DNA from: Lepidodermella squamata
Taxonomy: Eukaryota > Animalia > Gastrotricha
Assembly: GCA_047495785.1 (NCBI GenBank)
Contig: JBLDXI010000025.1
Span: 744,001-808,000 of the forward strand
Direction of reading: 5' to 3'
Length of the DNA stretch: 64,000 nucleotides
A program made the position numbers and the translations under genes. Positions 1 through 64,000 of this stretch are shown here, one piece after another. The notes beneath the pieces were generated by a model. The model searched no databases. It was given only the letters and a program-made list of their open reading frames with translations, and had not been told where the DNA came from. Positions within the stretch are counted from its first letter, which is position 1. Each line of letters begins with the position of its first letter.

Positions 1-312
1 AAAAATCGAATTTCAATCTCATGTTGACTCATGTCCGACCATGCAAGATAACGGATAACGGTGTCCTGATCTCAAAGCCTTGTAGCCATCATCGAAAAGC
101 AATATTCCTCAAAAGGGTGATCAAGAATTCAAATTCAATGTTCTACGGAATTTCCAAGTCGAAATTCCGATGATGTCATTCCCGCCGTGAACGGGTTACA
201 CACCTTTTCGAACAATCCCACTTGTTTACAAGCCAGACAATAGATCGTAGTTTTATTTCGCTCAATCTGTATACCTATCCACTATAGATCTATTAGATCT
301 CAATTCCTAGTG

Positions 313-597
313 TCATTCGAAATTTCGTAGTTCTCGCTTTTGGTTGTAGCTTGGCCTGTAGCAAGAACATTCACGGCGTTGGAAGTCAGCGATCCATAGC
401 TCACAGCCTGAATTCGATCTCGGTGCATTGCCGGTTCGCAGCGATCTCCTCGAGCCGATTTTCCATCCACAGCTATGCTTGATCACCCGGCACAGGTCAA
501 AGCACGATCGGCCATTTGGCCAGGTCTCCTCGGCTAGGCAGCAACACAATACAAGAGCTAAGCAAGCTACAGATAACGCCACTGGAAATCGTGTCAT
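313..597 (-). CDS. Secreted 6-Cys peptide A (CSab/defensin- or macin-like), 94 aa
   Basis: ATG at 597 gives a signal peptide (MTRFPVALSVACLALVLCCCLA) followed by a mature region with CxxxC (CFDLC) and CxC (CSC); paralogous to 1313-1603. Confidence 0.75.
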   Translation of the reverse strand: MTRFPVALSVACLALVLCCCLAEETWPNGRSCFDLCRVIKHSCGWKIGSRRSLRTGNAPRSNSGCELWIADFQRRECSCYRPSYNQKRELRNFE

Positions 598-1312
598 AAT
601 TATTGTGCTAGAAGCAGTGAAATTAAAAAATGGACCGGCCGAGAATCGCACCGAAGACACCCATCATCATCAGGCCGGATATTGCGGGCCGAAATTGCGT
701 GGACATATTTAGCTGTGATTGATGAGTCATCTCAGTTGTTTGTTTGTCTTTAACGTGTGGTTTTATTGTCCACACATCGATCGATATTAAAATGATTGCT
801 ATGCATAGAAGCCGTTCGCGTCGTGTCGCGTCCGTGCGCTTTGGCGCAATTTGAAAACAAGGTTGTCTGTCACTTGAGTGCGGATGACTAGCGCAGGCGG
901 TCTGAAACAATCCACCCCTGAATAATCAATCACACCCCACCAATGTCTTAGTATGAACTACAAAGACATTAAAAGAGTAGGTCAGAATTTTCGTTACCAT
1001 AGATCATAGACAACATGCATTTATTTAGCCAAAAATGTTCTCAACGCCTATCATGTCATTTCTCGTGTCAGCTGAGAATTTCAACTGGGTACGAGATATC
1101 TCCTCATCATCCTCATTATGAAGGCCCACCAGCGCATGACAAAACGAGCAAAAACATCCAAGAACTGACCTCATTTTTCTGATTTCAACTTCCAACCAAG
1201 TTTTGTAATTTTAAGCTTTAATACGACACGACATGGGCGATAAATTGAACTGATTCGAACAGTTTCATGCCTCTTTTAAACGAAAGATAGAACAAATTTT
1301 CCAAGTCCCTTG

Positions 1313-1603
1313 TTAAGCCGTAAAAATATCGAACAGTTTTTTCGAGCTGGACGTTCTCGGGCAAGAGCATTGCCGCCGCTGCAGATCCGTTGTCCAGATA
1401 TCGCAGTTTGAGAATCCTGTGCTCGCGCCCAGCTGCACGTGGCTGTTTCGGTAGGCCGAGTAGCTCAGCCATTTGCAGCGGTCGCGCACCAGCCGGCATA
1501 GATCTCTGCAGTTGTACCAAGTTAGCGATGGTTCAGATGAGATACCAGGGATGAGATGGACGATGGTAAGGAATGTGACGGCTGTCAGCAAAATCGGCCT
1601 CAT
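1313..1603 (-). CDS. Secreted 6-Cys peptide B (paralogue of A), 96 aa
   Basis: Signal peptide, then CRDLCR...C.W...CDIW..D.QRRQCSC; same Cys framework and DLCR/QRR motifs as peptide A. Confidence 0.78.
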   Translation of the reverse strand: MRPILLTAVTFLTIVHLIPGISSEPSLTWYNCRDLCRLVRDRCKWLSYSAYRNSHVQLGASTGFSNCDIWTTDLQRRQCSCPRTSSSKKLFDIFTA

Positions 1604-2236
1604 TTCAAAAACTGAAAATTTTATGATAATAAAGCACAGCTAAATGTCTCTCAAAACTGAAATAGCTGAATGTCGTAGAAATTAATCCGCAACTATACAA
1701 AATCAATGAAAATTGCCTGATCAAATTGTTTGGCAATCAGACTTACGCTGAATTAGAAATAGTATATTTATTCCCTCTTAAGAAGCCTTAGCCGGACAGT
1801 AGACGGGGCACTTGTAGGCGTAATCACTATGCCGGCCCTAGAATACGTAAATGTTATCTATTTGCCGTTATCCGGTACAATTTTGATGTGAAGCAAATCA
1901 GGAAATCGCGTGGCCACAGCCCAGATTATTTACTGAATATAGACATTGCTCGGCCTGAAAAAATGGCTAAATTTCACCAGTGAAGCCTTCACAGTCTCAT
2001 CTCCAAAGTTACTGTAAAACATGAAGTTTCACTCGATGAAAATGGCTGTCAAAATTCAAAATGCTTTAACTCAATCTTTCTATGGTCAAGTGTTTACATT
2101 TGTATTACTCTTGCTTTATTTAATTTCTCTATTTTTAAGTATTCCAAACTAGTAAAAGTTCGGTTAAAAAGCATGAAAGGTCCTAAATAATGTCGTAAAT
2201 GCCATTCTTATTCTGTTGTTTTTCATTGCGGTGCAT

Positions 2237-4741
2237 CTAATCTGTTGGCCAAACACTGCAGCGCTTCCGCCCTTCTGGATTCATCTTTGAACCTACAGGG
2301 CAGCTGAAAGCCGCGGCGAATGGTTCGGAGTTCTTCATGCCCTCGTTCACTCTGAATGAAAGATACAACAATTAAACTTAACTTAAAAAAGTTACTGGTT
2401 CGCAATCTCACCTCCACGGAGGATAAGCATGCTCGTCTACGAGCATTGCTGCTTTTCCTTCCGCTGTGACCGCCAGACAGAAAGCTTGCGCAGCGCTTAC
2501 GAAATAGATCTGGTTGTTGTTGAGCGGGACGCCCGGGATTTCGTATCTCTTGAGGCCGTCGTCACCAAATGCCTTTTTGAAAGCGGCATAGGCGAACTTT
2601 CCACCAGCGTTATCGGCCGCGTTTTCACCAAGGGTGGCCTCGCCATAGCCAGCTTTATTCGGATTCAAGGCTTGGAACTGGTCGACGAGACACTTGAGCT
2701 GCTCCTCGAATTTAGTTAGAGACGATGCTTCCAGAATTGGCTTTGCCTCGCCATAAGCATTGAAGTTGATTCCCATGCTATCGAAACCATGCATTACCTC
2801 TGTTAATAAAGAAATCGATTAAAAAGCAGCATGTATGAAACAAACAAATCTGACCGTGTCCAATAGTTTGAGCGGGAAATCCCCAATTCCAAGCGCTGGG
2901 TAGATCGAAGCGGAAAGCGGGAGCAATGAAGTAGCCGGCAAGCAATGCAAACGTGTTGAGTGTTGGTTTGTAAAAAGCATTTTGATCCATAATTGTCGCT
3001 CCTTGCCAGCTAAAGAAAAATTAAAATTAAAATCCTGCCTTCAAGAATATCTCCCAAAACTTACACAGCCTCCAGACGGTTGACTGGACCATTAAGCTTC
3101 CTCAGCATTTTAACATTATTGAATTGCTCGAGAGCTTGTTTGTTGTGCACGAAATCGGGGCCTGGAATGCTCAATTCATCGTACTTCTCGTCAAAAGCAT
3201 CGCTCAAGAGGTCGGACGGGAAACCGGTAGCAAATTGAATCTTTTCAATCTTCAGCTTGACAGCAGCCTTCGATTTGTCGTCCAACCACGTTTGCTTATC
3301 TAGACCTTCACGAATCTCAGCCAGAACCAAGTTAGTCATATTCGTAAGGTAGTCAACATTTTCCTTGGAGAAGTACCGCTTCACAAAACGACGTGCTGTG
3401 AAAACATCGCCGAAATGTTGCTCCAGCAAGGAATCGCATGACGGCGCGGTCTCTTTCGTTTGCGCGCAGAACGCCTCATCGTCCATCTGCTCTGACTCAT
3501 GGGTGGACTGAGCAACGACTCGAAGCCTATACAAAGGTTGAGTTATCTCACAAGCGATTTCTTTTGAGTAGGCGTTGATTGCTGTTAGAACCGCATAGTT
3601 TTGGAATACGCGTTTGCTTCGGTCGGCGCCGAGTTTTTCGCGAGTCGATGCGATGAGCTTAGAAAGCTGTTCAAAGTAAGTCTTTCCGCGGAATGAGATT
3701 CGAAGATCCTGAGAATTGAGCGACTCGGCACCAGCCATGCCGCCTAACGCTTGGAAAAAACCACGCCAATTGATATTTGGGCTAACTTTCTCCAGCTCCT
3801 CCAAGCGCTCATCGAACTTGTCCTCCTTGTTTTCAATGAAATTATCTTTCTCAACATCGTCATTCTCCGCATCGCCCAAGTCGCCATTGTTAAATGGTGA
3901 AATCTGTGAGGTGAAATGAACTAATATTATAACACGGGTTTTGGCTATCCTGAGAGAAACTTACCAGAGCTAGCTCAACCTCAAACTCAGCCAGATCCTT
4001 TATGTAAGTGTCAGAAACTGTGTAGCGGTCTTTTCTGGGGATGATCGTCTTGAACAACTTTGTAATCTCAGTGACGTACATTTCTTTAGCATCGTTCAGC
4101 GTTGCGTTGTCTTCGTCGCCGACAATCAACATATGAATGTTGTCAGTGAAGCCAAAGAATGGCGTTGTCCTTGGACCAAGAATGAGCTGATATTCGGAGC
4201 CATTCGCTGGATTAGCATCAACGCTTACTGTGAAGAAAGCAGTTTCCCCGTTGATCAGCGTAGCCGGCAGAACGAATTCCAACGGAACCTTGACTTCCTC
4301 GCTGCTGATGAAAAGCCCTCCGGTATCTCGAGCGAGGTCGCGTAGAAAGGCGATGGACGATTCGGTGTCATCGAAACGATCAGCACCAGAAGTGCAAGAA
4401 GAATAGAACTTCAGGAATTTTTTCTCGGCAGCGGTGAAGCTTGAAGCGTTTGTTTTAACAAAGTCCTGGAGGGCTTTCTGCTTCAGATCTTCGAGAACAT
4501 CGTTCATTGGTTCATTTCGCGGCACGCCGTTCTTCAAAACGGTATTCTCGGCATATCCTCCACAGGCGAACTGGAAGAAGTCGTCGCATGGGTCGGCAGA
4601 TAGATCCAGATTGTTCAGAATGAAATCCGCTGCCCTGACGCAGCCAGCAGTTGTGCAAGATCCAACGCCAACTGATGGATCAATCGGCTTAGATGAGACG
4701 AAGCTCAATAAAGCTGTGACCGCTAAGGTGGACAAAATCAT
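2237..4741 (-). CDS. Secreted M13 metallopeptidase (neprilysin/ECE-like), copy 1, 5 exons
   Basis: Exons 4741-3965, 3903-3065, 3009-2855, 2799-2412, 2351-2237 (GT-AG). Signal peptide; [12 protein letters not shown]; NAFY; spliced IGHEVMHGFD (HExxH across an intron); GENAAD; DEH..PWR; C-terminal [16 protein letters not shown]. Confidence 0.93.
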
Positions 4742-4795
4742 GGTTTTTAGTGCAGAGAAATATTAGCGAAAACCCCAGCTTAAATATACAGCTCA

Positions 4796-4852
4796 GGAAT
4801 GCCGATCACAAAAAGTTGGCATAAGGTGTGAACAGATGTTAAAAGGTGTGAA
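4796..4852. promoter_or_regulatory. Conserved upstream block of neprilysin copy 1 with tandem AGGTGTGAA (T-box-like) sites
   Basis: AGGTGTGAA at 4824-4832 and 4844-4852 plus GGAATG; same spacing conserved upstream of copy 2 (12356-12412). Confidence 0.45.
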
Positions 4853-5292
4853 CGAAATAGGCTTACCTGGAATTCAAGGCTCGCGAATCGACAATGGAAT
4901 CCATCTTCAATTCAAAGCATTCCAACGTATCAACTTTGTGTTGAGAATGTTATATAATTTATAAATTTTGGGTGCTGTTTTTTTCATTCAGGTGTGACTT
5001 TTTGACTCACACTTTTTCACTATTTCACGCCCGGCATGTTAAATGGACGGCGAAACTTAGAACAATGTGAGCTTTTGATATAATGCTACACGAAATTGTC
5101 CAAAGTATTTATCAAGCAATATTATAATGTTCCCACGCGCTGGTTCAAATACGTATAAGGAAAAAAAGGTATTCTGTGAAAGAAAATTCCTCAGAGTGAA
5201 AAACCTTGAGACTAATGAAGATGCCTGTGGCGAAAAATATGTTACAAATGTCATCTCTCCTTTGAGCATAACATTTGAGCATAGAGATATTA

Positions 5293-5479
5293 CCGTATTT
5301 GTTCTGATAGTAGCCCATCCACTAATAATCGCCCATCCCTAAAAGTAGCCCAAGGTTGAGAGGTAAAGTCGGTCCGAAAACATCAGAAATGAACGATTTA
5401 CCGACAATTATTTCTTGAAATTTTGAAAATTTCGAGGTTGAAATTTTAGTAGCCCGGGCTGTTATAGGAACAAATACGG
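5293..5479. mobile_element. Tc1/mariner(pogo)-like MITE
   Basis: Imperfect TIRs CCGTATTTGTTC...GAACAAATACGG flanked by TA on both sides. Confidence 0.7.
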
Positions 5480-5638
5480 TATTATGAATTTTGGGTTTAA
5501 AGCTATTACTCAAGCTCAAATGGCTATAACGCATTTGTTATCTATCTCATGAGCTTTTCAGAAACCGCAAACTGAATCCTATCCTCAGCCTCAGCCCAAT
5601 TCTCATTTCTCATTTATAGAGAACGTAGTAATCACACA

Positions 5639-6565
5639 CAGGGCCGAATTAACGCATGGTCTTGGAGGGCTGGAGCGAGGACCGCGAAACGCGAAAAGCA
5701 AGTTAATGCTCAGAACGCGTTATAGACGCTAATTATCCATTGACAACAGTTTATCAGGAATTTTAAAGGCGAGAAGCCAAATTGCAAATTCCGAATTTGC
5801 AATTTGGCTTCTCGCCTTTAAAATTTCCTCAAAATAATCACGAGTTTCATCTTTAGTGTCATTTATCACGCCGCCCCCTGACGAGATTTTTATTGAATTC
5901 TCGCCCCATAGGAAGATTTCAGCTCTCAACCCAAATTTGGAGCATTTTTAGGCTATTCAAGCAGATAACTCTTCAAAAATAGCGCATCGCTCGCGTTATG
6001 GTTACTAGTCTACATTTCCGCTGTAATAATGGATTTTTGTATTTGCCGCTTTCTGACCGATCGAAAATCAATGCAACAATCAACAATGTTGCGAAATCAT
6101 CAATTTTAGCCGATATGGCTAGGAAGCGCAGTGGGAAGACATGCACTAAAACCAGGTAGTGAGGTTTTACGACGTCCCGCGCCCGTATGCTGGAGAATTC
6201 GTTGAGATCGAGACTCGTGAAAACTTAAAATCAGAGAAATTGGGTACACATTTTCATTCATTCAATCAGTCAATCATTTTCAATCGGGAGCTAGTTCGTG
6301 AGTCCCATTTTCAAAAAATAGCGTTAGCTAAAGCTCGCTTCGCTCTTTGGGAGTGAATTTTTGTGCCTATTGGTAGCTTTTTAACTTTCTCAAAATTCAA
6401 CGCTCAGCTAGTCTTTCGCACACATAGGTGCAAAATTTCAGCTTTTTTGCTGGTTTATTATTGTAGTAATTAGTAATTGATGGCCCCAAATTAAAAAAAA
6501 ATTACAAAAAATGAGGCCGCCAACCGTCATAAGCCCAGGGCCGCCAGAAAGTTAATCCGGCCCTG
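5639..6565. mobile_element. Non-autonomous hAT-like element, 927 bp
   Basis: TIRs CAGGGCCGAATTAAC / GTTAATCCGGCCCTG and a perfect 8-bp TSD ATCACACA (5631-5638, 6566-6573). Confidence 0.85.
5759..5825. repeat. Perfect palindrome (33-bp arms, 1-nt loop) inside the hAT element
   Basis: AATTTTAAAGGCGAGAAGCCAAATTGCAAATTC-C-reverse complement. Confidence 0.95.
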
Positions 6566-6639
6566 ATCACACATGTGGCATGTGTGGAATAACGTGGTGG
6601 GGATGGTGGATACGGTACCCAGCAGTTGGCCCTGCTGCT

Positions 6640-7059
6640 GGGGGAGCAAGTGGTCGAGCGGTCCAAGCACCTCACTGGCGGCGAAGAGGCACGGGTTTAA
6701 TCCCCAGAACCGCAACACCAATCATTCTTCTACGCATTGAATGCGGCGTTTCTGGGACCGTTAATCAAGCTGACAGGAAGACGTGTCGCCGACTACGGAG
6801 CCAAGGGCACAATCCTCGAGTGCGTACCTGCTGGTAACACCGCCAAGCAAATCCACCCGAGACCGCGGTTTCCTCCCTCCCGGTGTAGGACGCCATTCAC
6901 CGGCAATCAAGATATGGCTACTCAGTACGCAAAGCCTGGGGACCATGGTTCGACCATCAACCATGGGAATAGTTCATTCATAAGCCTTGTGATGATGTCT
7001 GATACCAAATGCTAAATGTCGAAAGGCAACTTGCATAAATAAAGAGTATGAGTATGAGT
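6640..7059 (+). mobile_element. Probable tRNA-derived SINE
   Basis: A-box-like TGGTCGAGCGG and B-box-like GGTTTAATCCC at tRNA-like spacing; 3' end AATAAA followed by a (GAGTAT)n tail. No clear TSD. Confidence 0.5.
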
Positions 7060-7847
7060 TTAGCCCGTACCCGCCGGGTATGACCGCCATACAAGCAAAA
7101 TAGCTGGGTACGTCAACCAATCAGGAACATTGTTTACAATTTACGGCCAATCAAAGAATTTCTCGGACTGGCTCCCTTTTAAACGCAGCTGGCAGCTGAT
7201 TGGCCGGCTCTAATAACTTCAGAGCGTGTGGCAGCGCACTAATGCTACACGATATAATGCGCGCGCCCGCTTCGAGCGTGCTCACACAGTACACCATTCA
7301 TCGCCAATTGCGAGCGAAAGCAGTGCGCGATTGCGCGCGCGCCTGCACACACTCACGAATCACGATTTTCTTTCGTCTATTTCTTTCCCATTTCGGAAGA
7401 TAATCGCGCGCAAATTTGCAACCCGACCCAACTTTTCGAGCTGATTCAGAATATCTAATTTGTTTTTCGAAATTCCTCAGACTTCAAAACTTTTAGATTT
7501 CATAGCAGCAGCTATTTGTAAAATCGAAATTTCCTAATTCCTGACGAAAATGGAATGTTTCACATATTTCTAGCACAATGAAACAGCTTAGTTTCTTGCC
7601 AGTAAGTGAAAACGGGAATTTTTTTAGCCGAATTTGTAATTTTTCAAGCACAATGTTAACTTATCCTGAAGGAGAATGCCATGACTTCCCAAAAATGTTC
7701 CGCGTGCTAAACACGCCAATACTGTATGCATCCTAGTGCTCAGCTTCATAATACTTCGGGATAAATTCTAGTAATGGAATAACCCATGCGAGCGATGCGC
7801 AGTATCGCGAGTGCATTTTTTTCCATTTTTTAGACATGCCCTCATTA

Positions 7848-8618
7848 AGCTGGGTTCACGGACTCGCGATTTGTCGCGCACTTGTTCACGGACTCAGCGT
7901 TGTCGCGCGTGTCGCGGGTGTCGCATCAGTGTTTTGCGCGACAAAACGGTAGTGCGTTCACGGACTCAGCGACGCGACGGGCGCCCGAACAATAGGGCTG
8001 GGCGGCCGTTGCGTAACAGCGAGCGACAGAAAGAACAATGGATTTTGTCGCGTGTCGCGTCGCGAGGGTGAAAATCGCCTGTTTTGAGCGCGACAACGCG
8101 ACAACGCGACAAGTTCTGACAAGGCAAGAAGGCAATAATAATAATAAACCATAAATCGCCCGCCCGCTCAAGATCAAATGCCGCCCACGCAAAACACTGG
8201 TTTAATAATAACTCAATGATAAGCGCATAGGCTTTATTTTCATTTTTTCGCACGAGAACCCCCATATTCATTCGATAGAGAATTGTTTAGATTTTATTGC
8301 AGTATAAAAACCGCCACGATATTTGAAGGTAGCCATTTGACTACTGCGCGCGCGGCCAAAATGTTGTTGAAAATTATTTATGTTTTTCTTCAATTTTGTT
8401 CCGCTTTTACCCGCAATTGCGCAACCGACGCTTGGGGGCCGGGCGGAACTACTGTGGGCCCGCAATTGAGCCACAACAAAAGTTTGTCGCGCGCGACAGA
8501 ATTTTCAAGCGTGACTATCTGTGTGTGTCGCGTCGCTGTTTTCGTGCGACACACCCGCGACAGTCGCGTCGTCGCGCGCGACACTTGTCGCGCAGTCGCA
8601 GAGTTCGTGAACCTAGCT
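7848..8618. mobile_element. PIF/Harbinger-like MITE, 771 bp
   Basis: TIRs AGCTGGGTTCACGGACTC / GAGTTCGTGAACCTAGCT, TTA TSD on both sides, many subterminal GTCGCG/CGCGAC motifs. Confidence 0.8.
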
Positions 8619-9032
8619 TTATGCTAATACATTTTCAAGGAGGATTTGTCCGATCAAATAATTAGAAAACTCTTCCTCATGATCTTAGTCTTGCAAGATC
8701 AAGATTATCTTTTTATTGTCCAGCTGAAAGTGAAGTTCCATACAGTAGTAGTCCGAATCTGTTTTAACTGTCAAACAAGCCCTAAAGGGCGGGTGCGTTT
8801 CTTTATTCTCAACAACAAGGCAGAAAGCAGAGACCGCATTTCTGCTGAAAAGCTGAGGAAATGTATGTAATACTCCTTGTAAGTCTTTATTTCCCGCTCC
8901 AAAGCAGTTAAGAACAATCAATCAATGAGACGATTGGTAAATTCTCGATATTCTTCATTAAATCATAACTAAATCATCCATCCGATTCATTCAACAGACA
9001 AGTCATATTTAAAATTACTATTCCGCATCTCA

Positions 9033-9391
9033 TTAGTTCTTAATGTAGGTATATTGCCCAGAAGATTGCGTGACCTTGCTGTCGCAGCCCAGTAAGACGT
9101 GACAGAATTTGACACTGGAGAGGAAAGTGAATCCGATGCAGGTTTTAGACTCGCTACAAAAAGCAGCACACGCCGGAATATTTGAATTTTTCTTCACAGA
9201 GCCAATAGTGTCGTGATCGATAAAGCAATTATAGCTAACAGACGTGTAGCCAGCAACCGCTGAAAATACAAATGATTTCAATAGTCATAGCCAGCAGCGT
9301 CAGTATCAGAAAACCTACTAATGTTCTGCGCCGAGATAGCCGATACGACCGCCAAGAAAACGGCCAATGCAGGAAGAAAGGACCCAGCCAT
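9033..9391 (-). CDS. Small secreted single PAN/apple-domain protein (about 99 aa), 2 exons
   Basis: Exon 1 9391-9319 (signal peptide MAGSFLPALAVFLAVVSAISA), intron 9318-9260, exon 2 with the PAN pattern C-x3-C-x5-C-xGFTF-x5-C. Confidence 0.8.
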
Positions 9392-9798
9392 TTCAATTGT
9401 AAATGAGAATGAAGTTTAAAGAGAAATTATTACAATGATACTTCGCGAATTATGGGGGTATTTATTGAGTCCACCCAGTTTTCACCAGAAAAACAATTTG
9501 GTGACGCAGCATTTTGCTGCCAAAAATACGAGAGAACAAGTACTGCGTGATCGATTAAAATACAGTGTTGATATTACAGTTGAAATACCTCGTTGTCATT
9601 AGCAGCAGATGTTTAATTGTTTTTTACTTGTTTGTCGTACTCGGTATTATTTTCCCCATAAGCATTAGACATTAGATATCGTTGCTGCTCAATTCATTGC
9701 TATTTCATTTATCATTCGTGGTGGCATTTTCGTGGTAGCATTTATAATTTGTCCATTGTAACGTTCAAAATTCGGAAATATCATATTGGCGAATTGTT

Positions 9799-12291
9799 TC
9801 ACTGGGTTCCCCAGACATCGCAGCGTTTCCATCCTGCTGGGTTCATCTTCGAACCTACCGGGCAGCCAAAAGAGGTGGCGAATGGTTCGAAGTTCTTCAA
9901 TCCCTCGTTCACTCTGTAGTAAATAGAATAGCATAAAAAGTTGCAAAGTTGCATTAGAAGAAATCTAACCGCCAAGGAGGGTAGGCATGCTCGTCGGCAA
10001 GCAAGTCCGCTCTCCCTTTTTCTGTAACGGCCTGGCAGAAAGCTTGAGCAGTGCTCACAAAGAAGATCTGATCGTTGCTGAGCGGGACGCCCGGAACTTC
10101 GTACCTCTTCAGGCCATCCTCACCAAAAGCCTTTCTGAAAGCTGCATAGGCAAATTTGCGTCCAGCGTTATCAGCCGCGTTTTCAGCAAGCGTGGCCTCG
10201 CCATAGCCAGCTGCATCTGGACGCAAGGCTTGGAACTGGTCGACGAGACACTTGAGCTGCCCCTCGAATTTTTCAGCCGACGCTTTTTCCAGAATTAGCT
10301 TAGTCTCACCGTTAGCGTTGAAGTTCACTCCGTTGCTATCGAAGCCGTGCATTACCTCTGTTGCAAGCATAAATTAAAGAAAATCATCTATAAAACGAAG
10401 AAATCCAACCGTGTCCGATAACTTGTCCAGGGAATCCCCAATTCCAAGCGCTGGGCAGGTCGTAGCGGAAAGAAGGAGCAATGAAGAAGCCAGCAATCAA
10501 AGCGAACGTATTTAGGGTTGGTATATAGAAAGAGTTCCGCTCCATAATATTAGCTCCCTGCCAGCTAAAAAAATCGAATATTACCCTGAAACCCTGATAA
10601 TTTCTTTAAAAACTTACACAGCCTCGAGACGGTTAACAGGACCATTAAGCAGGCGCAACATTTTCAAATTTTTGAATTGGTCTATAGCTTTTTTGTTGTG
10701 CACAAAATCGGGGCCTGGAATGCTCAATTCATCGTACTTCTTATCGAAAGCATCGCTCAAGAGATCGGACGGGAACCCGGTTGAAAATTGAATCGTTTCA
10801 ATCTTCAGCTTGACTGCGGCCTTTGATTTTTCGTCCAGCCACGTCACCTTATCGAGACCATCGCGAATTTCAGCCAGAACCAAGTTAGTCATATTTGTAA
10901 GGTATTCGACGTTTTCCTTTGAGAAGTACCGCTTCACAAAACGACGTGCGGTGAAGAGATCAGCGAATTGCTGTTCTAGCAAATCGTTGCATGATGGCGC
11001 TGCCTCTTTCGTTTGTGCGCAGAACGCCTCATCGTCCATCCGTTCTGACTCATCCGTGGACTGAGCAACGACTTGAAGCCTGTACAGCGGCTGCGTTATC
11101 TCACAAGCGATTTCTTTCGAATAGGCATTGATCGCTGTTAGAACCGCATAGTTTTGGAAGACGCGTTTGCTTCGGTCGGCGCCGAGTTTTTCGCGAGTGG
11201 TTCCGATGAGCTTAGAAAGCTGCTCAAAGTAGGTCTGGCCGCGGAATGAGATTCGAAGATCCTGAGAATTGAGAGAATCAACACCAGCGATGCCTCCCAA
11301 TGCTTGGAAAAAACCACGCCAATTGATATTTGGACTGACTTTCTCTAGCTCCTCCAAGCGCTCATTGAATTTGTCCTCCTTGTTTTCAATGAAGTTATCT
11401 TTCTCAACGTCGTCATTCGACGTATCGCCCTTGTCACCGTCGTTATATGGCGAAATCTGCGGGATAAATAGAATAATGAAACAAAACCGTCTCTCAGTAA
11501 TCAAGGATGCTTACAAGAGCTAGTTCGACCTCAAACTCAGCCAGATCCTTTATGTATGTGTCAGAAACTGTGTATCGGTCCTTCTTGGGGATGATCGTCT
11601 TGAACAGCTTTGAGATCTCAGTGACGAACATTTCTTTAGCATCGTTCAGTGTCGCGTTGTCTTCATCGCCAACAATCAACATATGAATATTATCAGTAAA
11701 TCCGAAAAATGGCGTTGTCCTTGGACCAACAATTAGCTGATATTCGGAACCATTCGCTGGATTAGCATCGACGCTAACTGAGAAAAAAGCAGTTTTTCCA
11801 TTAATTAGCGTAGCTGGTAGAACGTATTCCAACGGAACCTTGACTTCCTCGCTGCTGATGAAAAGCCCTCCGGTATCTCGAGCGAGGTCGCGTAGAAAGG
11901 CGATGGACGATTCTGTGTCATCGAAGCGATCAGCACCATCAGTGCAAGATTGGTAGAACTTCAGGAATTTTCGCTCCGCCGCGGTGAAGCTTGAGGCGTT
12001 CGTTTTAACGAAGTCCTGTAGGGCTTTCTGCTTCAGATTTTCGAGAATGTTGTTCATTGGCCCATCACTTTCTTCTCCGTCCTTTAGAACGGTGTTGTCA
12101 GCATATCCGCCACAGGCGAACTGATAGAAGTCTTCACATGGGTCGATAGTTAGGTCCAGATTATTCAGAATGAAATTCGCTGCCTTGACGCATCCAGCAG
12201 TTGTGCAAGATCCAACGCCAACTGATGGATCAATCGGCTTAGCTGAAACGAAACTCAAAAGAGCTGAGACCGCTAGGGTAGACAAAATCAT
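9799..12291 (-). CDS. Secreted M13 metallopeptidase (neprilysin/ECE-like), copy 2, 5 exons
   Basis: Same intron positions as copy 1; spliced [25 protein letters not shown]; stop TGA at 9799-9801. Confidence 0.93.
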
Positions 12292-13005
12292 GGTTGCACC
12301 TGGATCGAAATATCATGCCTGAAGCCATTGCTTAAATACAGGTGTTTTCAGCTTAGGAATGCCAATCACAATAGAATGTGACAAGGTGAGAACACATGTC
12401 AAAAGGTGTGAACAAAATCAGACCATCTGGTATCCAGCGATGTTCAATTAACAATGGCATCAACATTCAATAGAAACCATGCCATTGAGTTCAGCTCTTT
12501 TAGAAAATAAGAAATGTCAATTGTGGTTGGTGGTTTTTTTCATCCAGGTGTACATTTCTACATTTCTACACTCTATACTCTTTTTGCTCTAATGGACGTC
12601 GATTCGAAACTTCATGTGAGAGCTTTCAATCTACAAAACGTTCTGCTGAACATTCAACTCGCTAAGTTATGTGTATGTGTGTTTCCCACGCGCCTATTGA
12701 ACAAAGCTGTACAATGTTGAGCTGAAAAATTCCTCAAAGGAGAAAGAACAAAGCATACGAAAATAGAAAACGACAACGACAAATTCAGACAGACCAAAAA
12801 TAGACATTTTTTTCGCATCACATGAGAAAAGTTCAAATTGACCCGCTTACCCTTGACAGAAAACAATTAAGTGCGAAGTTATACCCTTGAAGTACAAAAA
12901 TGGCACTGAAAACTGATCTATGTTAAATTAAAAATTCTACCTTAATATTGAGCAAATTCTAAAATTAAATTAAGAAAGTATCCACCCGCAGAGAATGCTT
13001 TCACT

Positions 13006-15283
13006 ATGCCGTCGAAATTGTATTTCGACGCGCAGCATCTTGCCGAACCTCCAATGTGCCGCGTCTGCGGTCTCGGTTCAGAAGCGCCAGAGATCACGCT
13101 ATACGGCAACGTCTGCGCCTGCGTTCCCGATTACGGCAAAGGAATAAGTCCTTTCTCACACAAAAGATGGTAAGATTGCAACAGCTACCTTAGTTTTTGA
13201 TATGCGAAATCAAGTATTCAGTTTAGAGCTTGAAATGCAAGAAAACAACGCTATGACCAAGTGTTGGAACTGTAAACGCGAATTCAGCGTTATAACAAGG
13301 CGGCAATGCATAGATAGCGATAGATGCCAGTGTTGCGAGCCTAGCGGTGTTGAAATTTTCCTGATCATCGGAATCGCAGTATGCCTCGTCCTTATTGGGT
13401 TTCAAACTTACGAAGCAATAACCGGTCATGCCGAGTCTTTGATTTCAGAAGCTCTCGCTGCTGATACAACGCCATTGCCGGAAAAAATAACACGATCAAC
13501 TTGGCGGCCTGAATTCACGCAAGTGACCTTGCGAAGTACGACTGAAGCTCCTGGACCTGTTACAACTCGAGAATACACATTAGCTGAGAGTTGGGACATG
13601 TTTAAAGGCCGAACTACAACGATCGTCCTCTTCGTTTTTTTAGCTGTTTTCGGTGGTCTTTGCATCTATCTAGCTTACCGGCTATCAGCATCATGCAGGA
13701 AGTGGTATGACTATACAGTTTGCTGCGATAGAGTTGTTATGGACATCAAACGGCCTCCAGCTTATGTTGTGTATTTCCGAGACCCCAGAGTACCGCAGCG
13801 GCTCGATGATCCATTCGGCGTTGTAATAAACGTCGAGGAGGAAATTGTTCCAGAAGAAGAGATGCTGCCAGAGGAGGTGGTTGTGTTTCGGGCTAAGCAA
13901 GAGGAGAGGAAGCGGACGAAGAGAAAAATTCCGAAAATTCTACCATCTTTGCCGAAACCCCTCTCGCAAGATCCCTTACCGAAAACGATCGAGATTACAG
14001 TTCCCAAAGCAGGAGAAATATCAAAAGAAACTATGACTGCTGAAATGGTAAATGTCATGCCTCACCAAAAAGATGCAACTGATGAATCGCAAGATATTGA
14101 AGAATTGACTGAAAATGAATTTCGAGTACAACCTTCATCGGTACAATCGGATGATGTTGGTGATGAAGCTACTTTAAAATCTCAAGCTACTTTAACATCT
14201 GATGAAAAGTTAAAACGAAATGATATGAAGTTCAATCTCGGAGGTAAACCTTCCAATTTGGATAAACACGAACCTGTTCCTAAGATCAGAAGTTCAAAGT
14301 CAGTTCATCCCGCCTTCAAGGTCAAACCAACCCGAATCGTGCAACCAGTTCCGGATGTCGAGGAACTGTTCGAAGTTCGACCGTTACCCGAATTGAAAAT
14401 TAAACGGAATTTAGAGCCAATCCAAGAATTGAGACCAGGTCTTGAGATCAGAACGATTCCCAACCGTGTCATGGCAACCAGAATCGTGCAACCACCTCCA
14501 GATGTCGAAGAGCAGCTCGATGTTCGACCGCTACCTGAAGTGAAAATTGCTCGGAATTTAGAGCCAATCCAAGAATTCAGGCCAGGCCTTGAGATCAGAC
14601 CAATTTACAATCTTGAATCATCTAGGAAAATCGGATTTGCACCGAAAATTGGGACGCCGTCAGTGCCTATCGCGGAAGTGAAGCCTGTAGTAGCGATTGC
14701 AAAAATGCCCCAGATTAGAGAGTTCGTTGATGTTAGGCAGATCGATCGGTTTGCAAAATTGCCTGAGTCACAACCAGTGGGAATCTCATTCGCCAAGCCA
14801 TCTATAAATGCAGTTGATGTAGCTGCACAGAACCGGAAAATAGTTGCTCGTTCTTTTCCAGAGATGAAAAGCTTAACGGAATATAATCCAAATAAATTGG
14901 TTAAAGTACCAATGGTACGTCAAGTCGATGAAATCAAAACTCCTCAGCCCATAGAGCCTATACCCGATATAAGGAATGTGGCTCAAATAGAACCTGTTTC
15001 GAGGCTTTTGAAACAGCCGCGAATTAATTCAATACGGACACATGGAGCTGAGATAACTGTTAAGCCAGTGCCAGCAGTTAATACCAAGAAAGCTACTGAA
15101 AAGGTTGCGAAGCCTGCCGATGAAGCTATCCTCATGGATAAGATTGGAGTCGGAACTTCCTCAGCTGGCTGTAGGCCGTGCGATACGGCCATTCAACTAG
15201 AGAACGAAATAAGAAGGGATGCGTGGTTTTTTCAACGCTGGTTTGCATCATTACAAAACAGCATTCGAAATATGTTTTCGTGA
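13006..15283 (+). CDS. MARCH-type RING-CH (RINGv) E3 ubiquitin ligase with two TM helices and a long Pro-rich tail
   Basis: Exon 13006-13169 (missing from the ORF track) spliced to 13222-15283 gives CRVC...CAC...HKRCL...KCWNC (C4HC3), followed by two hydrophobic helices. Confidence 0.82.
14327..14610 (+). repeat. In-frame 147-bp (49-aa) tandem duplication in the MARCH tail
   Basis: TRIVQPVPDVEELFEVRPLPELKIKRNLEPIQELRPGLEIR and TRIVQPPPDVEEQLDVRPLPEVKIARNLEPIQEFRPGLEIR. Confidence 0.9.
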
Positions 15284-15737
15284 TATCAACAGTATAACTC
15301 ATCATTTTCGTTTTGAACTTGATCTATCAGCCATGTCTTGTCTCAGGTCAGGTCACATCCTAAGCAATCTAAGGATATTTGTCCAGTCGAAGTGGATCTC
15401 AGCTTTGATCCTCACGAATGTCTTCATCAATGAGGCTGAATCATGAACGCCTTCCAGCGACAAAAACAACAAAGACAAACGTGTGCACTTTACTACATAG
15501 CCAGCTTTATTGTCCAGATGATTATGAGCAAAACGCAGTATTGAGCGTATTGTTAAAGCGAAAGCTCAATGAACTAACTGCCTCTGTAATGGATTAAATG
15601 CTGAAATACTACAAATTTACTACGACTCCCACGCTACGATGATACCAGTCCTGTAAATCGGTGTCAAATGATTTTCCGCAGGGTATATAAAGATGAGGCA
15701 CTGTCACGTTCTACGCAACTCAAGCTCAATCTGAAAT

Positions 15738-16277
15738 ATGACATTTCTCCAAGCCTGTCTTCTCAGCTCTTTGGTTTGTGCGGCTGTTTCATGCCCAGCT
15801 AATACGAACCCAGACCGGCAGAACCCATTTGTGTTGGACAAATACATGGGAGCTTGGTACGAAATCTATCGAACTAAGAACATCCCCTTCGAAACTGGCA
15901 CAGACGTCACGGCTTACTACACCAACTACAACAACGGAACTGTTGGCGTCGTGAATCGGCAATACCTCCCCGAGAAGAAGGACTACGCAATCACGTTCGG
16001 ATATGCTACAATTCAGGGTGACGCTAAACTCTGCGTTAAATTCCCGCAAGCTCCGGTATGCGGCGACTATCAAATTCTGTACATCGGTGGCGATTACGGA
16101 ATGTCCTGTGTGTATTCAAACGTTGGCCTATTCGGCATTCAATACGGTTGGATTTTGGCGAGAAACAACTCCATTTCAGCTGCTGACGAGCAAACTGCGT
16201 TCAACACGTTCTCGTTCAAGGTCAACATGGATCGAAGTAATTTTCAGAAAACGCCGCAAGGAACTGTGCCTCAGTAA
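15738..16277 (+). CDS. Apolipoprotein D-like lipocalin, intronless CDS
   Basis: Signal peptide, KYMGAWYEI (lipocalin GxW motif), WILAR motif; TATATAA at about 15684. Confidence 0.9.
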   Translation: MTFLQACLLSSLVCAAVSCPANTNPDRQNPFVLDKYMGAWYEIYRTKNIPFETGTDVTAYYTNYNNGTVGVVNRQYLPEKKDYAITFGYATIQGDAKLCVKFPQAPVCGDYQILYIGGDYGMSCVYSNVGLFGIQYGWILARNNSISAADEQTAFNTFSFKVNMDRSNFQKTPQGTVPQ

Positions 16278-17062
16278 GTTGATAATTTCTGTAAAACGTC
16301 GCAAACCAATATTTTGTGCCCGATAGAGCTGTCATAAGTGGAGCGCGCCGGGAAAGCGGTGGAACGGCTTTGGAATTCTTCTGGATTGTGGGCAGCATCA
16401 TTGCACAATTGTTGATGCTTTAGATTTCTCTAAAATTATACTGTATTCAAGTTCATGCTTGTTGTGTTAATAATCGATATGAAATTAGGTGATTAAAGGA
16501 AATTCTAAATCTAAATAAGAAATAAATTCATTTTGACCTCTGACCTTGGAAGGAGCTTGCGTGCCAGGTGAATTTTCCGCTGTGCAGCTTATCATCCGAT
16601 ATAGTTTGACATATATTGCGGGCTGGCGGCATTCAAATTGAAACAATCACGGCGTAATATTTACTTCTTTCATCTTATTCACTGAGCCAGTCGCGTGCAT
16701 GATTGGCAGAACAAAATTGATCGCCAGTTTTTATCTATTCGTTATGCGAATCCTTATGCTAAACACCCCGCTATATGGATGAATCCTTGTAGATAAAACA
16801 TAATGTATTTTCTCCAGCTATCGTGCTATTTCCGCTTAAAAGTTTGAACATTCAAACTACAGTTTTGTTTTGATTGACGTAAAACTGGCGGCATTTGATA
16901 TCGGATTGTTGTTGAAGTGTTAGGTGAGCGGCCTTTGCTTACTAAGTGACGAGACGACTGCACACGCTAGCGGCTGATCGAACCGATTAAAAGAGAATGT
17001 AAGCTGAGGGAACAGGAACTTATTTTGCTTTTTATCGTCCCCAATAAATGCAATAATAACAA

Positions 17063-19961
17063 ATGCGCTTTTACGCTTTCTTTTTCGCTTTGCTTATTCA
17101 GAAGGCACTGCAAATAAATTGCGAGTCGATGATGGGTAATTTCGAAAAATGGATGAGCAAGCCTGAGCTGGATAACATGCTGCCAGCTACGTTGATGCCA
17201 TACTTTGACCAGCAGACAAATTCAAAAACTGAATGCTTCTCGCATTGCACTAAGAACCCAAGTTGCAGCAGCATCGGTTACAGCGAGTTGAAACGCTCGT
17301 GCAAGCTGTACAGCCATGTTGGTTCGGCGAAACCCTTGCCAACTCTGAAGGCGGACGCGCACGAACGCCATAAAATGTACTATCGCGTGAGTTTCTAGTC
17401 CATTATTTTAGAAGACTTGTAATGAAATATGAAATGGGTCGAAGACCGAAATCATGCTGTCCTAATGTAGCTTCCGATGTTTAGACAAAACACAAGAAAA
17501 CAATTACTACTTCGAAAAATCCGTACTTCAATTCCGTCTTCTCCCTTCTTCTCCCAAGTCTTCTCCCAACTTTGGGCTCCTTCCATCCCTCTGCAAATGA
17601 TTTTTCCTATACTAATGCCTTCTAGGGCCACTTCTGTCCCCGAGGTTGGATAGCCGACAACGAAAGCGACCGGTGTTATCTTCTGCAGAATGAAACCTTA
17701 TGGCGCCAGTATTCTTGGAAGGTTTGCGAAGAGAACTTCCAATCAGAACTAGTCACCTTTCAGGATGCTGGTCAACGGCGCAGGCTATACCAGGTAAATT
17801 CTGAATTCGTATGATCAAAATATTCGAATGCATTCAAATAGATTCTTCGAACTAACACACCTTCAAACACGACAAAGTGGTGGACAGGCTACGCGTCATT
17901 CGCAGCGAATGTGTGGCCGCGGCCCATTCAAGAAATAAAAGGCTACATCAAGCGAATGGGAGATATGGGCGGACACGATATCGTAACTTTGAACAGCGTG
18001 AAAGGTCCACAGGAGTGCGCTAACCAGTGCGATCGCGTGTATCGAGATACCTGTGTTGCTTTCGTCTACTATCGCCGCGGCAACTACTGCACGCTGAAAT
18101 CTGCATCCTACAACGCACTCTCTGGTTCGGTCGACGCGGACGCGTGGATGTACGATAAGGTGCGCGGGCGGCCTGTAACACGGCGGAGAGATTTCAAGTT
18201 GAACACTAGTACCCGTGATTGCTACGATGGGACTACTGGTAATGTAATGACGCTTCAGAAGTGCTACGACTTGTGCAAAGCAACGCGGGGCACATGTGTC
18301 AGCTTTCAATTTCAGCCGGCTCCTTCAACTCCAGCTGGCACATGCTGCCTTTTCAAGAACTCTCTTTTAACATATAGAGCCTCGCAATCTGGAACTGATT
18401 TGTATGATGTGGTAGAAATCGACAAAGGGCGCTGCCCTTTCAGCCAACGGTATCACGACAGCTGTCTGGTTGTATCACCTAAAGAACTTATAGCGCCTAG
18501 GGATCAAGATGCGAGATGTGCTACGATGGGTGGAGTTTTGACAGCCCCGATGGATGGAACGCAAAAATACCGAATTATAGGTCACGCTGCCGATCGAATA
18601 AACAATTTTGGCTTTTCAAATGCAGCCTTCACAGTGGATTATGGCGCTGTGAACCCGGCGACCTATCCAAATCCGGCTAATTGGACGACTCAGATAAACA
18701 AGCTCTACTTAGCCGGGTCCCCAGCATATGAACTCTGGCCGTGGTCAGAAGCGTAAGTTACATTACCGAAATCAGGCAAACGGTGGTAATTTGTAATTCA
18801 GGCCAACAAAAAATTCATTTGAGTGGCTCTGCGGGGCGGGAATGAATTCGTTCAGCGACTTTGTCGTGGACACACCGGTCCGGATTCTCTGCGAAATTCG
18901 TAATTTGGCCTTTTATTTTGGAATTCTTAATTGTAAGTCTTCATTTTTTCCAGCTGTATCTCAGTCTTATCCCCAAGATTGCAAATTCACACCGTCTGGT
19001 CGCGAGTACAACGGCAGGATGGCGACGACTGTTAGCAAGGCTCTCTGTGCCATGTGGAGCTCAACCGAATACTCGAATCGGACCAAAGCTTTCCCCGAAC
19101 TTCACGTGTCTCACCGTTATTGCCGCAATCCTGACATAGCTAGAATGCCGAACGGGCCGTTCTGCATGCGCGACGACAGCAAAACCACGCCAGAATACTG
19201 TGACCCTCTACCAATGTGTCGTGAGTGAACACATTAAACTCTCTAGTTCACGTTTCTGATTCAATTTGGGTGCAGCCGAATCTGATTGGGCGCTGGGACA
19301 GGTTTTTGGTGATCCCACCATTCCTTACGCAATCATAAGCCCAGCCGCTGACTCTTTCGAATGGACAACGCAGCGATTCGATTTCAAAGCGAATGGAATT
19401 TGCAGCTTGGATATGAAAGACTGTGAGTTTGAGATAGGATGAATATTGGTAACCTCTGATTGCTTTTCACAGGGTGTCCTTATTACTTTGGGGGCAGCTG
19501 TTACATCATCTATAAGATTCCGAGACTACGTGCTGAAGCCACAGCTATCTGTCAACAAACGAATTCTCACCTGTTAACTATCGAAAGCGAGGCAGAGCAC
19601 TATTACATCAACAGTATAACAATGAATCTTGGAAGTTTGTAGTTTCTCATATATTTTATATATCAACAGTAAGAATTTATTCTTGATAGGTAAATGGGCG
19701 GCTTCGAGATTCGGCTACCACCTTGGCTTGACACGGCGCGATCTAAATGATCGCTTTACAACTTGGGACACAGGAACCCCAGTTACTTTCACGTATTATT
19801 TGCCAAACCGGCCTTATCCAGCTGGTAGTACGCAGACTGCGACGGAGGGCTGTATTTATTTTGGATATGAATACCAGGACGAGCGAGCGAGCGAGTGGTA
19901 CGACGGCAATTGCTTAACAGTCGAAGCGTATCCCATTTGCGAAATTGAACTTACAGGATAA
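17063..19961 (+). CDS. Secreted PAN / C-type lectin / kringle multidomain protein, copy 1 (intact)
   Basis: Exons 17063-17386, 17626-17793, 17842-18752, 18802-18899, 18954-19220, 19276-19422 and two further exons to 19961. Order: signal peptide, PAN, CTLD N-half, PAN, PAN, CTLD, kringle (YCRNPD), CTLD C-half, CTLD. Confidence 0.87.
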
Positions 19962-20412
19962 AAATTCGGAAATGACGTCGGGTTCTAAACGTGAATTATG
20001 CGTAACTGATATATGACGAATGAGGTGACCCAATCTGGCATGAAAATCTATCATTGGCAGTCACAAAAATAAATATATTATTTCATCTAAGTAAGGCACA
20101 TTAGGGATTAGGGTACACTATAGCCTTTTTCAAGACAGAAATTCTTGTTAAGATATGTAAAGTAATTGAAGCCTAAGACTAAGATCTTCAAAAAACGTAA
20201 AATAAAGCAAGAAATGACTCAGGCATGCTTTGTAATGTTTATCTGGTCCCATGCATAAGTATGAAGAAAATAGCAGAAGAAAAGGGAAATTCCAGCGGCC
20301 GAGATTATAAGAATTTAAATAGATTAATAGATAAATAGATAAAATAATTTAAATTGAAATTTCAGCAAAGCATAGTTGTTATCAATTAATCAATTTCGCT
20401 TGGAAAAACGAA

Positions 20413-23400
20413 TCACTCCTTTGATTTCTTATGTTTGACCTTCTCCTTTTCGGCTTCAGGCGTATGACGGCAGCATAGCACAATGCTGATGACGGTTGCA
20501 ACGGCTAAAGCAACGCCAGCTATAATGAGTCCTAGCCTGAAGGCATCGTTGAAAAACCCAGCAGATCCTGGATCAGACTGCCCAGCTTTCAATGGCTTTG
20601 ATTTCAGCTTGACGTCTTTCGCCGTGATCACGAGACCGTCGAGACCAAACATGTCTATGAAACTCGCATCGTCTTTCATAGAGCTCACAGCAGTGCTGAC
20701 TGACTGCTGCACAGTTTCGGTCGTGATTTGCTTATCGCTGCTCACAGAGCTGTTGAAGGTCGCAACAAAGGCCTTGATTTTCTCACTGGGATAAAATACT
20801 CGGTCAAAAGGGAACTATGTGTATGGTGTATGGTTTTAGTTAAGACTTACATGTAAGTAATGCTGGTTATTTCTGTTTGCGGCACAACGATGCCAGCCTT
20901 TCGGTAGATGTTCTGCATCTGATCGATGAGTTCCTGCTTCAAGGCTTGATACTGCGGGCTCGAGGTGTCATTCAGTACGCTTGGGTCGATATTTGACCCA
21001 TTTATCATGATTTTCGCAGCTTGAAGTTCCGTCAAAACCTGCGACCAAAATGCATCCTCGGGTTTTATAGTTGCAAGAGGTGTGGTTGTCGATTTTGTAG
21101 ACGATGTGGTTGTAGTTGTAGTCGAAGTTGTTGTTGAACTTGAACTTGAACTTGAAGAATCCGAAGTTACTGATTCGCCTTTACTAGTTGTCGCTGTAAT
21201 TGCCGATGCAGTTGATCCATCCGTCTTCGCAGTTGCTGTTGAAGATGACGTAGTAGTCGTTGGGGAGCAGTCGAACGTGAAAAAAGTGTTATCGACATCT
21301 TGATAGTCGCAGCCTGCCTGGCCGCAGTGCATACCGAACCCCAGCTTTACTTCATTGTTTCGAATCATATCAGCCAGGCCACTTACAGGCATGTCCGCTA
21401 TCATTTTTGTTGTTATGTTGTCTCTCATGTGCCATACCTGATTAGTTGAGACAATAAAAAGGCAAGAGTACACAACTTTTTAAACTCGCATTAACGTTGA
21501 GCTGATCATACTCAACTATCACTTTTGGAGGACTGCCTTTAGTTATTTCTTGTAGCGCTGTTTGGGTGCTAAAGGCAAGGCCGTTATACGCAGAACTAAT
21601 CCAGGTATTTTGAGTGAGTTCAATCGGAACGGCACTGAAAACACCAAATGATGTGTTGTGCCGCGGCGAGATGACCACACTCAGCCCGCGAAAATTCGAG
21701 CTAGTACCGAAGTAGCGATAATTTGGCGGTACATCGGTGCTTCGATAGATTGAATTCGAGGAATCAGCGATCATAAAGGCGAACCCATCGTTTGAGAATG
21801 GGCCTTGTGCAGAAGTTGGAGTTCGAGAGGTGAATGAAACTTCTGCCCTCCAGCACTTATCAACCGGAATCTAAAAATAATAGCCTTCAATATGATTGAT
21901 CATTCACTTTAAATGTATCCCTAACTGGATCATTCGCCCATGCTGATCCAAACTGCCTGATTTGTGACGGGGTCTTCGGGTATGTATCAGCGTTCGACAG
22001 TGTAAGCGTGTTCCAATTGATATTCACCCTAGTACCGTATATTTCCCAATAGTTGACTGCGAAGATTTGGTGATAAACGAAGATTATATAACTTTTTCAG
22101 AATCTTACTTTGAACACTCATATCGTTCTTCTTTGCCGATAAGTTGCGAATAAATTGAGGGTTCGTGCCATTCAACCCGAGGGGGACGAACGGGTCTGGT
22201 ACAATAGGTTTCACGGGACTGAAATCGCGGTAAAGTATCGATTGGTTTCCTGAGATTGCGGAAACCTCAACTTTGAGTACATCCGTTACATCGAAGGTAC
22301 TCGTCAGGTTAGCATGGCGAGCTCCGAAGCCAAGGTAAAGATACTTCTGATTCAAAATGGGAAATTGAACATCGTTAAAGCATTGTAGAGTAACGCCTGC
22401 TGATGGGAAGGTCATTTGGGCTGAGAGCCCGTTCTGGCTGATTTGAATGGAAACTTCAATTATTTGTTGGCCGCCGGCTAAAAGATTCTGATTCTTGATA
22501 GTCCTGCCGCAGGATGCGATCGGGAAATTGAAAGGAGTCGGGCCCAAACAATCCACCGCATCCTTGTTCAAAGTAGTACCGAATCCAGTTATAACCTGGG
22601 CAAGCGGGTTGATAACGAAACCCGTTGCAACAAAGTTGCATTTATAGCAGTTCAGGCTATAAAATGATCCTAGGCCTAAAGGGGAGCCAGCGTAGTCTGA
22701 AAAAATCAGTTTTATCGACCTTTTAAAAAATTCATTTTCTATTTCATACTTGCCGCAGGACTCGAGTAGTTAGCATTGCATTTTGGTGGTCGAACTCTTG
22801 TATTTCTCTCTGATAACCAGATACCGAGACCCTGTGAAGTGCCATTCATGCGAACGCTGATTTTGATCGCAATGTCGTTCACGGGTGGTAATAGTTGATT
22901 TGACCACATAGCTCCTTCAAGGGGTATGTTGCTACTAGGGTTCATAGGGTCTTTCTCGATCAAACGAACGCTATCACTGAGGCTATCAATAGGTTTAGCA
23001 GGGTATATCTCCCAATTTGTATAGCTTGATCGATTGGATGACTGATCGAAAAAGAAGGCTGATATGTTTCTCAACGGTCGCAAGTCGTAGAATTCAACTC
23101 GAGTTATAATAACGTTGTCCCGAACATCTTCATTCGAGGCACCAAAACCAAGGAAAGCTCTACCACTTGTCGTCAGATCAGCCATACCTTTCACGGTAGC
23201 ATTCGACAAGCAAGCATTTGTTGATTTTGCGATGCGATCGTAAGTCGTGATCGTCAAACTATCCCCCGCAACTTGAACCAGCAGAGTGGCATTGATCGAC
23301 TTTGACTGATCATCATAACCGAGTGGACATGTGGCTAGTTGTGTTTTTCCGTCGTTGTTACGCTCTGATTCAATCATCGGCTGTAGATTTGCAATTGTTG

Positions 23401-24765
23401 GCGAGAAGTCGGCGTACATCTCTCGCGATTTCGTATTTAAAGATAGGCGCAATCCGCGGAAGTTGTAATGATCGGCTCCAGAAGCCCTTGAGGTTTTATT
23501 GGCCCTGGCCGTCAAGGTTGTAGCCTTGTCGACGATGTAGACCAGCATTCCGCTGCCTTTATCTCCCATAGCTTGAATCGAAATGTCAACCTCCAAACGC
23601 CAGTTTGAAACTCCTTTGTTTATAGGCTGGAAAGTAAGTTATATATGAAATCTAACCTCCTTGCTTTTCAAATTTATTCTCACAATTCTGCTCCAGATGG
23701 ATCCGTTGTTGCAAACTTCAGGTTTCTTGGGTTGTAAAGCAAGCCGAGTTGGATAAAGATTTGAAGCCTGCCCCATTGAACGCCAAACACTCTCAACCGG
23801 GGGTTCGAAGAAGAGCGACTGCTCGGGTTTGTACCTAGCCAACGGCAGATCGGTCGGCAATGCTAGCATACCCAGCATTTCTTGGCTTGGGGTTGGATAG
23901 GTCGTGGGATGGACCATTACTTCATATTTAGAACAAATTTGTTGAAGGTCAGATAGTTTCCAACTCGGCAGAGCGACGCCATAGATTGCAAAACAAGCGT
24001 ATTGCCCGTAGGAAAGGTAGTTCGTGTTGTCTTCTAATCTATATACAAAACATTTCTATCAAATAGGCCAGAATAAAAAACAGTAATGAACCTTCTGCCC
24101 AGGGAAATGAATCGGTCATTGGTCGGTGCTAACACCGGCATATCCAAGTCATAGGAGCCCTCCCTTCCCGTGGCGTACGGACCGCAACTCAGTTGGTACG
24201 TGTGGGAATTCGCATCATAAGTCAATGTGATCAACTGCCACGCTGTAGTATTGCATGGAACAGTAATTTCAGAGCCTTCGTCCATAGGATTCGCGGAAAT
24301 TTGATTTGACTTAGGATAGTTAACCCAAACATGCAAACCACGGCCAGTAGTTGGGTCGGTGTACTCGAACAAGGGACCATTTTTCGTAGCAGTGCTTATT
24401 CGGAAAAACGTTGCTATGGTCCAAGAGTTGTCATCAGCTGAAAGATCCAGTTCTTTGCCTTGCAGCTTGATATAGCCATCCATATCACTCCTACATACTT
24501 CAATGGCGGAGACCTGAGAGCCGAGACTCGAGGATCCCAAGGTATTAGGACCAGGTACGTAAGCGTAGGCGCCGGAATTTACTTCTCCATCCAGTCCACT
24601 GCCACTGACATCCCTAACGCCGAACTGGCTGTTCAGTGGCCAATAGCCGATCGGATAGGGCGGTGATGGCTCTGGCAATGGCGGTAGCGTGCAGCCTTGA
24701 ACAAGCTTGTGCAGTGCTGAAATAACCAACAAAGTAAGCGGCATCTTTTTGAGATAAAAGCTCAT
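20413..24765 (-). CDS. Type I membrane protein: LamG/ConA-like + 3 L-type lectin domains + Ser/Thr stalk + SEA-like domain + TM, copy 1
   Basis: GYWPLN..DVSG LamG-like start; three repeats of the L-type lectin signature (GSIWS..NWRLEV, GAMWS, GSAWA..DGFAF; each ends (Y/F/K)LGFG); Thr/Ser tract; SPQYQALKQELIDQM SEA-like helix; TM and short basic tail. Start at 24765 or 24744. Confidence 0.8.
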
Positions 24766-25032
24766 AGTACTGCTCAAGGATAGCGAAGCGATCTCCGATG
24801 TTTATTAAACGGAGCAAATAAACTTCTCTCCGGTTATTGCAATTTATTTTGACCATCTGATTAAAAATGTCAGAGAAGCAAATCCGAATCAACATAGGAA
24901 ATTGTGTAACTGCTCGGAGCAATGCCCGTGAATCGAGATTTAGGATAATTCACATATTATATACTCAACCAACGAAGGAGTAATAAATTACCTTCTCCGC
25001 TTTGATATTATCTTTTCACATCATCCCTTGAA

Positions 25033-25504
25033 AGGCAAATTTGTAAATCCCACCTAGAAACGTCCAGGGTAAAAATTCGAATATTCCGCGGTTTCCCCTA
25101 TTTTCTTCACTCAATATTATTGATTGAAATATTTGATTTAGTAATGGAAAGGACATCATGTCTTAGGACGAAGGAAGAAAAGATCTACTGAGACCAACCA
25201 GCATATTACATATGATCTCTCAAAGATCTTTCCATTACTATAAATCAAGTGCGGAGAACGCATAAATCAATATTAGAAGCTCCCAGGAGTTATGGTTAGA
25301 GATCCAGAAAGAGGACTAAGAAGGCTCTAGATCTTCCCTAAGAGGGTACAAAGGCGCCGCAGGACCAAAAAGTCGATTTTTCTGACATTTTGCTTGTACA
25401 GCGGTTTCTAGGTCATTCAGCCATTCTGACCATTCAGCGTCATTTCAGCGGAATTTTTGAATTTTTACCCTGGACGTTTCTAGGTGGGATTTACAAATGT
25501 GCCG
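25033..25504. mobile_element. MITE with about 55-bp TIRs
   Basis: GGCAAATTTGTAAATCCCACCTAGAAACGTCCAGGGTAAAAATTC and its near-exact reverse complement near 25448-25503; apparent TTGAA flanking duplication. Confidence 0.7.
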
Positions 25505-25704
25505 TTGAAATAAATACTTGCCCGTTTTCGACAACATTTCGCGTCATCTCCACTTCTCACGATTTCTCACAAAGATAACTAACTTCTGGTGCAATTCTCA
25601 CAAATATGGCGATATGTTTTGCTTATAAATGCTTATGATTCCATCTTTCATTTCCATCTTTCTCGATTCAATATTGGGAAACTCTCGTGTCATGTTCTTC
25701 ACTT

Positions 25705-28183
25705 TTAACGCAAATAAACTTGTCTTAATATCACCAAATTCGAGAAAGCAGAAATCAGGTTGGCTGTTGGCACGACGTTCACCAGCGAAATATGGTTTTC
25801 AGAGAGTATAATGCCGATGAAAATCGCAGCGAGTAACATGATGACGTATGAATAAACAAAGGCTGTTATTGCTTTCACATCGCTATACGTTATCCGATCC
25901 ACCCGAGCGTGTCGAGCCTTGACAAGAGAATTCAATAAAAACGCCGAAAACAGCGATATCACAAGCGGTATCCCGGCGAGTCCGAACGCCAATATCGCAA
26001 AAGGATAGCTGGTTATCCCACCAAATATTGACTCAAATTGTTGGCACAGCGTGACGGTTGGCTGAAAGGCTAAGCTGTTATCATGCTCAGAGAAAATCAA
26101 CGGTAGGAGTTGAGTTTCATTTGACGCAGGGCTCAACAAGAGCGCAATGGTCATCAGAATCAGGCTAAATGCCATTGTAAAAGTTGACAACTTCCTGCTG
26201 AGCTGCTGACGTGAGGAATCAATAAAAACCTGATAGTTTCTGCGCCTATTACTCGAGCGAGATCGTGTTGCATTAACCGAAAGGTAGATTGGATTTGAAG
26301 TTTCACGCCGGATATTTGAAGCATTACTTAGCTTTAAAATCAGCATTTCCAGCTTCTGAAAACAGCCGTGAATGACGCAGATTGAAGCGCTGAATGAAAG
26401 AAATGTTTGCATCGAGCATAACACATCAAAGCGGCTGAGCTTCGCCTCGATGCCATAGAACAGGCTGACAAGGAACGAAAGAACATTTCCAAGCAAAATC
26501 AGCTGGCTCGTCGCGACATCTAATTTAGCCGATCTCATTGTGTTGCGCTTAATATTAACAAAAGAGAAAGCTGACGAGATCAGCAGTCCTATTATCGAGA
26601 TTGAAATGAAAACTGAGCTGATATTGCCGGATACAATCGGCTGTGGAATAATAATGATCACCAGCGAGTCTTTTGGAAGAGCATTTCCATCAGTTCTCCA
26701 GTATAATTTGTCCCAATGAACTACAGCCGGATCGCCCTTTCGATTAGATTTGTAGTAACCGATTGTCACCATGTTCGTTCCATTTCCGAATTCGTTAAGT
26801 TTGACTTGATTAAAAACGAATGGCATGCTGCCTGTAGGCCAGTGGTTAGCCTTGTTGTAACTGTAGTCACCCTTTAGGCCTAACACATCTATCCGACTAA
26901 TAGCTTCTAGCATCACATTGACAATGAAAGATCCATTCCTTCTGAAACTATCCGAATTTGTTGTCCAATCCGCCAGGGTGGAATTGAAATCATTTCTCAG
27001 AATATGTTCAGTTTCGTTCAAAAACAGCCCAATTAGGACGAATCGGTCGTAGTAAGTAGGAATCCAGTATTCCCAACCAACAGCTAGTTCGAGTTTATCA
27101 ACACTGTTAGCTAAGTAGCTGTTGAACCAACTACTGGTTACGTCCATTGAGTCTGAAGTATCCTGGCCAAAAATCTCGCTGATCGGAGCATCCCCATAGA
27201 ATATTGTCGTTGCCAAGATTTCTAGCAACATTTTCTTTGTACACCACCCAGCTACGATCTGAGGTATGTCTGAGTTCTCGTTGTAAGCATTCCATGAGTA
27301 ATGAAGATGAACAAACCCTGGCCCAAAAAGGTTATAGCGGTAGAGAAAACAGCCGACCATAGCGCTGTTGACGACATTCAGTAAGATAATCCGTGGTTTT
27401 CGCCGTTGAAGCTCGTCAAATGTTGTCTCAAGTTCGTACATATCGTCTGTGTCGAGTCGCAGCTTAGCCATGTAAACTATAGTGACGTTGTGAGCTTCCA
27501 TTCCATGAACAACAAAGCTGTCGATCACGTTATTGTAGGGGCTTGTATCACTGATTAGGGACACCCTTTTCCACCCAAGTTTATGAACCATGGCTACGAT
27601 GCTATCCGCGGTATAGTCCTGTTTCTCGCCAAACGGGACGAAATTTGGGAATTTTCGCCTTTCGTAATACATTTTAGGTGCAAGTGGGTAAATTACAGTC
27701 TGAAAAGCAGAAATTAAAACACTAAAAGATTTGGATTAAAGAATTTACCCCTAGCATGTTGAATGATGGCATCATGTAGGCAGCGATAGTTTGGGCAATG
27801 TTGCAAAATTCAGCTAGTGCTACGATAGGCAGGCGGTTTGGTGTAGCTGCGTTCTCTCGGAGTTTGTCAACCATTCCTGCCATGAACAAGGCATCATCGC
27901 CCTGATCATCGATCAGCTCGAAAGCGAGATCGTACCTGGTCAGCCAGTTGGGCATCTCTCGCAGCTTTTGCAGCGCTAAATGAGCTGCGACTGTCGTAGT
28001 CGGGCCAAGTGGTATTGCCCCTGAATACATAATCGAAGTGATTATCGACAGAGTTTGCCTATTGTTGGAAGAATTCCTCGGCGATTCAAAAACAAAGAAA
28101 GACGGCATAGTAGCATTCATTAGAATCAACGATACAGACGTTTGCAAGGTGATGGAAACAATCATCATTAGAGCAAGTATCAT
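25705..28183 (-). CDS. Divergent class C GPCR (Venus flytrap + 7TM, GABA-B-like topology), 2 exons
   Basis: Exon 28183-27749, 49-nt intron, exon 27699-25705. Signal peptide; ANF-receptor-like motifs (ERRKFPNF, KLGWKRVSLI, PRIILLN); no Cys-rich domain; seven hydrophobic segments; essentially no C-tail. Confidence 0.82.
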
Positions 28184-28545
28184 CGTTATGTATTGCGAAA
28201 TGCTTCACTCCCGAAATGTGATCTAAATTATATATATAGATGAAGTTTTCCAGTGAGAGAATCTGGGTGAGGATGCAGCTTCGAAATGTCAGGTTCTTTT
28301 CCCGGCTGAAATGTCAAGATATGGTTACATTTCGCGTGGTACGGTGTTATCCCGTTTTAGCATGAGATAATACAGCAAACAGCCATTAGAACCTTTTTCC
28401 GCTTTTTACGTCAAAGTTTCATTTCCGAAAACACGGAAATCAACAGTATTCATCATATTGTGCGGGAAGAGGCGTCAAAATGCTTTCAAATCAGCCTCAT
28501 TTAGGATGGATTTTCACCGGAGCTCATTAGCTTTACAGAATATTA

Positions 28546-28626
28546 TTAGCGAAACCAAATTTGCCTGCTGCGGAACCAAATTCGACTGTAGCGGAACCAA
28601 ATCTGCATTATGCGGAACCTAATTTT
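28546..28626. repeat. Degenerate 21-bp minisatellite (GCGGAACCAAAT core, 4 copies)
   Basis: Core recurs at about 21-nt spacing. Confidence 0.6.
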
Positions 28627-29854
28627 AGCTACGCCAAAGGTCGCTTTTTGAATATTTCCACAAAATTAAAGCTATGCATGAATTCTTAAGAAAAGAATGC
28701 ACCATGCACCGAATTTTACCCTAAATTAATTTTTACCATCAAGATTCAAGTCCCAAACATCTTCAGGAACAGAAATTCCGTCAAAAAATGACCGAAAGCG
28801 TGACAATGTCAAAAAACAACGTACAGGAAGGCTGGCTAAAAATATTAATATAACGCAGAGGGTGGGCGGGATCGAAAAAGCCTCGTGGTCTTCGCCAAAA
28901 GATTCAAACGACTATACTGTGTCTGTCTATATCCGAAAGCGCATTTCTTTTCCTTGTGCAAAGGCTTTCAACGGCTCCAATTACCAATTACGTGTTTATC
29001 ACGAAAAGAAAACGTTGAGAAATTGTCACTGTATGTTTGAAAGAACATCCAGGGTATACATGTTGCTTCATGTCATTTAGGCTACATAATTGTGGATCTG
29101 AAGGACATTGAAACATTGCAGTTAAAATTTATTTCACACGACGTCTGTACGATAAAGACTATTTTCTATAGAATATGCGGCATCATTTTTTCTAGTAAAC
29201 AGAGAAGAAAACGCGTCTCATTTAGAATATATAACACCAGAAAAAATAGCACCCCAATTCATCTACCAAAACCATGAATTTAGTTTCGGTATCTGAATTC
29301 ATGGGGGAAAAAGTTGCAAAATTCTGGGCATTAATTTAATTCCGAAAACTCAGAAATCCCCTAATTCCTGGGCACAATTTTCGAGCAATAATACAAAACT
29401 AAAGTAATTCACCCAGCCAAAAAATCAGTTCTTTCTATAAAATCCCATTTTTTCACAATGTTGGTGCTAGGTAACCGTTCATTGACAATAGAAAATCAAA
29501 TGGAATCGATAGCGATACGATTTTGTCGACATAGCCCTAGGCAAAATAAACTAAAAGTATATCTCAGTGCTATCAAGAGAAAATGGGGGAGGTGCATAAG
29601 CACCTCATGTTACATGGCAAAATTTCAAATAATACCCATCTTTAGAGTTCCAATGAGAAAGTGTGTCACTTCGTAATTAATACTCAAGGAATAAGTTTTG
29701 GAGCATGAAATCGGATGAATTTCGGAAATCCGTAAATTAGTAGATTAGGATACTCACAGGGCACACAGAGTTATCTTCAAAAGGAAATTTTACGAACATA
29801 TAAATCAAACAGCTTTGGTCTTTAAATTATCCGTGTTTCCTTGTAAATTGCGTG

Positions 29855-32800
29855 TCAGCCATTAGACGTGTCTTTCTTTCCCTTCCCGTCTTCGCCCGTT
29901 CGACGGCAGCATAGTCCAATGCTAACTACGGCTACAATCGCAAGAGAAACACCAGCTATAATGAGTCCAAGCCTGAAGGCATCGTCGAAAAAACTGGCAG
30001 ATCTCTGGTCCGACTGCCCAGCTTTCAATGGCTTCGATTTCAGCTTGACGTCTTTCGTCGTGATGACGAGGCCGTCGAGACCAAACATATCTATGAAACT
30101 CGCATCGTCTTTCATAGAGCTCACAGCAGTACTGACTGATTGCTGCACAGTTTCGGTCGTGATTTGCTTATCGCTACTCACAGAGCTGTTGAAGGTCGCA
30201 ACAAAGGCCTTGATTTTCTCACTGGGGTACAATAATCAGTCAGAAGGGAACTATGTGTAAGGTTTTAGCTAAGACTTACATGTATGTAATGCTGGTTATT
30301 TCTGTTTGCGGCACAACAATGCCAGCCTTTCGGTAGATGTTCTGCATCTGATCGATGAGTTGCTGCTTCAAGGCTTGATACTCCGGGCTTGAGGTGTCAT
30401 TCAGAACACTCGGGTCGATATTTGACCCATTTATCATGATTTTCGCAGCTTGGAGTTCCGTCAAAACCTGCGACAAGTATGCATCCTCTGGTTTTATAGT
30501 TGCAAGAGGAGTGGTCGGAGCTTTCGACGTTGGAGAGATAGCTGTTGTAGTTGAGAGTGAACTCGATGATTCCGTTGTAGTTGAGAGTGAACTCGATGAT
30601 TCCGTTGTAGTTGAGAGTGAACTCGATGATTCTGTTGTAGATGCCGGCGTCATAACTGGGAATGAAGTAGATTCCTTCTCAGTGCTAACTTTCGGAGAGG
30701 TTCCAACAGATGATACGTGAACAGTCAATGATGTTGCAGTAATAGGCATAGCCGTATTCTTTGGTGCGCAATCGAAAGTGAAGAAGGCCATGTCGATATC
30801 TTGGTAGTCACATCCCACCTGCGGGAGGCAATGCATGCCAAAGCCTAATTTCGACTGACCAGATCGAATCATATCTGCTAAGCCAGGAACTGGCATGTCC
30901 GCTATCATTTTCGTTGCTCTGCCATCCCGAACATGCCAAACCTTGAAAAGCAATTGATTGATAAGCAAAGAAAATCGGTTTTTCGACGAGTAAAGAACTC
31001 GAGGAATCCTCGTGAAAAATTAGTCTACAACTCACATTCAAATAAGTTTGATTGTATTCAATGACTATCTTCGGATTGTTCCCTGATATTACAGAATTTT
31101 GAAGCGAAGTTTGTCCGCGAGCAGTTAAGCCGTTATAGACGGAACTATCCCATGAAGCCGGGGTAATTCCAGCCGGTACAGGGTTGATTACTCCGAATGA
31201 TGTGTTCTTTTTTGGTGATATTACTATCATGAGACCTTGAAATGTCGCATTGGTGCCAAAGTAGCGGGTCACAGGTGGAATATCCGTTGATCGATAAATT
31301 GAATTAACTGGCTCTGCAATCATGAAGGCGAAGCCATCGCCTTTGTAAGGTCCTGTATAGTCGGCTGGGCGTGCATTTACTACGAATTCAGCTCGCCAAC
31401 AGACATCACTCGGAACCTAGGGGATCATAGAGTTAAACGGGCTACGAGAAATGATATTAGTAATAAGTGAAACTTTTTCATTGGCCCAGGCTGATCCATA
31501 TTGCAGACTTTGATTAATGGGCGGCATTTCGCCATTGGATAGGGTCAACTTCCCCAAATTCAAGTTGACTCGCGTCCCATATATTTCCCAATAATTTACT
31601 GTCATATCAATGCAATTCATAAACATGCGAGCTTGGAAAAACAAAACTTACTTATTCCGCTCGTGTCGTACAATTTGGCCGATAGATTTCGTGCGTAAGT
31701 AGCGTTTCCCCAACCCGTCCTCACCGGGACCAAGGATTCTGGGGCAATCTTCCCCGCAGCCGAGCTGCCTAACCTGGTCGACGTCGTTTGATTATTTGAA
31801 GTTGCATATACCTCAACCTCGACGATTTCCGTCACATCGAGAGTACTTGTAACATTGGCATGCCGAGCTCCGAAACCCAAATACCAGCTTTTCGTATTCA
31901 GAAACGGTAGTTGAACGTCGTTGTAACACTGAATTGTCATATTTTGCACTGGGAAATATAATTTGGCGGAAAGTCCATTCTGGCTAATGTCCATGTGAAC
32001 TTCTAAGATTTTTTGACTGGGTGTTAAAAGGTTGAGAGCCTTCAATTGGTCGTTGCAGGACGCGATCGGGAAGTTGAACGGCTGGGATCCCAGGCAGTCT
32101 ACGGCATCCCAGCTGTTTGTCGACGCTTTCGCTGTGACAATTTGAGTTTCGGGATTGATAACGAGCCCAGCTGCCATGAAACTATATTTGTAGCAATTCA
32201 GCCCGTAAAAGGAGCCGAAACCGAGTGGCGACCCTTCGTAATCTAAAGGCAACAGATTCAAGAATCTCATAATTAAATGAAACGGTTATTATTTCGTTTA
32301 CTTGAAATCGGGCTGCCGTAGCTGGGGTTGCATTTCGGCGGCTTCACCCATGTGTTCACTTGCGAGAACCAAATTCCCAATCCCTGTGAGGTGCCATTCA
32401 TTGCAACGGTCACTTTAATAAGCACATCTTGAACGGAAAAAAATCCCGTCGACCAAATAGACCCTTCAGCTGGAACATTGGTGCTTGGCGAATTAGGATC
32501 TTTTTCGATCAACCTGCCGGATTTAGTCTGCGTTCGCGGGCTAGGAAACTGCTCCCATGCTGCGGATGTATTTCTCACTTGGTCGAACCAGAGAGTCGAT
32601 ATATTTTTCATTGGTCGAAGGTCGTAGAATTCGACTCGCGTGATTGTTACACCATCATGGGCGGCTTCATTAGACGCTCCAAAGCCAACAAAGGCCCGAC
32701 CACTCGTTGTTAGATTCGCCATACCTATGATCGTTGAGTTTGTCAGACAAGCGTTTCCTGTTGCCCTGATTCGGTCCCATACCATCACCGATAGACTATC

Positions 32801-34889
32801 ATTGACAACTTGAGCCACAAGTGTTAGATTGCTAGAGTTCGATGGCTGGTCGAAGTTAAAAAGGCATGTTGCGATCTGGCCAGGTTTTGTCACATTCCGT
32901 TCATTATCTTGGGTAATCTGCAGGTTCTGAACCGTTGCTGCGTAATCGACGAATAGTTGCCGCGGTTCTAGCCGAGCAAACAATCGCAGACCGCGAAATT
33001 GCGATTGATCGGCGCCGTTCGCTCTCGCTGCCTTGTCTGCTCTTGCCGTAAGTGTTGTCACTCTGTCAACTACATAGACAATCATGCCGTTTCCCTTATC
33101 GCCGAGATATTGAAGCGTTATGTCAACTTCGAGCCGCCAGTTTGCCGCCGATTTACTTATAGGCTGTTGAATAATCAAGAAATTCAATGAAAAATCGAAA
33201 ATCAGATATATTGTATGCTTATTCCAGTTTTGGGCTACAGGGTGCGAAGTACAGGGGAGCTGGGGTGCCGGAACACTCGGAACGCTCCGGGACTCGAACC
33301 AGAAGAAGGCTGAAAGAACCACAGGCGAGACCCTTTGGTTTCTTCGGCTGGGCACCGACGAAACCGAGAAAACACCTCAGCTCCAGGATCCTACTTCGCA
33401 CACTGGTGGGCTAGTAGACCCGCCAAGTGATTTCGACCTGATCTCAATCTCCAATCATTTAAAAATAGGGTGTTGTGCAATGATGATTACGCATCAATTG
33501 TTGTCTTTTCAAATGGCTAGATGAGGCTGAAATCGATTGGCCGATCTCATATAGATTTCAGGCTGTTAGTCTTGTCTGGACCTCTCGAGATGGGCGTGCC
33601 CTCAGTACCCACTCCCCTCTCTAAGCTTCATTGAGTCTTGAATTCATGAACAAAATTGAAGTATTTGGACACCATTTACTAGCTCATTCCCTTTATTGAG
33701 AATTCTAGTAACATCCCGAATGCCCCGAATTCACGCTCTCCGAAATTGAGTTTTCATCTGTAATTTTCTTATTTCGAAACTATGAACTTGAAACGTCCTT
33801 GTTTGGGAAATGAATGAAATTATCTTACAATTCTGCTCCAAATCGATCCATTGTTGCATGTCTGAGGCTTTTTGGGCTGAAGAGCCCATTGCGAGGGGTA
33901 AAGACTAGATGCATTGCCAACGAATCGCCAAACATTCTCAACCGGTCGATCGAAAAATAGCGATTGTTCAGGTTTGAACCTTGCTAAGGGCAGGCTTGCT
34001 GGCAGCGGTAGTATGTCCACCCTTGGGCTTGGATAAGTAGTAGGATGCGGCATAACCCCATAAGTAGAGCACACGCGTTGAAGCTCGATAAGTTTCTCGC
34101 GTGGCAGTGTTTCATTGTGAATCGAAAAGCAAGCAAATTGACCCATATTTAAATACTGCGTATTGTCTGCCATCCTGTAAGCGAAATGTTTCTGCTAAAC
34201 TGATAAATTAAAATAGAAAATGCCTACCGTCTACCAAGAGTAAAGCGCTCACTTGTTCTAGCGCGAAACTCTATCAGCCCAAGTCTAGCACCGTTGATAG
34301 TGTTTGGGCTATCGATGCCGCAATACAGCGTGTAAGTATGCTGAGAAAAGTCGTAAGTCAAAGCGACGAACTTCCACGTATCAAGCTTGCATGCAAAAGA
34401 CTGGAAGCTACCACTGTCAACCGGGTTGAAAAACAACCTATTTTTTGAATCGTAGTTGGCCCAAACGTGTAAACCATAGTTCCCATCGACAAGAGTATAT
34501 TCAAATATCGGGCCAACCGTGGTGGTAGATGGGACTCTGACGAAAGCGGCAATGGTCCAGGAGCTTTTACTCGCCGTGAGATTAAATTCTTTTCCTTGAA
34601 ATTTGACAAAGCTATCATAATCGCCACGGCAAATTTCGATGGCTGAAGTTGCGGATCCAAGCGAAAAATTCGAAGTGGAATTCGGACCTTGGACATACGC
34701 ATAGCTTCCCCCATTCATCTCGCCATCTAAGCCATTGCCGCTTACGTCCCTTACTCCATACTGGCTGTTCAAAGGCCAGTAGCCTTTAGCAGGGGGCAGT
34801 GATGGGTCAGGCAATGCTGGTAACGAGCAATCCTGAATGGTCACAGCGAAGAAATTTGCTGAAAAAATTGCGATAACAAGCGACAACAT
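29855..34889 (-). CDS. LamG + 3 L-type lectin + mucin + SEA-like + TM receptor, copy 2
   Basis: Collinear with copy 1, with matching intron positions; ATG at 34889 (MLSLVIAIF...); KGDGFAF in lectin domain 3. Confidence 0.8.
30544..30640. repeat. 30-bp x3 coding tandem repeat (TTESSSSLST) in the mucin stalk
   Basis: GTTGTAGTTGAGAGTGAACTCGATGATTCC three times (last unit near-exact). Confidence 0.95.
33238..33405. mobile_element. 168-bp hAT-like MITE in an intron
   Basis: TIRs CAGGGTGCGAAGTA / TACTTCGCACACTG; 8-bp TSD TTGGGCTA / GTGGGCTA (7 of 8 match); internal B-box-like GGTTCGAGTCCC on the minus strand. Confidence 0.7.
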
Positions 34890-36924
34890 TTTATCAAAAT
34901 AGTTGCGACTCTCACTTCTCCAATCCTTTGTCGAATTTATTAAAAATCCCGCGAGGTTAAATATCGATACCAAGCACAAATATTTTGAATTTTCTTACCG
35001 CAATTACACCGTTTTCCGATTCAAGTCAAATAAAAACAATGAGCAAGGAGATACATCTCCGACATGCCGGAGTTGAAATTGTAATGCTGTATGCGAAAAA
35101 CACACACAAAAGTATAGACACATAAAGCCAAAAAAAGCAGTGGATAAAAGCTCTAAGCCATAGATAAATAAATACAGTAGATCTGACACGCTAGTACATT
35201 TATGTGTGCCGAGATGACTCATCACGATTTTTTGCTTTTTGGGTCGCGCGCCCGAAGAAATCACTTGATGAGGGTAATAATCTGTGTACTGCAAAAAGTG
35301 ACCAGCTATCAACTGAAAAAGGCTGCCTATTTTTGAAATTGAAAAATCTCAAATAGCGTCATAACCGATTTGGCTGATTTTTCGGTCACATGTTAATGGA
35401 GCTCTCGTCTACGTGTTGGTATAAATTTTACGGGCGGCAACCTTTCCACTGATTTTTTGTGAATTTTCAAAAAGACCTACTTTTACAATGTTTTATATGC
35501 TATTTTTGCCGAGTTTCCTGTGATGAATCATTACTAAAAAGAGGTAACACTTTCTAAAATTACCAGGAAAATTTCAGAAGTTATTGAAAGAATTTTCATA
35601 CGATAATTTGTGGATACAAAATATTTAGAATATTATGGAAACAAAAATAAATTATTTTGTTTGGGTTTTACCCGTCAAAATACCGCGAATTTTCCCTCCC
35701 AACTGGTCAACTTGCCGGCTCTATAAGTTATATCAAAATGAAGCTGATCAACATAGATCCTGGCTACCTGCTGCCAAATACGGTGCTCCTTGTTTCCTTC
35801 GATGCAAGAATGTCATTGTCGACAAATTCAGCTTGGTGAATATACGCATACCTGATCGGAATTTGAAGGCGAGTTATCGATTTGAACTAAGCAGGGACAT
35901 GTCCGACACCGAAGTCTCGGATATGGACCCCAAACTCATCCACGAAAATAAATGAAATCACAGCTGTGCTGCATTGTCTGCATGTTTAGCATCATCAAAA
36001 TTGCCCAGGAACTTAGAGCATCTTTGACTAAATTTTGGAAAATAAATGAAATTATCTCACTATTCTGCTTCATATCGATCCATGGTTCCATATCTGAAGC
36101 TTTTTGGGCTGAAGAGCATGTTGGGAAGATGTATTATTTTGAAGTATTCTGCGCAGTTTTTCCCGGAATTTCCTAAAATTCCAAAGTTAGCTAGTGGAAA
36201 CGAGCAACTTCATCTCCTCTTCGTTGCAAGTAATGAACGCTAATTTTTAATTCACGACTCTATTGCCCTAAAACTCACGTAAGCAAGCGTAGATACCGAA
36301 TTATAAGTGTGGACCTAATTACAACGGAGGACCTATTTAGTACATTTAGTAGAGAGAGTTGCGAGGCATTCGAAATAATTAGAGGGAAGACCTGAAATGT
36401 AGAGAGGGTCTTATGCTGCCACTCATGACGCCACCTGAAAATGTCTGAGCGGGAAAAAATCAGCTGCTCACCTTAATCCCGCTTAAATTTGTTTGCATAC
36501 ACCCTATGCGAAACATGATGAAAAAGTGGCCAACTACCTGGCGCGAGGCATTATCAATGAAAGTCCTCTCAATCGAAGGCGTTTTGCGGCATTTGATGTG
36601 ATGCCCAAAGTTTGTGCGGGGCGAAAAAAATTAATAGGGAGGCCACAAATGCAGTGACAATCAAAAGATCCGCACGGTGGAATTGAGGCGACGCTAGTTG
36701 GCATTTTTCGCACGAGCGATGAAATGAGGCTGTTTATCACCTGCAAAACTGGGACCAAAATGACGCCTTTTTCACGAGCTCCAGGAAAAGGGGGATATAG
36801 TTTCAATAATATGAATATATTCATGAGAAGTCATGAAACTAGGACATTCTTGGTTATTATTTTTCCGGAAGTTTTCTGAAATAATTATCAACTTTGAGTG
36901 CTTCGCAATATTAATTAGCACCGA

Positions 36925-37100
36925 GTGAATATTCATATTTTTGAAACTATTAAAACTTCTTGGCCTGTCCGAGTTACACCTTTTATTTTTAGCTGATTTT
37001 AACCCCAGCTTGAAGCTAAAAATAGTTCGGGAAATTCGGGCACATGTGAGATATTTTTCGTTTCAAGTCAACAAATTCCTGACCGTGCGTAACTTTGATT
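36925..37100. repeat. Dispersed repeat fragment; second copy inverted at about 53100-53265
   Basis: Reverse complement aligns by eye (GCACGGTCAGG...AAAATATCTCA...GAACTATTTT.AGCT.CAAGCT). Confidence 0.6.
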
Positions 37101-39244
37101 TCCACTGAACAAGAGAGGCCCTGAATTAAAGAGATGGGTTTTCGGACCGTTTGAAAAGTATTGTAGGGAAAATGTAGGGATATGCCGGTAAATCCGAGTT
37201 AATCACTAACGCTAACGATATCTAGGTGAGTTTGCAGGTGAGTTTTCGCGAAAACCTATCGATTTAAATCAAGCACTGGAATGTTCGATACTGCCGCCTC
37301 GACTATGGACGGTAAACGGTACACCATGGTGCAAAAATGAAACCGTAGACGTGCTGCCCTAATTTATTATCTTGCCAATCATGCCTTTATTTAGCGTTGC
37401 TTAACAACACAAATCAACAAGGTCACCAAAATATTGCATTGAGGTGGTTCGGCAAGCATTAAATCAAAATAATGTTCCTCCTAATTTTATTTTTTTCCGC
37501 TGGGGCATTAAGCCTGTGTGATTGCCAATCGTTTCTGCGTACTTTCGAAAAATGGGTTAGCAAGCCTGAGTTTGAAGGCATGCTACCAGCGACTCTTTTG
37601 CCGTACTACGAAGGGTCAACTGACTCGTTAACTGCATGCACGGGCTACTGCACGGGAAACCAAAGCTGTAGCAGTCTCGCTTACAGCAAATCAAAGCGAA
37701 GTTGCAAGCTGTACAGCCACGTCGGATCACCTACTCCGCTGCCTAAATTGAAGCAAGATTCAGAATCAAATCACAAAATGTACTACAGGGTTTGTAAAGA
37801 CTTTTTATTGCCAGCTGCCGCATTGTAAGACGTGTATTCGGCAACAGAGCCACTTTTGCCCTCCAGGCTGGATTGCAGACAACGAGAACGACCGTTGCTA
37901 TCTGTTGCAAAATGAATCGCTCTGGCGCCAGTATTCGTGGAAGGTTTGCAGTGAAAACTTTCAGTCAGAGCTGGTAACCTTTCAAAACGTCCAACAGCGG
38001 CAGAAGCTATACCAGGTATTTTTGCCAACTTGACTAGTTTGCGAATATTACCGATCTGGAGGAGCTAAAATTTGAATTATAGCCTCTTGTTCCTCAACGC
38101 TTTCTTATTGACCTGTCAATGGCGCAGATTTTTACGTTCTATAAACCATCGATTTTGATTTCCTCGGTGGCGTTAAAGATTCCCCAGTCGGTACAAGGCA
38201 AAGGTGTGAGATCATTGATTTTCCGCTGCTATTTATACATATGTGGTAACCTAGGTGCAGTGTTCCGGTTTCGCCCACTGTACCATCAGAGACAGAATCA
38301 AAAATATTCCTTCATTGAAACCGTTGAGTAAAGGGGCAGGGGTGTAGTTAATCAAGGTACACTTTTAAGACCTTGTGAAGCTTGTCAGGATTAGGGATTC
38401 TTCATTTATAAATTCGCGAGGTTTTTGCCTTTTAATAAACAATTTCGCTCGCTTCACTTGCAAATATCAATTTTCCTTATGTTTTCTATTCCCTGAAGCC
38501 AGCAGATCCCATTCTCATCAGAGCCATTTTCTCTGACCTGGAATCTGTACGGGAGGTAGTTTACGACCCCTGATATGCTCATTTTTCGCATTTTCATGGG
38601 CAATTCGCCAAAAAATTGGCTCGTTACGCTCGCATTCTGATTCGTTTTTTCATTTTAGTTTCCCGATAATAGCATCATACTTACTCTTCTAGAACAGCAT
38701 TGAAGACTTGAAGCTTCCGAACGAAAATTTATACATTATTTTCATGGTCTAATTGCCATTAATTTAAAAAATTATCCTAAAAATCCCTGAACAATAAAGT
38801 TACTGTACTTATAACAGAGACTCTTGTTTTGTATGTATCAATTCCAATTAAAAAGTTAAAATGATGAATAAAGGCCAGTCAGGCGCTTACATTGTCAGGC
38901 TCAATTTCCAAGTGAAAAATTAGTTCCAAATTTAAGAGTGTGGAAAGTGAGGTGCATACAATTTCTTTGACATCGCGTCTTATCTTTTCCAATCGGTTTC
39001 TAGATTCTCAGGCAGTATGCATCGCCTAATGTGACGAAATGTGATCGTTTTAAAGAGCACGAGCTATTTTTTCCTCTTTTCAACTTAACTTTTATTCTTT
39101 TCTAACACTATTCAATAAAATAACATACTGGCACTAAGCCAACTAAATTAACATAGCATTACCTGCTACTCCCAAACAGTTTCTAAACCTAGGAAGCCGG
39201 GCCTAACCTAGCTTCTTCCCCCCTATTTTATTCTAGAAGCCCTG

Positions 39245-40768
39245 ATGAGTCATTTCGAAGGCTCACAGGAAGCGGATGGTTGGGATTTCCCGAACCAGAC
39301 TTTCATGGATCAGTCTGTGGAAGAAGCCAGGACGCAATCTTCACCGATTTTCACCAGAACAGGTGCGACGGGTTCGACAGCGCCGCCCGAGACTGGTTCG
39401 AAGACCCGCGGTGGCGTGAAGAGAGCAGGCGCTCAGAATGCTGGACCGACGAACTCGCCGCCCGCAATGAAGGCCGATTCGAGGCGGGAAGAGAGGCAGC
39501 GAGCCATTGAGCGAGCCACCATTGTGTTAGACGACGCCGATCCTTCTTATAAGGACGATGAAAGTGTTGAATTAGAGCTTAAGCGAGCTGGAAAAGGTTT
39601 GCTGAGAATTCTAAAAATCAAATTTCTGGGCAAAGGTGGCATACGGGTAACTTTTATCACGCCGGAAATGGCCGAGTTGGCGATGAAACGCGACGGCTGG
39701 CCGAAAGACGCATTTGGAGGAAAAGTCCGAGTTCACAGGTCAGGGCTCTTCTACAAGCTCTTTCCTGAGCTAGGACCGCCGCCGGTTGACGCGCAGCAGG
39801 TATCTACAAACCCGCAACAGCGAGCAATAGCCGAAGGAAGAGCAGTTTTCTGCCACAACTTTCCGCAATCCATCACCGCCGAGCAAATCAAGCTACATTG
39901 GGCCGAACACGTGGAGGAAGTTACCGTAATTAGAAAAGACCAGAGATTGACTGTAATGTGCTTCATGAAGACGACGGAATTAGCTGCAAAAATAGTCAGT
40001 GGAGGCGGCCTGGATTGGAAGGGCATTCGAGCCATCGTTGGGAATGAAGTCAAGCTAAAGCTCAACCCTGATCGCTGCAGCAACTGCCAAAGCTTTGATC
40101 ACACAACAACTGCTTGCAACGCGGAAACAAAGTGTGGCTGGTGTGCTGAGGATCATTTTACCGCCAAATGCCCAAATCGAAACAAGCTTGAGACCCGACA
40201 CTGTGCTAACTGTGACGAACCACATGCGGCTGGTTACCACGGCTGCAAGCACGTCAAAGCAGCTTGGTCAAAAATGGCCAACAAAACTCGTACCGCTATT
40301 CACAACATTCTAGGAGAAGCTTCTCAATCGACTATCGAAGGTCCCAAGAAGCTGCGAGCTGCCCCGCCGCCAACGAGCAACGTCTGGCTCACATTGCAGC
40401 ATCAGCAGTTGGCCCCTTCTGCACCAAAACCGCCGCCCGGAGCGAAGCCGCCGCTAGCTGCGGCGTCGCTTACCGATGATCAGTTCCAAGAGCTGATAGA
40501 CCGCTTGGTGCCGAAAATTGTCGAGCGAGTCCAAACACAGCTGGCCGACCAAATTCACGTGCTTGTCGAGGCGCAAAACGCGCAAATACGCCAACTCAAC
40601 GAACGGTTTGATAGGTTTTTCGCTCAATTGTCTGTTAAGTTTGAAGAGCGAAATACGCTCTTGAACGGCGACTACTTTGTCAACGTCGCCAACAAGCAGA
40701 GCTCAGGGGTAGGTCATACAGCCGCTGAAAGCAACCAGGGTATGCGACTTTCTACCTCTAAAACATGA
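39245..40768 (+). CDS. LINE ORF1, gag-like nucleic-acid chaperone
   Basis: Three CCHC knuckles (CSNCQSFDHTTTAC, CGWCAEDHFTAKC, CANCDEPHAAGYHGC), RRM-like segment, coiled coil. Confidence 0.9.
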   Translation: MSHFEGSQEADGWDFPNQTFMDQSVEEARTQSSPIFTRTGATGSTAPPETGSKTRGGVKRAGAQNAGPTNSPPAMKADSRREERQRAIERATIVLDDADPSYKDDESVELELKRAGKGLLRILKIKFLGKGGIRVTFITPEMAELAMKRDGWPKDAFGGKVRVHRSGLFYKLFPELGPPPVDAQQVSTNPQQRAIAEGRAVFCHNFPQSITAEQIKLHWAEHVEEVTVIRKDQRLTVMCFMKTTELAAKIVSGGGLDWKGIRAIVGNEVKLKLNPDRCSNCQSFDHTTTACNAETKCGWCAEDHFTAKCPNRNKLETRHCANCDEPHAAGYHGCKHVKAAWSKMANKTRTAIHNILGEASQSTIEGPKKLRAAPPPTSNVWLTLQHQQLAPSAPKPPPGAKPPLAAASLTDDQFQELIDRLVPKIVERVQTQLADQIHVLVEAQNAQIRQLNERFDRFFAQLSVKFEERNTLLNGDYFVNVANKQSSGVGHTAAESNQGMRLSTSKT

Positions 40769-43671
40769 CCATTATAGGGCAGTGGAACAGCGGGCATGGT
40801 CAGATTTTCAACCGATTAGCTGAACTCATCTTTATGATTCAAACATTATTTCTCGATATTGTATTAATTAACGAAATTTGGCTAGATAACAACCAAATTC
40901 TAGAAATTCCAGGTTTTACAGTGTTTCAGGTCGTCAGAGAAAGCCGCTCATCTAATGATGCCAATTACGGAGGCGTCGCAATAGCTGTTAAAAATAACAT
41001 TAGGATAATTGATCAATTCTCTTACCGAACTCAGTACAGCGAGTGGTGCGCCGTTAGGGTAGCTGGCAAAAATGGCAAGACACTGTTAGTATCAACAGGC
41101 TACTGCTCACCGAAAGAGAAGCTTGACACGTCCTTTCTCCAATTGTGTCTGGGCGGAGTTACGGATGCTAATGAGCCCTGTCTCTTTGCAGGCGACCTAA
41201 ATTGCTGGCACCCTCTGCTTTCGGCCCCGGACGACCGGGAAAATCCCTCGGGCACCCGGTTAATCGAATGGTTGGCTTGTGAGGGTCACACTCTCATCAG
41301 CTCGGGCGAGCCAACTCATTTCTCACATACAGGTCGAGGTCGCCAAATCGACATTTGGCTCGCAAATCAAGCCGCTCTTCCGATGGTCGTGGACGCACCG
41401 GCGGTCGAAGACAAATTTGGTAGCGACCATTGCTGCACTCGATTAAATGTGAAATTTTCTAGCTCACCCGACATTCCACGCCCTACCACCTCCGAACCTC
41501 GGTTTAACTACTATAAAGCGAGCTGGACACAATTTGAAGCTCGGCTCAAATTCTACCTCGAGATTCTTGCTGTACCGCTAAAACCGAAACCGGGCGACCC
41601 TGTCAGCTCTTTGGACGACTATGTCAATGCGATTTTGGACTCCCTGACAAGGGCAGCTAAGGAGACGATTCCCATGTGCACCGAGGCGACACTGCCGTCG
41701 TGGAAACTAACTCCAGAGATTGCAGGCAAGCTGGAACAGCGGAATAGGCTACAGAGGCTTCGAGATCACGCAGCGAATTCGGCCGACAGAGAACTGCTCA
41801 AAGCCGAAATCAATACGCTGAGCAATATCATCAGGCGCCTAGTGCTGAATCAAAAAATCGCCGAGTGCGAAAAATTTCTCAGGAAAATTGCGAAGCTTTT
41901 TAATGAAAGTAAAAGCAGGTCAGCATGGCAGGCCGTCAATTCGAAGCTGTCACGTCGACGCCGCCAGAGGAAAATTGCCACTCTTCGCAATGCACAAGGT
42001 ACGAATATTTTAGATGACAGGGGTAAGGCCGAGCTCTTAGCGGAAACGTTCGGCAAAGTCGCCGAAGGACCGCCTGTCACTTCAAACAAGGCAGAAGATG
42101 TTAAATTCTGGCAGCAGGTCAGCTCTGAGGTGGCGAACGACGACAGCCTGAAGCCGCTCGAGACGATACCGACGGACCAGTCAGTTGATGTGCCCAAATG
42201 GGCGGTGCGTCAAATGCTCAAAGGTTTGAAGTGGAAGGCCCCTGGGCATGATAACGTTTCAAACGTGCTTCTAAAGCGCGGGGGCTCGCCTCTGGTTAAA
42301 CACCTGCGATGTCTCTATAAGTTGAGTTTGAACAGCGGCTACGTACCGTTAGTTTGGAAAATTGCTATTATTGTACCTATTTTGAAAGAAGGGAAAGATT
42401 CGCGTCTCCCAGAGTCATATAGGCCCGTGTCGCTCCTGCCAACGCTGGCCAAAGGTTTGGAAATTATTGTTGCTAAATTTCTATACTATTTTATCGAAAA
42501 ACACAAACTTCTGCCTGCCCACCAATTCGGTTTTCGCTCACTTAGGTCCACCATCGATGCAATTTTCCTTTTCATCAGTGATATTGGTATAGCCCTGTCT
42601 AAAAAATATAAATTAGTTGCTCTTCTGTTGGATTTCAAAGCCGCTTTCGACTGCATCTGGCACGATGGTCTTAGGTACAAACTAAAACAGTCTGGTGTTC
42701 CTACTTCAATTGTTAGATGGATTTCCGACTTCTTAAAAGACAGGTCATTCCGGGTAAGAGTAGGATCCGAACTCAGCGATAGTAAAAATATTTTTTGCGG
42801 CGTACCACAGGGGTCGCCTTTGTCTCCTCTACTTTTTATTTTTTACGCGGCAGAAATGCAGCCAAAGTCTTTCGCCCCGGACGACGGCATGCGCCGAGTT
42901 GGGAAGGCGACCTTCGCCGACGACGCGATTAATTGGGCATACGGGAAAGACTACGCCTCATGTGTCAAGCGGCTCCAGCGACGCCTCACGGCGACTGAAA
43001 AATGGTGCAATCGTTGGCGCTTGAAACTTAACCCTTGCAAATGTGAGGCGATGATCTTTGGACATTACGGTGGAACACCGCCAACTGTGCTACTTCAGCT
43101 CTATGGGCAACCCATTCCTCAAGTGACTAAGGTGCGATATTTGGGCCTTAACTTAACGCCACAACTGTCGTGGAACTATCATGTTAATTGTATCGCGGCT
43201 AAACTTAAGCCCCGCGTCGGTGCCTTGTATGGCCTGGCGCGGCGCCATGTCCTCGAAAAGCGGCTGTGTTTGTCTTTTTATAGGACGCTTTTAGAATCTG
43301 TTATTATTTACGCGGCGCCCGCGTTTTACTGCCAGCCTCCCTCGACAAAACAGCACCTTCTTGATCTACAGGCCCACGCCCTTCGAGCCCTCCTTGACTT
43401 GCCCTATGAGACCGACCCTATCGACGTCATTGCCTATGCCCGCGTCGAAGCTATTGATGATGTTTTTGAAAACGCCCTTAAGAACTATGGCTCTCGCTCC
43501 ATGGCATGCGGCCTTGAGGTGGCTGAATACCTGAAGTTCGTCGCGGAAATACAGCCTGCCAATGAAACAGCGCGACAAGTGCTTGAAAGCAAATGCCCTG
43601 CGTGGCACCTTCGAAACGCAGTAGCTTCCTCAGCCGCGACAATCGATAGCCGCCAATGGATTTTAATATAA
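40765..43671 (+). CDS. LINE ORF2, APE endonuclease + reverse transcriptase (no RNase H seen)
   Basis: QWN, GGVAIAVK, GDLN, SDH (APE); KAPGHD, YRPVSLL, QFGFR, LDFKAAFD, GVPQGS, FADD, RYLG (RT); ATGA overlap with the ORF1 stop. Confidence 0.95.
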   Translation: MTIIGQWNSGHGQIFNRLAELIFMIQTLFLDIVLINEIWLDNNQILEIPGFTVFQVVRESRSSNDANYGGVAIAVKNNIRIIDQFSYRTQYSEWCAVRVAGKNGKTLLVSTGYCSPKEKLDTSFLQLCLGGVTDANEPCLFAGDLNCWHPLLSAPDDRENPSGTRLIEWLACEGHTLISSGEPTHFSHTGRGRQIDIWLANQAALPMVVDAPAVEDKFGSDHCCTRLNVKFSSSPDIPRPTTSEPRFNYYKASWTQFEARLKFYLEILAVPLKPKPGDPVSSLDDYVNAILDSLTRAAKETIPMCTEATLPSWKLTPEIAGKLEQRNRLQRLRDHAANSADRELLKAEINTLSNIIRRLVLNQKIAECEKFLRKIAKLFNESKSRSAWQAVNSKLSRRRRQRKIATLRNAQGTNILDDRGKAELLAETFGKVAEGPPVTSNKAEDVKFWQQVSSEVANDDSLKPLETIPTDQSVDVPKWAVRQMLKGLKWKAPGHDNVSNVLLKRGGSPLVKHLRCLYKLSLNSGYVPLVWKIAIIVPILKEGKDSRLPESYRPVSLLPTLAKGLEIIVAKFLYYFIEKHKLLPAHQFGFRSLRSTIDAIFLFISDIGIALSKKYKLVALLLDFKAAFDCIWHDGLRYKLKQSGVPTSIVRWISDFLKDRSFRVRVGSELSDSKNIFCGVPQGSPLSPLLFIFYAAEMQPKSFAPDDGMRRVGKATFADDAINWAYGKDYASCVKRLQRRLTATEKWCNRWRLKLNPCKCEAMIFGHYGGTPPTVLLQLYGQPIPQVTKVRYLGLNLTPQLSWNYHVNCIAAKLKPRVGALYGLARRHVLEKRLCLSFYRTLLESVIIYAAPAFYCQPPSTKQHLLDLQAHALRALLDLPYETDPIDVIAYARVEAIDDVFENALKNYGSRSMACGLEVAEYLKFVAEIQPANETARQVLESKCPAWHLRNAVASSAATIDSRQWILI

Positions 43672-45487
43672 CGCTCCAACTACATTGAACGTTTTTACAT
43701 TGCGAATTCTAATAGACAGCTACGAATGGCATGATACCACTTCTACCCTCATTTTATATATTTTTACACTACATACATGATTGTTTTGATACATTTTACT
43801 CGTTAGGAGGCTCGAGTCAACGCGCCGAGAGCGTCTATGACGGATGGTGGTACAAATAAAATCCTTCACATGCCAATGGTGGACTGGTTACGCTTCTTTC
43901 TCCGCAAACGTTTGGCCTCGCCCGATTCAAGAGGTAAAAGGTTACATACGGAGGCAAGGGAACTGCTACGGCAATGATGTCGCCATTTTCTATGACGTCA
44001 AGAACGCTCAGGAGTGTGCGAACAAATGCGACCGTGTCTACCGCGATCGATGCGTCGCATTTGTATTTATCCGAAAAGACAAAGACTGTTTTCTAAAATC
44101 AGCATCCTGTAACGGCCCAGGGGCCACCAATGACGATGATAAGGACCCTTGGATGTATGACAAAGTCCACAAAGCTCGTCCTCCAACTATGCGATCCGGC
44201 CTCTTTTTGCCGGGCTACGTTTCTTTAGTCACATTTGAGTGCGCTGCCGGAACTACTAGCAACCTAATGTCGCTTTCAAAATGCGCAGATTTGTGCAAGA
44301 GCAAGCGCGGAAAATGCGTTGCTTATGAGCACCAATACGTTGACCCGCCCGGGGGTCAATGCTGCATGTTCTACAGTGCGCCGTTGACGACTCTGACGGT
44401 CAGCACCCCGAGTTTTATTTACTACCCAACAGACATAGACAAAGGCCCATGTCCGTACGGCGTCAGATATCAGGACACTTGTTTGATCGTTCTAAATATG
44501 GAATTATTGGCAGCTACTGATCACGCCGCTAGGTGTTCTGCTATGGGCGGAACTTTGACTTTGCCAATTCATGCTCCAGAGAAACAAAGGCTAATCGTGG
44601 ATGTGTTGGCAAAATTTGGGGTACTGAAATATCCGCATCCAGAAACAATATTCGATTACGGCGCGCTAAACAAAGCCACCTATTCCAAGAGCTCGCCTTA
44701 TTTTGCATCGCAGATAAATAAGCTGAACTTGTCTTCTTCACCGGCTTATGAGCTGTGGCCTTGGTCTTGGCCGTGAGTTTATCCTTACAAAGTTTTAACC
44801 AAGTGAAGCAGTGAACCGTAGATAAAAATGTTGATGATATGTGTTCATATTGGACACTGGAGGGACTTTTATCTTAAAAAAGCGAATATTTAACGGCCCA
44901 GGGAACATTTAAGGAACAAAAATTCTGAATTCAGTAAAAACGGCCAGAATTTTTGTAGGGAAATGCACAGGCCATAGACAACACTGTGACAGATAGGACA
45001 TCAAAGATCTTTCCCTAGGGAATTCATTCGAGCTGAGTGCGGTTGGTTGAATAATTTATTGCGATATTCCGATTTTTTTCGGCTGTGCATATTGGACTTC
45101 GTATTGACTTGTATTGATAGACTAGTATTGATTGTTGGATAGAGAAGTTTCCAACGTGGATAAACTATTTCTTTCAAAATTTTCAAAAATTTTCCGAAAG
45201 AGCCAACCGCAGCAGAAGTATGGCTACTTTTCCAAAATCACCAATTTTAGCCCTTTTTGGCGAATTTTAGAAAATTATCCATAAAGGACCACCAGATGTC
45301 CCTGGTATCATTAGATAGAGGGCTGTTTCTAGTATATATGTATATATCGTTAGCGCCTTTAAATAAGTCTGATTTAGGTTTGTTTATATCTTTTTCAAGG
45401 TGAGGGGTGACAAGTAATAAGTCATTTGTTGCCGCACGTTGAAAATGCCGCTTTTTACTTTTTTTTACTTTTTACGCTTTTTACTTT

Positions 45488-45625
45488 TGAGAGAAGCACG
45501 AAATATAGATCGAGTAAAACTCATTCACCTCGTGAAATCTCGTCTCCACTGGCCTGTCGGCTCGTTCCGCCTCGATTTCACTCGTTTCATTCGTTTTAAT
45601 CGATCTATATTTCGTGCTTCTCTCA
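45488..45625. repeat. Palindromic element 1 (26-bp perfect arms, internally symmetric)
   Basis: TGAGAGAAGCACGAAATATAGATCGA ... TCGATCTATATTTCGTGCTTCTCTCA. Confidence 0.8.
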
Positions 45626-45676
45626 TAAATAGATTCCTACTCATGTTATATCATACAAATATAGCATTCGTTTTAA

Positions 45677-45889
45677 AAATATAGCGTTAGTAGGTATGCT
45701 CATGCAATATTTTTTGATACAGCACTCGAAAATCGTTTATATCTGAACTCGCCGAACTTACTCATCTCCACTTGTCTGCGACTCGTTCCGATTCGTAAAT
45801 CTCGGCCGGCTCCGTTCAGATATAGACTCTTTACTCTTGCTAGATCAGACAAATATTGCATTATGAGCACATCTACTAACACTATATTT
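45677..45889. repeat. Palindromic element 2 (interrupted long hairpin)
   Basis: Paired blocks (GTTAGTAG, TGCTCAT, GCAATATT, TATATCTGAAC) and a core shared with element 1. Confidence 0.75.
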
Positions 45890-47779
45890 CACTAACACTA
45901 ACACTAAATTTCACATCATTTTTTTTTAATTGTATACGTAGTCCTGATTTCGACCCCAATGAATGGCTTGTCGGGGCAGGCTCAACTTTTTTCAACGATG
46001 TACTTGTTTACGATCAATTCATACCTATTTGTGAAATCCGTGAGTTTTCAATGATTTTTCTCATTCGAATGTACGCATTTCCCACGTTTAGCTGTAAGTC
46101 AATCATATCCCCAAGATTGCCGATTTACTCCAGCAGGTCGCGAGTATAATGGTCAAATGTCGAAAACTGCAAGTGGGGCTTCGTGCGCCAGATGGGACGC
46201 TACAGCCTACAGCCAAATGCAATACAGATTCCCTGAGCAGAGCGTCAAGCATTCCTACTGTCGGAATCCGGACCCCGCTTTGATGCCAAACGGCCCGTTC
46301 TGCATGCGGGATGATGATAAAACCAAAGCTGAATATTGCGATTCTTTGCCAATGTGCGGTGAGTTAGCTTAGAAGTCTTCGAATTGACTTTCGTTTGCAT
46401 CCTGAATAATGATTTCAGCCGAATCTGACTGGGCAACTGGTCAGGTGTTCACAGATCCTTATATGCCCTACGCAGCCATAACTTTAAGCAACGATTCTTA
46501 CAAATGGACAACCGAACGCTTCGACACGAATGCGAGTGCGATCTGTAGCCTAGATATGCCAGATTGTAAGCCTAAACGCGAATGTTTACTGCGACGCATT
46601 TATGTTTCTGTTAATAGGGTGTCCATATTATTTTCAAGGCAGTTGCTACATAATCTATAGAATGTCTAGAAACCGAGCCGAAGCCGCCGCTATCTGCCTG
46701 AAAACGAATTCTCACCTGCTCACAATAGAAAGTGAGGCTGAGCAGCATTACATCACAAGCATAACAATGCACCTTGGAAGTAAGCTGCCTAACCAATATA
46801 GAGTCTCACTTTACATTTTGAAACAGGAAAATGGCAGGGCGGTGTAATGGGCTATCATCTTGGAATATCGTCGCGTATCAACGCGACTGGTCAATATCCG
46901 AAATGGGACACCGGAGCGGCGGTTACTTTTTCAAATTATCAGAAAGATAGGCCATATGCGACGAACTCATCCCCATATTCAATTGTCGGTTGCATATACT
47001 TCGGCTTTGAGAATAATTATTTGTCCAGCGAATGGTACGACGATTCTTGCACTTCTAACGCCTATCCAATCTGCGAGATCGAACTGGCCGGATAAAAATT
47101 TACCGGGCAGTTGACAATATCAGTACACAATACATATAGTTGTCGGTTGGTCTCATTTGCTAAAATCATTGCTGCGCCTTTACCACTCGAAAGTTTGACT
47201 TAAACTTGGGTTGAATTGGTTTGATTAGCGAACCTTCATATTATCACTTAATTTTTATTTCAAACGTTCTACCGAATTCTAGCGATTCTTCTTGCAGTTT
47301 TCGGCGTACAAGATGGGCCAGGGTGAGCCTCCGTAGCTCACTCATTGTGGCTACGATCAACGATCTTCAAAATACAATTACAATTGAAATGCCATCAAAA
47401 TAGAGGAAGAATTTTAGTTATTTCATTTGTTGTGTTCATGGTTATCGTTAAAAATTCGATTCGCATACACTATGTACAACTAGGGAGGAAGTTGTTTTGA
47501 ACCTGTAGGCATTTTGGCAAGATTTTGGCGGGCTCCGAGCTTTAGTATTTAAGTTTAGTGATATTTCTTGTTTCTTGGCTCATTTTATAGGTGAGAGCAT
47601 GTAAGCTGAGTAGCAATCTCTAATAATCTTCTGTTGTGTGAATAATCGATTATTTTCTTCAGCGCTTTAAGCTTTATAATAATTACGCACATGACTAATG
47701 AAATTCAAAGTTTCAATTTTCCATTTATTCCGTTCATATCCTGTTGATTATTTCAGATGATACATTGATATATCTGCAA

Positions 47780-48208
47780 AAGGATAAAGTGATGCTCGCT
47801 CAGTTATATCAATATCCAGGCCGGAGTTTCTTTCATGTACTTTCGATAGTTACTCGCTTCCGGTCCTTTCAGCATGTGCGCCTCGGTAAGGAACGTCGTA
47901 ATGGTAAGAACCACAGTGTTGACCGATGCTTCAAGCTTCTCAATAACAAAATACCAACCAGCACGCGGTAAAGCCCACAAGGCGATGCACCAGTGGAATG
48001 TCGACTCGGCGACGTGAGTTAGGATGTCGCGATCAGTTCAAAATGCCAGTCTTCAAAACTTTCAAATCTTTGCGATGTGGATCGGTGACGAAGGCTCGGT
48101 GCTGCTTGTCGGCAATGCTAGCGATTGCGCGGCAAACGAAGCGTCCAAAGCATCAAGCAGATGGTTATCGGAAACGATGTTGAAATAGGGCGCAGGAAAT
48201 GAAGTCCT
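47780..48208 (-). pseudogene. Decayed copy of the last exon of the DUF1295 gene
   Basis: Aligns to about 57767-58190 with several indels and frameshifts; exon 1 is absent. Confidence 0.85.
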
Positions 48209-48420
48209 AAAATTATCAATTTTAGTCAATTGTTTAATCCAAGTTCACGACAGTTTCATTTGGGATCAGTTTAATTTTACTTCGTTTTTCAATTAACTCG
48301 TCAAAGCCTAACGGCATCTTTTCCTGTCACCCTATATTTGAAAAAAATCCAGTAGGGTGACTAAAACCACAGGGCGTCTAACTGGCATATCTAATTGGCG
48401 CCTGGGGATGAGCCTGGTAG

Positions 48421-49476
48421 GGTTAACTCGTGCGCAACTTTCGTGGGCGTAACCTGTGTGCGCGACCTGTTGTGTGTATAGTGTATGGGCGAAACGCGTG
48501 TCCAGAAGGCGACCAATAAAAATTGTGTTAAATAAAAATAAAAATGTAGTTAAATTTCCATTAGAAGGTATCTATTACACGACTCACGCTCGATTTTTTC
48601 AGACTTTTGCTTTGACTGTTTTTAATTAAATTCAGTGAAACATGAAACACAAACCCGGCGTTTGCAAGACATGCCGTAAAAGGCGCCGAAAGATTCACTT
48701 TATTGCGCAGCTTGCGAAAAAGCCAATCTGGAACTAGTTGGGGCCGCTTTGAGGTGTGAAGGCCCTCTAGTCGCAGTCGATGTTCGCGTAATAATAACCC
48801 GCGATTCGCCTTCGAAAAAGCGCGGACGGCCACCGAAGCGCCTCGAAGTGCCAGTCGCCGTTAAATCACATTGTAATTTCATAATTATTCCTTTTTTCAT
48901 TTTTATGATCCACCTTAATTACAATAGCGCCTCCGCCGCGTAAGCAGATGCATGCCGAGGAAGAGCCAGTGGCTAAACGGAAACGCGGAATAATTTAAAC
49001 TTTTAGGCTTGGCACCATCACGTCAACTCAAAAATTTCGAAAAATCACCCCACGTTTTGGTCCTTCGTCGAATTTTGCTCATCCAAGAAGAGCAACTATC
49101 GAAAACCTGTTACTCCAGCAGGCAACTGCCACTAACGTGAAGCCACAACGACAGCAAATCGACAACCCGTACAACCAGAAGTTGCGATTTCGCGCTGAGC
49201 AACTAGAAACCGACCTTGCTAAGCTAAAAGGCCAGCGTCTGACGGCCGCTAAAGAAAATAATCGTCAAGTTGAAATGTTCAAAAAGTTTTTAGACGGCGC
49301 TGGCGTTCATCACCCTAGCATTTCTGGCGGCTGCTGATATTTTTCCGAATTTATTTGTTGTTAAAATGAAATTTCCCTTATTTCTGACTATTTTCCGAGT
49401 TAATTACTAAAGGCTGCGCACACAGGTTGCCACAGCAAAAGTTACGCACAGAAAGTTGCGCTTACGGGAATTGACC
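48421..49476. mobile_element. MULE/MuDR-derived non-autonomous element, 1056 bp
   Basis: 8-bp TSD CCTGGTAG; imperfect TIRs GGTTAACTC..GCGCAACTTTC / GAAAGTTGCGC..AATTGACC; remnant AWHHHVNSKISKNHPTFWSFVE resembles the WH..HP.IW.F motif of MULE transposases. Confidence 0.75.
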
Positions 49477-50175
49477 CCTGGTAGAGCAGGAAAAGCTTTT
49501 CAGTTTGGGTTTGAGGTAACTCAGAAGTCAGCTGGAACTGTACTAGCTGCGCTAACGACGATGCCGTTCCCGACCTGGCACAACTTGGTTTCCACAGTTC
49601 GCAGGTCCGGTTTATGTCTTGAATACCCTATCAGGGAAACATCAAGACTTGGCAAGGCACTACTTCATACATTATTGTGAATGAATCGAACATTGAGGAT
49701 CTGCCATTCATGACCCTAAATATCGTCATAGAGAAATAACTACAGCGAAAATGGCATCGCCTAATTGATGATCACATGACACATGATTATTATCACAAGC
49801 TAGTTAGTTCGATAGCGCGATGCCAGCCGGCAGATCCTTACATACCCTTCCATGTTTCCAGCTAGAAGGCCTTTAGCTTTACGTCAATCAGTGTTTAGTC
49901 TCTGTACCACCACAATATTTTCCGATGCATTTTTCGTCGAACAAACGCAAACCTAACGATTTGAACTAAGCAAAGCTCGATTTAAACTAAGATCGATACC
50001 GCCGCCTCGGCTGTGGACGCCAAACCCCAGCACTGCAAAAATGAACCAAAGGTGCGCTGCCTTGATTCATTATCTAATCAATCACTGCGTTTATGAGGCG
50101 TTGCTTAACAGCACATGTCAACACGGAGGCCATAATATTGCATTTGCTGAGATTCGACGGGCATTTAATACAAAA

Positions 50176-53100
50176 ATGTTTCTCCTAAATTGTCTACTTT
50201 TCACAGCCGCATTCAGCCTGTGTCATTGCCAATCGGTGTTGAGTACATTCGAAAAATGGGTTAGCAAGCCTGAGTTTGAAGGCATGCTACCAGCGACTCT
50301 GTCGCCGTACTACGAAGGGTCAACTGACTCGTTAACTGCATGCACGGGCTACTGCACGGGAAACCAAAGCTGTAGCAGTCTCGCTTACAGCAAATCAAAG
50401 CGAAGTTGCAAGCTGTACAGCCACGTCGGATCACCTACTCCGCTGCCTAAATTGAAGCAAGATTCAGAATCAAATCACAAAATGTACTACAGGGTTAGTA
50501 AAATATTGCCAGCTGCCTCATTGTAAGACGTGTATTCGGCAACAGAGCCACTTTTGCCCGCCAGGCTGGATTGCAGACAACGAGAACGACCGTTGCTATC
50601 TGTTGCAAAATGAATCGCTCTGGCGCCAGTATTCGTGGAAGGTTTGCAGTGAAAACTTTCAGTCGGAGCTGGTAACCTTTCAAAACGTCCAACAGCGGCA
50701 GAAGCTATACCAGGTTTTTTTGCAAACTTGACTAGTTTGAGGATATCTACAATACTAAAGATAAAATAAAAACATGGTTAGATAGATATATTAAAATTGT
50801 AGATATCAGAAAATAAAAGCTCCCTAATGGCCTCGGTTGGGGTCACCTTAAATGCAAAAAACACATTTTCCGGACGTAGTACCGGAAGCACACCAAGTTG
50901 TGTGACGCGCGCGCGTACAGCCAAAACCTTGTAGTGCCCAGTGCGCGTAAACCTTTTTTATTTTGTTTTTTCACGCGAGAACCCCATATTCATTTGAAAG
51001 AGTATTGTCCGAAGTTTATTTTGGTATAAAAATTGCCACGAAACTCTAATGTAGCCCCTTGACATCAGCGCGCGCGGCCTAATTTCGTTAAAAATTCCAT
51101 TTTCGCATTTCGCGCACGTGATACGGAATCAGGAATCAGGTAGGCCTACCGCGCGCACACATACAGCAGGAGGCGGCTACTTTCCTCAAATAAAGTCGTT
51201 CATAATTTGATTTTATGATATTGAACGATTGAGCGCAAGGTGTTAGAAAAAAGTTTCCTCTCAGCTTGATTTTTCGCGTTTATAGCTGCCTATTAGCTCC
51301 CCAGTTTTCCTCACAAACTTGCTAAATTATTTACCTAAAATGCATGCATTACACGGTGTCCACTAGCAGATAAACTGACAGGATCTTATCTGCTATGTTA
51401 ATGGTTTATCTATATTTTGGATGGCGGTTGGCCGGCCCCAGCTATTGCTAGTTACCGATTAAAAGGAGCGGAAATTCGAACTATAGCCTCTTATCGCCCG
51501 ATTGCCCTCCGGCTTTTAGGATTATTTTAGCGCCATATTTTTCCCGTTTTCATAAACCATCTACCGTATTGCTGCAAATACCAACCCTGGCTTATGCAAA
51601 ATTGGAAGGCTGAAAATCACCCGCCCTGCCCCTCAAGTCAAGTCATCCCATAAAAATTCAAGTCACAAGTCAAGTCAAGTCTTCAAAAAAGGGCTGAAGT
51701 CAAGTCAAGTCATGTCAAGTCATGAATTTTTTCGTCGATTTCATCACTAATTAGCAGTTAAAACTGGGGAAAAATCAACTTTTTGACTTGAAATGACTTG
51801 ACATGAATTGACATCAAGTTACACAACTGGAGCGCTCACAATTTCCCATGACTTCACTCATCAACTCATCAGATTATAAAAAATTTCATCAAAAATGCTA
51901 TATTTTGTATCAGGAAAAACGAGTTTGCTGCCACTGTTGTCACATTTGGAAAATAGGCAATAAATCAAATTCAACGGCTTGGAAAAATGGCGCAAACCAG
52001 GAATTTTTCTTCAGCCTGGGAAACAACATTTTATCTCAGGCGCAGCTTTAACCCTGTTAACCTTTAAACGAGTGCGGGATTATGAATCTGGCTCATCCAT
52101 TCGCTTGGTTCCGGGGTTATTACTAAACGAGCGTGGGTCAGTATTTTATAATTACGTGGCGTGAAAGATTCGATACAAGGCGAAGGTGTGAGGTCATTGA
52201 TTTTCCGCTGCTAATGATACTGTTACGACCGAAGTCCGAAAGCGACCACATCGCGGTCTGGTCGACCAGACCCCGATGTGGCTATAGCCTATTTACACGT
52301 CGCGCTCTGGTCGACCGGGTTGCGACGGGCCTGCAATCTCTCTTATCAAACACCTTTGTCGGGATTCGGCTCATAGGTGTCAACCCAGGTACGGTGTGGG
52401 CTCCAAATAGAGAACAATGGACGCGCGTGCGCATTGTCCCGCCGTGCTCCGGCTCACACTTATTGCGCGCAAGCCAGAGCCCGACTGCGCTTATTGACTG
52501 AGTTGAGTGGCCGAACATGTTTTTTAATTAATATAAAATGTAAAAAAATGGTGAAGTCACAAGCTGTATGTCTCACGCACTGTAGTCAAACGATATATAT
52601 TCAGGGCCAATTTACTGATTCGCGATTTTTGTTTCCGCTTGTTTTGTTTAATCGAGCCATTTTGCAAATTTTCTGTTATTTTTGTGACTCAAGCTGTGGC
52701 CGCTCAGGGGCTAGTAGACACTAAACTACAGTATTTCTGCTTCGCTTCCATGGAGATAAAAAATAGAATGACTAGTAAAAAGTTGAAATCAAAGGTAGAG
52801 TCGAGGATTTCAAATTCGCTATTTTGGAAGATATCACGATCCTTCAAACTAACGAAATCATCTATCTTCGTCAATCGATATTGATCGATTTTTCGATTTT
52901 TCTCGATATCGTGTCTAATTTTAAGCCTAAATAAAAATAAATGCAGATTCGAAATCCTCGATGTCGACTCGACCTAGAGGTCAACCTTGGGTTTCTTGGG
53001 GTTTTAAAAATCTAGGCGTAAATTCACATTACATTGGCAATTTTGGCCATGAATTTTCAAGAATAGATGATTATCAACTTTAAATACGACAGTGTACAGT

Positions 53101-56100
53101 GTAAATTAAAATTTAAGCACGGTCAGGTTGTTGAGTTGAAACTAAAAATATCTCATACGACCCAGAACTATTTTCAGCTCCAAGCTTGAGTTAAATTCAG
53201 CTGAAAATGGAAGTGTAGCTCGCACAGACCGGGTAGGTTTGATAGTTTAAGAAATATTCACAATGTTAATCGTTAATCAGCCTAATTTCGCGAAAAATTA
53301 CAACTAGAGGCCTCCGTTCTCCCGTGCGAATCTTTTGATTTTCGTTTTCACTGTACTTAGACCACGGAAACATCATTTTTCGCATAAGCATACATTACTT
53401 GATGAAAAATTAGTTCCAAGTTTAAGAGTGTGAAAAAGTTAGGTACGTATCCGTGCACAAAACTGGAATTCTGGAAGTCTTATCTATTCGAATCGGTTTT
53501 CTAGATTCTCAGGCAAAACGCATCGCCTAATGTAACGAAATGGTGGACTGGCTACGCTTCTTTCTCCGCAAATGTTTGGCCTCGGCCAATTCAAGAGGTA
53601 AAAGGCTACATACGGAGGCAAGGGAACTGCTACGGCAATGATACCGCCATTTTCTATAACGTCAAGAATGCTCAGGAGTGTGCGAACAAATGCGACCGCG
53701 TCTACCGCGATCGATGCGTCGCATTTGTATTCATCCGAAAAGACAAAGACTGTTTTCTGAAATCAGCATCCTGTAACGGCCCAATAGCCACTAGTGACGA
53801 TGAGGACCCTTGGATGTATGACAAAGTCCACAAGGCTCGCCCTCCAGCTATGCGATCCGGCCTCTATTTGATTGGGACCGTTGGCTTTGTCACATTTGAG
53901 TGCGCTGACGGAACGGCTAACAACTTTATGTCGCTTTCAAAATGCGCGGATCTGTGCAAGAGCAAGCGAGGTAAATGCGTGGTCTATCAGCACCAATACG
54001 TTGACCCGCCGGTGGGTAGATGCTGCACGTTCTACAGTGCGCCGCTGACGGGTCTAACGACCAGCAATCCGAGTTTCCTTTACTACCCAACAGACATAGA
54101 CAAGGGTCCATGCCCTTACGGCGTCAGATATCAGGACACCTGTTTGATCGTTCTAAATATGGAACTTTTGGCAGCTAGTCAGCACGCCGAAAGGTGTTCA
54201 GCTATGGGCGGAACTACGACATTGCCTATTCATGCTCCAGAGAAACGAAGGCTTCTCGTGGACGTGTTTGCAAAGTGGTATGCACTCAATTATCCGACTG
54301 CGTGTACAGTATTCGATTTCGGCGCCCTGAACAAAGCCACCTATTCTAGCAGCTCGCCTTATTTTGCATCGCAGATAAATAAGCTGAACTTGTCTTCTTC
54401 ACCGGCTTATGAGCTATGGTCAATGGTTGGCTCGCCGTAAGTTTAACGCCACTAAGATTTAATCTTCGTTCACGTCGCGGAAGAACCCGCACTTAGTTGT
54501 CTCTGATTGCCATATACGGCTTACATGCTAGCATTCGACCGTATCATTGGGTACAGCACGACGTCGCGGCAGTAGTACGAAATTCCTGCTGAACCATAAG
54601 TAGTAATACATATCGTTAGCGTCGTTGAATTACTCGGATTTAGGCTTGTTTACATCCATTTGAAGGGGATAAGTGACAAGTGGAAAGTATATTGTTTTGG
54701 CCTCTTTATTCAAGTTAAAAAACCGCTTCTTACTTGTCACCCGTGACCTTGAAACGGATGTAAACAAGCCTAAATCCGAGTAATTCAACGACGCTAACGA
54801 TAAAGTAACGGATATTAGTACTCAGCAATCCCGGTGAGTACGATATGGAGAAAAGATCGGTTTCGCCGTAGACTTCGAAACGGCAGTAGCATAGTGTCAT
54901 TTCCCAGCTCGGCCAAACCGGTCAAGTAAATGGATATTTCGTCCGCCTTTCCGCCAATTTTAAGAGGTTCCGGATCATATTTTAGTGGGACATCTTGAAA
55001 TGGTTCAGTTTTTGGTTGAAATCACTAGTAATTTCGAGCGATATAAGTGCTGCATACAAATGTCCCGGAACTGTTTCGGAGCAGCTCCAGGATTCAAAGT
55101 CGCACCCTGTTAGCAACTTTTCTGAAAGAATTTCGCCGAATTATTAGCTTCAATGCAAATCATAGAGATGAGATTAATCAGGTTAATCAGGTTGATCTCT
55201 ACGTTGCAAATTGAAAGCTCAGTAACATGACATCTTAGGCCGGATTTTGCGGAGTCAAAGTCCAACTACGTGTTGCTCTGATGGTCGATATGATAGCATC
55301 AATGGGATCAATGGGGCTTGGCAGCACGCGATTCTATCAATTGATTAATATAGTATGAAAAAAATCACACCCACCAACCCGACCAGCCCAACTATCGCGA
55401 CCGACCCAGCAACAAGTAGTTGGACTTTGACACTGGATATCCAGACTAAGATATACATTCCAGAATATTTTGTGGGTCATAGAAAAACGCTGTTTCACAT
55501 CTTGACATCGACATTCATTACCCAGGCATAATGTCGCCTGAATATTCACATTAATTTTACAAGCTAGCATACATATTACATATTTAGGCCTAGCTACAAT
55601 ACTGATGAATGGCTTGTCGGGGCATGTAGAGCCTTGTTCAGCGATGTAACTGTTACCGATAAATTTGTACCTATTTGTGAAATCCGTAAGTTCACATTTC
55701 TCTCGCAAGCTCATTCGTTGCTTCTGCGTATCATTCCTCATAGCTATAAGTCAATCATATCCCCAAGACTGCCGATTCACGCCCTCAGGTCGCGAGTATA
55801 ATGGCCAAAGGTCGAATACTGCAAGTGGGGCCTTGTGCGCTAGGTGGGACGCTACAACCTACAGCCAAATGCAATACCGATTCCCTGAGCAGAACGTCAA
55901 GCATCGCTATTGCAGGAATCCGGACCCTGCTTTGATGCCGAATGGACCTTTCTGCATGCGGGATGACAATAAAACCAAAGCTGAATATTGCGATTCTCTG
56001 CCAATGTGCGGTGAGTTAGCTTAGAAGTCTTCGAATTGACTTTCGTTTGCAACCTGAATGATTTCAGCCGAATCTGACTGGGCAACTGCTCAGGTGTTCA

Positions 56101-56743
56101 CAGATCCTTACATGCCTTACGCAGCCATCACTTTGAGCAATGATTCTTACAAATGGACGACCGAACGCGTCGACGCGAATGCAAGTGCGATCTGTAGCCT
56201 AGATATGGCTGATTGTAAGCCGAAACGTGGCAACTCACTTGAGCGAACTTTCTATTTTCCTCAGGGTGTCCGTATTATTTTCAAGGCAGCTGCTACATCA
56301 TCTATAGAATGGCTAGAAACCGAGCCGAGGCCACCGCTATTTGTCAGAAAACGAATTCTCACCTGCTCACAATAGAAAGTGAGGCTGAGCAGCATTACAT
56401 CACAAGCATAACAATGCACCTTGGAAGTAAGCTGCCTATACCCAATATCGAGTCCCATAATATAGGTTTTAAAACAGGAAAATGGCAAGGCGGTGTATCT
56501 GGCTATCATCTTGGAATATCGTCGCGTATCAACGCGACCGGTCAGTATCCGAAATGGGACACCGGAACGGCGGTTACTTTTAGTAATTACATGCAGAATA
56601 GGCCCTATGCGACGACGGACAGTCCTTACCCAAGTGTCGGTTGCATATATTTCGGCTACGAGAATAACCAGTTTTCTAGCGAATGGTACGACACGGCTTG
56701 CTCTGCAGATGCCTATCCGATCTGCGAGATCGAACTGGCGTGA
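50176..56743 (+). CDS. PAN/CTLD/kringle protein, copy 3 (apparently intact)
   Basis: ATG at 50176 with signal peptide; same exon series as copy 1, with TE-expanded introns; all exons examined are open. Confidence 0.85.
51634..51829. repeat. Decayed MITE-like segment with CAAGT repeats and inverted GACTTG copies
   Basis: CAAGTCAAGTC arrays on the left, GACTTG/ACTTG arrays on the right. Confidence 0.5.
52221..52517. mobile_element. Possible solo-LTR-like insertion in an intron
   Basis: TGTTACGACC...GGCCGAACA termini; homology with the copy 2 intron stops exactly at 52220; no TSD found. Confidence 0.35.
54611..54802. mobile_element. TA-flanked hairpin MITE
   Basis: About 47-bp perfect arms TATCGTTAGCGTCGTTGAATTACTCGGATTTAGGCTTGTTTACATCC; related single arms at about 37190-37220 and 45345-45415. 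Confidence 0.8.
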
Positions 56744-57776
56744 TAAGTATTATGATCGAGCCTGAATTCACTCGGTAGTTGACAATCCTATTAAACTGAT
56801 AGTTGGCTGTTCTGACTTAAAGTGGAGTCAATTCGGTCGGACATTCGTAAACGATACCTAACTATCGTTTAATTGTTATTTGCAATTGTTGTTCGATCTC
56901 ACAATTTTACTGGTGATCCTCCTGATGAGGCAGAGTTGCATAGTTATTTTGGTGAAATTGAAATATCAGAATAAGGATGAGTTTTTGAGTTTGACGGATA
57001 GGTAGCTTGCTACCTGTCCTCCTCCGAATCATGAATGTGTATTTTGCACACAACGTTGTGAACCGCACTTTATTTTATCATTTTCCTTCTCATTTTTCTT
57101 CGTCTCTGTACTTGTACTTAACCCATCGTATCCAATATTATATAGTACTTCCAGTGATAATACGTTTCTAGTGACAATACTTTAGGGTTTAAATCTCGAA
57201 AATATTATTTGTCGAACGGCACCTCGCTCATAGCTCTACCTAACAATGTCATTACTTTATTAGGAATCGAATCCGAAGAAATAGATTTTTCCGATCAGTC
57301 ATCTTCGATATCGATTTCTATCGATACAGTTCTACTTATGATTTAAGTCGATTAGTTCAATTTATTCCCCTAACTTCAAGCTATCTGATGACACATAAAT
57401 CAAGATTATGCGATACTCGTTTATAGGATTCGATTATCGAAAATCGATATCCTAGGGTATATTCACGTTTGATTTTCGGTTGATCTTTGGTTTATTATTT
57501 TGTTCCTGTCAATCTCCGACTTCTATTCATAATTCATATATGAATTTGAATTTGGTGAAAAAAATCGAGCCCTAACTGGAAGGCCTGAGATACCAGGATT
57601 TTCGCCACCCGCAGCTTCTCATGCTTGATTTGCATGCTTTCATAATAACTACGCAATAATTACGCACATTAAATAAATTAAATTTCCCGTTTATTCCGTA
57701 TATATCCGTTGATCATTTCAGATTTCAGATGACAAAGTGACATTTCAGCAAAAAGAGAAATTGAAACTCGCTCAGT

Positions 57777-58783
57777 TCATATCAACAACCAGGCAGGTGT
57801 TTCTTTCATGTACTTCCGATAGTTACTTGCTTTCGGTCCTTTCAGCATGTGAGCCTCGGTGAGGAACGTCGTAATGATAAGAACAATAGTATTCACCGCG
57901 GCTCCAATGACGACATACCAACCAGCTCGCGATAAGGCCCACAAGGCGATGCACCAGTGGAAAGTCGACTCAGCGACGTAGTTAGGGTGCCGCGACCATT
58001 TCCAAATGCCAATCTTCAGAACTGTCGTCGGCTTTCGCAGTGGATCAGTGACGAAGGCTCGGAGCTGATTGTCAGCAATTCCAGCGATTGCGAGGCAAAT
58101 GAAGGCGCTGATAACGCACGAAGCGTCCAAAGCATCTAGCGAATGGCTATCGGAAACGATGTGAAAGTAGGGCAGGATATAGAGGCCTGAAAAAAGGTCA
58201 AAGAGTAAAAATAGTAATAAAGGTAAGATAAGGCCTGAGTGTGAGACATACCTTCAATGAAGTGCTGGAACAGGTACTGAACGACCGGGCTGATCAATGG
58301 CCAGAACGCGCCGAAATCTTTCCTCATTTTCTGAAAGCGGAAATCCTCCTGAGCTCCAAAGGTGTACTCCTCACGCCGCAGGTAGTTGTGAGTCAACCGG
58401 CCAGCCCAAGTCAGTAAGACCGCGGTTAGCAAACCCGCCCTGGTCGGGTTGAAAATGTGGAGATGCATAGCAACGTAGCTATGCTGCCACAACGCGAGGA
58501 TCGGTACAACAGTCCAGTAAAGATCGTTTATCCATCCGTTTCCGTGGATGAAAGACAGGAGGTACATTGGTAGGTAAAGAAGAAGGGCTGCCAGGACGAA
58601 ATAGTCGATGCCTACGGAGCAGACCGACTTGAATTGCCACCATGGCGTTAGTAATTCTTGCCCTGGGCATTTTTCAGCCATTTGCATTGCGACCAAAATG
58701 AACGGAATAGGCAGGAAAAGGGCGTTAAGGAAGCCATTAAAGGCCTTTCGCTTTGTCCACTTGCTGTCTTCCCAAACACCCAT
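57777..58783 (-). CDS. DUF1295 / steroid 5-alpha-reductase-like membrane protein, 2 exons
   Basis: Exons 58783-58252 and 58186-57777; motifs D.YW, WAGRLT, EDFRF, ADNQL, GIWKWSRHPNYVAE. Confidence 0.88.
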
Positions 58784-59691
58784 GTTGAAAATCTATAAAT
58801 ATAATGAGAAAGTTATTGATGAGTTGTGGCAAGAGAAAACCAGGTTTCGAATTCAATAAGAGGAGCACCTGAGTTGGCCTTTTTGAAATGCCTGCTTTTT
58901 TATCAAATTCTGCATGTTATCTAGGTTTAGGTTAATAAACGTTTGGTTTTAGATAAAACGCTATTGAGTGTAATTTCGAGAAAAATGGGCACAGGATGGT
59001 GCCTATGTCAGATGTTGTTGCGCATTTTGGCATGAGTCATTAGTTTGGTTTTCAGATTATAGCGTTCCAAGCCGAATAAAAGGTCAGTTTCCAACATTTT
59101 ACTGAGTATTTCGAACTATTCACAAATATGTTTAATATAGAGTATTTTTTGAGACCTGTGATGAATTGATTTGACCAGATTTTAAGGGTGCTTTTTCCCA
59201 GACAGGGGCATTAAATATTGCTGAAGTTAGGTTGAAAACTGTAGGCCAATATAGGGTTTCATGTGTTCATCTGAATACAATCTTTCTGTTTCTGAATATG
59301 TAATGCATCATCTCATTCACGATTAAAATACGCTTTTTACGTGCAACTGTTTTATACGACTCATTCATGAAAGGGTTTTTTCATAAGGCGCTTGCTATTC
59401 AAACTCTGGTCTGAACATTAAAATCATATTCAAGATTCAAGAGACGTGTTGCGTTACTTCAATGTGATATCGCCCGCTGCTGACTGGCTCTTTCTTTTGG
59501 TAGCGATCTTCCGAATGGTTTGGCTACGAAGCCTGAAGTTTTCTCTTTCCGCACTAGAAAATTAGGAGCAAGTGAGCAAATGACAAATATAACTTTAATT
59601 ACCAGAGTTCTCGACTTCAAAATGTTTATTATGAACAATCAAAACAGTAGTGAACGCTACAACAATAAATCAAGCGACCTGACTGTTCTAT

Positions 59692-62349
59692 TTAGGACCT
59701 TGCCAAAGCGCGAGATTTCGGACGACGCGCTAAACTTGGTCCAATATTCGGCCGATCAACAAATCGCACGAAACAATTGGTGTTATCAGAGCCACAGTTA
59801 CCAGGTCTCTCCAGCTCGAAAAGCAGCATCTGACTCTTCGGCGCTAAATACGGCGCTGGTACATAGAGCGTAACCTGAGGTCCCGTACTAGGCCAATAGC
59901 GCCCGATGTTGTAACCATTGACGAAAAACTGACCCTTACCCCAGTCAGATGGGTCAAAGAACGTATCAGCAATTTGCTGGCCCAGATCAACCTGGGCAAG
60001 GTAGAAGCTAGGGATGACTGCAGCTCCAGCTTGTCGAGACCTCTGCTTCGAGCTCCACAAAGCTTTTTTCGTCATTCTCTTCGTCTCATTATAGCTTCTC
60101 AAGAAATAGCTATGAGCTTGGCTAAGGTCGATTGGAAACATGGTCCAACCTGTTAAGACTTGCCCGTCGAGAGTGATGTTGCCAACAATGCCTTTCCTGT
60201 CATCGATAGCCGATCCGAAACAGATCCTGCCCTGATTCTCGGCCAAAATTGACAGTTTCGACCCTGGGACCAATCCGCTGACAGTGATAACGGCAGCTAG
60301 AGGCCTTTGCACAATTGCGAATAATTGTTGGTTCAGAAAAATGTAACCGCGATCGTGAACTGCACTCAAATTCAACGTTGACCCAGGTGCATTAATAGTA
60401 GTTTCATACAAGATGAAACCGTACGGATGATCGAGAAGCTCTGCAGTTTGCGGCAATGGGGCTTGCGTGAACTTCGGGCCGACTATGTGGAGCATTTGAA
60501 AGAGATCACCCATCAGGGTGAACTTCACCTGGCCATACGCGATTTTGAGGTTATCTGGCGGAACGGGGAACGGAATAGGAGCCTGTAACATCTGTTCGAT
60601 CGCCTGGCGTAGCGCTTTGTATTTAGGCGTTGAGTCGCCAGCCTCTGAAATCGGGGCGTCGTAGTCGTAGCTTGTGACAACGCTTGTGTAAGCTTGACCA
60701 CCCCCCTCAGCGCCAGCATCGTAGCCCCAGTTCGTGCCGCCGTGGATTGGGTAGAAATTGAATGATGCATTGTTCGCCCAGATGTCCATTGCTGTTTTGA
60801 CGACGGCGTCCGTTCCAACGGTGCTGTGGCCTTTATCGCCCCATTGGTCAAACCTTCATTTTTTCAAAATAATTAAGTGAAATGAAATTGATAAAAAGGC
60901 GAAATTTTATCTAAGGGACACAAATTTCGGGGGATTAGAGATTGCGCCTCGATGTTCAAGGTCAAGAGCCAGGTTTTTGTGAAAATTCAGGACATTTTTA
61001 GAAATTTCAGGTACAGCGTGAATAATAGATTTGCATTTAAGACCGATTCAGTGTGCGAATTTCAGGGGGAGGGGAGGGGGGTCCTAGAAGACCTGCCGGG
61101 CCAGCAGACAAAATGAGAATTTATCCCCTGGTTTTGTTGACGTTGAAAGGTTCTGGAGCGTGTTTTGGTGGAAAATCTTCAAAATTTTCTCACTTCGCTC
61201 GGTATTCAGCTGAAATGACTAGATTTTTTCGCAAATAAAATTTTTTCTATTCCTGTCAGCTCTGGGATCCAAGGTAGCACCCTGCCTCTATTCACTGAAT
61301 GGATAGACTTAATGGATAGAATGGATTTGTGTGGAAATTACCGCCTCCAGCTTTTTTCAGGGATTTGGTCGTTTTCCTGCAAATCTTAATCCCCCAATTC
61401 GGGCGGCATTTAATTTTATGATATAATGTTTTCCCAACTTCAAAATGCTGACGTTTATATGACGTTTCAGAGCCAGGTTTTTTAATAGGTAAATGTCAAT
61501 TTCAAAACGATGTTGTGAAACTTAAACAGGTTATGGATATTCGAGATAAACATACCAGCCGGGGTAGAACTCTGAATTCACCAGTGGGCCATGCGGAGCA
61601 TATTGGCGTTGTACAGCGAAAGACCTCTTGACATCATCCGAGGACGTTGGTCCAAAATCAACGGTCGGGTAGACTCCGGGAATAGCGCCACACTTCAAGA
61701 AATAATCCTGATTGCCATCAGTCGTGAAATATACAACATCATCAGGGCCAAGCAGTTTCTGCGTCAAATCACGCATGTAAGCCGTGTAATTCTTGTCACA
61801 GGCGTAATAACTGCCATACTCGTTTTCGATCTGAACCATGATTATTGGACCGCCGTTTTTGTACAAATGAGGCCTCACGAGCGTCAAAAGGATATTGTAC
61901 CAATCTGTCACAGCTGAGATGTAATCGGAATCTGAAGTTCGTAGTTTGATGTTTGGATTTTTCAGCAGCCAAGCCGGAAGTCCGCCCATATCTTGTTCCG
62001 CGTCAATGAACGGTCCAGGCCGTAAAATAACGTTCAAACCAAGCTTTTGAGCAGTGTTGAAATAAACTTCGACATTCGCAATGTCTCTGAAATTCAGCTG
62101 ATCCCGCAGGGGTTGATGAAGGTTCCACATGATGTAAGTCTCGATGGTGTTAAGGCCCATAGCTCGCGCTCGAGTTAGCCGGTCCTCCCAGTATTGAGGC
62201 GGGACGCGGAAGTAATGCAGAGTTCCTGATATGTATCGAAATGGCTGGCCGTCTTTCAGAAAGCGATCGTTGGCGTAATCGATAACAAAAGACCGATCAG
62301 CTAGGAAGCCGCTGATCGATGCAAGTGTAATCAGCAATAGTTTAAGCAT
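59692..62349 (-). CDS. GLB1: GH35 beta-galactosidase (GLB1-like), 2 exons
   Basis: Exons 62349-61556 and 60853-59692; signal peptide; HYFRVP, QIENEYG (acid/base), SEFYPGWFDQWG (nucleophile), TSYDYDAPISEAG, GRYWP. Confidence 0.93.
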
Positions 62350-62619
62350 TTCTATAAGAAATTCGAAAAATTAGGAACAATGAACGAAACTTGTTAACCC
62401 TTAAACTGCGCAAGTAGGCCGTGACGGCCCTTATCATCTTTAAGCGAAATTTGTTTGATGTTCCCCCAGTGTTGCGAGACTGGTCTTTCTCGAATTTTCC
62501 TAACATTTTGTTAACAAATTAGACAATTATTGTTAAGCAATCGAACGCTCTTTTGAACGGCACCGTTGTGTCCTACCGTATCAGGCGAACCGGAGTAACG
62601 GATGGATCGGATTCTCGGA

Positions 62620-63125
62620 CATTATAGGGCGACTTTGCAGTCACGTGAATAAGGTCAAAGTCCGTCTATTTTTTTCTGGTCTTGGTCGCGCGGTCGCGCA
62701 GTCGTTGTGGTCGGGCGGTCGTGTAAAAAAATGCTCACTTAAAAATGAGAGAAAAAAAACGATGCACCACCAGGAGTCGAACTAAGGATGTTGGAATAAA
62801 AAGCCATGTTTTTGATCCACTACGCCACCAATTCATGGCAATTAAGAGTTTCTATCAGTGGATCCGATTAGCAACAATATGGGTGTAAATATTTTCCCGG
62901 CCGATTTCTTCAACTGGTGGCGTAGTGGATCAAAAACATGGCTTTTTATTCCAACATCCTTAGTTCGACTCCTGGTGGTGCATCGTTTTTTTTCTCTCAT
63001 TTTTAAGTGAGCATTTTTTTACACGACCGCCCGACCACAACGACTGCGCGACCGCGCGACCAAGACCAGAAAAAAATAGACGGACTTTGACCTTATTCAC
63101 GTGACTGCAAAGTCGCCCTATAATG
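62620..63125. mobile_element. 506-bp fold-back element with 211-bp inverted arms containing tRNA-like A/B boxes
   Basis: Arms 62620-62830 and 62915-63125 with no mismatch seen; 84-bp spacer; CATTA...TAATG ends flanked by GA on both sides. Confidence 0.88.
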
Positions 63126-64000
63126 GATAACTGGGATTCCTACAGTCTGGGAAGTGAAATGCTGTATCAGCGGTCAGAATACCAATAATTACTGAATGCT
63201 GTTCCACTTTGGAGTTTCTCGGGTTTTTTGAGATAAGACTGAGCATTTCCTTGCATAGGAATAGTGGAGAATCCTTACGTTTGGACAAGATTAGGGAAGA
63301 ATGCAAATGCACAAACACAGAAAATAGTGTGAGTAAGCTTAAATTTATGGTTCGTGATCGACCCAATGAGCAAAATAAGTGGTTCTATTAGCAGAGAGAG
63401 GAAAGAGTATAATAGGCTTTTCATATAATTTCAGTGCACCATAGGCGAGGGATAGCTATCGAGTCCGGATACTTAGTCAACTGTTATCTGTGTTATTTGC
63501 TGCCTGTGAGGTCAAGCTCCGGGGCTCAGACTGGCACCATGAGCTGCTGATAAAACACAGCCATTTAGCCTTGTGCCTTGTTGATAAAGCATGCGAGCAT
63601 CATAACTCGGCAGCAATAAGTGCAGAGTAGAAGGGGGTGTAAGTTTAAGGTGTAAACAAAAAGTGTCAGCGCAGACAGGATGTGGTTCAAGAAAAAAAAC
63701 CGAAATTAGGTTGAAAACGCTCAAAAAGAAGACACAAAAATGGTCTTCGCAGGTATTTCATTGGGCGCATGTCAATCTTGCCAACGAAAGATTGAGCATT
63801 TTGTTGAAAACTCGCATGTCAAAACTGCTCAATTCTCACTGATAGCTAAGTATGTGGTTTGAAAATGATGTGGTGAGAGTGGCTAGCAGCCATAGCAACA
63901 TCTGTTTCAGAAATTGCTTTGCTTGATCTAGCGGCACGTGCACGTAATTGCGTCGATTGACTGACTACTCTAAAGAGCTGTTTTTTAGTGCGAGTAAATA

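Follow-up and report, generated by a model that had tools for sequence, protein, structure and literature searches.

[quoted passage not shown]

Extracellular mosaic proteins are usually arranged as beads on a string. In the integrin β subunit, the β-I domain lies inside the hybrid domain, which itself lies inside the PSI domain, and in laminin an L4 domain is found inside an LE module. [quoted passage not shown] According to a 2026 survey, insertions occur in 20% of multidomain proteins (PMC13114784); neither lectin nor kringle is named in its text. Tetranectin is a CTLD protein that binds kringle 4 of plasminogen (PMC5687179, PMC10770464).

The window analyzed here is a 64,000-nucleotide stretch of the genome of the gastrotrich Lepidodermella squamata (assembly GCA_047495785.1, contig JBLDXI010000025.1, positions 744,001 to 808,000). 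It contains a gene, termed gene A, whose product carries, in order, a PAN domain, the N-terminal half of a CTLD (H1), two PAN domains, a second CTLD (CTLD2), a kringle, a 48-residue exon product (H2) and a third CTLD (CTLD3). An earlier note on this DNA had read H1 and H2 as the two halves of one CTLD, and our analysis supports this reading.

The split domain shares with canonical long-form CTLDs, such as struthiocalcin-1 (4uxm), CEL-I (4wqq) and mannose receptor CRD-4 (1egg), an N-terminal cysteine hairpin, the α1 and β5 cysteines and a WIGL-type strand, and its predicted model displays the same fold (Z 12.7–13.7, up to 130 of 141 residues aligned). It differs from them in that the long loop is interrupted by about 397 residues comprising four autonomous domains, the C2–C3 disulfide is absent, GQV stands for EPN/QPD and WTT for WND, and Pfam Lectin_C is silent on both pieces. 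Some of the best sequence matches of H1 are to the snake-venom proteins, and one of these proteins, 1iod_A, is the best structural match of the model. Their short loop, however, is swapped between two subunits, whereas the loop of gene A would carry PAN-PAN-CTLD-kringle within one chain. Integrin β and laminin L4-LE resemble gene A in having a disulfide-rich extracellular host domain split by inserted domain(s), but their host folds are different, and gene A has four domains inserted, one of which is of the host's own fold. The tetranectin–plasminogen kringle 4 pair and the PAN-kringle modules of plasminogen and HGF are composed of the same module types as gene A, and a five-row profile of CTLD2 matches tetranectin (E 0.006). 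The tetranectin–plasminogen contact nevertheless joins two separate proteins, one of which, plasminogen, has a protease domain, whereas the kringle of gene A is covalently joined to the CTLD loop and its product, as the earlier note had stated, has no protease domain. We have not found such a nested arrangement described for the CTLD fold, of which the split CTLD is a variant.

Gene A and its parts

Gene A occupies positions 17063-19961 of the plus strand and consists of 8 exons (17063-17386, 17626-17793, 17842-18752, 18802-18899, 18954-19220, 19276-19422, 19473-19634, 19690-19961), all with GT-AG introns, which together give an open frame of 782 amino acids. Its parts are as follows.

17063-17386, plus strand: exon 1, hydrophobic N-terminus and PAN domain 1, aa 1-108 (ATG, GT donor; PAN_1 E 2.7e-7)
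17626-17793, plus strand: exon 2, H1a, first part of the split CTLD, aa 109-164
17842-17928, plus strand: start of exon 3, H1b, second part of H1, aa 165-193
17929-18420, plus strand: insert part 1, PAN domains 2 and 3, aa 194-357 (PAN_1 E 3.1e-10, two stretches; PAN_4)
18421-18899, plus strand: insert part 2, complete inner CTLD (CTLD2), aa 358-500 (last part of exon 3, as far as 18752, and exon 4, 18802-18899, with an intron between them)
18954-19220, plus strand: insert part 3, kringle exon, aa 501-589 (Pfam Kringle; phase-1 introns on both sides)
19276-19422, plus strand: exon 6, H2, aa 590-638 (phase 1-1)
19473-19961, plus strand: exons 7-8, canonical six-cysteine CTLD3, aa 639-782, and stop codon (Lectin_C matches on both exons)

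The hydrophobic N-terminus is likely to be a signal peptide, and the product is, as judged from its sequence, a predicted secreted mosaic protein. The PAN/apple domain (PF00024, cut-off 21.4 bits) scores 30.7 bits on exon 1 and 40.2 bits, in two stretches, on exon 3. The kringle (PF00051) of exon 5 scores 48.4 bits against a cut-off of 34.3 and carries its six conserved cysteines (C510, C532, C557, C571, C583, C589). CTLD2 displays the motifs CPF..RY..C, ARC and ILCEI and has no Lectin_C match in the Pfam search; its orthologue P0002 retains GEPN...DCA...FICE. Exon 2 contains the CP.GW...CY hairpin cysteine pair, the helix-1 cysteine Cys142 and the ELVTF strand, and H1b contains the KWWTGY strand, which is equivalent to WIGL, and continues into the long loop, of which it comprises the first half, as far as WPRPIQ. 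H2 completes the long loop with its second half (ESDWALGQ) and also holds β3 (PYAII), β4 (EWTTQ) and β5 with Cys632 (GICSL).

Most of what the earlier note had described is found in this gene. Its span, 17626-19422, runs exactly from the start of exon 2 to the end of exon 6; exons 2 and 3 encode the first half of a CTLD and then two PAN domains, followed by a second CTLD and a kringle; and each of its motifs (FCPRGW, RCY, WKVC, ELVTF, WWTGY, ESDWALGQV, PYAII, EWTTQRF, GICSL) is present. Its estimate of about 450 looped-out residues was too high, as the insert measures about 397 residues (aa 194-590 of gene A) or about 424 if counted from the WWTGY strand to β3.

An intronless paralogue of 781 amino acids (L025, 1647-3989, minus strand), in which Pfam detects three PAN stretches and Lectin_C matches the CTLD3 region at E 3.2e-10, is colinear with spliced gene A at every predicted junction, and the exon joins of gene A, including those of exon 19276-19422, are thus confirmed without RNA. 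Sequence variation agrees with the gene model: the SNP density is 1.4% in predicted non-coding and 0.55% in coding sequence, and the two indels that distinguish haplotypes or strains both fall inside predicted introns. One DNA contig is colinear with the introns of gene A, and no exon joints were seen in it. The genome is 121 Mb in size, with a GC content of about 43% in this region and introns of about 50 nt.

The two pieces as one CTLD

The CTLD character of H1 is evident from profile searches. Against the PDB, the H1 profile finds 70 sequences at E ≤ 10 (best 2.4e-6), and the 60 matches listed are nearly all named CTLDs, the remainder being CTLD folds under other names. Its positions 3-80 map onto residues 1-77 of single-domain CTLDs (E 2.4e-6 to 1e-3), and the KWWTGY strand, which is kept in all members of the family, aligns to the WIGL strand of PDB CTLDs. 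The long-form hairpin is also present, with C112 and C125 invariant in 24 of 24 sequences and CP.GW and CY conserved. The H2 profile has no CTLD match in the PDB, its alignment to CTLD3 by hhalign gives P of only ~0.01, and neither H1 nor H2 alone matches Pfam Lectin_C (PF00059, gathering threshold 22.6 bits) at E ≤ 10.

The cysteines provide a link between the two pieces. The helix-1 cysteine of H1 (C142, C1) and the β5 cysteine of H2 (C632, C4) are invariant in 24 of 24 sequences, and the motifs of the two pieces recur in paralogues B and C described below. In the same 24 sequences H1 has three invariant cysteines and H2 one, while there are four in PAN1, six in the kringle, four in CTLD2 and six in CTLD3; PAN2 has four and one further pair in most members. 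As the counts are odd in both H1 and H2 and even in the other well-covered domains, H2 fits as the complement of H1. The inner C2–C3 pair, which was correctly noted as replaced by Y and F, has Y, F or H at the C2 position and F, L, I or V at the C3 position across the relatives. The pair is also absent from CTLD2 of gene A, and this disulfide is not required for the CTLD fold. In H2, W-A-x-G-Q-V/I-F takes the place of EPN/QPD and E/K/D-W-T-T that of WND, so the split CTLD is not expected to be a Ca2+-dependent sugar binder, and on its sequence it should be called a CTLD rather than a lectin.

To compare the joined halves with the fragments, we used the family's own Pfam-validated CTLD3 profile (143 columns) as the template rather than Pfam Lectin_C. 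Protein homologue searches with the full-length paralogue and with CTLD3 returned no match and hence no outside set of CTLDs. In global profile–profile alignment, the joined H1+H2 scored 30.5 and spanned all 143 template columns, compared to 21.7 for H1 and 12.8 for H2, in agreement with the earlier prediction that the joined halves would score better. H1 joined to column-shuffled H2 scored 20.3 ± 2.1 with a maximum of 26.7, none of the 60 shuffles reaching 30.5, and other 50-residue segments of the protein placed in the position of H2 scored 18.2 ± 2.3. The best of these segments are the true C-terminal part of CTLD2, and that part scored 35.1 in the position of H2. The separation is seen in global mode only, since local hhalign gave 34.6 for the joined profile and 32.6 for H1 alone.

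Predicted structure of the split domain

When H1 and H2 were given to ESMFold2 as separate chains, they were predicted to be in contact with an ipSAE of 0.83 (0.88, 0.83, 0.82), compared to 0.01 for the best control, and the contact between the halves proposed in the earlier note was thus borne out. Of 78 solved complexes, 51 reach the mark used for ESMFold2, as do 2 of 108 mismatched pairs. The runs share at least 88% of contacts, and the partner pLDDT is at least 81. The contacts of lowest expected error are those between the helix-1 cysteine and the H2 cysteine (C34–C43 in the numbering of the pieces), between β1 and β5, and between the WWIGY strand (β2) and β3, and the H1/H2 contacts follow the canonical CTLD strand order. 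C142 and C632 are predicted to touch with an expected error of 0.4 Å.

A first AlphaFold2 run on the full-length protein (alignment A5) was uninformative (mean pLDDT 52.7, below 50 in the C-terminal half) because MAFFT had aligned the terminal parts of several fragments to H2. Alignment A8, in which three rows still have misplaced tails, was used, and A3, A4, A6, A7, A9 and A10 were discarded because of misplaced fragments. The second AlphaFold2 model, which covers aa 105-639 as one continuous chain, has a pLDDT of 73–89 in H1 and 70–85 in H2, with three strands in H2 and the insert mostly unmodelled. Compared to 48,161 PDB chains, its top 50 matches are all (50/50) solved CTLDs. The best match, 1iod_A, has a Z of 13.7 and an rmsd of 2.1 Å over 101 aligned residues, and the next a Z of 13.6 with 126 of 131 residues aligned. 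The CTLD matches as a whole align 101–132 residues with an rmsd of 2.1–2.5 Å over the model range 5..535, which runs from H1 through H2, and they extend to model residue 530–535. The CTLD fold itself (two helices, two sheets, β1 with β5) is seen in predicted models only and, as the predictors know this fold, their success shows likeness rather than binding of the halves in vivo.

Sequence evidence and the two structure predictors agree, and support a model in which H1 and H2 fold into one domain. We propose that aa 109-193 and aa 590-638 very probably build a single CTLD, from which a four-domain cassette of about 397 residues is looped out and which is locked by the C1–C4 pair. The β0/β1 hairpin with its own disulfide, α1, α2, the WIGL-type strand and the long loop as far as its middle would come from the first segment. 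At this point the cassette (PAN, PAN, a complete CTLD and a kringle) would exit the domain, and the chain would re-enter it in the 48-residue exon, which would supply the rest of the long loop, β3, β4 and β5. The α1–β5 disulfide Cys142–Cys632 most likely locks the CTLD within the molecule. With the halves locked as one CTLD, the four inserted domains would form a closed loop on the face with which CTLDs usually bind their ligands.

The halves might instead complement each other between molecules, H1 of one chain pairing with H2 of another, to give domain-swapped dimers or chains reminiscent of the loop swap in snake venoms. Many loop-swapped snake-venom proteins are indeed among the best matches of H1 (echicetin at E 2.5e-5, 1iod_A structurally), the ESMFold2 assembly of separate chains fits pairing in cis and in trans equally, and a tether of 397 residues permits both. 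However, AlphaFold2 closes the domain within a single continuous chain, H1 runs directly into the cassette, and the kringle ends directly at H2, as is expected for an insertion into one loop, which makes pairing in trans unlikely.

Paralogues, origin and possible role

Two further genes in the window have the same architecture as gene A.

37472-47092, plus strand: paralogue B, with H1a at 37854-38012, H1b at 43874-43930 and H2 at 46418-46567, and with a LINE element in its 5.8-kb intron
50194-56740, plus strand: paralogue C, with H1a at 50552-50710, H1b at 53538-53594 and H2 at 56067-56216

H1 and H2 were found together in 22 further loci examined in the same genome, in which exon matches point to about 45–58 loci carrying both pieces, and four gene copies on metagenome contigs (L027, L028, L049, L051) display the same architecture. 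The mean pairwise identity is 0.54 in H1 and 0.50 in H2, compared to 0.42–0.46 in the PAN domains. No co-evolution signal was obtained, since no alignment rows pair a diverged H1 with a diverged H2.

This conservation also bears on whether H2 is a constant part of the protein. As exon 6 is symmetric (phase 1-1), its skipping would keep the frame, and the main product might then contain an incomplete CTLD, the nested form being a minor isoform. This is very unlikely, as (i) all intronless paralogues retain H2 in frame, in keeping with the earlier claim that exon 19276-19422 is spliced in, (ii) the identity of H2 across species, 0.46, is among the highest of all parts, and (iii) skipping would leave Cys142 unpaired. 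That H1 is a decayed CTLD remnant and exon 6 an unrelated linker or small module, their likeness being a coincidence amplified by predictors that score from fold memory, would agree with the silence of Pfam on both pieces and of H2 alone in CTLD searches, but is scarcely plausible given that both are as conserved as bona fide domains, each carries an invariant odd cysteine, the two co-occur in every examined locus and in other species, shuffled and substituted controls score far lower, and the predicted contacts are in canonical strand order.

For the preferred reading, that of one CTLD with a looped-out cassette, the gene structure suggests an origin. In several paralogues a phase-1 intron lies exactly after WPRPxD, and in gene A a phase-1 intron precedes H2. 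Because phase-1 introns thus flank the cassette, the nesting may have originated when exon shuffling brought a phase 1-1 cassette into a phase-1 intron lying downstream of the WIGL strand, a known position of CTLD introns (PMC514892), and the route by which the nesting arose would still be visible in the gene. The AATAAA signal is present in the intronless paralogues, but there is no poly(A) remnant 3′ of their end, and a retrocopy origin was not confirmed.

Judging from domain content and family expansion only, we infer that gene A encodes a non-enzymatic protein that is secreted and serves in multivalent binding or recognition, with the split CTLD as a conserved structural clasp. A more elaborate proposal, which we regard as possible but doubtful, is that this clasp does not itself bind, is locked by its disulfide and closes a PAN-PAN-CTLD-kringle ring, that the kringle is possibly docked on the CTLD loop face as kringle 4 is on tetranectin, that the arrangement arose by a single exon-shuffling event, and that expansion to at least 45 diversified genes then produced a lineage-specific repertoire of secreted recognition proteins in an animal group that is under-sampled.

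In gene A, a common recognition fold would thus accommodate, within the loop used for ligand binding, four complete domains, one of which has the same fold as the host. This suggests that the CTLD long loop may tolerate a very large insertion, which could be useful for the engineering of CTLD scaffolds. Because Pfam detects neither half, such proteins are annotated without the split CTLD. The ESM Atlas feature search returned generic PAN+CTLD clusters only, none with the same architecture, and the family is almost absent from a library of 1.84 billion protein representatives, with 14 matches. Considering this number and the ~45–58 loci found here, the family may represent a repertoire of recognition proteins, as yet undescribed, in a lineage that has been poorly sampled.

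Exon model and domain order of gene A

Gene A (window 17063-19961) is a eukaryotic gene on the plus strand with 782 open codons in eight exons, all of which are joined by GT-AG introns. [quoted passage not shown]

Exons of gene A (window coordinates)
17063-17386, +, exon 1: PAN domain by Pfam
17626-17793, +, exon 2: first part of H1 (H1 as a whole, amino acids 109-193), GT-AG borders
17842-18752, +, exon 3: remainder of H1, then two PAN domains by Pfam
18802-18899, +, exon 4: GT-AG borders
18954-19220, +, exon 5: kringle by Pfam
19276-19422, +, exon 6: H2, amino acids 590-638, no Pfam match
19473-19634 and 19690-19961, +, exons 7-8: Lectin_C by Pfam

The span that the earlier note had assigned to a nested lectin, 17626-19422, runs exactly from the first base of exon 2 to the last base of exon 6. 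The inner CTLD (CTLD2), placed between the third PAN domain and the kringle, is complete but divergent: it has no Pfam match, and a small profile of it finds tetranectin at E 0.006. The hydrophobic N-terminus looks as would be expected of a signal peptide. The protein has no protease part, as the earlier note had said, and no transmembrane part. The window also contains two further copies with the identical order of parts, paralogue B (37472-47092) and paralogue C (50194-56740).

An intronless paralogue of 781 residues (L025:1647-3989, minus strand) is colinear with spliced gene A at every junction, including both sides of exon 6, whose counterpart is joined in frame as the earlier note had it. 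More intronless paralogues are present in the genome. No RNA run was found to contain this stretch, and the only public run that does (X1) is DNA. Its contig is colinear with gene A, introns included, and differs from the 3 kb at window 17000-20000 by 2 indels and at 22 single positions; X1 therefore represents another haplotype or strain. Nine substitutions and both indels fall in the 652 bases predicted to be non-coding, and 13 substitutions (6 synonymous, 7 non-synonymous) in the 2349 coding bases; they include R159W and R160H at the H1a end, and the sole change in H2 is synonymous. The intronless paralogue and this pattern of substitutions and indels support the exon model.

H1 and H2 as predicted parts of one CTLD

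A profile of H1 built from 21 family sequences (alignment A1) gave 70 matches among PDB sequences at E <= 10. Of the 60 listed, nearly all carry a CTLD name, and the others have the CTLD fold but go by a different name; DEC-205 (E 2.4e-6) and echicetin (E 2.5e-5) are followed by many snake-venom and myeloid CTLDs. Profile positions 3-80 correspond to residues 1-77 of single-domain CTLDs; exon 2 and the start of exon 3 do encode the N-terminal part of a CTLD. Three cysteines of H1 are invariant, one in helix 1 and two in the CP.GW/CY hairpin, and KWWTGY stands at the WIGL position.

H2 alone has no Pfam match, its profile finds no CTLD among its PDB matches, and hhalign against the profile of the C-terminal CTLD (CTLD3) of the family gives a weak match over the last 20 columns only (P about 0.01). 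Cysteine parity, a profile test and two structure predictions nonetheless make H2 the predicted complement of H1. Across 24 sequences, the invariant cysteines number three in H1, one in H2, four in PAN1, four in PAN2 (with an extra pair in most members), six in the kringle, four in CTLD2 and six in CTLD3; H1 and H2 combined have a four-Cys pattern identical to that of CTLD2 of their own protein. In global alignment to the family's own CTLD3 profile (143 template columns), the joined pieces scored 30.5 and spanned all 143 columns, compared to 21.7 for H1 alone and 12.8 for H2 alone, so that the joined halves outscore the fragments in this test. H1 with column-shuffled H2 scored 20.3 ± 2.1 (maximum 26.7; 0 of 60 reached 30.5), and replacing H2 by 50-residue segments from elsewhere in the protein gave 18.2 ± 2.3, the top scorers being from the C-terminal part of CTLD2; H1 with the true C-terminal part of CTLD2 scored 35.1.

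All structural evidence for the split CTLD consists of predicted models. With H1 and H2 as separate chains, ESMFold2 gave ipSAE values of 0.88, 0.83 and 0.82 against 0.01 for the best control, a pass that may mirror the predictor's memory of the CTLD fold, CTLD likeness being the very claim under test. Of 78 solved complexes, 51 attain the mark used, as do 2 of 108 mismatched pairs. Contact agreement between the runs was at least 88%, partner pLDDT was at least 81, and the lowest-error contacts (helix-1 Cys/H2 Cys, beta1/beta5 and WWIGY strand/beta3) belong to a contact set that is the canonical CTLD arrangement. AlphaFold2 was given an unbroken chain, amino acids 105-639 of the 781-residue intronless paralogue (alignment A8). 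It modelled H1 at pLDDT 73-89 and gave H2 three strands (pLDDT 70-85); the insert is largely unmodelled because aligned rows are lacking there. Compared to 48,161 PDB chains, this model has CTLDs as 50 of its 50 top matches, led by Z 13.7 (rmsd 2.1 Å, 101 aligned) and Z 13.6 (126/131 aligned), then 130/141. The matched range, about 5 to 535, has more aligned residues than H1 is long and ends inside H2. Both predictions thus place the halves in contact, as had been suggested.

Conservation, insertion site and origin

In the 121 Mb genome, exon-2-like sequences occur at 58 places and exon-6-like sequences at 46; where a locus has both, they lie on the same strand, 1.4-8.6 kb apart. The order PAN-H1-PAN-PAN-CTLD-kringle-H2-CTLD is complete in 22 of 22 further copies examined, at identities down to about 27%. 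H1 and H2 could be read as decaying remnants, which is ruled out by their mean pairwise identities (0.54 and 0.50), at or above the level of the PAN domains (0.42-0.46); that of the kringle is 0.54. Against copies from other species, the best-kept parts are H2 (0.46) and the kringle (0.45). Family loci occur in near-identical pairs in mirrored order on contig pairs C7/C32, C28/C33 and C23/C54. Both haplotypes, or homoeologous regions, may be represented in the assembly, and the locus count of 45-58 may therefore exceed the haploid gene number.

Only 14 matches were obtained from 1.84 billion protein representatives, the best being metagenome-contig ORF calls that end by read-through into a GTAAGT donor directly after the kringle. 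On metagenome contigs L027, L028 and L051, the exon after the kringle encodes H2, followed by CTLD3. The H2 exon is also present in L049 (P0004 gene) with an apparent one-base frameshift; the frame changes just ahead of the conserved Cys (L049:1880-2120), either by assembly error or in a broken copy.

The long-loop remainders flanking the insert measure 13 and 16 residues, which together approximate the length of an ordinary CTLD long loop. Directly past WPRPxD, 13 residues beyond the WWTGY strand, several paralogues carry a phase-1 intron. All intron-bearing copies examined have an intron directly ahead of H2; in gene A, where its phase was read, it is phase 1. Because phase-1 introns lie on both sides, the cassette (E-I-x-G-Y...PAN, PAN, CTLD, kringle...P-M-C) sits between same-phase introns; three exons, those of the kringle and H2 and the first of CTLD3, are of phase 1-1. 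Known CTLD intron positions include one downstream of the WIGL motif (PMC514892), and we infer that the simplest origin would be the insertion of a 1-1 cassette into such an intron by exon shuffling.

Domain insertion is common, in 20% of multidomain proteins (PMC13114784), and neither "lectin" nor "kringle" appears in the text of that survey. We found no description of the split-CTLD architecture in the full-text literature searched on C-type lectins with kringle and PAN/apple or with domain insertion, and an ESM Atlas feature search returned ordinary PAN+CTLD clusters only. We class the CTLD fold and domain insertion as already known, and as new the CTLD as host and an unusually large insert containing the host's own fold.

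Putative function, intronless copies and neighboring genes

The split CTLD lacks EPN/QPD and WND, and Ca2+-dependent sugar binding by it is therefore unlikely. It would be a conserved clasp closing a four-domain loop in a putative secreted, non-enzymatic binding protein, and the size and tandem clustering of the family point to a putative recognition repertoire. CTLD2 of one metagenome orthologue (P0002, locus L027) keeps the canonical sugar-binding signature GEPN...DCA...FICE; own-genome copies (cf. window 18421-18899) have SEPP, and the signature is absent. The inner CTLD might be a genuine lectin in some species and not in others. Plasminogen kringle 4 is bound by tetranectin, a CTLD protein (PMC5687179, PMC10770464); by analogy, the adjacent kringle might dock on the loop face of the CTLD, which is offered as a lead and not as a result.

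Intronless full-length paralogues form tandem pairs (L025:1647-3989 and 7321-9987, minus strand; L026:1594-3921 and 7252-9594, plus strand). In one intronless paralogue, with a 1099-aa frame, the PAN2-to-mid-kringle block is internally duplicated, and its insert has therefore grown further; another, L030, is a probable pseudogene, as its KWWTGY contains an in-frame stop. Past the L025 copy, no remnant of a poly(A) tract was observed. Inside the 5.8-kb intron of paralogue B (window 39245-43671, +), an open frame of 507 aa adjoins a second of 968 aa, and GC rises to 0.50. The second frame encodes both an AP-endonuclease domain and a reverse transcriptase domain (RVT_1, E 8.8e-33), which suggests an intact non-LTR (LINE) retrotransposon; an element of this kind could have made the intronless paralogues.

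Elsewhere in the window, two similar gene fragments with a Peptidase_M13 N-terminal domain (3061-4741 and 10614-12291, both minus; E 1e-20) resemble a duplicated pair of neprilysin-like genes. An ANF_receptor ligand-binding region is encoded by an exon at 25705-27672 (minus; E 9e-8), within 20413-34889, and a beta-galactosidase of glycosyl hydrolase family 35 by an exon at 59692-60789 (minus; E 1e-27).

Follow-up and report, generated by a model that had tools for sequence, protein, structure and literature searches.

Predicted membrane-anchored proteins with three diverged L-type-lectin-fold domains on a mucin/SEA-like stalk in the gastrotrich Lepidodermella squamata

Two genes of Lepidodermella squamata in the window analyzed here, a 64,000-nucleotide stretch of genomic DNA (GCA_047495785.1 JBLDXI010000025.1:744001-808000), and a third paralog on the same contig (C25) are, as a whole, best explained as encoding type I surface glycoproteins whose three altered lectin-fold heads are binding or adhesion modules, not cargo receptors (probability of about 0.65). 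Such membrane proteins would reside at the cell surface, where an O-glycosylatable stalk would keep four beta-sandwich modules off the membrane, and the modules would serve binding or adhesion rather than ER-Golgi cargo reception. To our knowledge, the L-type lectin fold has been found in animals almost exclusively as the single domain of ER-Golgi cargo receptors; each of these proteins is predicted to carry it in triplicate, above a stalk of the kind seen in cell-surface mucins.

Both proteins carry, in order, a signal peptide, a LamG-like domain, three lectin-fold domains, a Ser/Thr-rich stalk, a SEA-like module, a transmembrane (TM) helix, and a short tail (Table 1), an architecture that the initial annotation had described correctly. 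The N termini are signal-peptide-like, the hydrophobic helix has 22 residues, the tails are basic, and 18 to 26 N-glycosylation sequons are present. Laminin_G_3 (PF13385) matches the N-terminal domain of all three paralogs below its cutoff of 27.6 bits (gene 1, E = 7e-4 and 20.2 bits; gene 2, E = 1.8e-4 and 22.1 bits; paralog 3, E = 1.1e-3 and 19.6 bits), and in gene 1 exon B probably begins with the last strand of this domain (about 23920-24038). The stalks have about 80 amino acids, and that of gene 2 (about 30480-30710) contains TTESSSSLST in three tandem units.

The SEA-like module is placed between stalk and TM helix, as expected of SEA. Pfam SEA (PF01390) matches it at E = 0.027 in gene 1 and E = 0.016 in gene 2 (15.0 to 15.7 bits, below the cutoff of 26.4 bits), over profile positions 18 to 43 only and with the intron-split domain searched in pieces. 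The two best PDB matches of a SEA profile made from the three paralogs, both weak, are the MUC1 SEA domain (E = 0.016). The G/SVVV autoproteolysis motif, found in a subset of SEA domains, is absent from the module, in which the matching stretch (...TSITY / IEKIKAFVATF) is without Gly-Ser.

A Cys-Cys-Arg next to the membrane is invariant across all three paralogs, and its cysteines are probably palmitoylated. The cytoplasmic tails of 18 to 20 amino acids end in ...KHKKSKE and ...KKDTSNG. KKXX, KKFF, and KRFY ends were looked for in genes 1 and 2 and none is present; the last exons have no Pfam kinase match, and the tails have no recognizable signaling module. Any signal would therefore need a partner protein, and the word receptor, applied initially to both products, is not borne out by such tails. 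Surface residence may reasonably be inferred from the mucin stalk, the SEA-like module near the membrane, and the lack of a KKFF/KRFY-type end.

Table 1. Positions of the lectin-fold genes, their parts, and associated features (window coordinates unless a contig is named)
Feature	Position	Strand	Description
Gene 1	20413..24765	(-)	8 exons, 1319 aa; CDS 3960 nt, a multiple of 3; ATG to TGA
Gene 1 exons	24092-24765, 23684-24038, 22750-23626, 22109-22696, 21926-22056, 21496-21870, 20851-21437, 20413-20785	(-)	
Gene 1 signal peptide and LamG_3-like (ConA-like) domain	24092..24765	(-)	Pfam Laminin_G_3, weak
Gene 1 domain 1	23040..23860	(-)	End of exon B and first ~195 codons of exon C
Gene 1 domain 2	22240..23038	(-)	End of exon C and first ~150 codons of exon D
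Gene 1 domain 3	21270..22056	(-)	Exon E, exon F, and start of exon G
Gene 1 Ser/Thr-rich mucin-like stalk	21036..21278	(-)	About 80 aa, 60% S+T
Gene 1 SEA-like module	20590..21035	(-)	Split by intron 7; sub-threshold Pfam SEA
Gene 1 TM helix, juxtamembrane Cys-Cys, 18-aa basic tail, and stop	20413..20589	(-)	
Gene 2	29855..34889	(-)	8 exons, 1331 aa; CDS 3996 nt, a multiple of 3
Gene 2 exons	34228-34889, 33829-34174, 32302-33163, 31652-32242, 31474-31598, 31036-31416, 30280-30941, 29855-30221	(-)	
Gene-conversion tract (blastn)	Gene 1, 20445..21118; gene 2, 29881-30553	(-)	SEA module, intron 7, and TM region
Class-C-GPCR-like gene between the pair	25705..28183	(-)	Unrelated; Pfam ANF_receptor, E 9e-8
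Paralog 3	C25, ~582.9-587.2 kb		~160 kb from the gene pair

The three homologous repeats in each protein, of ~225 amino acids each, are supported as strongly diverged L-type-lectin-fold domains by structure prediction and profile comparison. Two AlphaFold models were obtained, one of the complete domain 3 of paralog 3 and one of gene 1 domain 1 (exon C), from shallow alignments of 30 to 36 rows from a single genome. The paralog 3 domain 3 model (pLDDT 75, pTM 0.76) matches p58/ERGIC-53 with a Z score of 16.2 (177 aa, 2.8 Å), ERGIC-53 with 15.8, VIP36 with 15.1, and Emp47p with 14.2, while generic galectin and GH32 sandwiches reach Z ≤12.1; its top Foldseek matches are all L-type lectins. In the gene 1 exon C model (AF2), from which the first ~55 residues of domain 1 are left out, residues 1 to 185 mostly have a pLDDT of 75 to 93. 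By VIA, this domain 1 model matches ERGIC-53 with Z 13.6 over 167 aa and VIP36 with Z 13.2 at 20% identity, a lead over generic sandwiches of 1.5 to 2 Z units only, and VIP36 provides all 12 top Foldseek matches (E = 8e-7). Top Foldseek matches of the models include VIP36, ERGIC-53, Emp46p, and legume lectins. The legume-type fold proposed initially has held in these predictions, with ERGIC-53 and VIP36 as top structural matches. Domain 2, the most diverged of the three in gene 1, is matched in register at its exons in all three paralogs by a profile that contains no domain 2 sequences (profile A3; per-sequence P = 2e-6 to 3e-5).

Pfam Lectin_leg-like (PF03388) matches no exon of genes 1 and 2 or paralog 3 even at E ≤10, at a sensitivity lowered by searching exon by exon (as in all sequence searches here). 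Scanned over the whole genome, it found two other genes (on C21 and C55) and not these three. L-type lectin homology therefore rests on the predicted folds together with weak directed profile matches. Against 177,635 PDB sequences, the sole match of the family profile is VIP36, weak (E = 0.49) and in register, in an alignment anchored at W-x-V-x-F ... GDG-x-A-x-W ... F-x-G-L. In a directed test, the profile gave suggestive collinear matches to three successive exons of the VIP36-like gene in this genome (P = 5e-6, 2e-5, and 4e-3), evidence short of what a search across a whole database would give.

The sugar-binding Asp (D131 of VIP36, D121 of ERGIC-53) is replaced in most of these domains. 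The corresponding xDG motif is KGSG in gene 1 and KGNG in gene 2 in domain 1 (Asp to Ser or Asn), TSQG in both genes in domain 2 (Asp to Gln), and SNDGFAF in gene 1 and KGDGFAF in gene 2 in domain 3; the initial motif readings, with Asp kept solely in domain 3 of these two genes, are confirmed. The remaining ligands were placed by sequence register only, from profile alignments to VIP36 and the VIP36-like gene of this genome. D162, N166, H190, and D193 of VIP36 are the calcium-site and further sugar ligands (numbering checked against the 2duo sequence). In this register, domain 3 of genes 1 and 2 has Asp at the D131 equivalent, Asn at the N166 equivalent, and Ser at the D162 equivalent; the H190/D193 pair is not identifiable there, and a YDH..DG-like stretch is absent. 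Even domain 3 therefore lacks a complete canonical calcium-dependent sugar site. In paralog 3, the xDG Asp sits in domain 2 and is absent from domain 3, so no single domain retains it family-wide. Judged from these residues, domains 1 and 2 have lost mannose binding of the canonical calcium-dependent kind, and domain 3 keeps it at best in part. Since the site is lost or partly kept, the ligand may be a glycan held non-canonically or may not be a glycan.

The lectin-fold domain has many relatives within this genome. When built solely from the C25 paralogs, a profile detects copies on contigs C7, C11, C32, C46, and C3 (E = 2e-7 to 8e-3), and a second-round profile gives at least 126 exon matches (E ≤1e-3). 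At C7:4.239-4.243 Mb, two family copies precede a same-strand Neur_chan_LBD exon by ~1.1 kb. Within this genome the mucin/SEA/TM anchor is restricted to the three C25 paralogs, the third of which has the exon structure of genes 1 and 2 at about 30% identity. Public protein searches, limited in reach, gave no convincing relative. Elsewhere in the genome are a canonical VIP36-like gene, which retains GDG, LDTYSN, and YDHDTDG and has the C terminus KRFY, and a second L-type lectin gene. The initial idea of a redeployed secretory-pathway lectin needs widening, as the domain is one member of this large family and also occurs beside Cys-loop channel exons.

It is conceivable, at odds of well under one-half, that a lineage (probably gastrotrichs) made the L-type lectin fold into a rapidly diversifying, lineage-specific module for extracellular recognition in chemosensation, immunity, or adhesion. 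The exon copies would then sit on varied chassis, either Cys-loop channels or the LamG/mucin/SEA anchor with three heads, and the three C25 genes would be membrane-tethered, multivalent, non-channel members. The logic of such a repertoire is comparable to that of other expanded receptor families.

Genes 1 and 2 have 16 exons in total, all open, separated by 14 introns, every one GT-AG with its junction in frame (52 to 65 nt in gene 1; 53 to 94 nt in gene 2, plus a single intron of 665 nt). The span given initially proved right to the base, 20413 being the final base of the gene 1 stop codon and 34889 the A of the gene 2 ATG. Per-exon blastp between the genes gives E values of 1e-16 to 1e-118, with 48 to 64% identity in exons A to G and 85% in the last exon. 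In exons A to F, pN is 0.22 to 0.36 and pS is saturated at 0.76 to 0.82. The 3' tract in Table 1 has 88% nucleotide identity versus 66 to 70% in the remainder (blastn), and its dS is 0.21 to 0.36 whereas pS is saturated (0.73 to 0.82) across the rest of the gene; dN/dS at this end is 0.11 to 0.28. Genes 1 and 2 are old duplicates, with purifying selection acting on both, and their 3' ends have been homogenized through gene conversion. The class-C-GPCR-like gene between them, which like paralog 3 is not mentioned in the initial annotation, encodes an ANF_receptor ligand-binding region with hydrophobic segments after it and has no duplicate copy accompanying the lectin-fold gene duplication. No annotated protein for genes 1 and 2 was found in protein libraries, as would fit artefactual models or decaying pseudogenes, but the chance of either is negligible given the open exons and intact junctions, the saturated synonymous sites with the above pN, the dN/dS of the converted tract, and a third paralog that keeps the exon structure despite its divergence.

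Accepting functional genes, a role as true multivalent lectins, with sugar bound by all three domains or at least by domain 3, would make the proteins pattern-recognition or adhesion receptors for microbial, food, or neighbor-cell glycans. The predicted fold, the D131 and N166 equivalents in domain 3 of genes 1 and 2, and the several heads borne by a long stalk agree with this role. It is nevertheless unlikely, as domains 1 and 2 lack the Asp, domain 3 has Ser for D162 and no identifiable H190/D193 pair, the Asp of paralog 3 lies in another domain, no signaling module is present, and many L-type-lectin-fold domains bind no sugar (e.g., arcelins and plant LecRKs). Of the initial proposal of a multivalent surface glycan or microbe sensor, the three lectin-fold domains are supported; glycan or microbe sensing is not supported, the canonical site being incomplete. 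Somewhat less probable again are structural cell-coat anchors that would join the cuticle or glycocalyx to the epidermal membrane by protein-protein contacts of their beta-sandwiches and have no recognition role. Lepidodermella, a gastrotrich, has an elaborate cuticle with scales, and the membrane-tethered mucin layout, degenerate sugar sites, short tail, and numerous sequons would suit such anchors; however, the same family occurs beside Cys-loop channel exons, where ligand binding is the more natural reading. ER-Golgi cargo receptors with triplicated carbohydrate-recognition domains are highly improbable. ERGIC-53 and VIP36 are the nearest solved structures and resemble these proteins in their type I topology and short tail, but KKFF, KRFY, and KKXX are missing from the tails, the mucin stalk and SEA-like module typify surface proteins, the calcium/sugar site is degenerate, and the genome has its separate VIP36-like and second L-type lectin genes.

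Several known systems share features with these proteins. Both models find their best structural counterparts in ERGIC-53/LMAN1, VIP36/LMAN2, and Emp46p/Emp47p (Z 13 to 16), and W-x-V-x-F, GDG-x-A-x-W, F-x-G-L, and a C-terminal G-x-S-A ... F-x-x-L strand are in register with them. Unlike these single-lectin-domain receptors, which are without LamG, mucin stalk, and SEA, the present proteins carry a LamG-like domain, a mucin-like stalk, and a SEA-like module besides a triplicated lectin fold, and most of their calcium/sugar ligands are replaced. The heads of the Cys-loop channel genes belong to the same domain family (C25-only profile, E = 2e-7) and are likewise missed by Pfam; there they precede an ion-channel body, whereas here three heads and a LamG-like domain sit on the mucin/SEA/TM anchor. 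The stalk rich in Ser and Thr, which in gene 2 has tandem repeats, the SEA-like module beside the only TM helix, and the brevity of the tail recall MUC1-type tethered mucins, but the stalk here is short, G/SVVV is lacking, and four N-terminal globular beta-sandwich domains replace the long mucin domain.

Extracellular adhesive modules with the same sandwich, the thrombospondin C-terminal L-lectin-like domain and bacterial SraP/Aap modules, score lower (Z 10.7 to 11.5) than ERGIC-53 and VIP36 and occur in unrelated contexts. The nearest precedent for this fold at the cell surface is given by plant LecRKs, in which it forms a plasma membrane ectodomain with an often degenerate sugar site. A LecRK combines a single lectin domain with a cytoplasmic kinase, unlike the proteins described here with three lectin-fold domains and no signaling domain, and nothing points to shared descent of the two architectures. 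The combination of LamG-like domain, triple lectin fold, mucin stalk, and SEA-like module has no description that was found in the searchable literature.

The family is too diverged for Pfam, yet it marks at least 126 exons of one small genome, and the models suggest that this large unannotated domain family can be given a fold. If surface location and binding are true, the proteins would be an animal counterpart to the surface-receptor use of the same fold in plants and would help to open up the biology of a phylum for which hardly any molecular data exist.

The repeated domains of both genes are well supported as L-type lectin folds by the predicted structures, as the initial annotation had proposed: the modeled domains match ERGIC-53 and VIP36 best (Z 13.6 to 16.2, and Foldseek). 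Domain 3 is complete in one exon of paralog 3, a third gene of the same architecture on the same contig, and was modeled there with AlphaFold2 from a 36-row alignment (pLDDT 75, pTM 0.76). Its best match among 48,161 PDB representatives is p58/ERGIC-53 (Z 16.2 over 177 residues, 2.8 Å), followed by ERGIC-53 (Z 15.8), VIP36 (Z 15.1), Emp47p (Z 14.2), an Entamoeba legume-lectin-like domain (Z 14.0), and peanut lectin (Z 13.7); generic sandwiches (galectins and GH32 beta-sandwich modules) start at Z 12.1. Nearly all Foldseek matches listed for this domain have the L-type lectin fold (E 4e-6 to 8e-5), with legume lectins, arcelin/alpha-amylase-inhibitor relatives, ERGIC-53, VIP36, and Emp46p among them. 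The model of gene 1 exon C covers domain 1 minus its first ~55 residues, plus a domain 2 fragment, and residues 1 to 185 are mostly at pLDDT 75 to 93. VIP36 accounts for its top 12 Foldseek matches (E 8e-7 to 5e-6), and VIA gives ERGIC-53 at Z 13.6 (167 residues), p58 at Z 13.4, and VIP36 at Z 13.2 (20% identity), with a smaller lead over generic folds of ~1.5 to 2 Z units. Residue 1 of this model corresponds to VIP36 residue ~106, fitting a placement of the first strands in exon B. The modeling alignments omit the exon B and exon E fragments, which are short and were misaligned by MAFFT; all searches, alignments, and folds used single exons.

Ordinary sequence searches failed to place the repeats, and a family profile was therefore built up from copies within the genome. 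The Pfam model Lectin_leg-like has no match in any exon of the three paralogs or in eight distant copies, a genome-wide PF03388 scan returns two orthodox L-type lectin genes with the window genes not among them, and the repeats are, by sequence, not formal members of PF03388. A phmmer search of PDB sequences with exon C returned chance-level cAMP-kinase matches alone. With the same exon, phmmer gave three weak matches among 1.84 billion representative proteins (E 1.7e-9 to 1.7e-4), in proteins of unrelated Pfam content (CBM_4_9 and FG-GAP); they were judged uninformative. A profile search of a 5.8-billion-protein set found nothing at an E of ≤0.01 among proteins of 0.55 to 1.75 times the query length (8,000 candidates scored, picked by length and word matching), a result that says little about longer relatives. 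An ESM Atlas feature search gave generic bacterial beta-sandwich/CBM clusters with few shared features and no lead. Single-exon phmmer and the length-restricted profile search thus found no convincing relative outside the genome, gastrotrichs being barely sampled.

The family profile reaches a single PDB sequence at an E of ≤10, VIP36, with a weak match (E 0.49) that brings the W-x-V-x-F, GDG-x-A-x-W, and F-x-G-L motifs into alignment. In a directed hmmsearch limited to three exons of the genome's own VIP36-like gene, the profile matches all three collinearly (P 5e-6, 2e-5, and 4e-3). Taken together, the two models and the profile matches to VIP36 support the fold and make distant common descent from a shared ancestor with L-type lectins probable.

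The family profile, aligned to VIP36 and to the VIP36-like exons, also set the register of the sugar site, whose residues in VIP36 we take to be D131, D162, N166, H190, and D193, consistent with the 2duo sequence. The motifs read as initially annotated: KGSG/KGNG in domain 1, TSQG in domain 2, and SNDGFAF/KGDGFAF in domain 3. In genes 1 and 2, only domain 3 keeps the equivalent of D131. There the N166 equivalent is likewise Asn, the equivalent of the calcium ligand D162 is Ser, and the YDH..DG stretch (H190 and D193) has no counterpart in the sequence register. In paralog 3, the Asp lies in domain 2 (SDGVAIW) and is missing from domains 1 and 3, so it is kept in no single domain family-wide. 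With D162 replaced, H190 and D193 not found, and the Asp scattered, no domain would therefore have a complete canonical site.

Outside the repeats, the N termini of genes 1 and 2 are both signal-peptide-like, and exon A matches Laminin_G_3 below threshold in all three paralogs (E 7e-4 for gene 1, 1.8e-4 for gene 2, and 1.1e-3 for paralog 3). A ConA-like/LamG_3 domain in this exon is likely, because three independent weak matches fall to one model. The repeats are followed by a stalk of ~80 residues, 55 to 60% Ser plus Thr, with three TTESSSSLST repeats in gene 2. Pfam SEA scores below the cutoff in singly searched exons (E 0.016 to 0.027), MUC1 SEA supplies the two top PDB matches of a three-paralog profile of the module (E 0.016), and the G/SVVV self-cleavage motif is absent from this SEA-like module. 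A 22-residue hydrophobic helix, an invariant Cys-Cys-Arg, and a basic tail of 18 to 20 residues complete the anchor. The anchor exon is confined to the three paralogs, except for two weak SEA-like matches on contig C9, which may be other SEA-anchored genes.

The window, with a GC content of ~43 to 44%, comes from an assembly of 151 contigs and 121.2 Mb. Exon limits were set by comparing the stop-to-stop frames of genes 1 and 2 and seeking in-frame GT-AG junctions, and protein lengths are coordinate arithmetic. The genes are paralogous, and the span first assigned to the pair ends exactly at the gene 1 stop and the gene 2 start. The intervening gene, unrelated to the pair, encodes an ANF_receptor region followed by several hydrophobic segments; no Pfam match to 7tm_3 occurs in it, and its product may be a class-C GPCR of divergent sequence. 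Tandem duplication of a unit of lectin gene plus GPCR was ruled out, the lectin-fold gene alone being duplicated. Intron 2 of gene 2 is 665 nt long, compared with 52 to 94 nt in the 13 other introns of the pair, and may hold an inserted element.

Features of the gene pair and of related loci (window coordinates unless a contig, C, or excised locus, L, is named)
Feature	Position	Strand	Description
Gene 1	ATG 24765, stop 20413-20415	-	8 exons, introns 52-65 nt, 1319 codons
Gene 2	ATG 34889, stop 29855-29857	-	8 exons, introns 53-94 nt plus one of 665 nt, 1331 codons
Gene 2 intron 2	33164-33828	-	665 nt
ANF_receptor gene	25705-28183	-	Between genes 1 and 2; class-C GPCR type ligand-binding region, E 9e-8
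682-nt tract	20445-21118 and 29881-30553		SEA-like module, intron 7, TM region
Paralog 3	C25 ~582.9-587.2 kb		Same exon plan, ~30% identity
Paralog 3 complete domain 3	L013:7850-8836		One exon
VIP36-like L-type lectin gene	C21:1846645-1847700 (L004:1054-2231)		Intact GDG / LDTYSN / YDHDTDG, KRFY end
Second PF03388 gene	C55:1187226-1187774
SEA-like matches	C9:4359714-4359851 and 4366543-4366734		Second half of module; E 1e-5 and 5e-4
Dense exon clusters	C7:3.15-3.60 Mb and 4.22-4.26 Mb; C3:0.14-0.50 Mb; C11:0.21-0.34 Mb		Lectin-fold family
Copies near Neur_chan_LBD exon	C7:4,238,500-4,248,400		Two copies ~1.1 kb upstream, same strand; Neur_chan_LBD E 1.4e-7
Lectin-fold gene on C32	C32:3061555-3062160 (L039:1501-2124)		Near-complete domain in one exon, intact GDGFAV, Thr-rich stalk directly after

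Domains 1 and 3 align well (mutual matches at E 1e-7), and their joint profile picks up more copies on five contigs besides C25 (E 2e-7 to 8e-3). The enlarged profile has at least 126 matches genome-wide at an E of ≤1e-3, clustered on three contigs (C7, C3, and C11). Domain 2 is the most diverged repeat, but in each of the three paralogs its exons are still matched in register by a profile excluding domain 2 sequences (P 2e-6 to 3e-5). In most copies an intron follows directly after the xDG strand, and some copies contain in-frame stops. Two copies on C7 lie close to a Neur_chan_LBD exon in the genome and may share a transcript with it. A genome scan for Neur_chan_LBD gave 2,530 first-look candidates, of which 150 were scored and yielded 163 matches, and the predicted Cys-loop channel repertoire is unusually large for a 121-Mb genome. 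The lectin-fold gene on C32 may encode another surface protein of different architecture.

An artefact or pseudogene would be the least probable account of the pair: each of the 14 introns has GT-AG ends, and the two coding lengths are divisible by three. Between genes 1 and 2, pS in exons A to F is saturated (0.76 to 0.82) alongside pN of 0.22 to 0.36, the mark of an old duplication under purifying selection. In the 682-nt tract, nucleotide identity is 88%, versus 66 to 70% elsewhere, and dS is low (0.21 to 0.36, with dN/dS of 0.11 to 0.28); gene conversion has therefore homogenized the 3' anchor. Service as an ER-Golgi cargo receptor, the role of the closest structural matches, is scarcely more credible. 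None of the tails has a KKXX, KKFF, or KRFY end, and other genes of the genome plausibly serve the ordinary ER-Golgi role, because the VIP36-like gene keeps the site motifs and a KRFY end.

What the initial annotation observed in the pair is borne out; its reading as a glycan or microbe sensor is supported in part. The L-type lectin fold favors this reading, but the canonical sugar site is incomplete in every domain, and a true multivalent lectin is an unlikely, if the strongest, alternative. A structural anchor of the cell coat or cuticle, to which the stalk and membrane anchor would be suited, is slightly less likely again.

The fold, the mucin/SEA anchor, and the surface use of L-type lectin folds in plants are already known. 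The literature searched held nothing relevant on an architecture of LamG, triple domain, and mucin/SEA, and lectins go unmentioned in the L. squamata genome paper (PMC11660948); as far as could be found, the triple-domain animal architecture and its large diverged family are undescribed. We favor, with a probability of about 0.65, the reading that these genes encode mucin-stalked glycoproteins of the cell surface, each displaying four beta-sandwich modules that serve binding or adhesion, and that their heads, derived from L-type lectins, retain little of the canonical sugar site.
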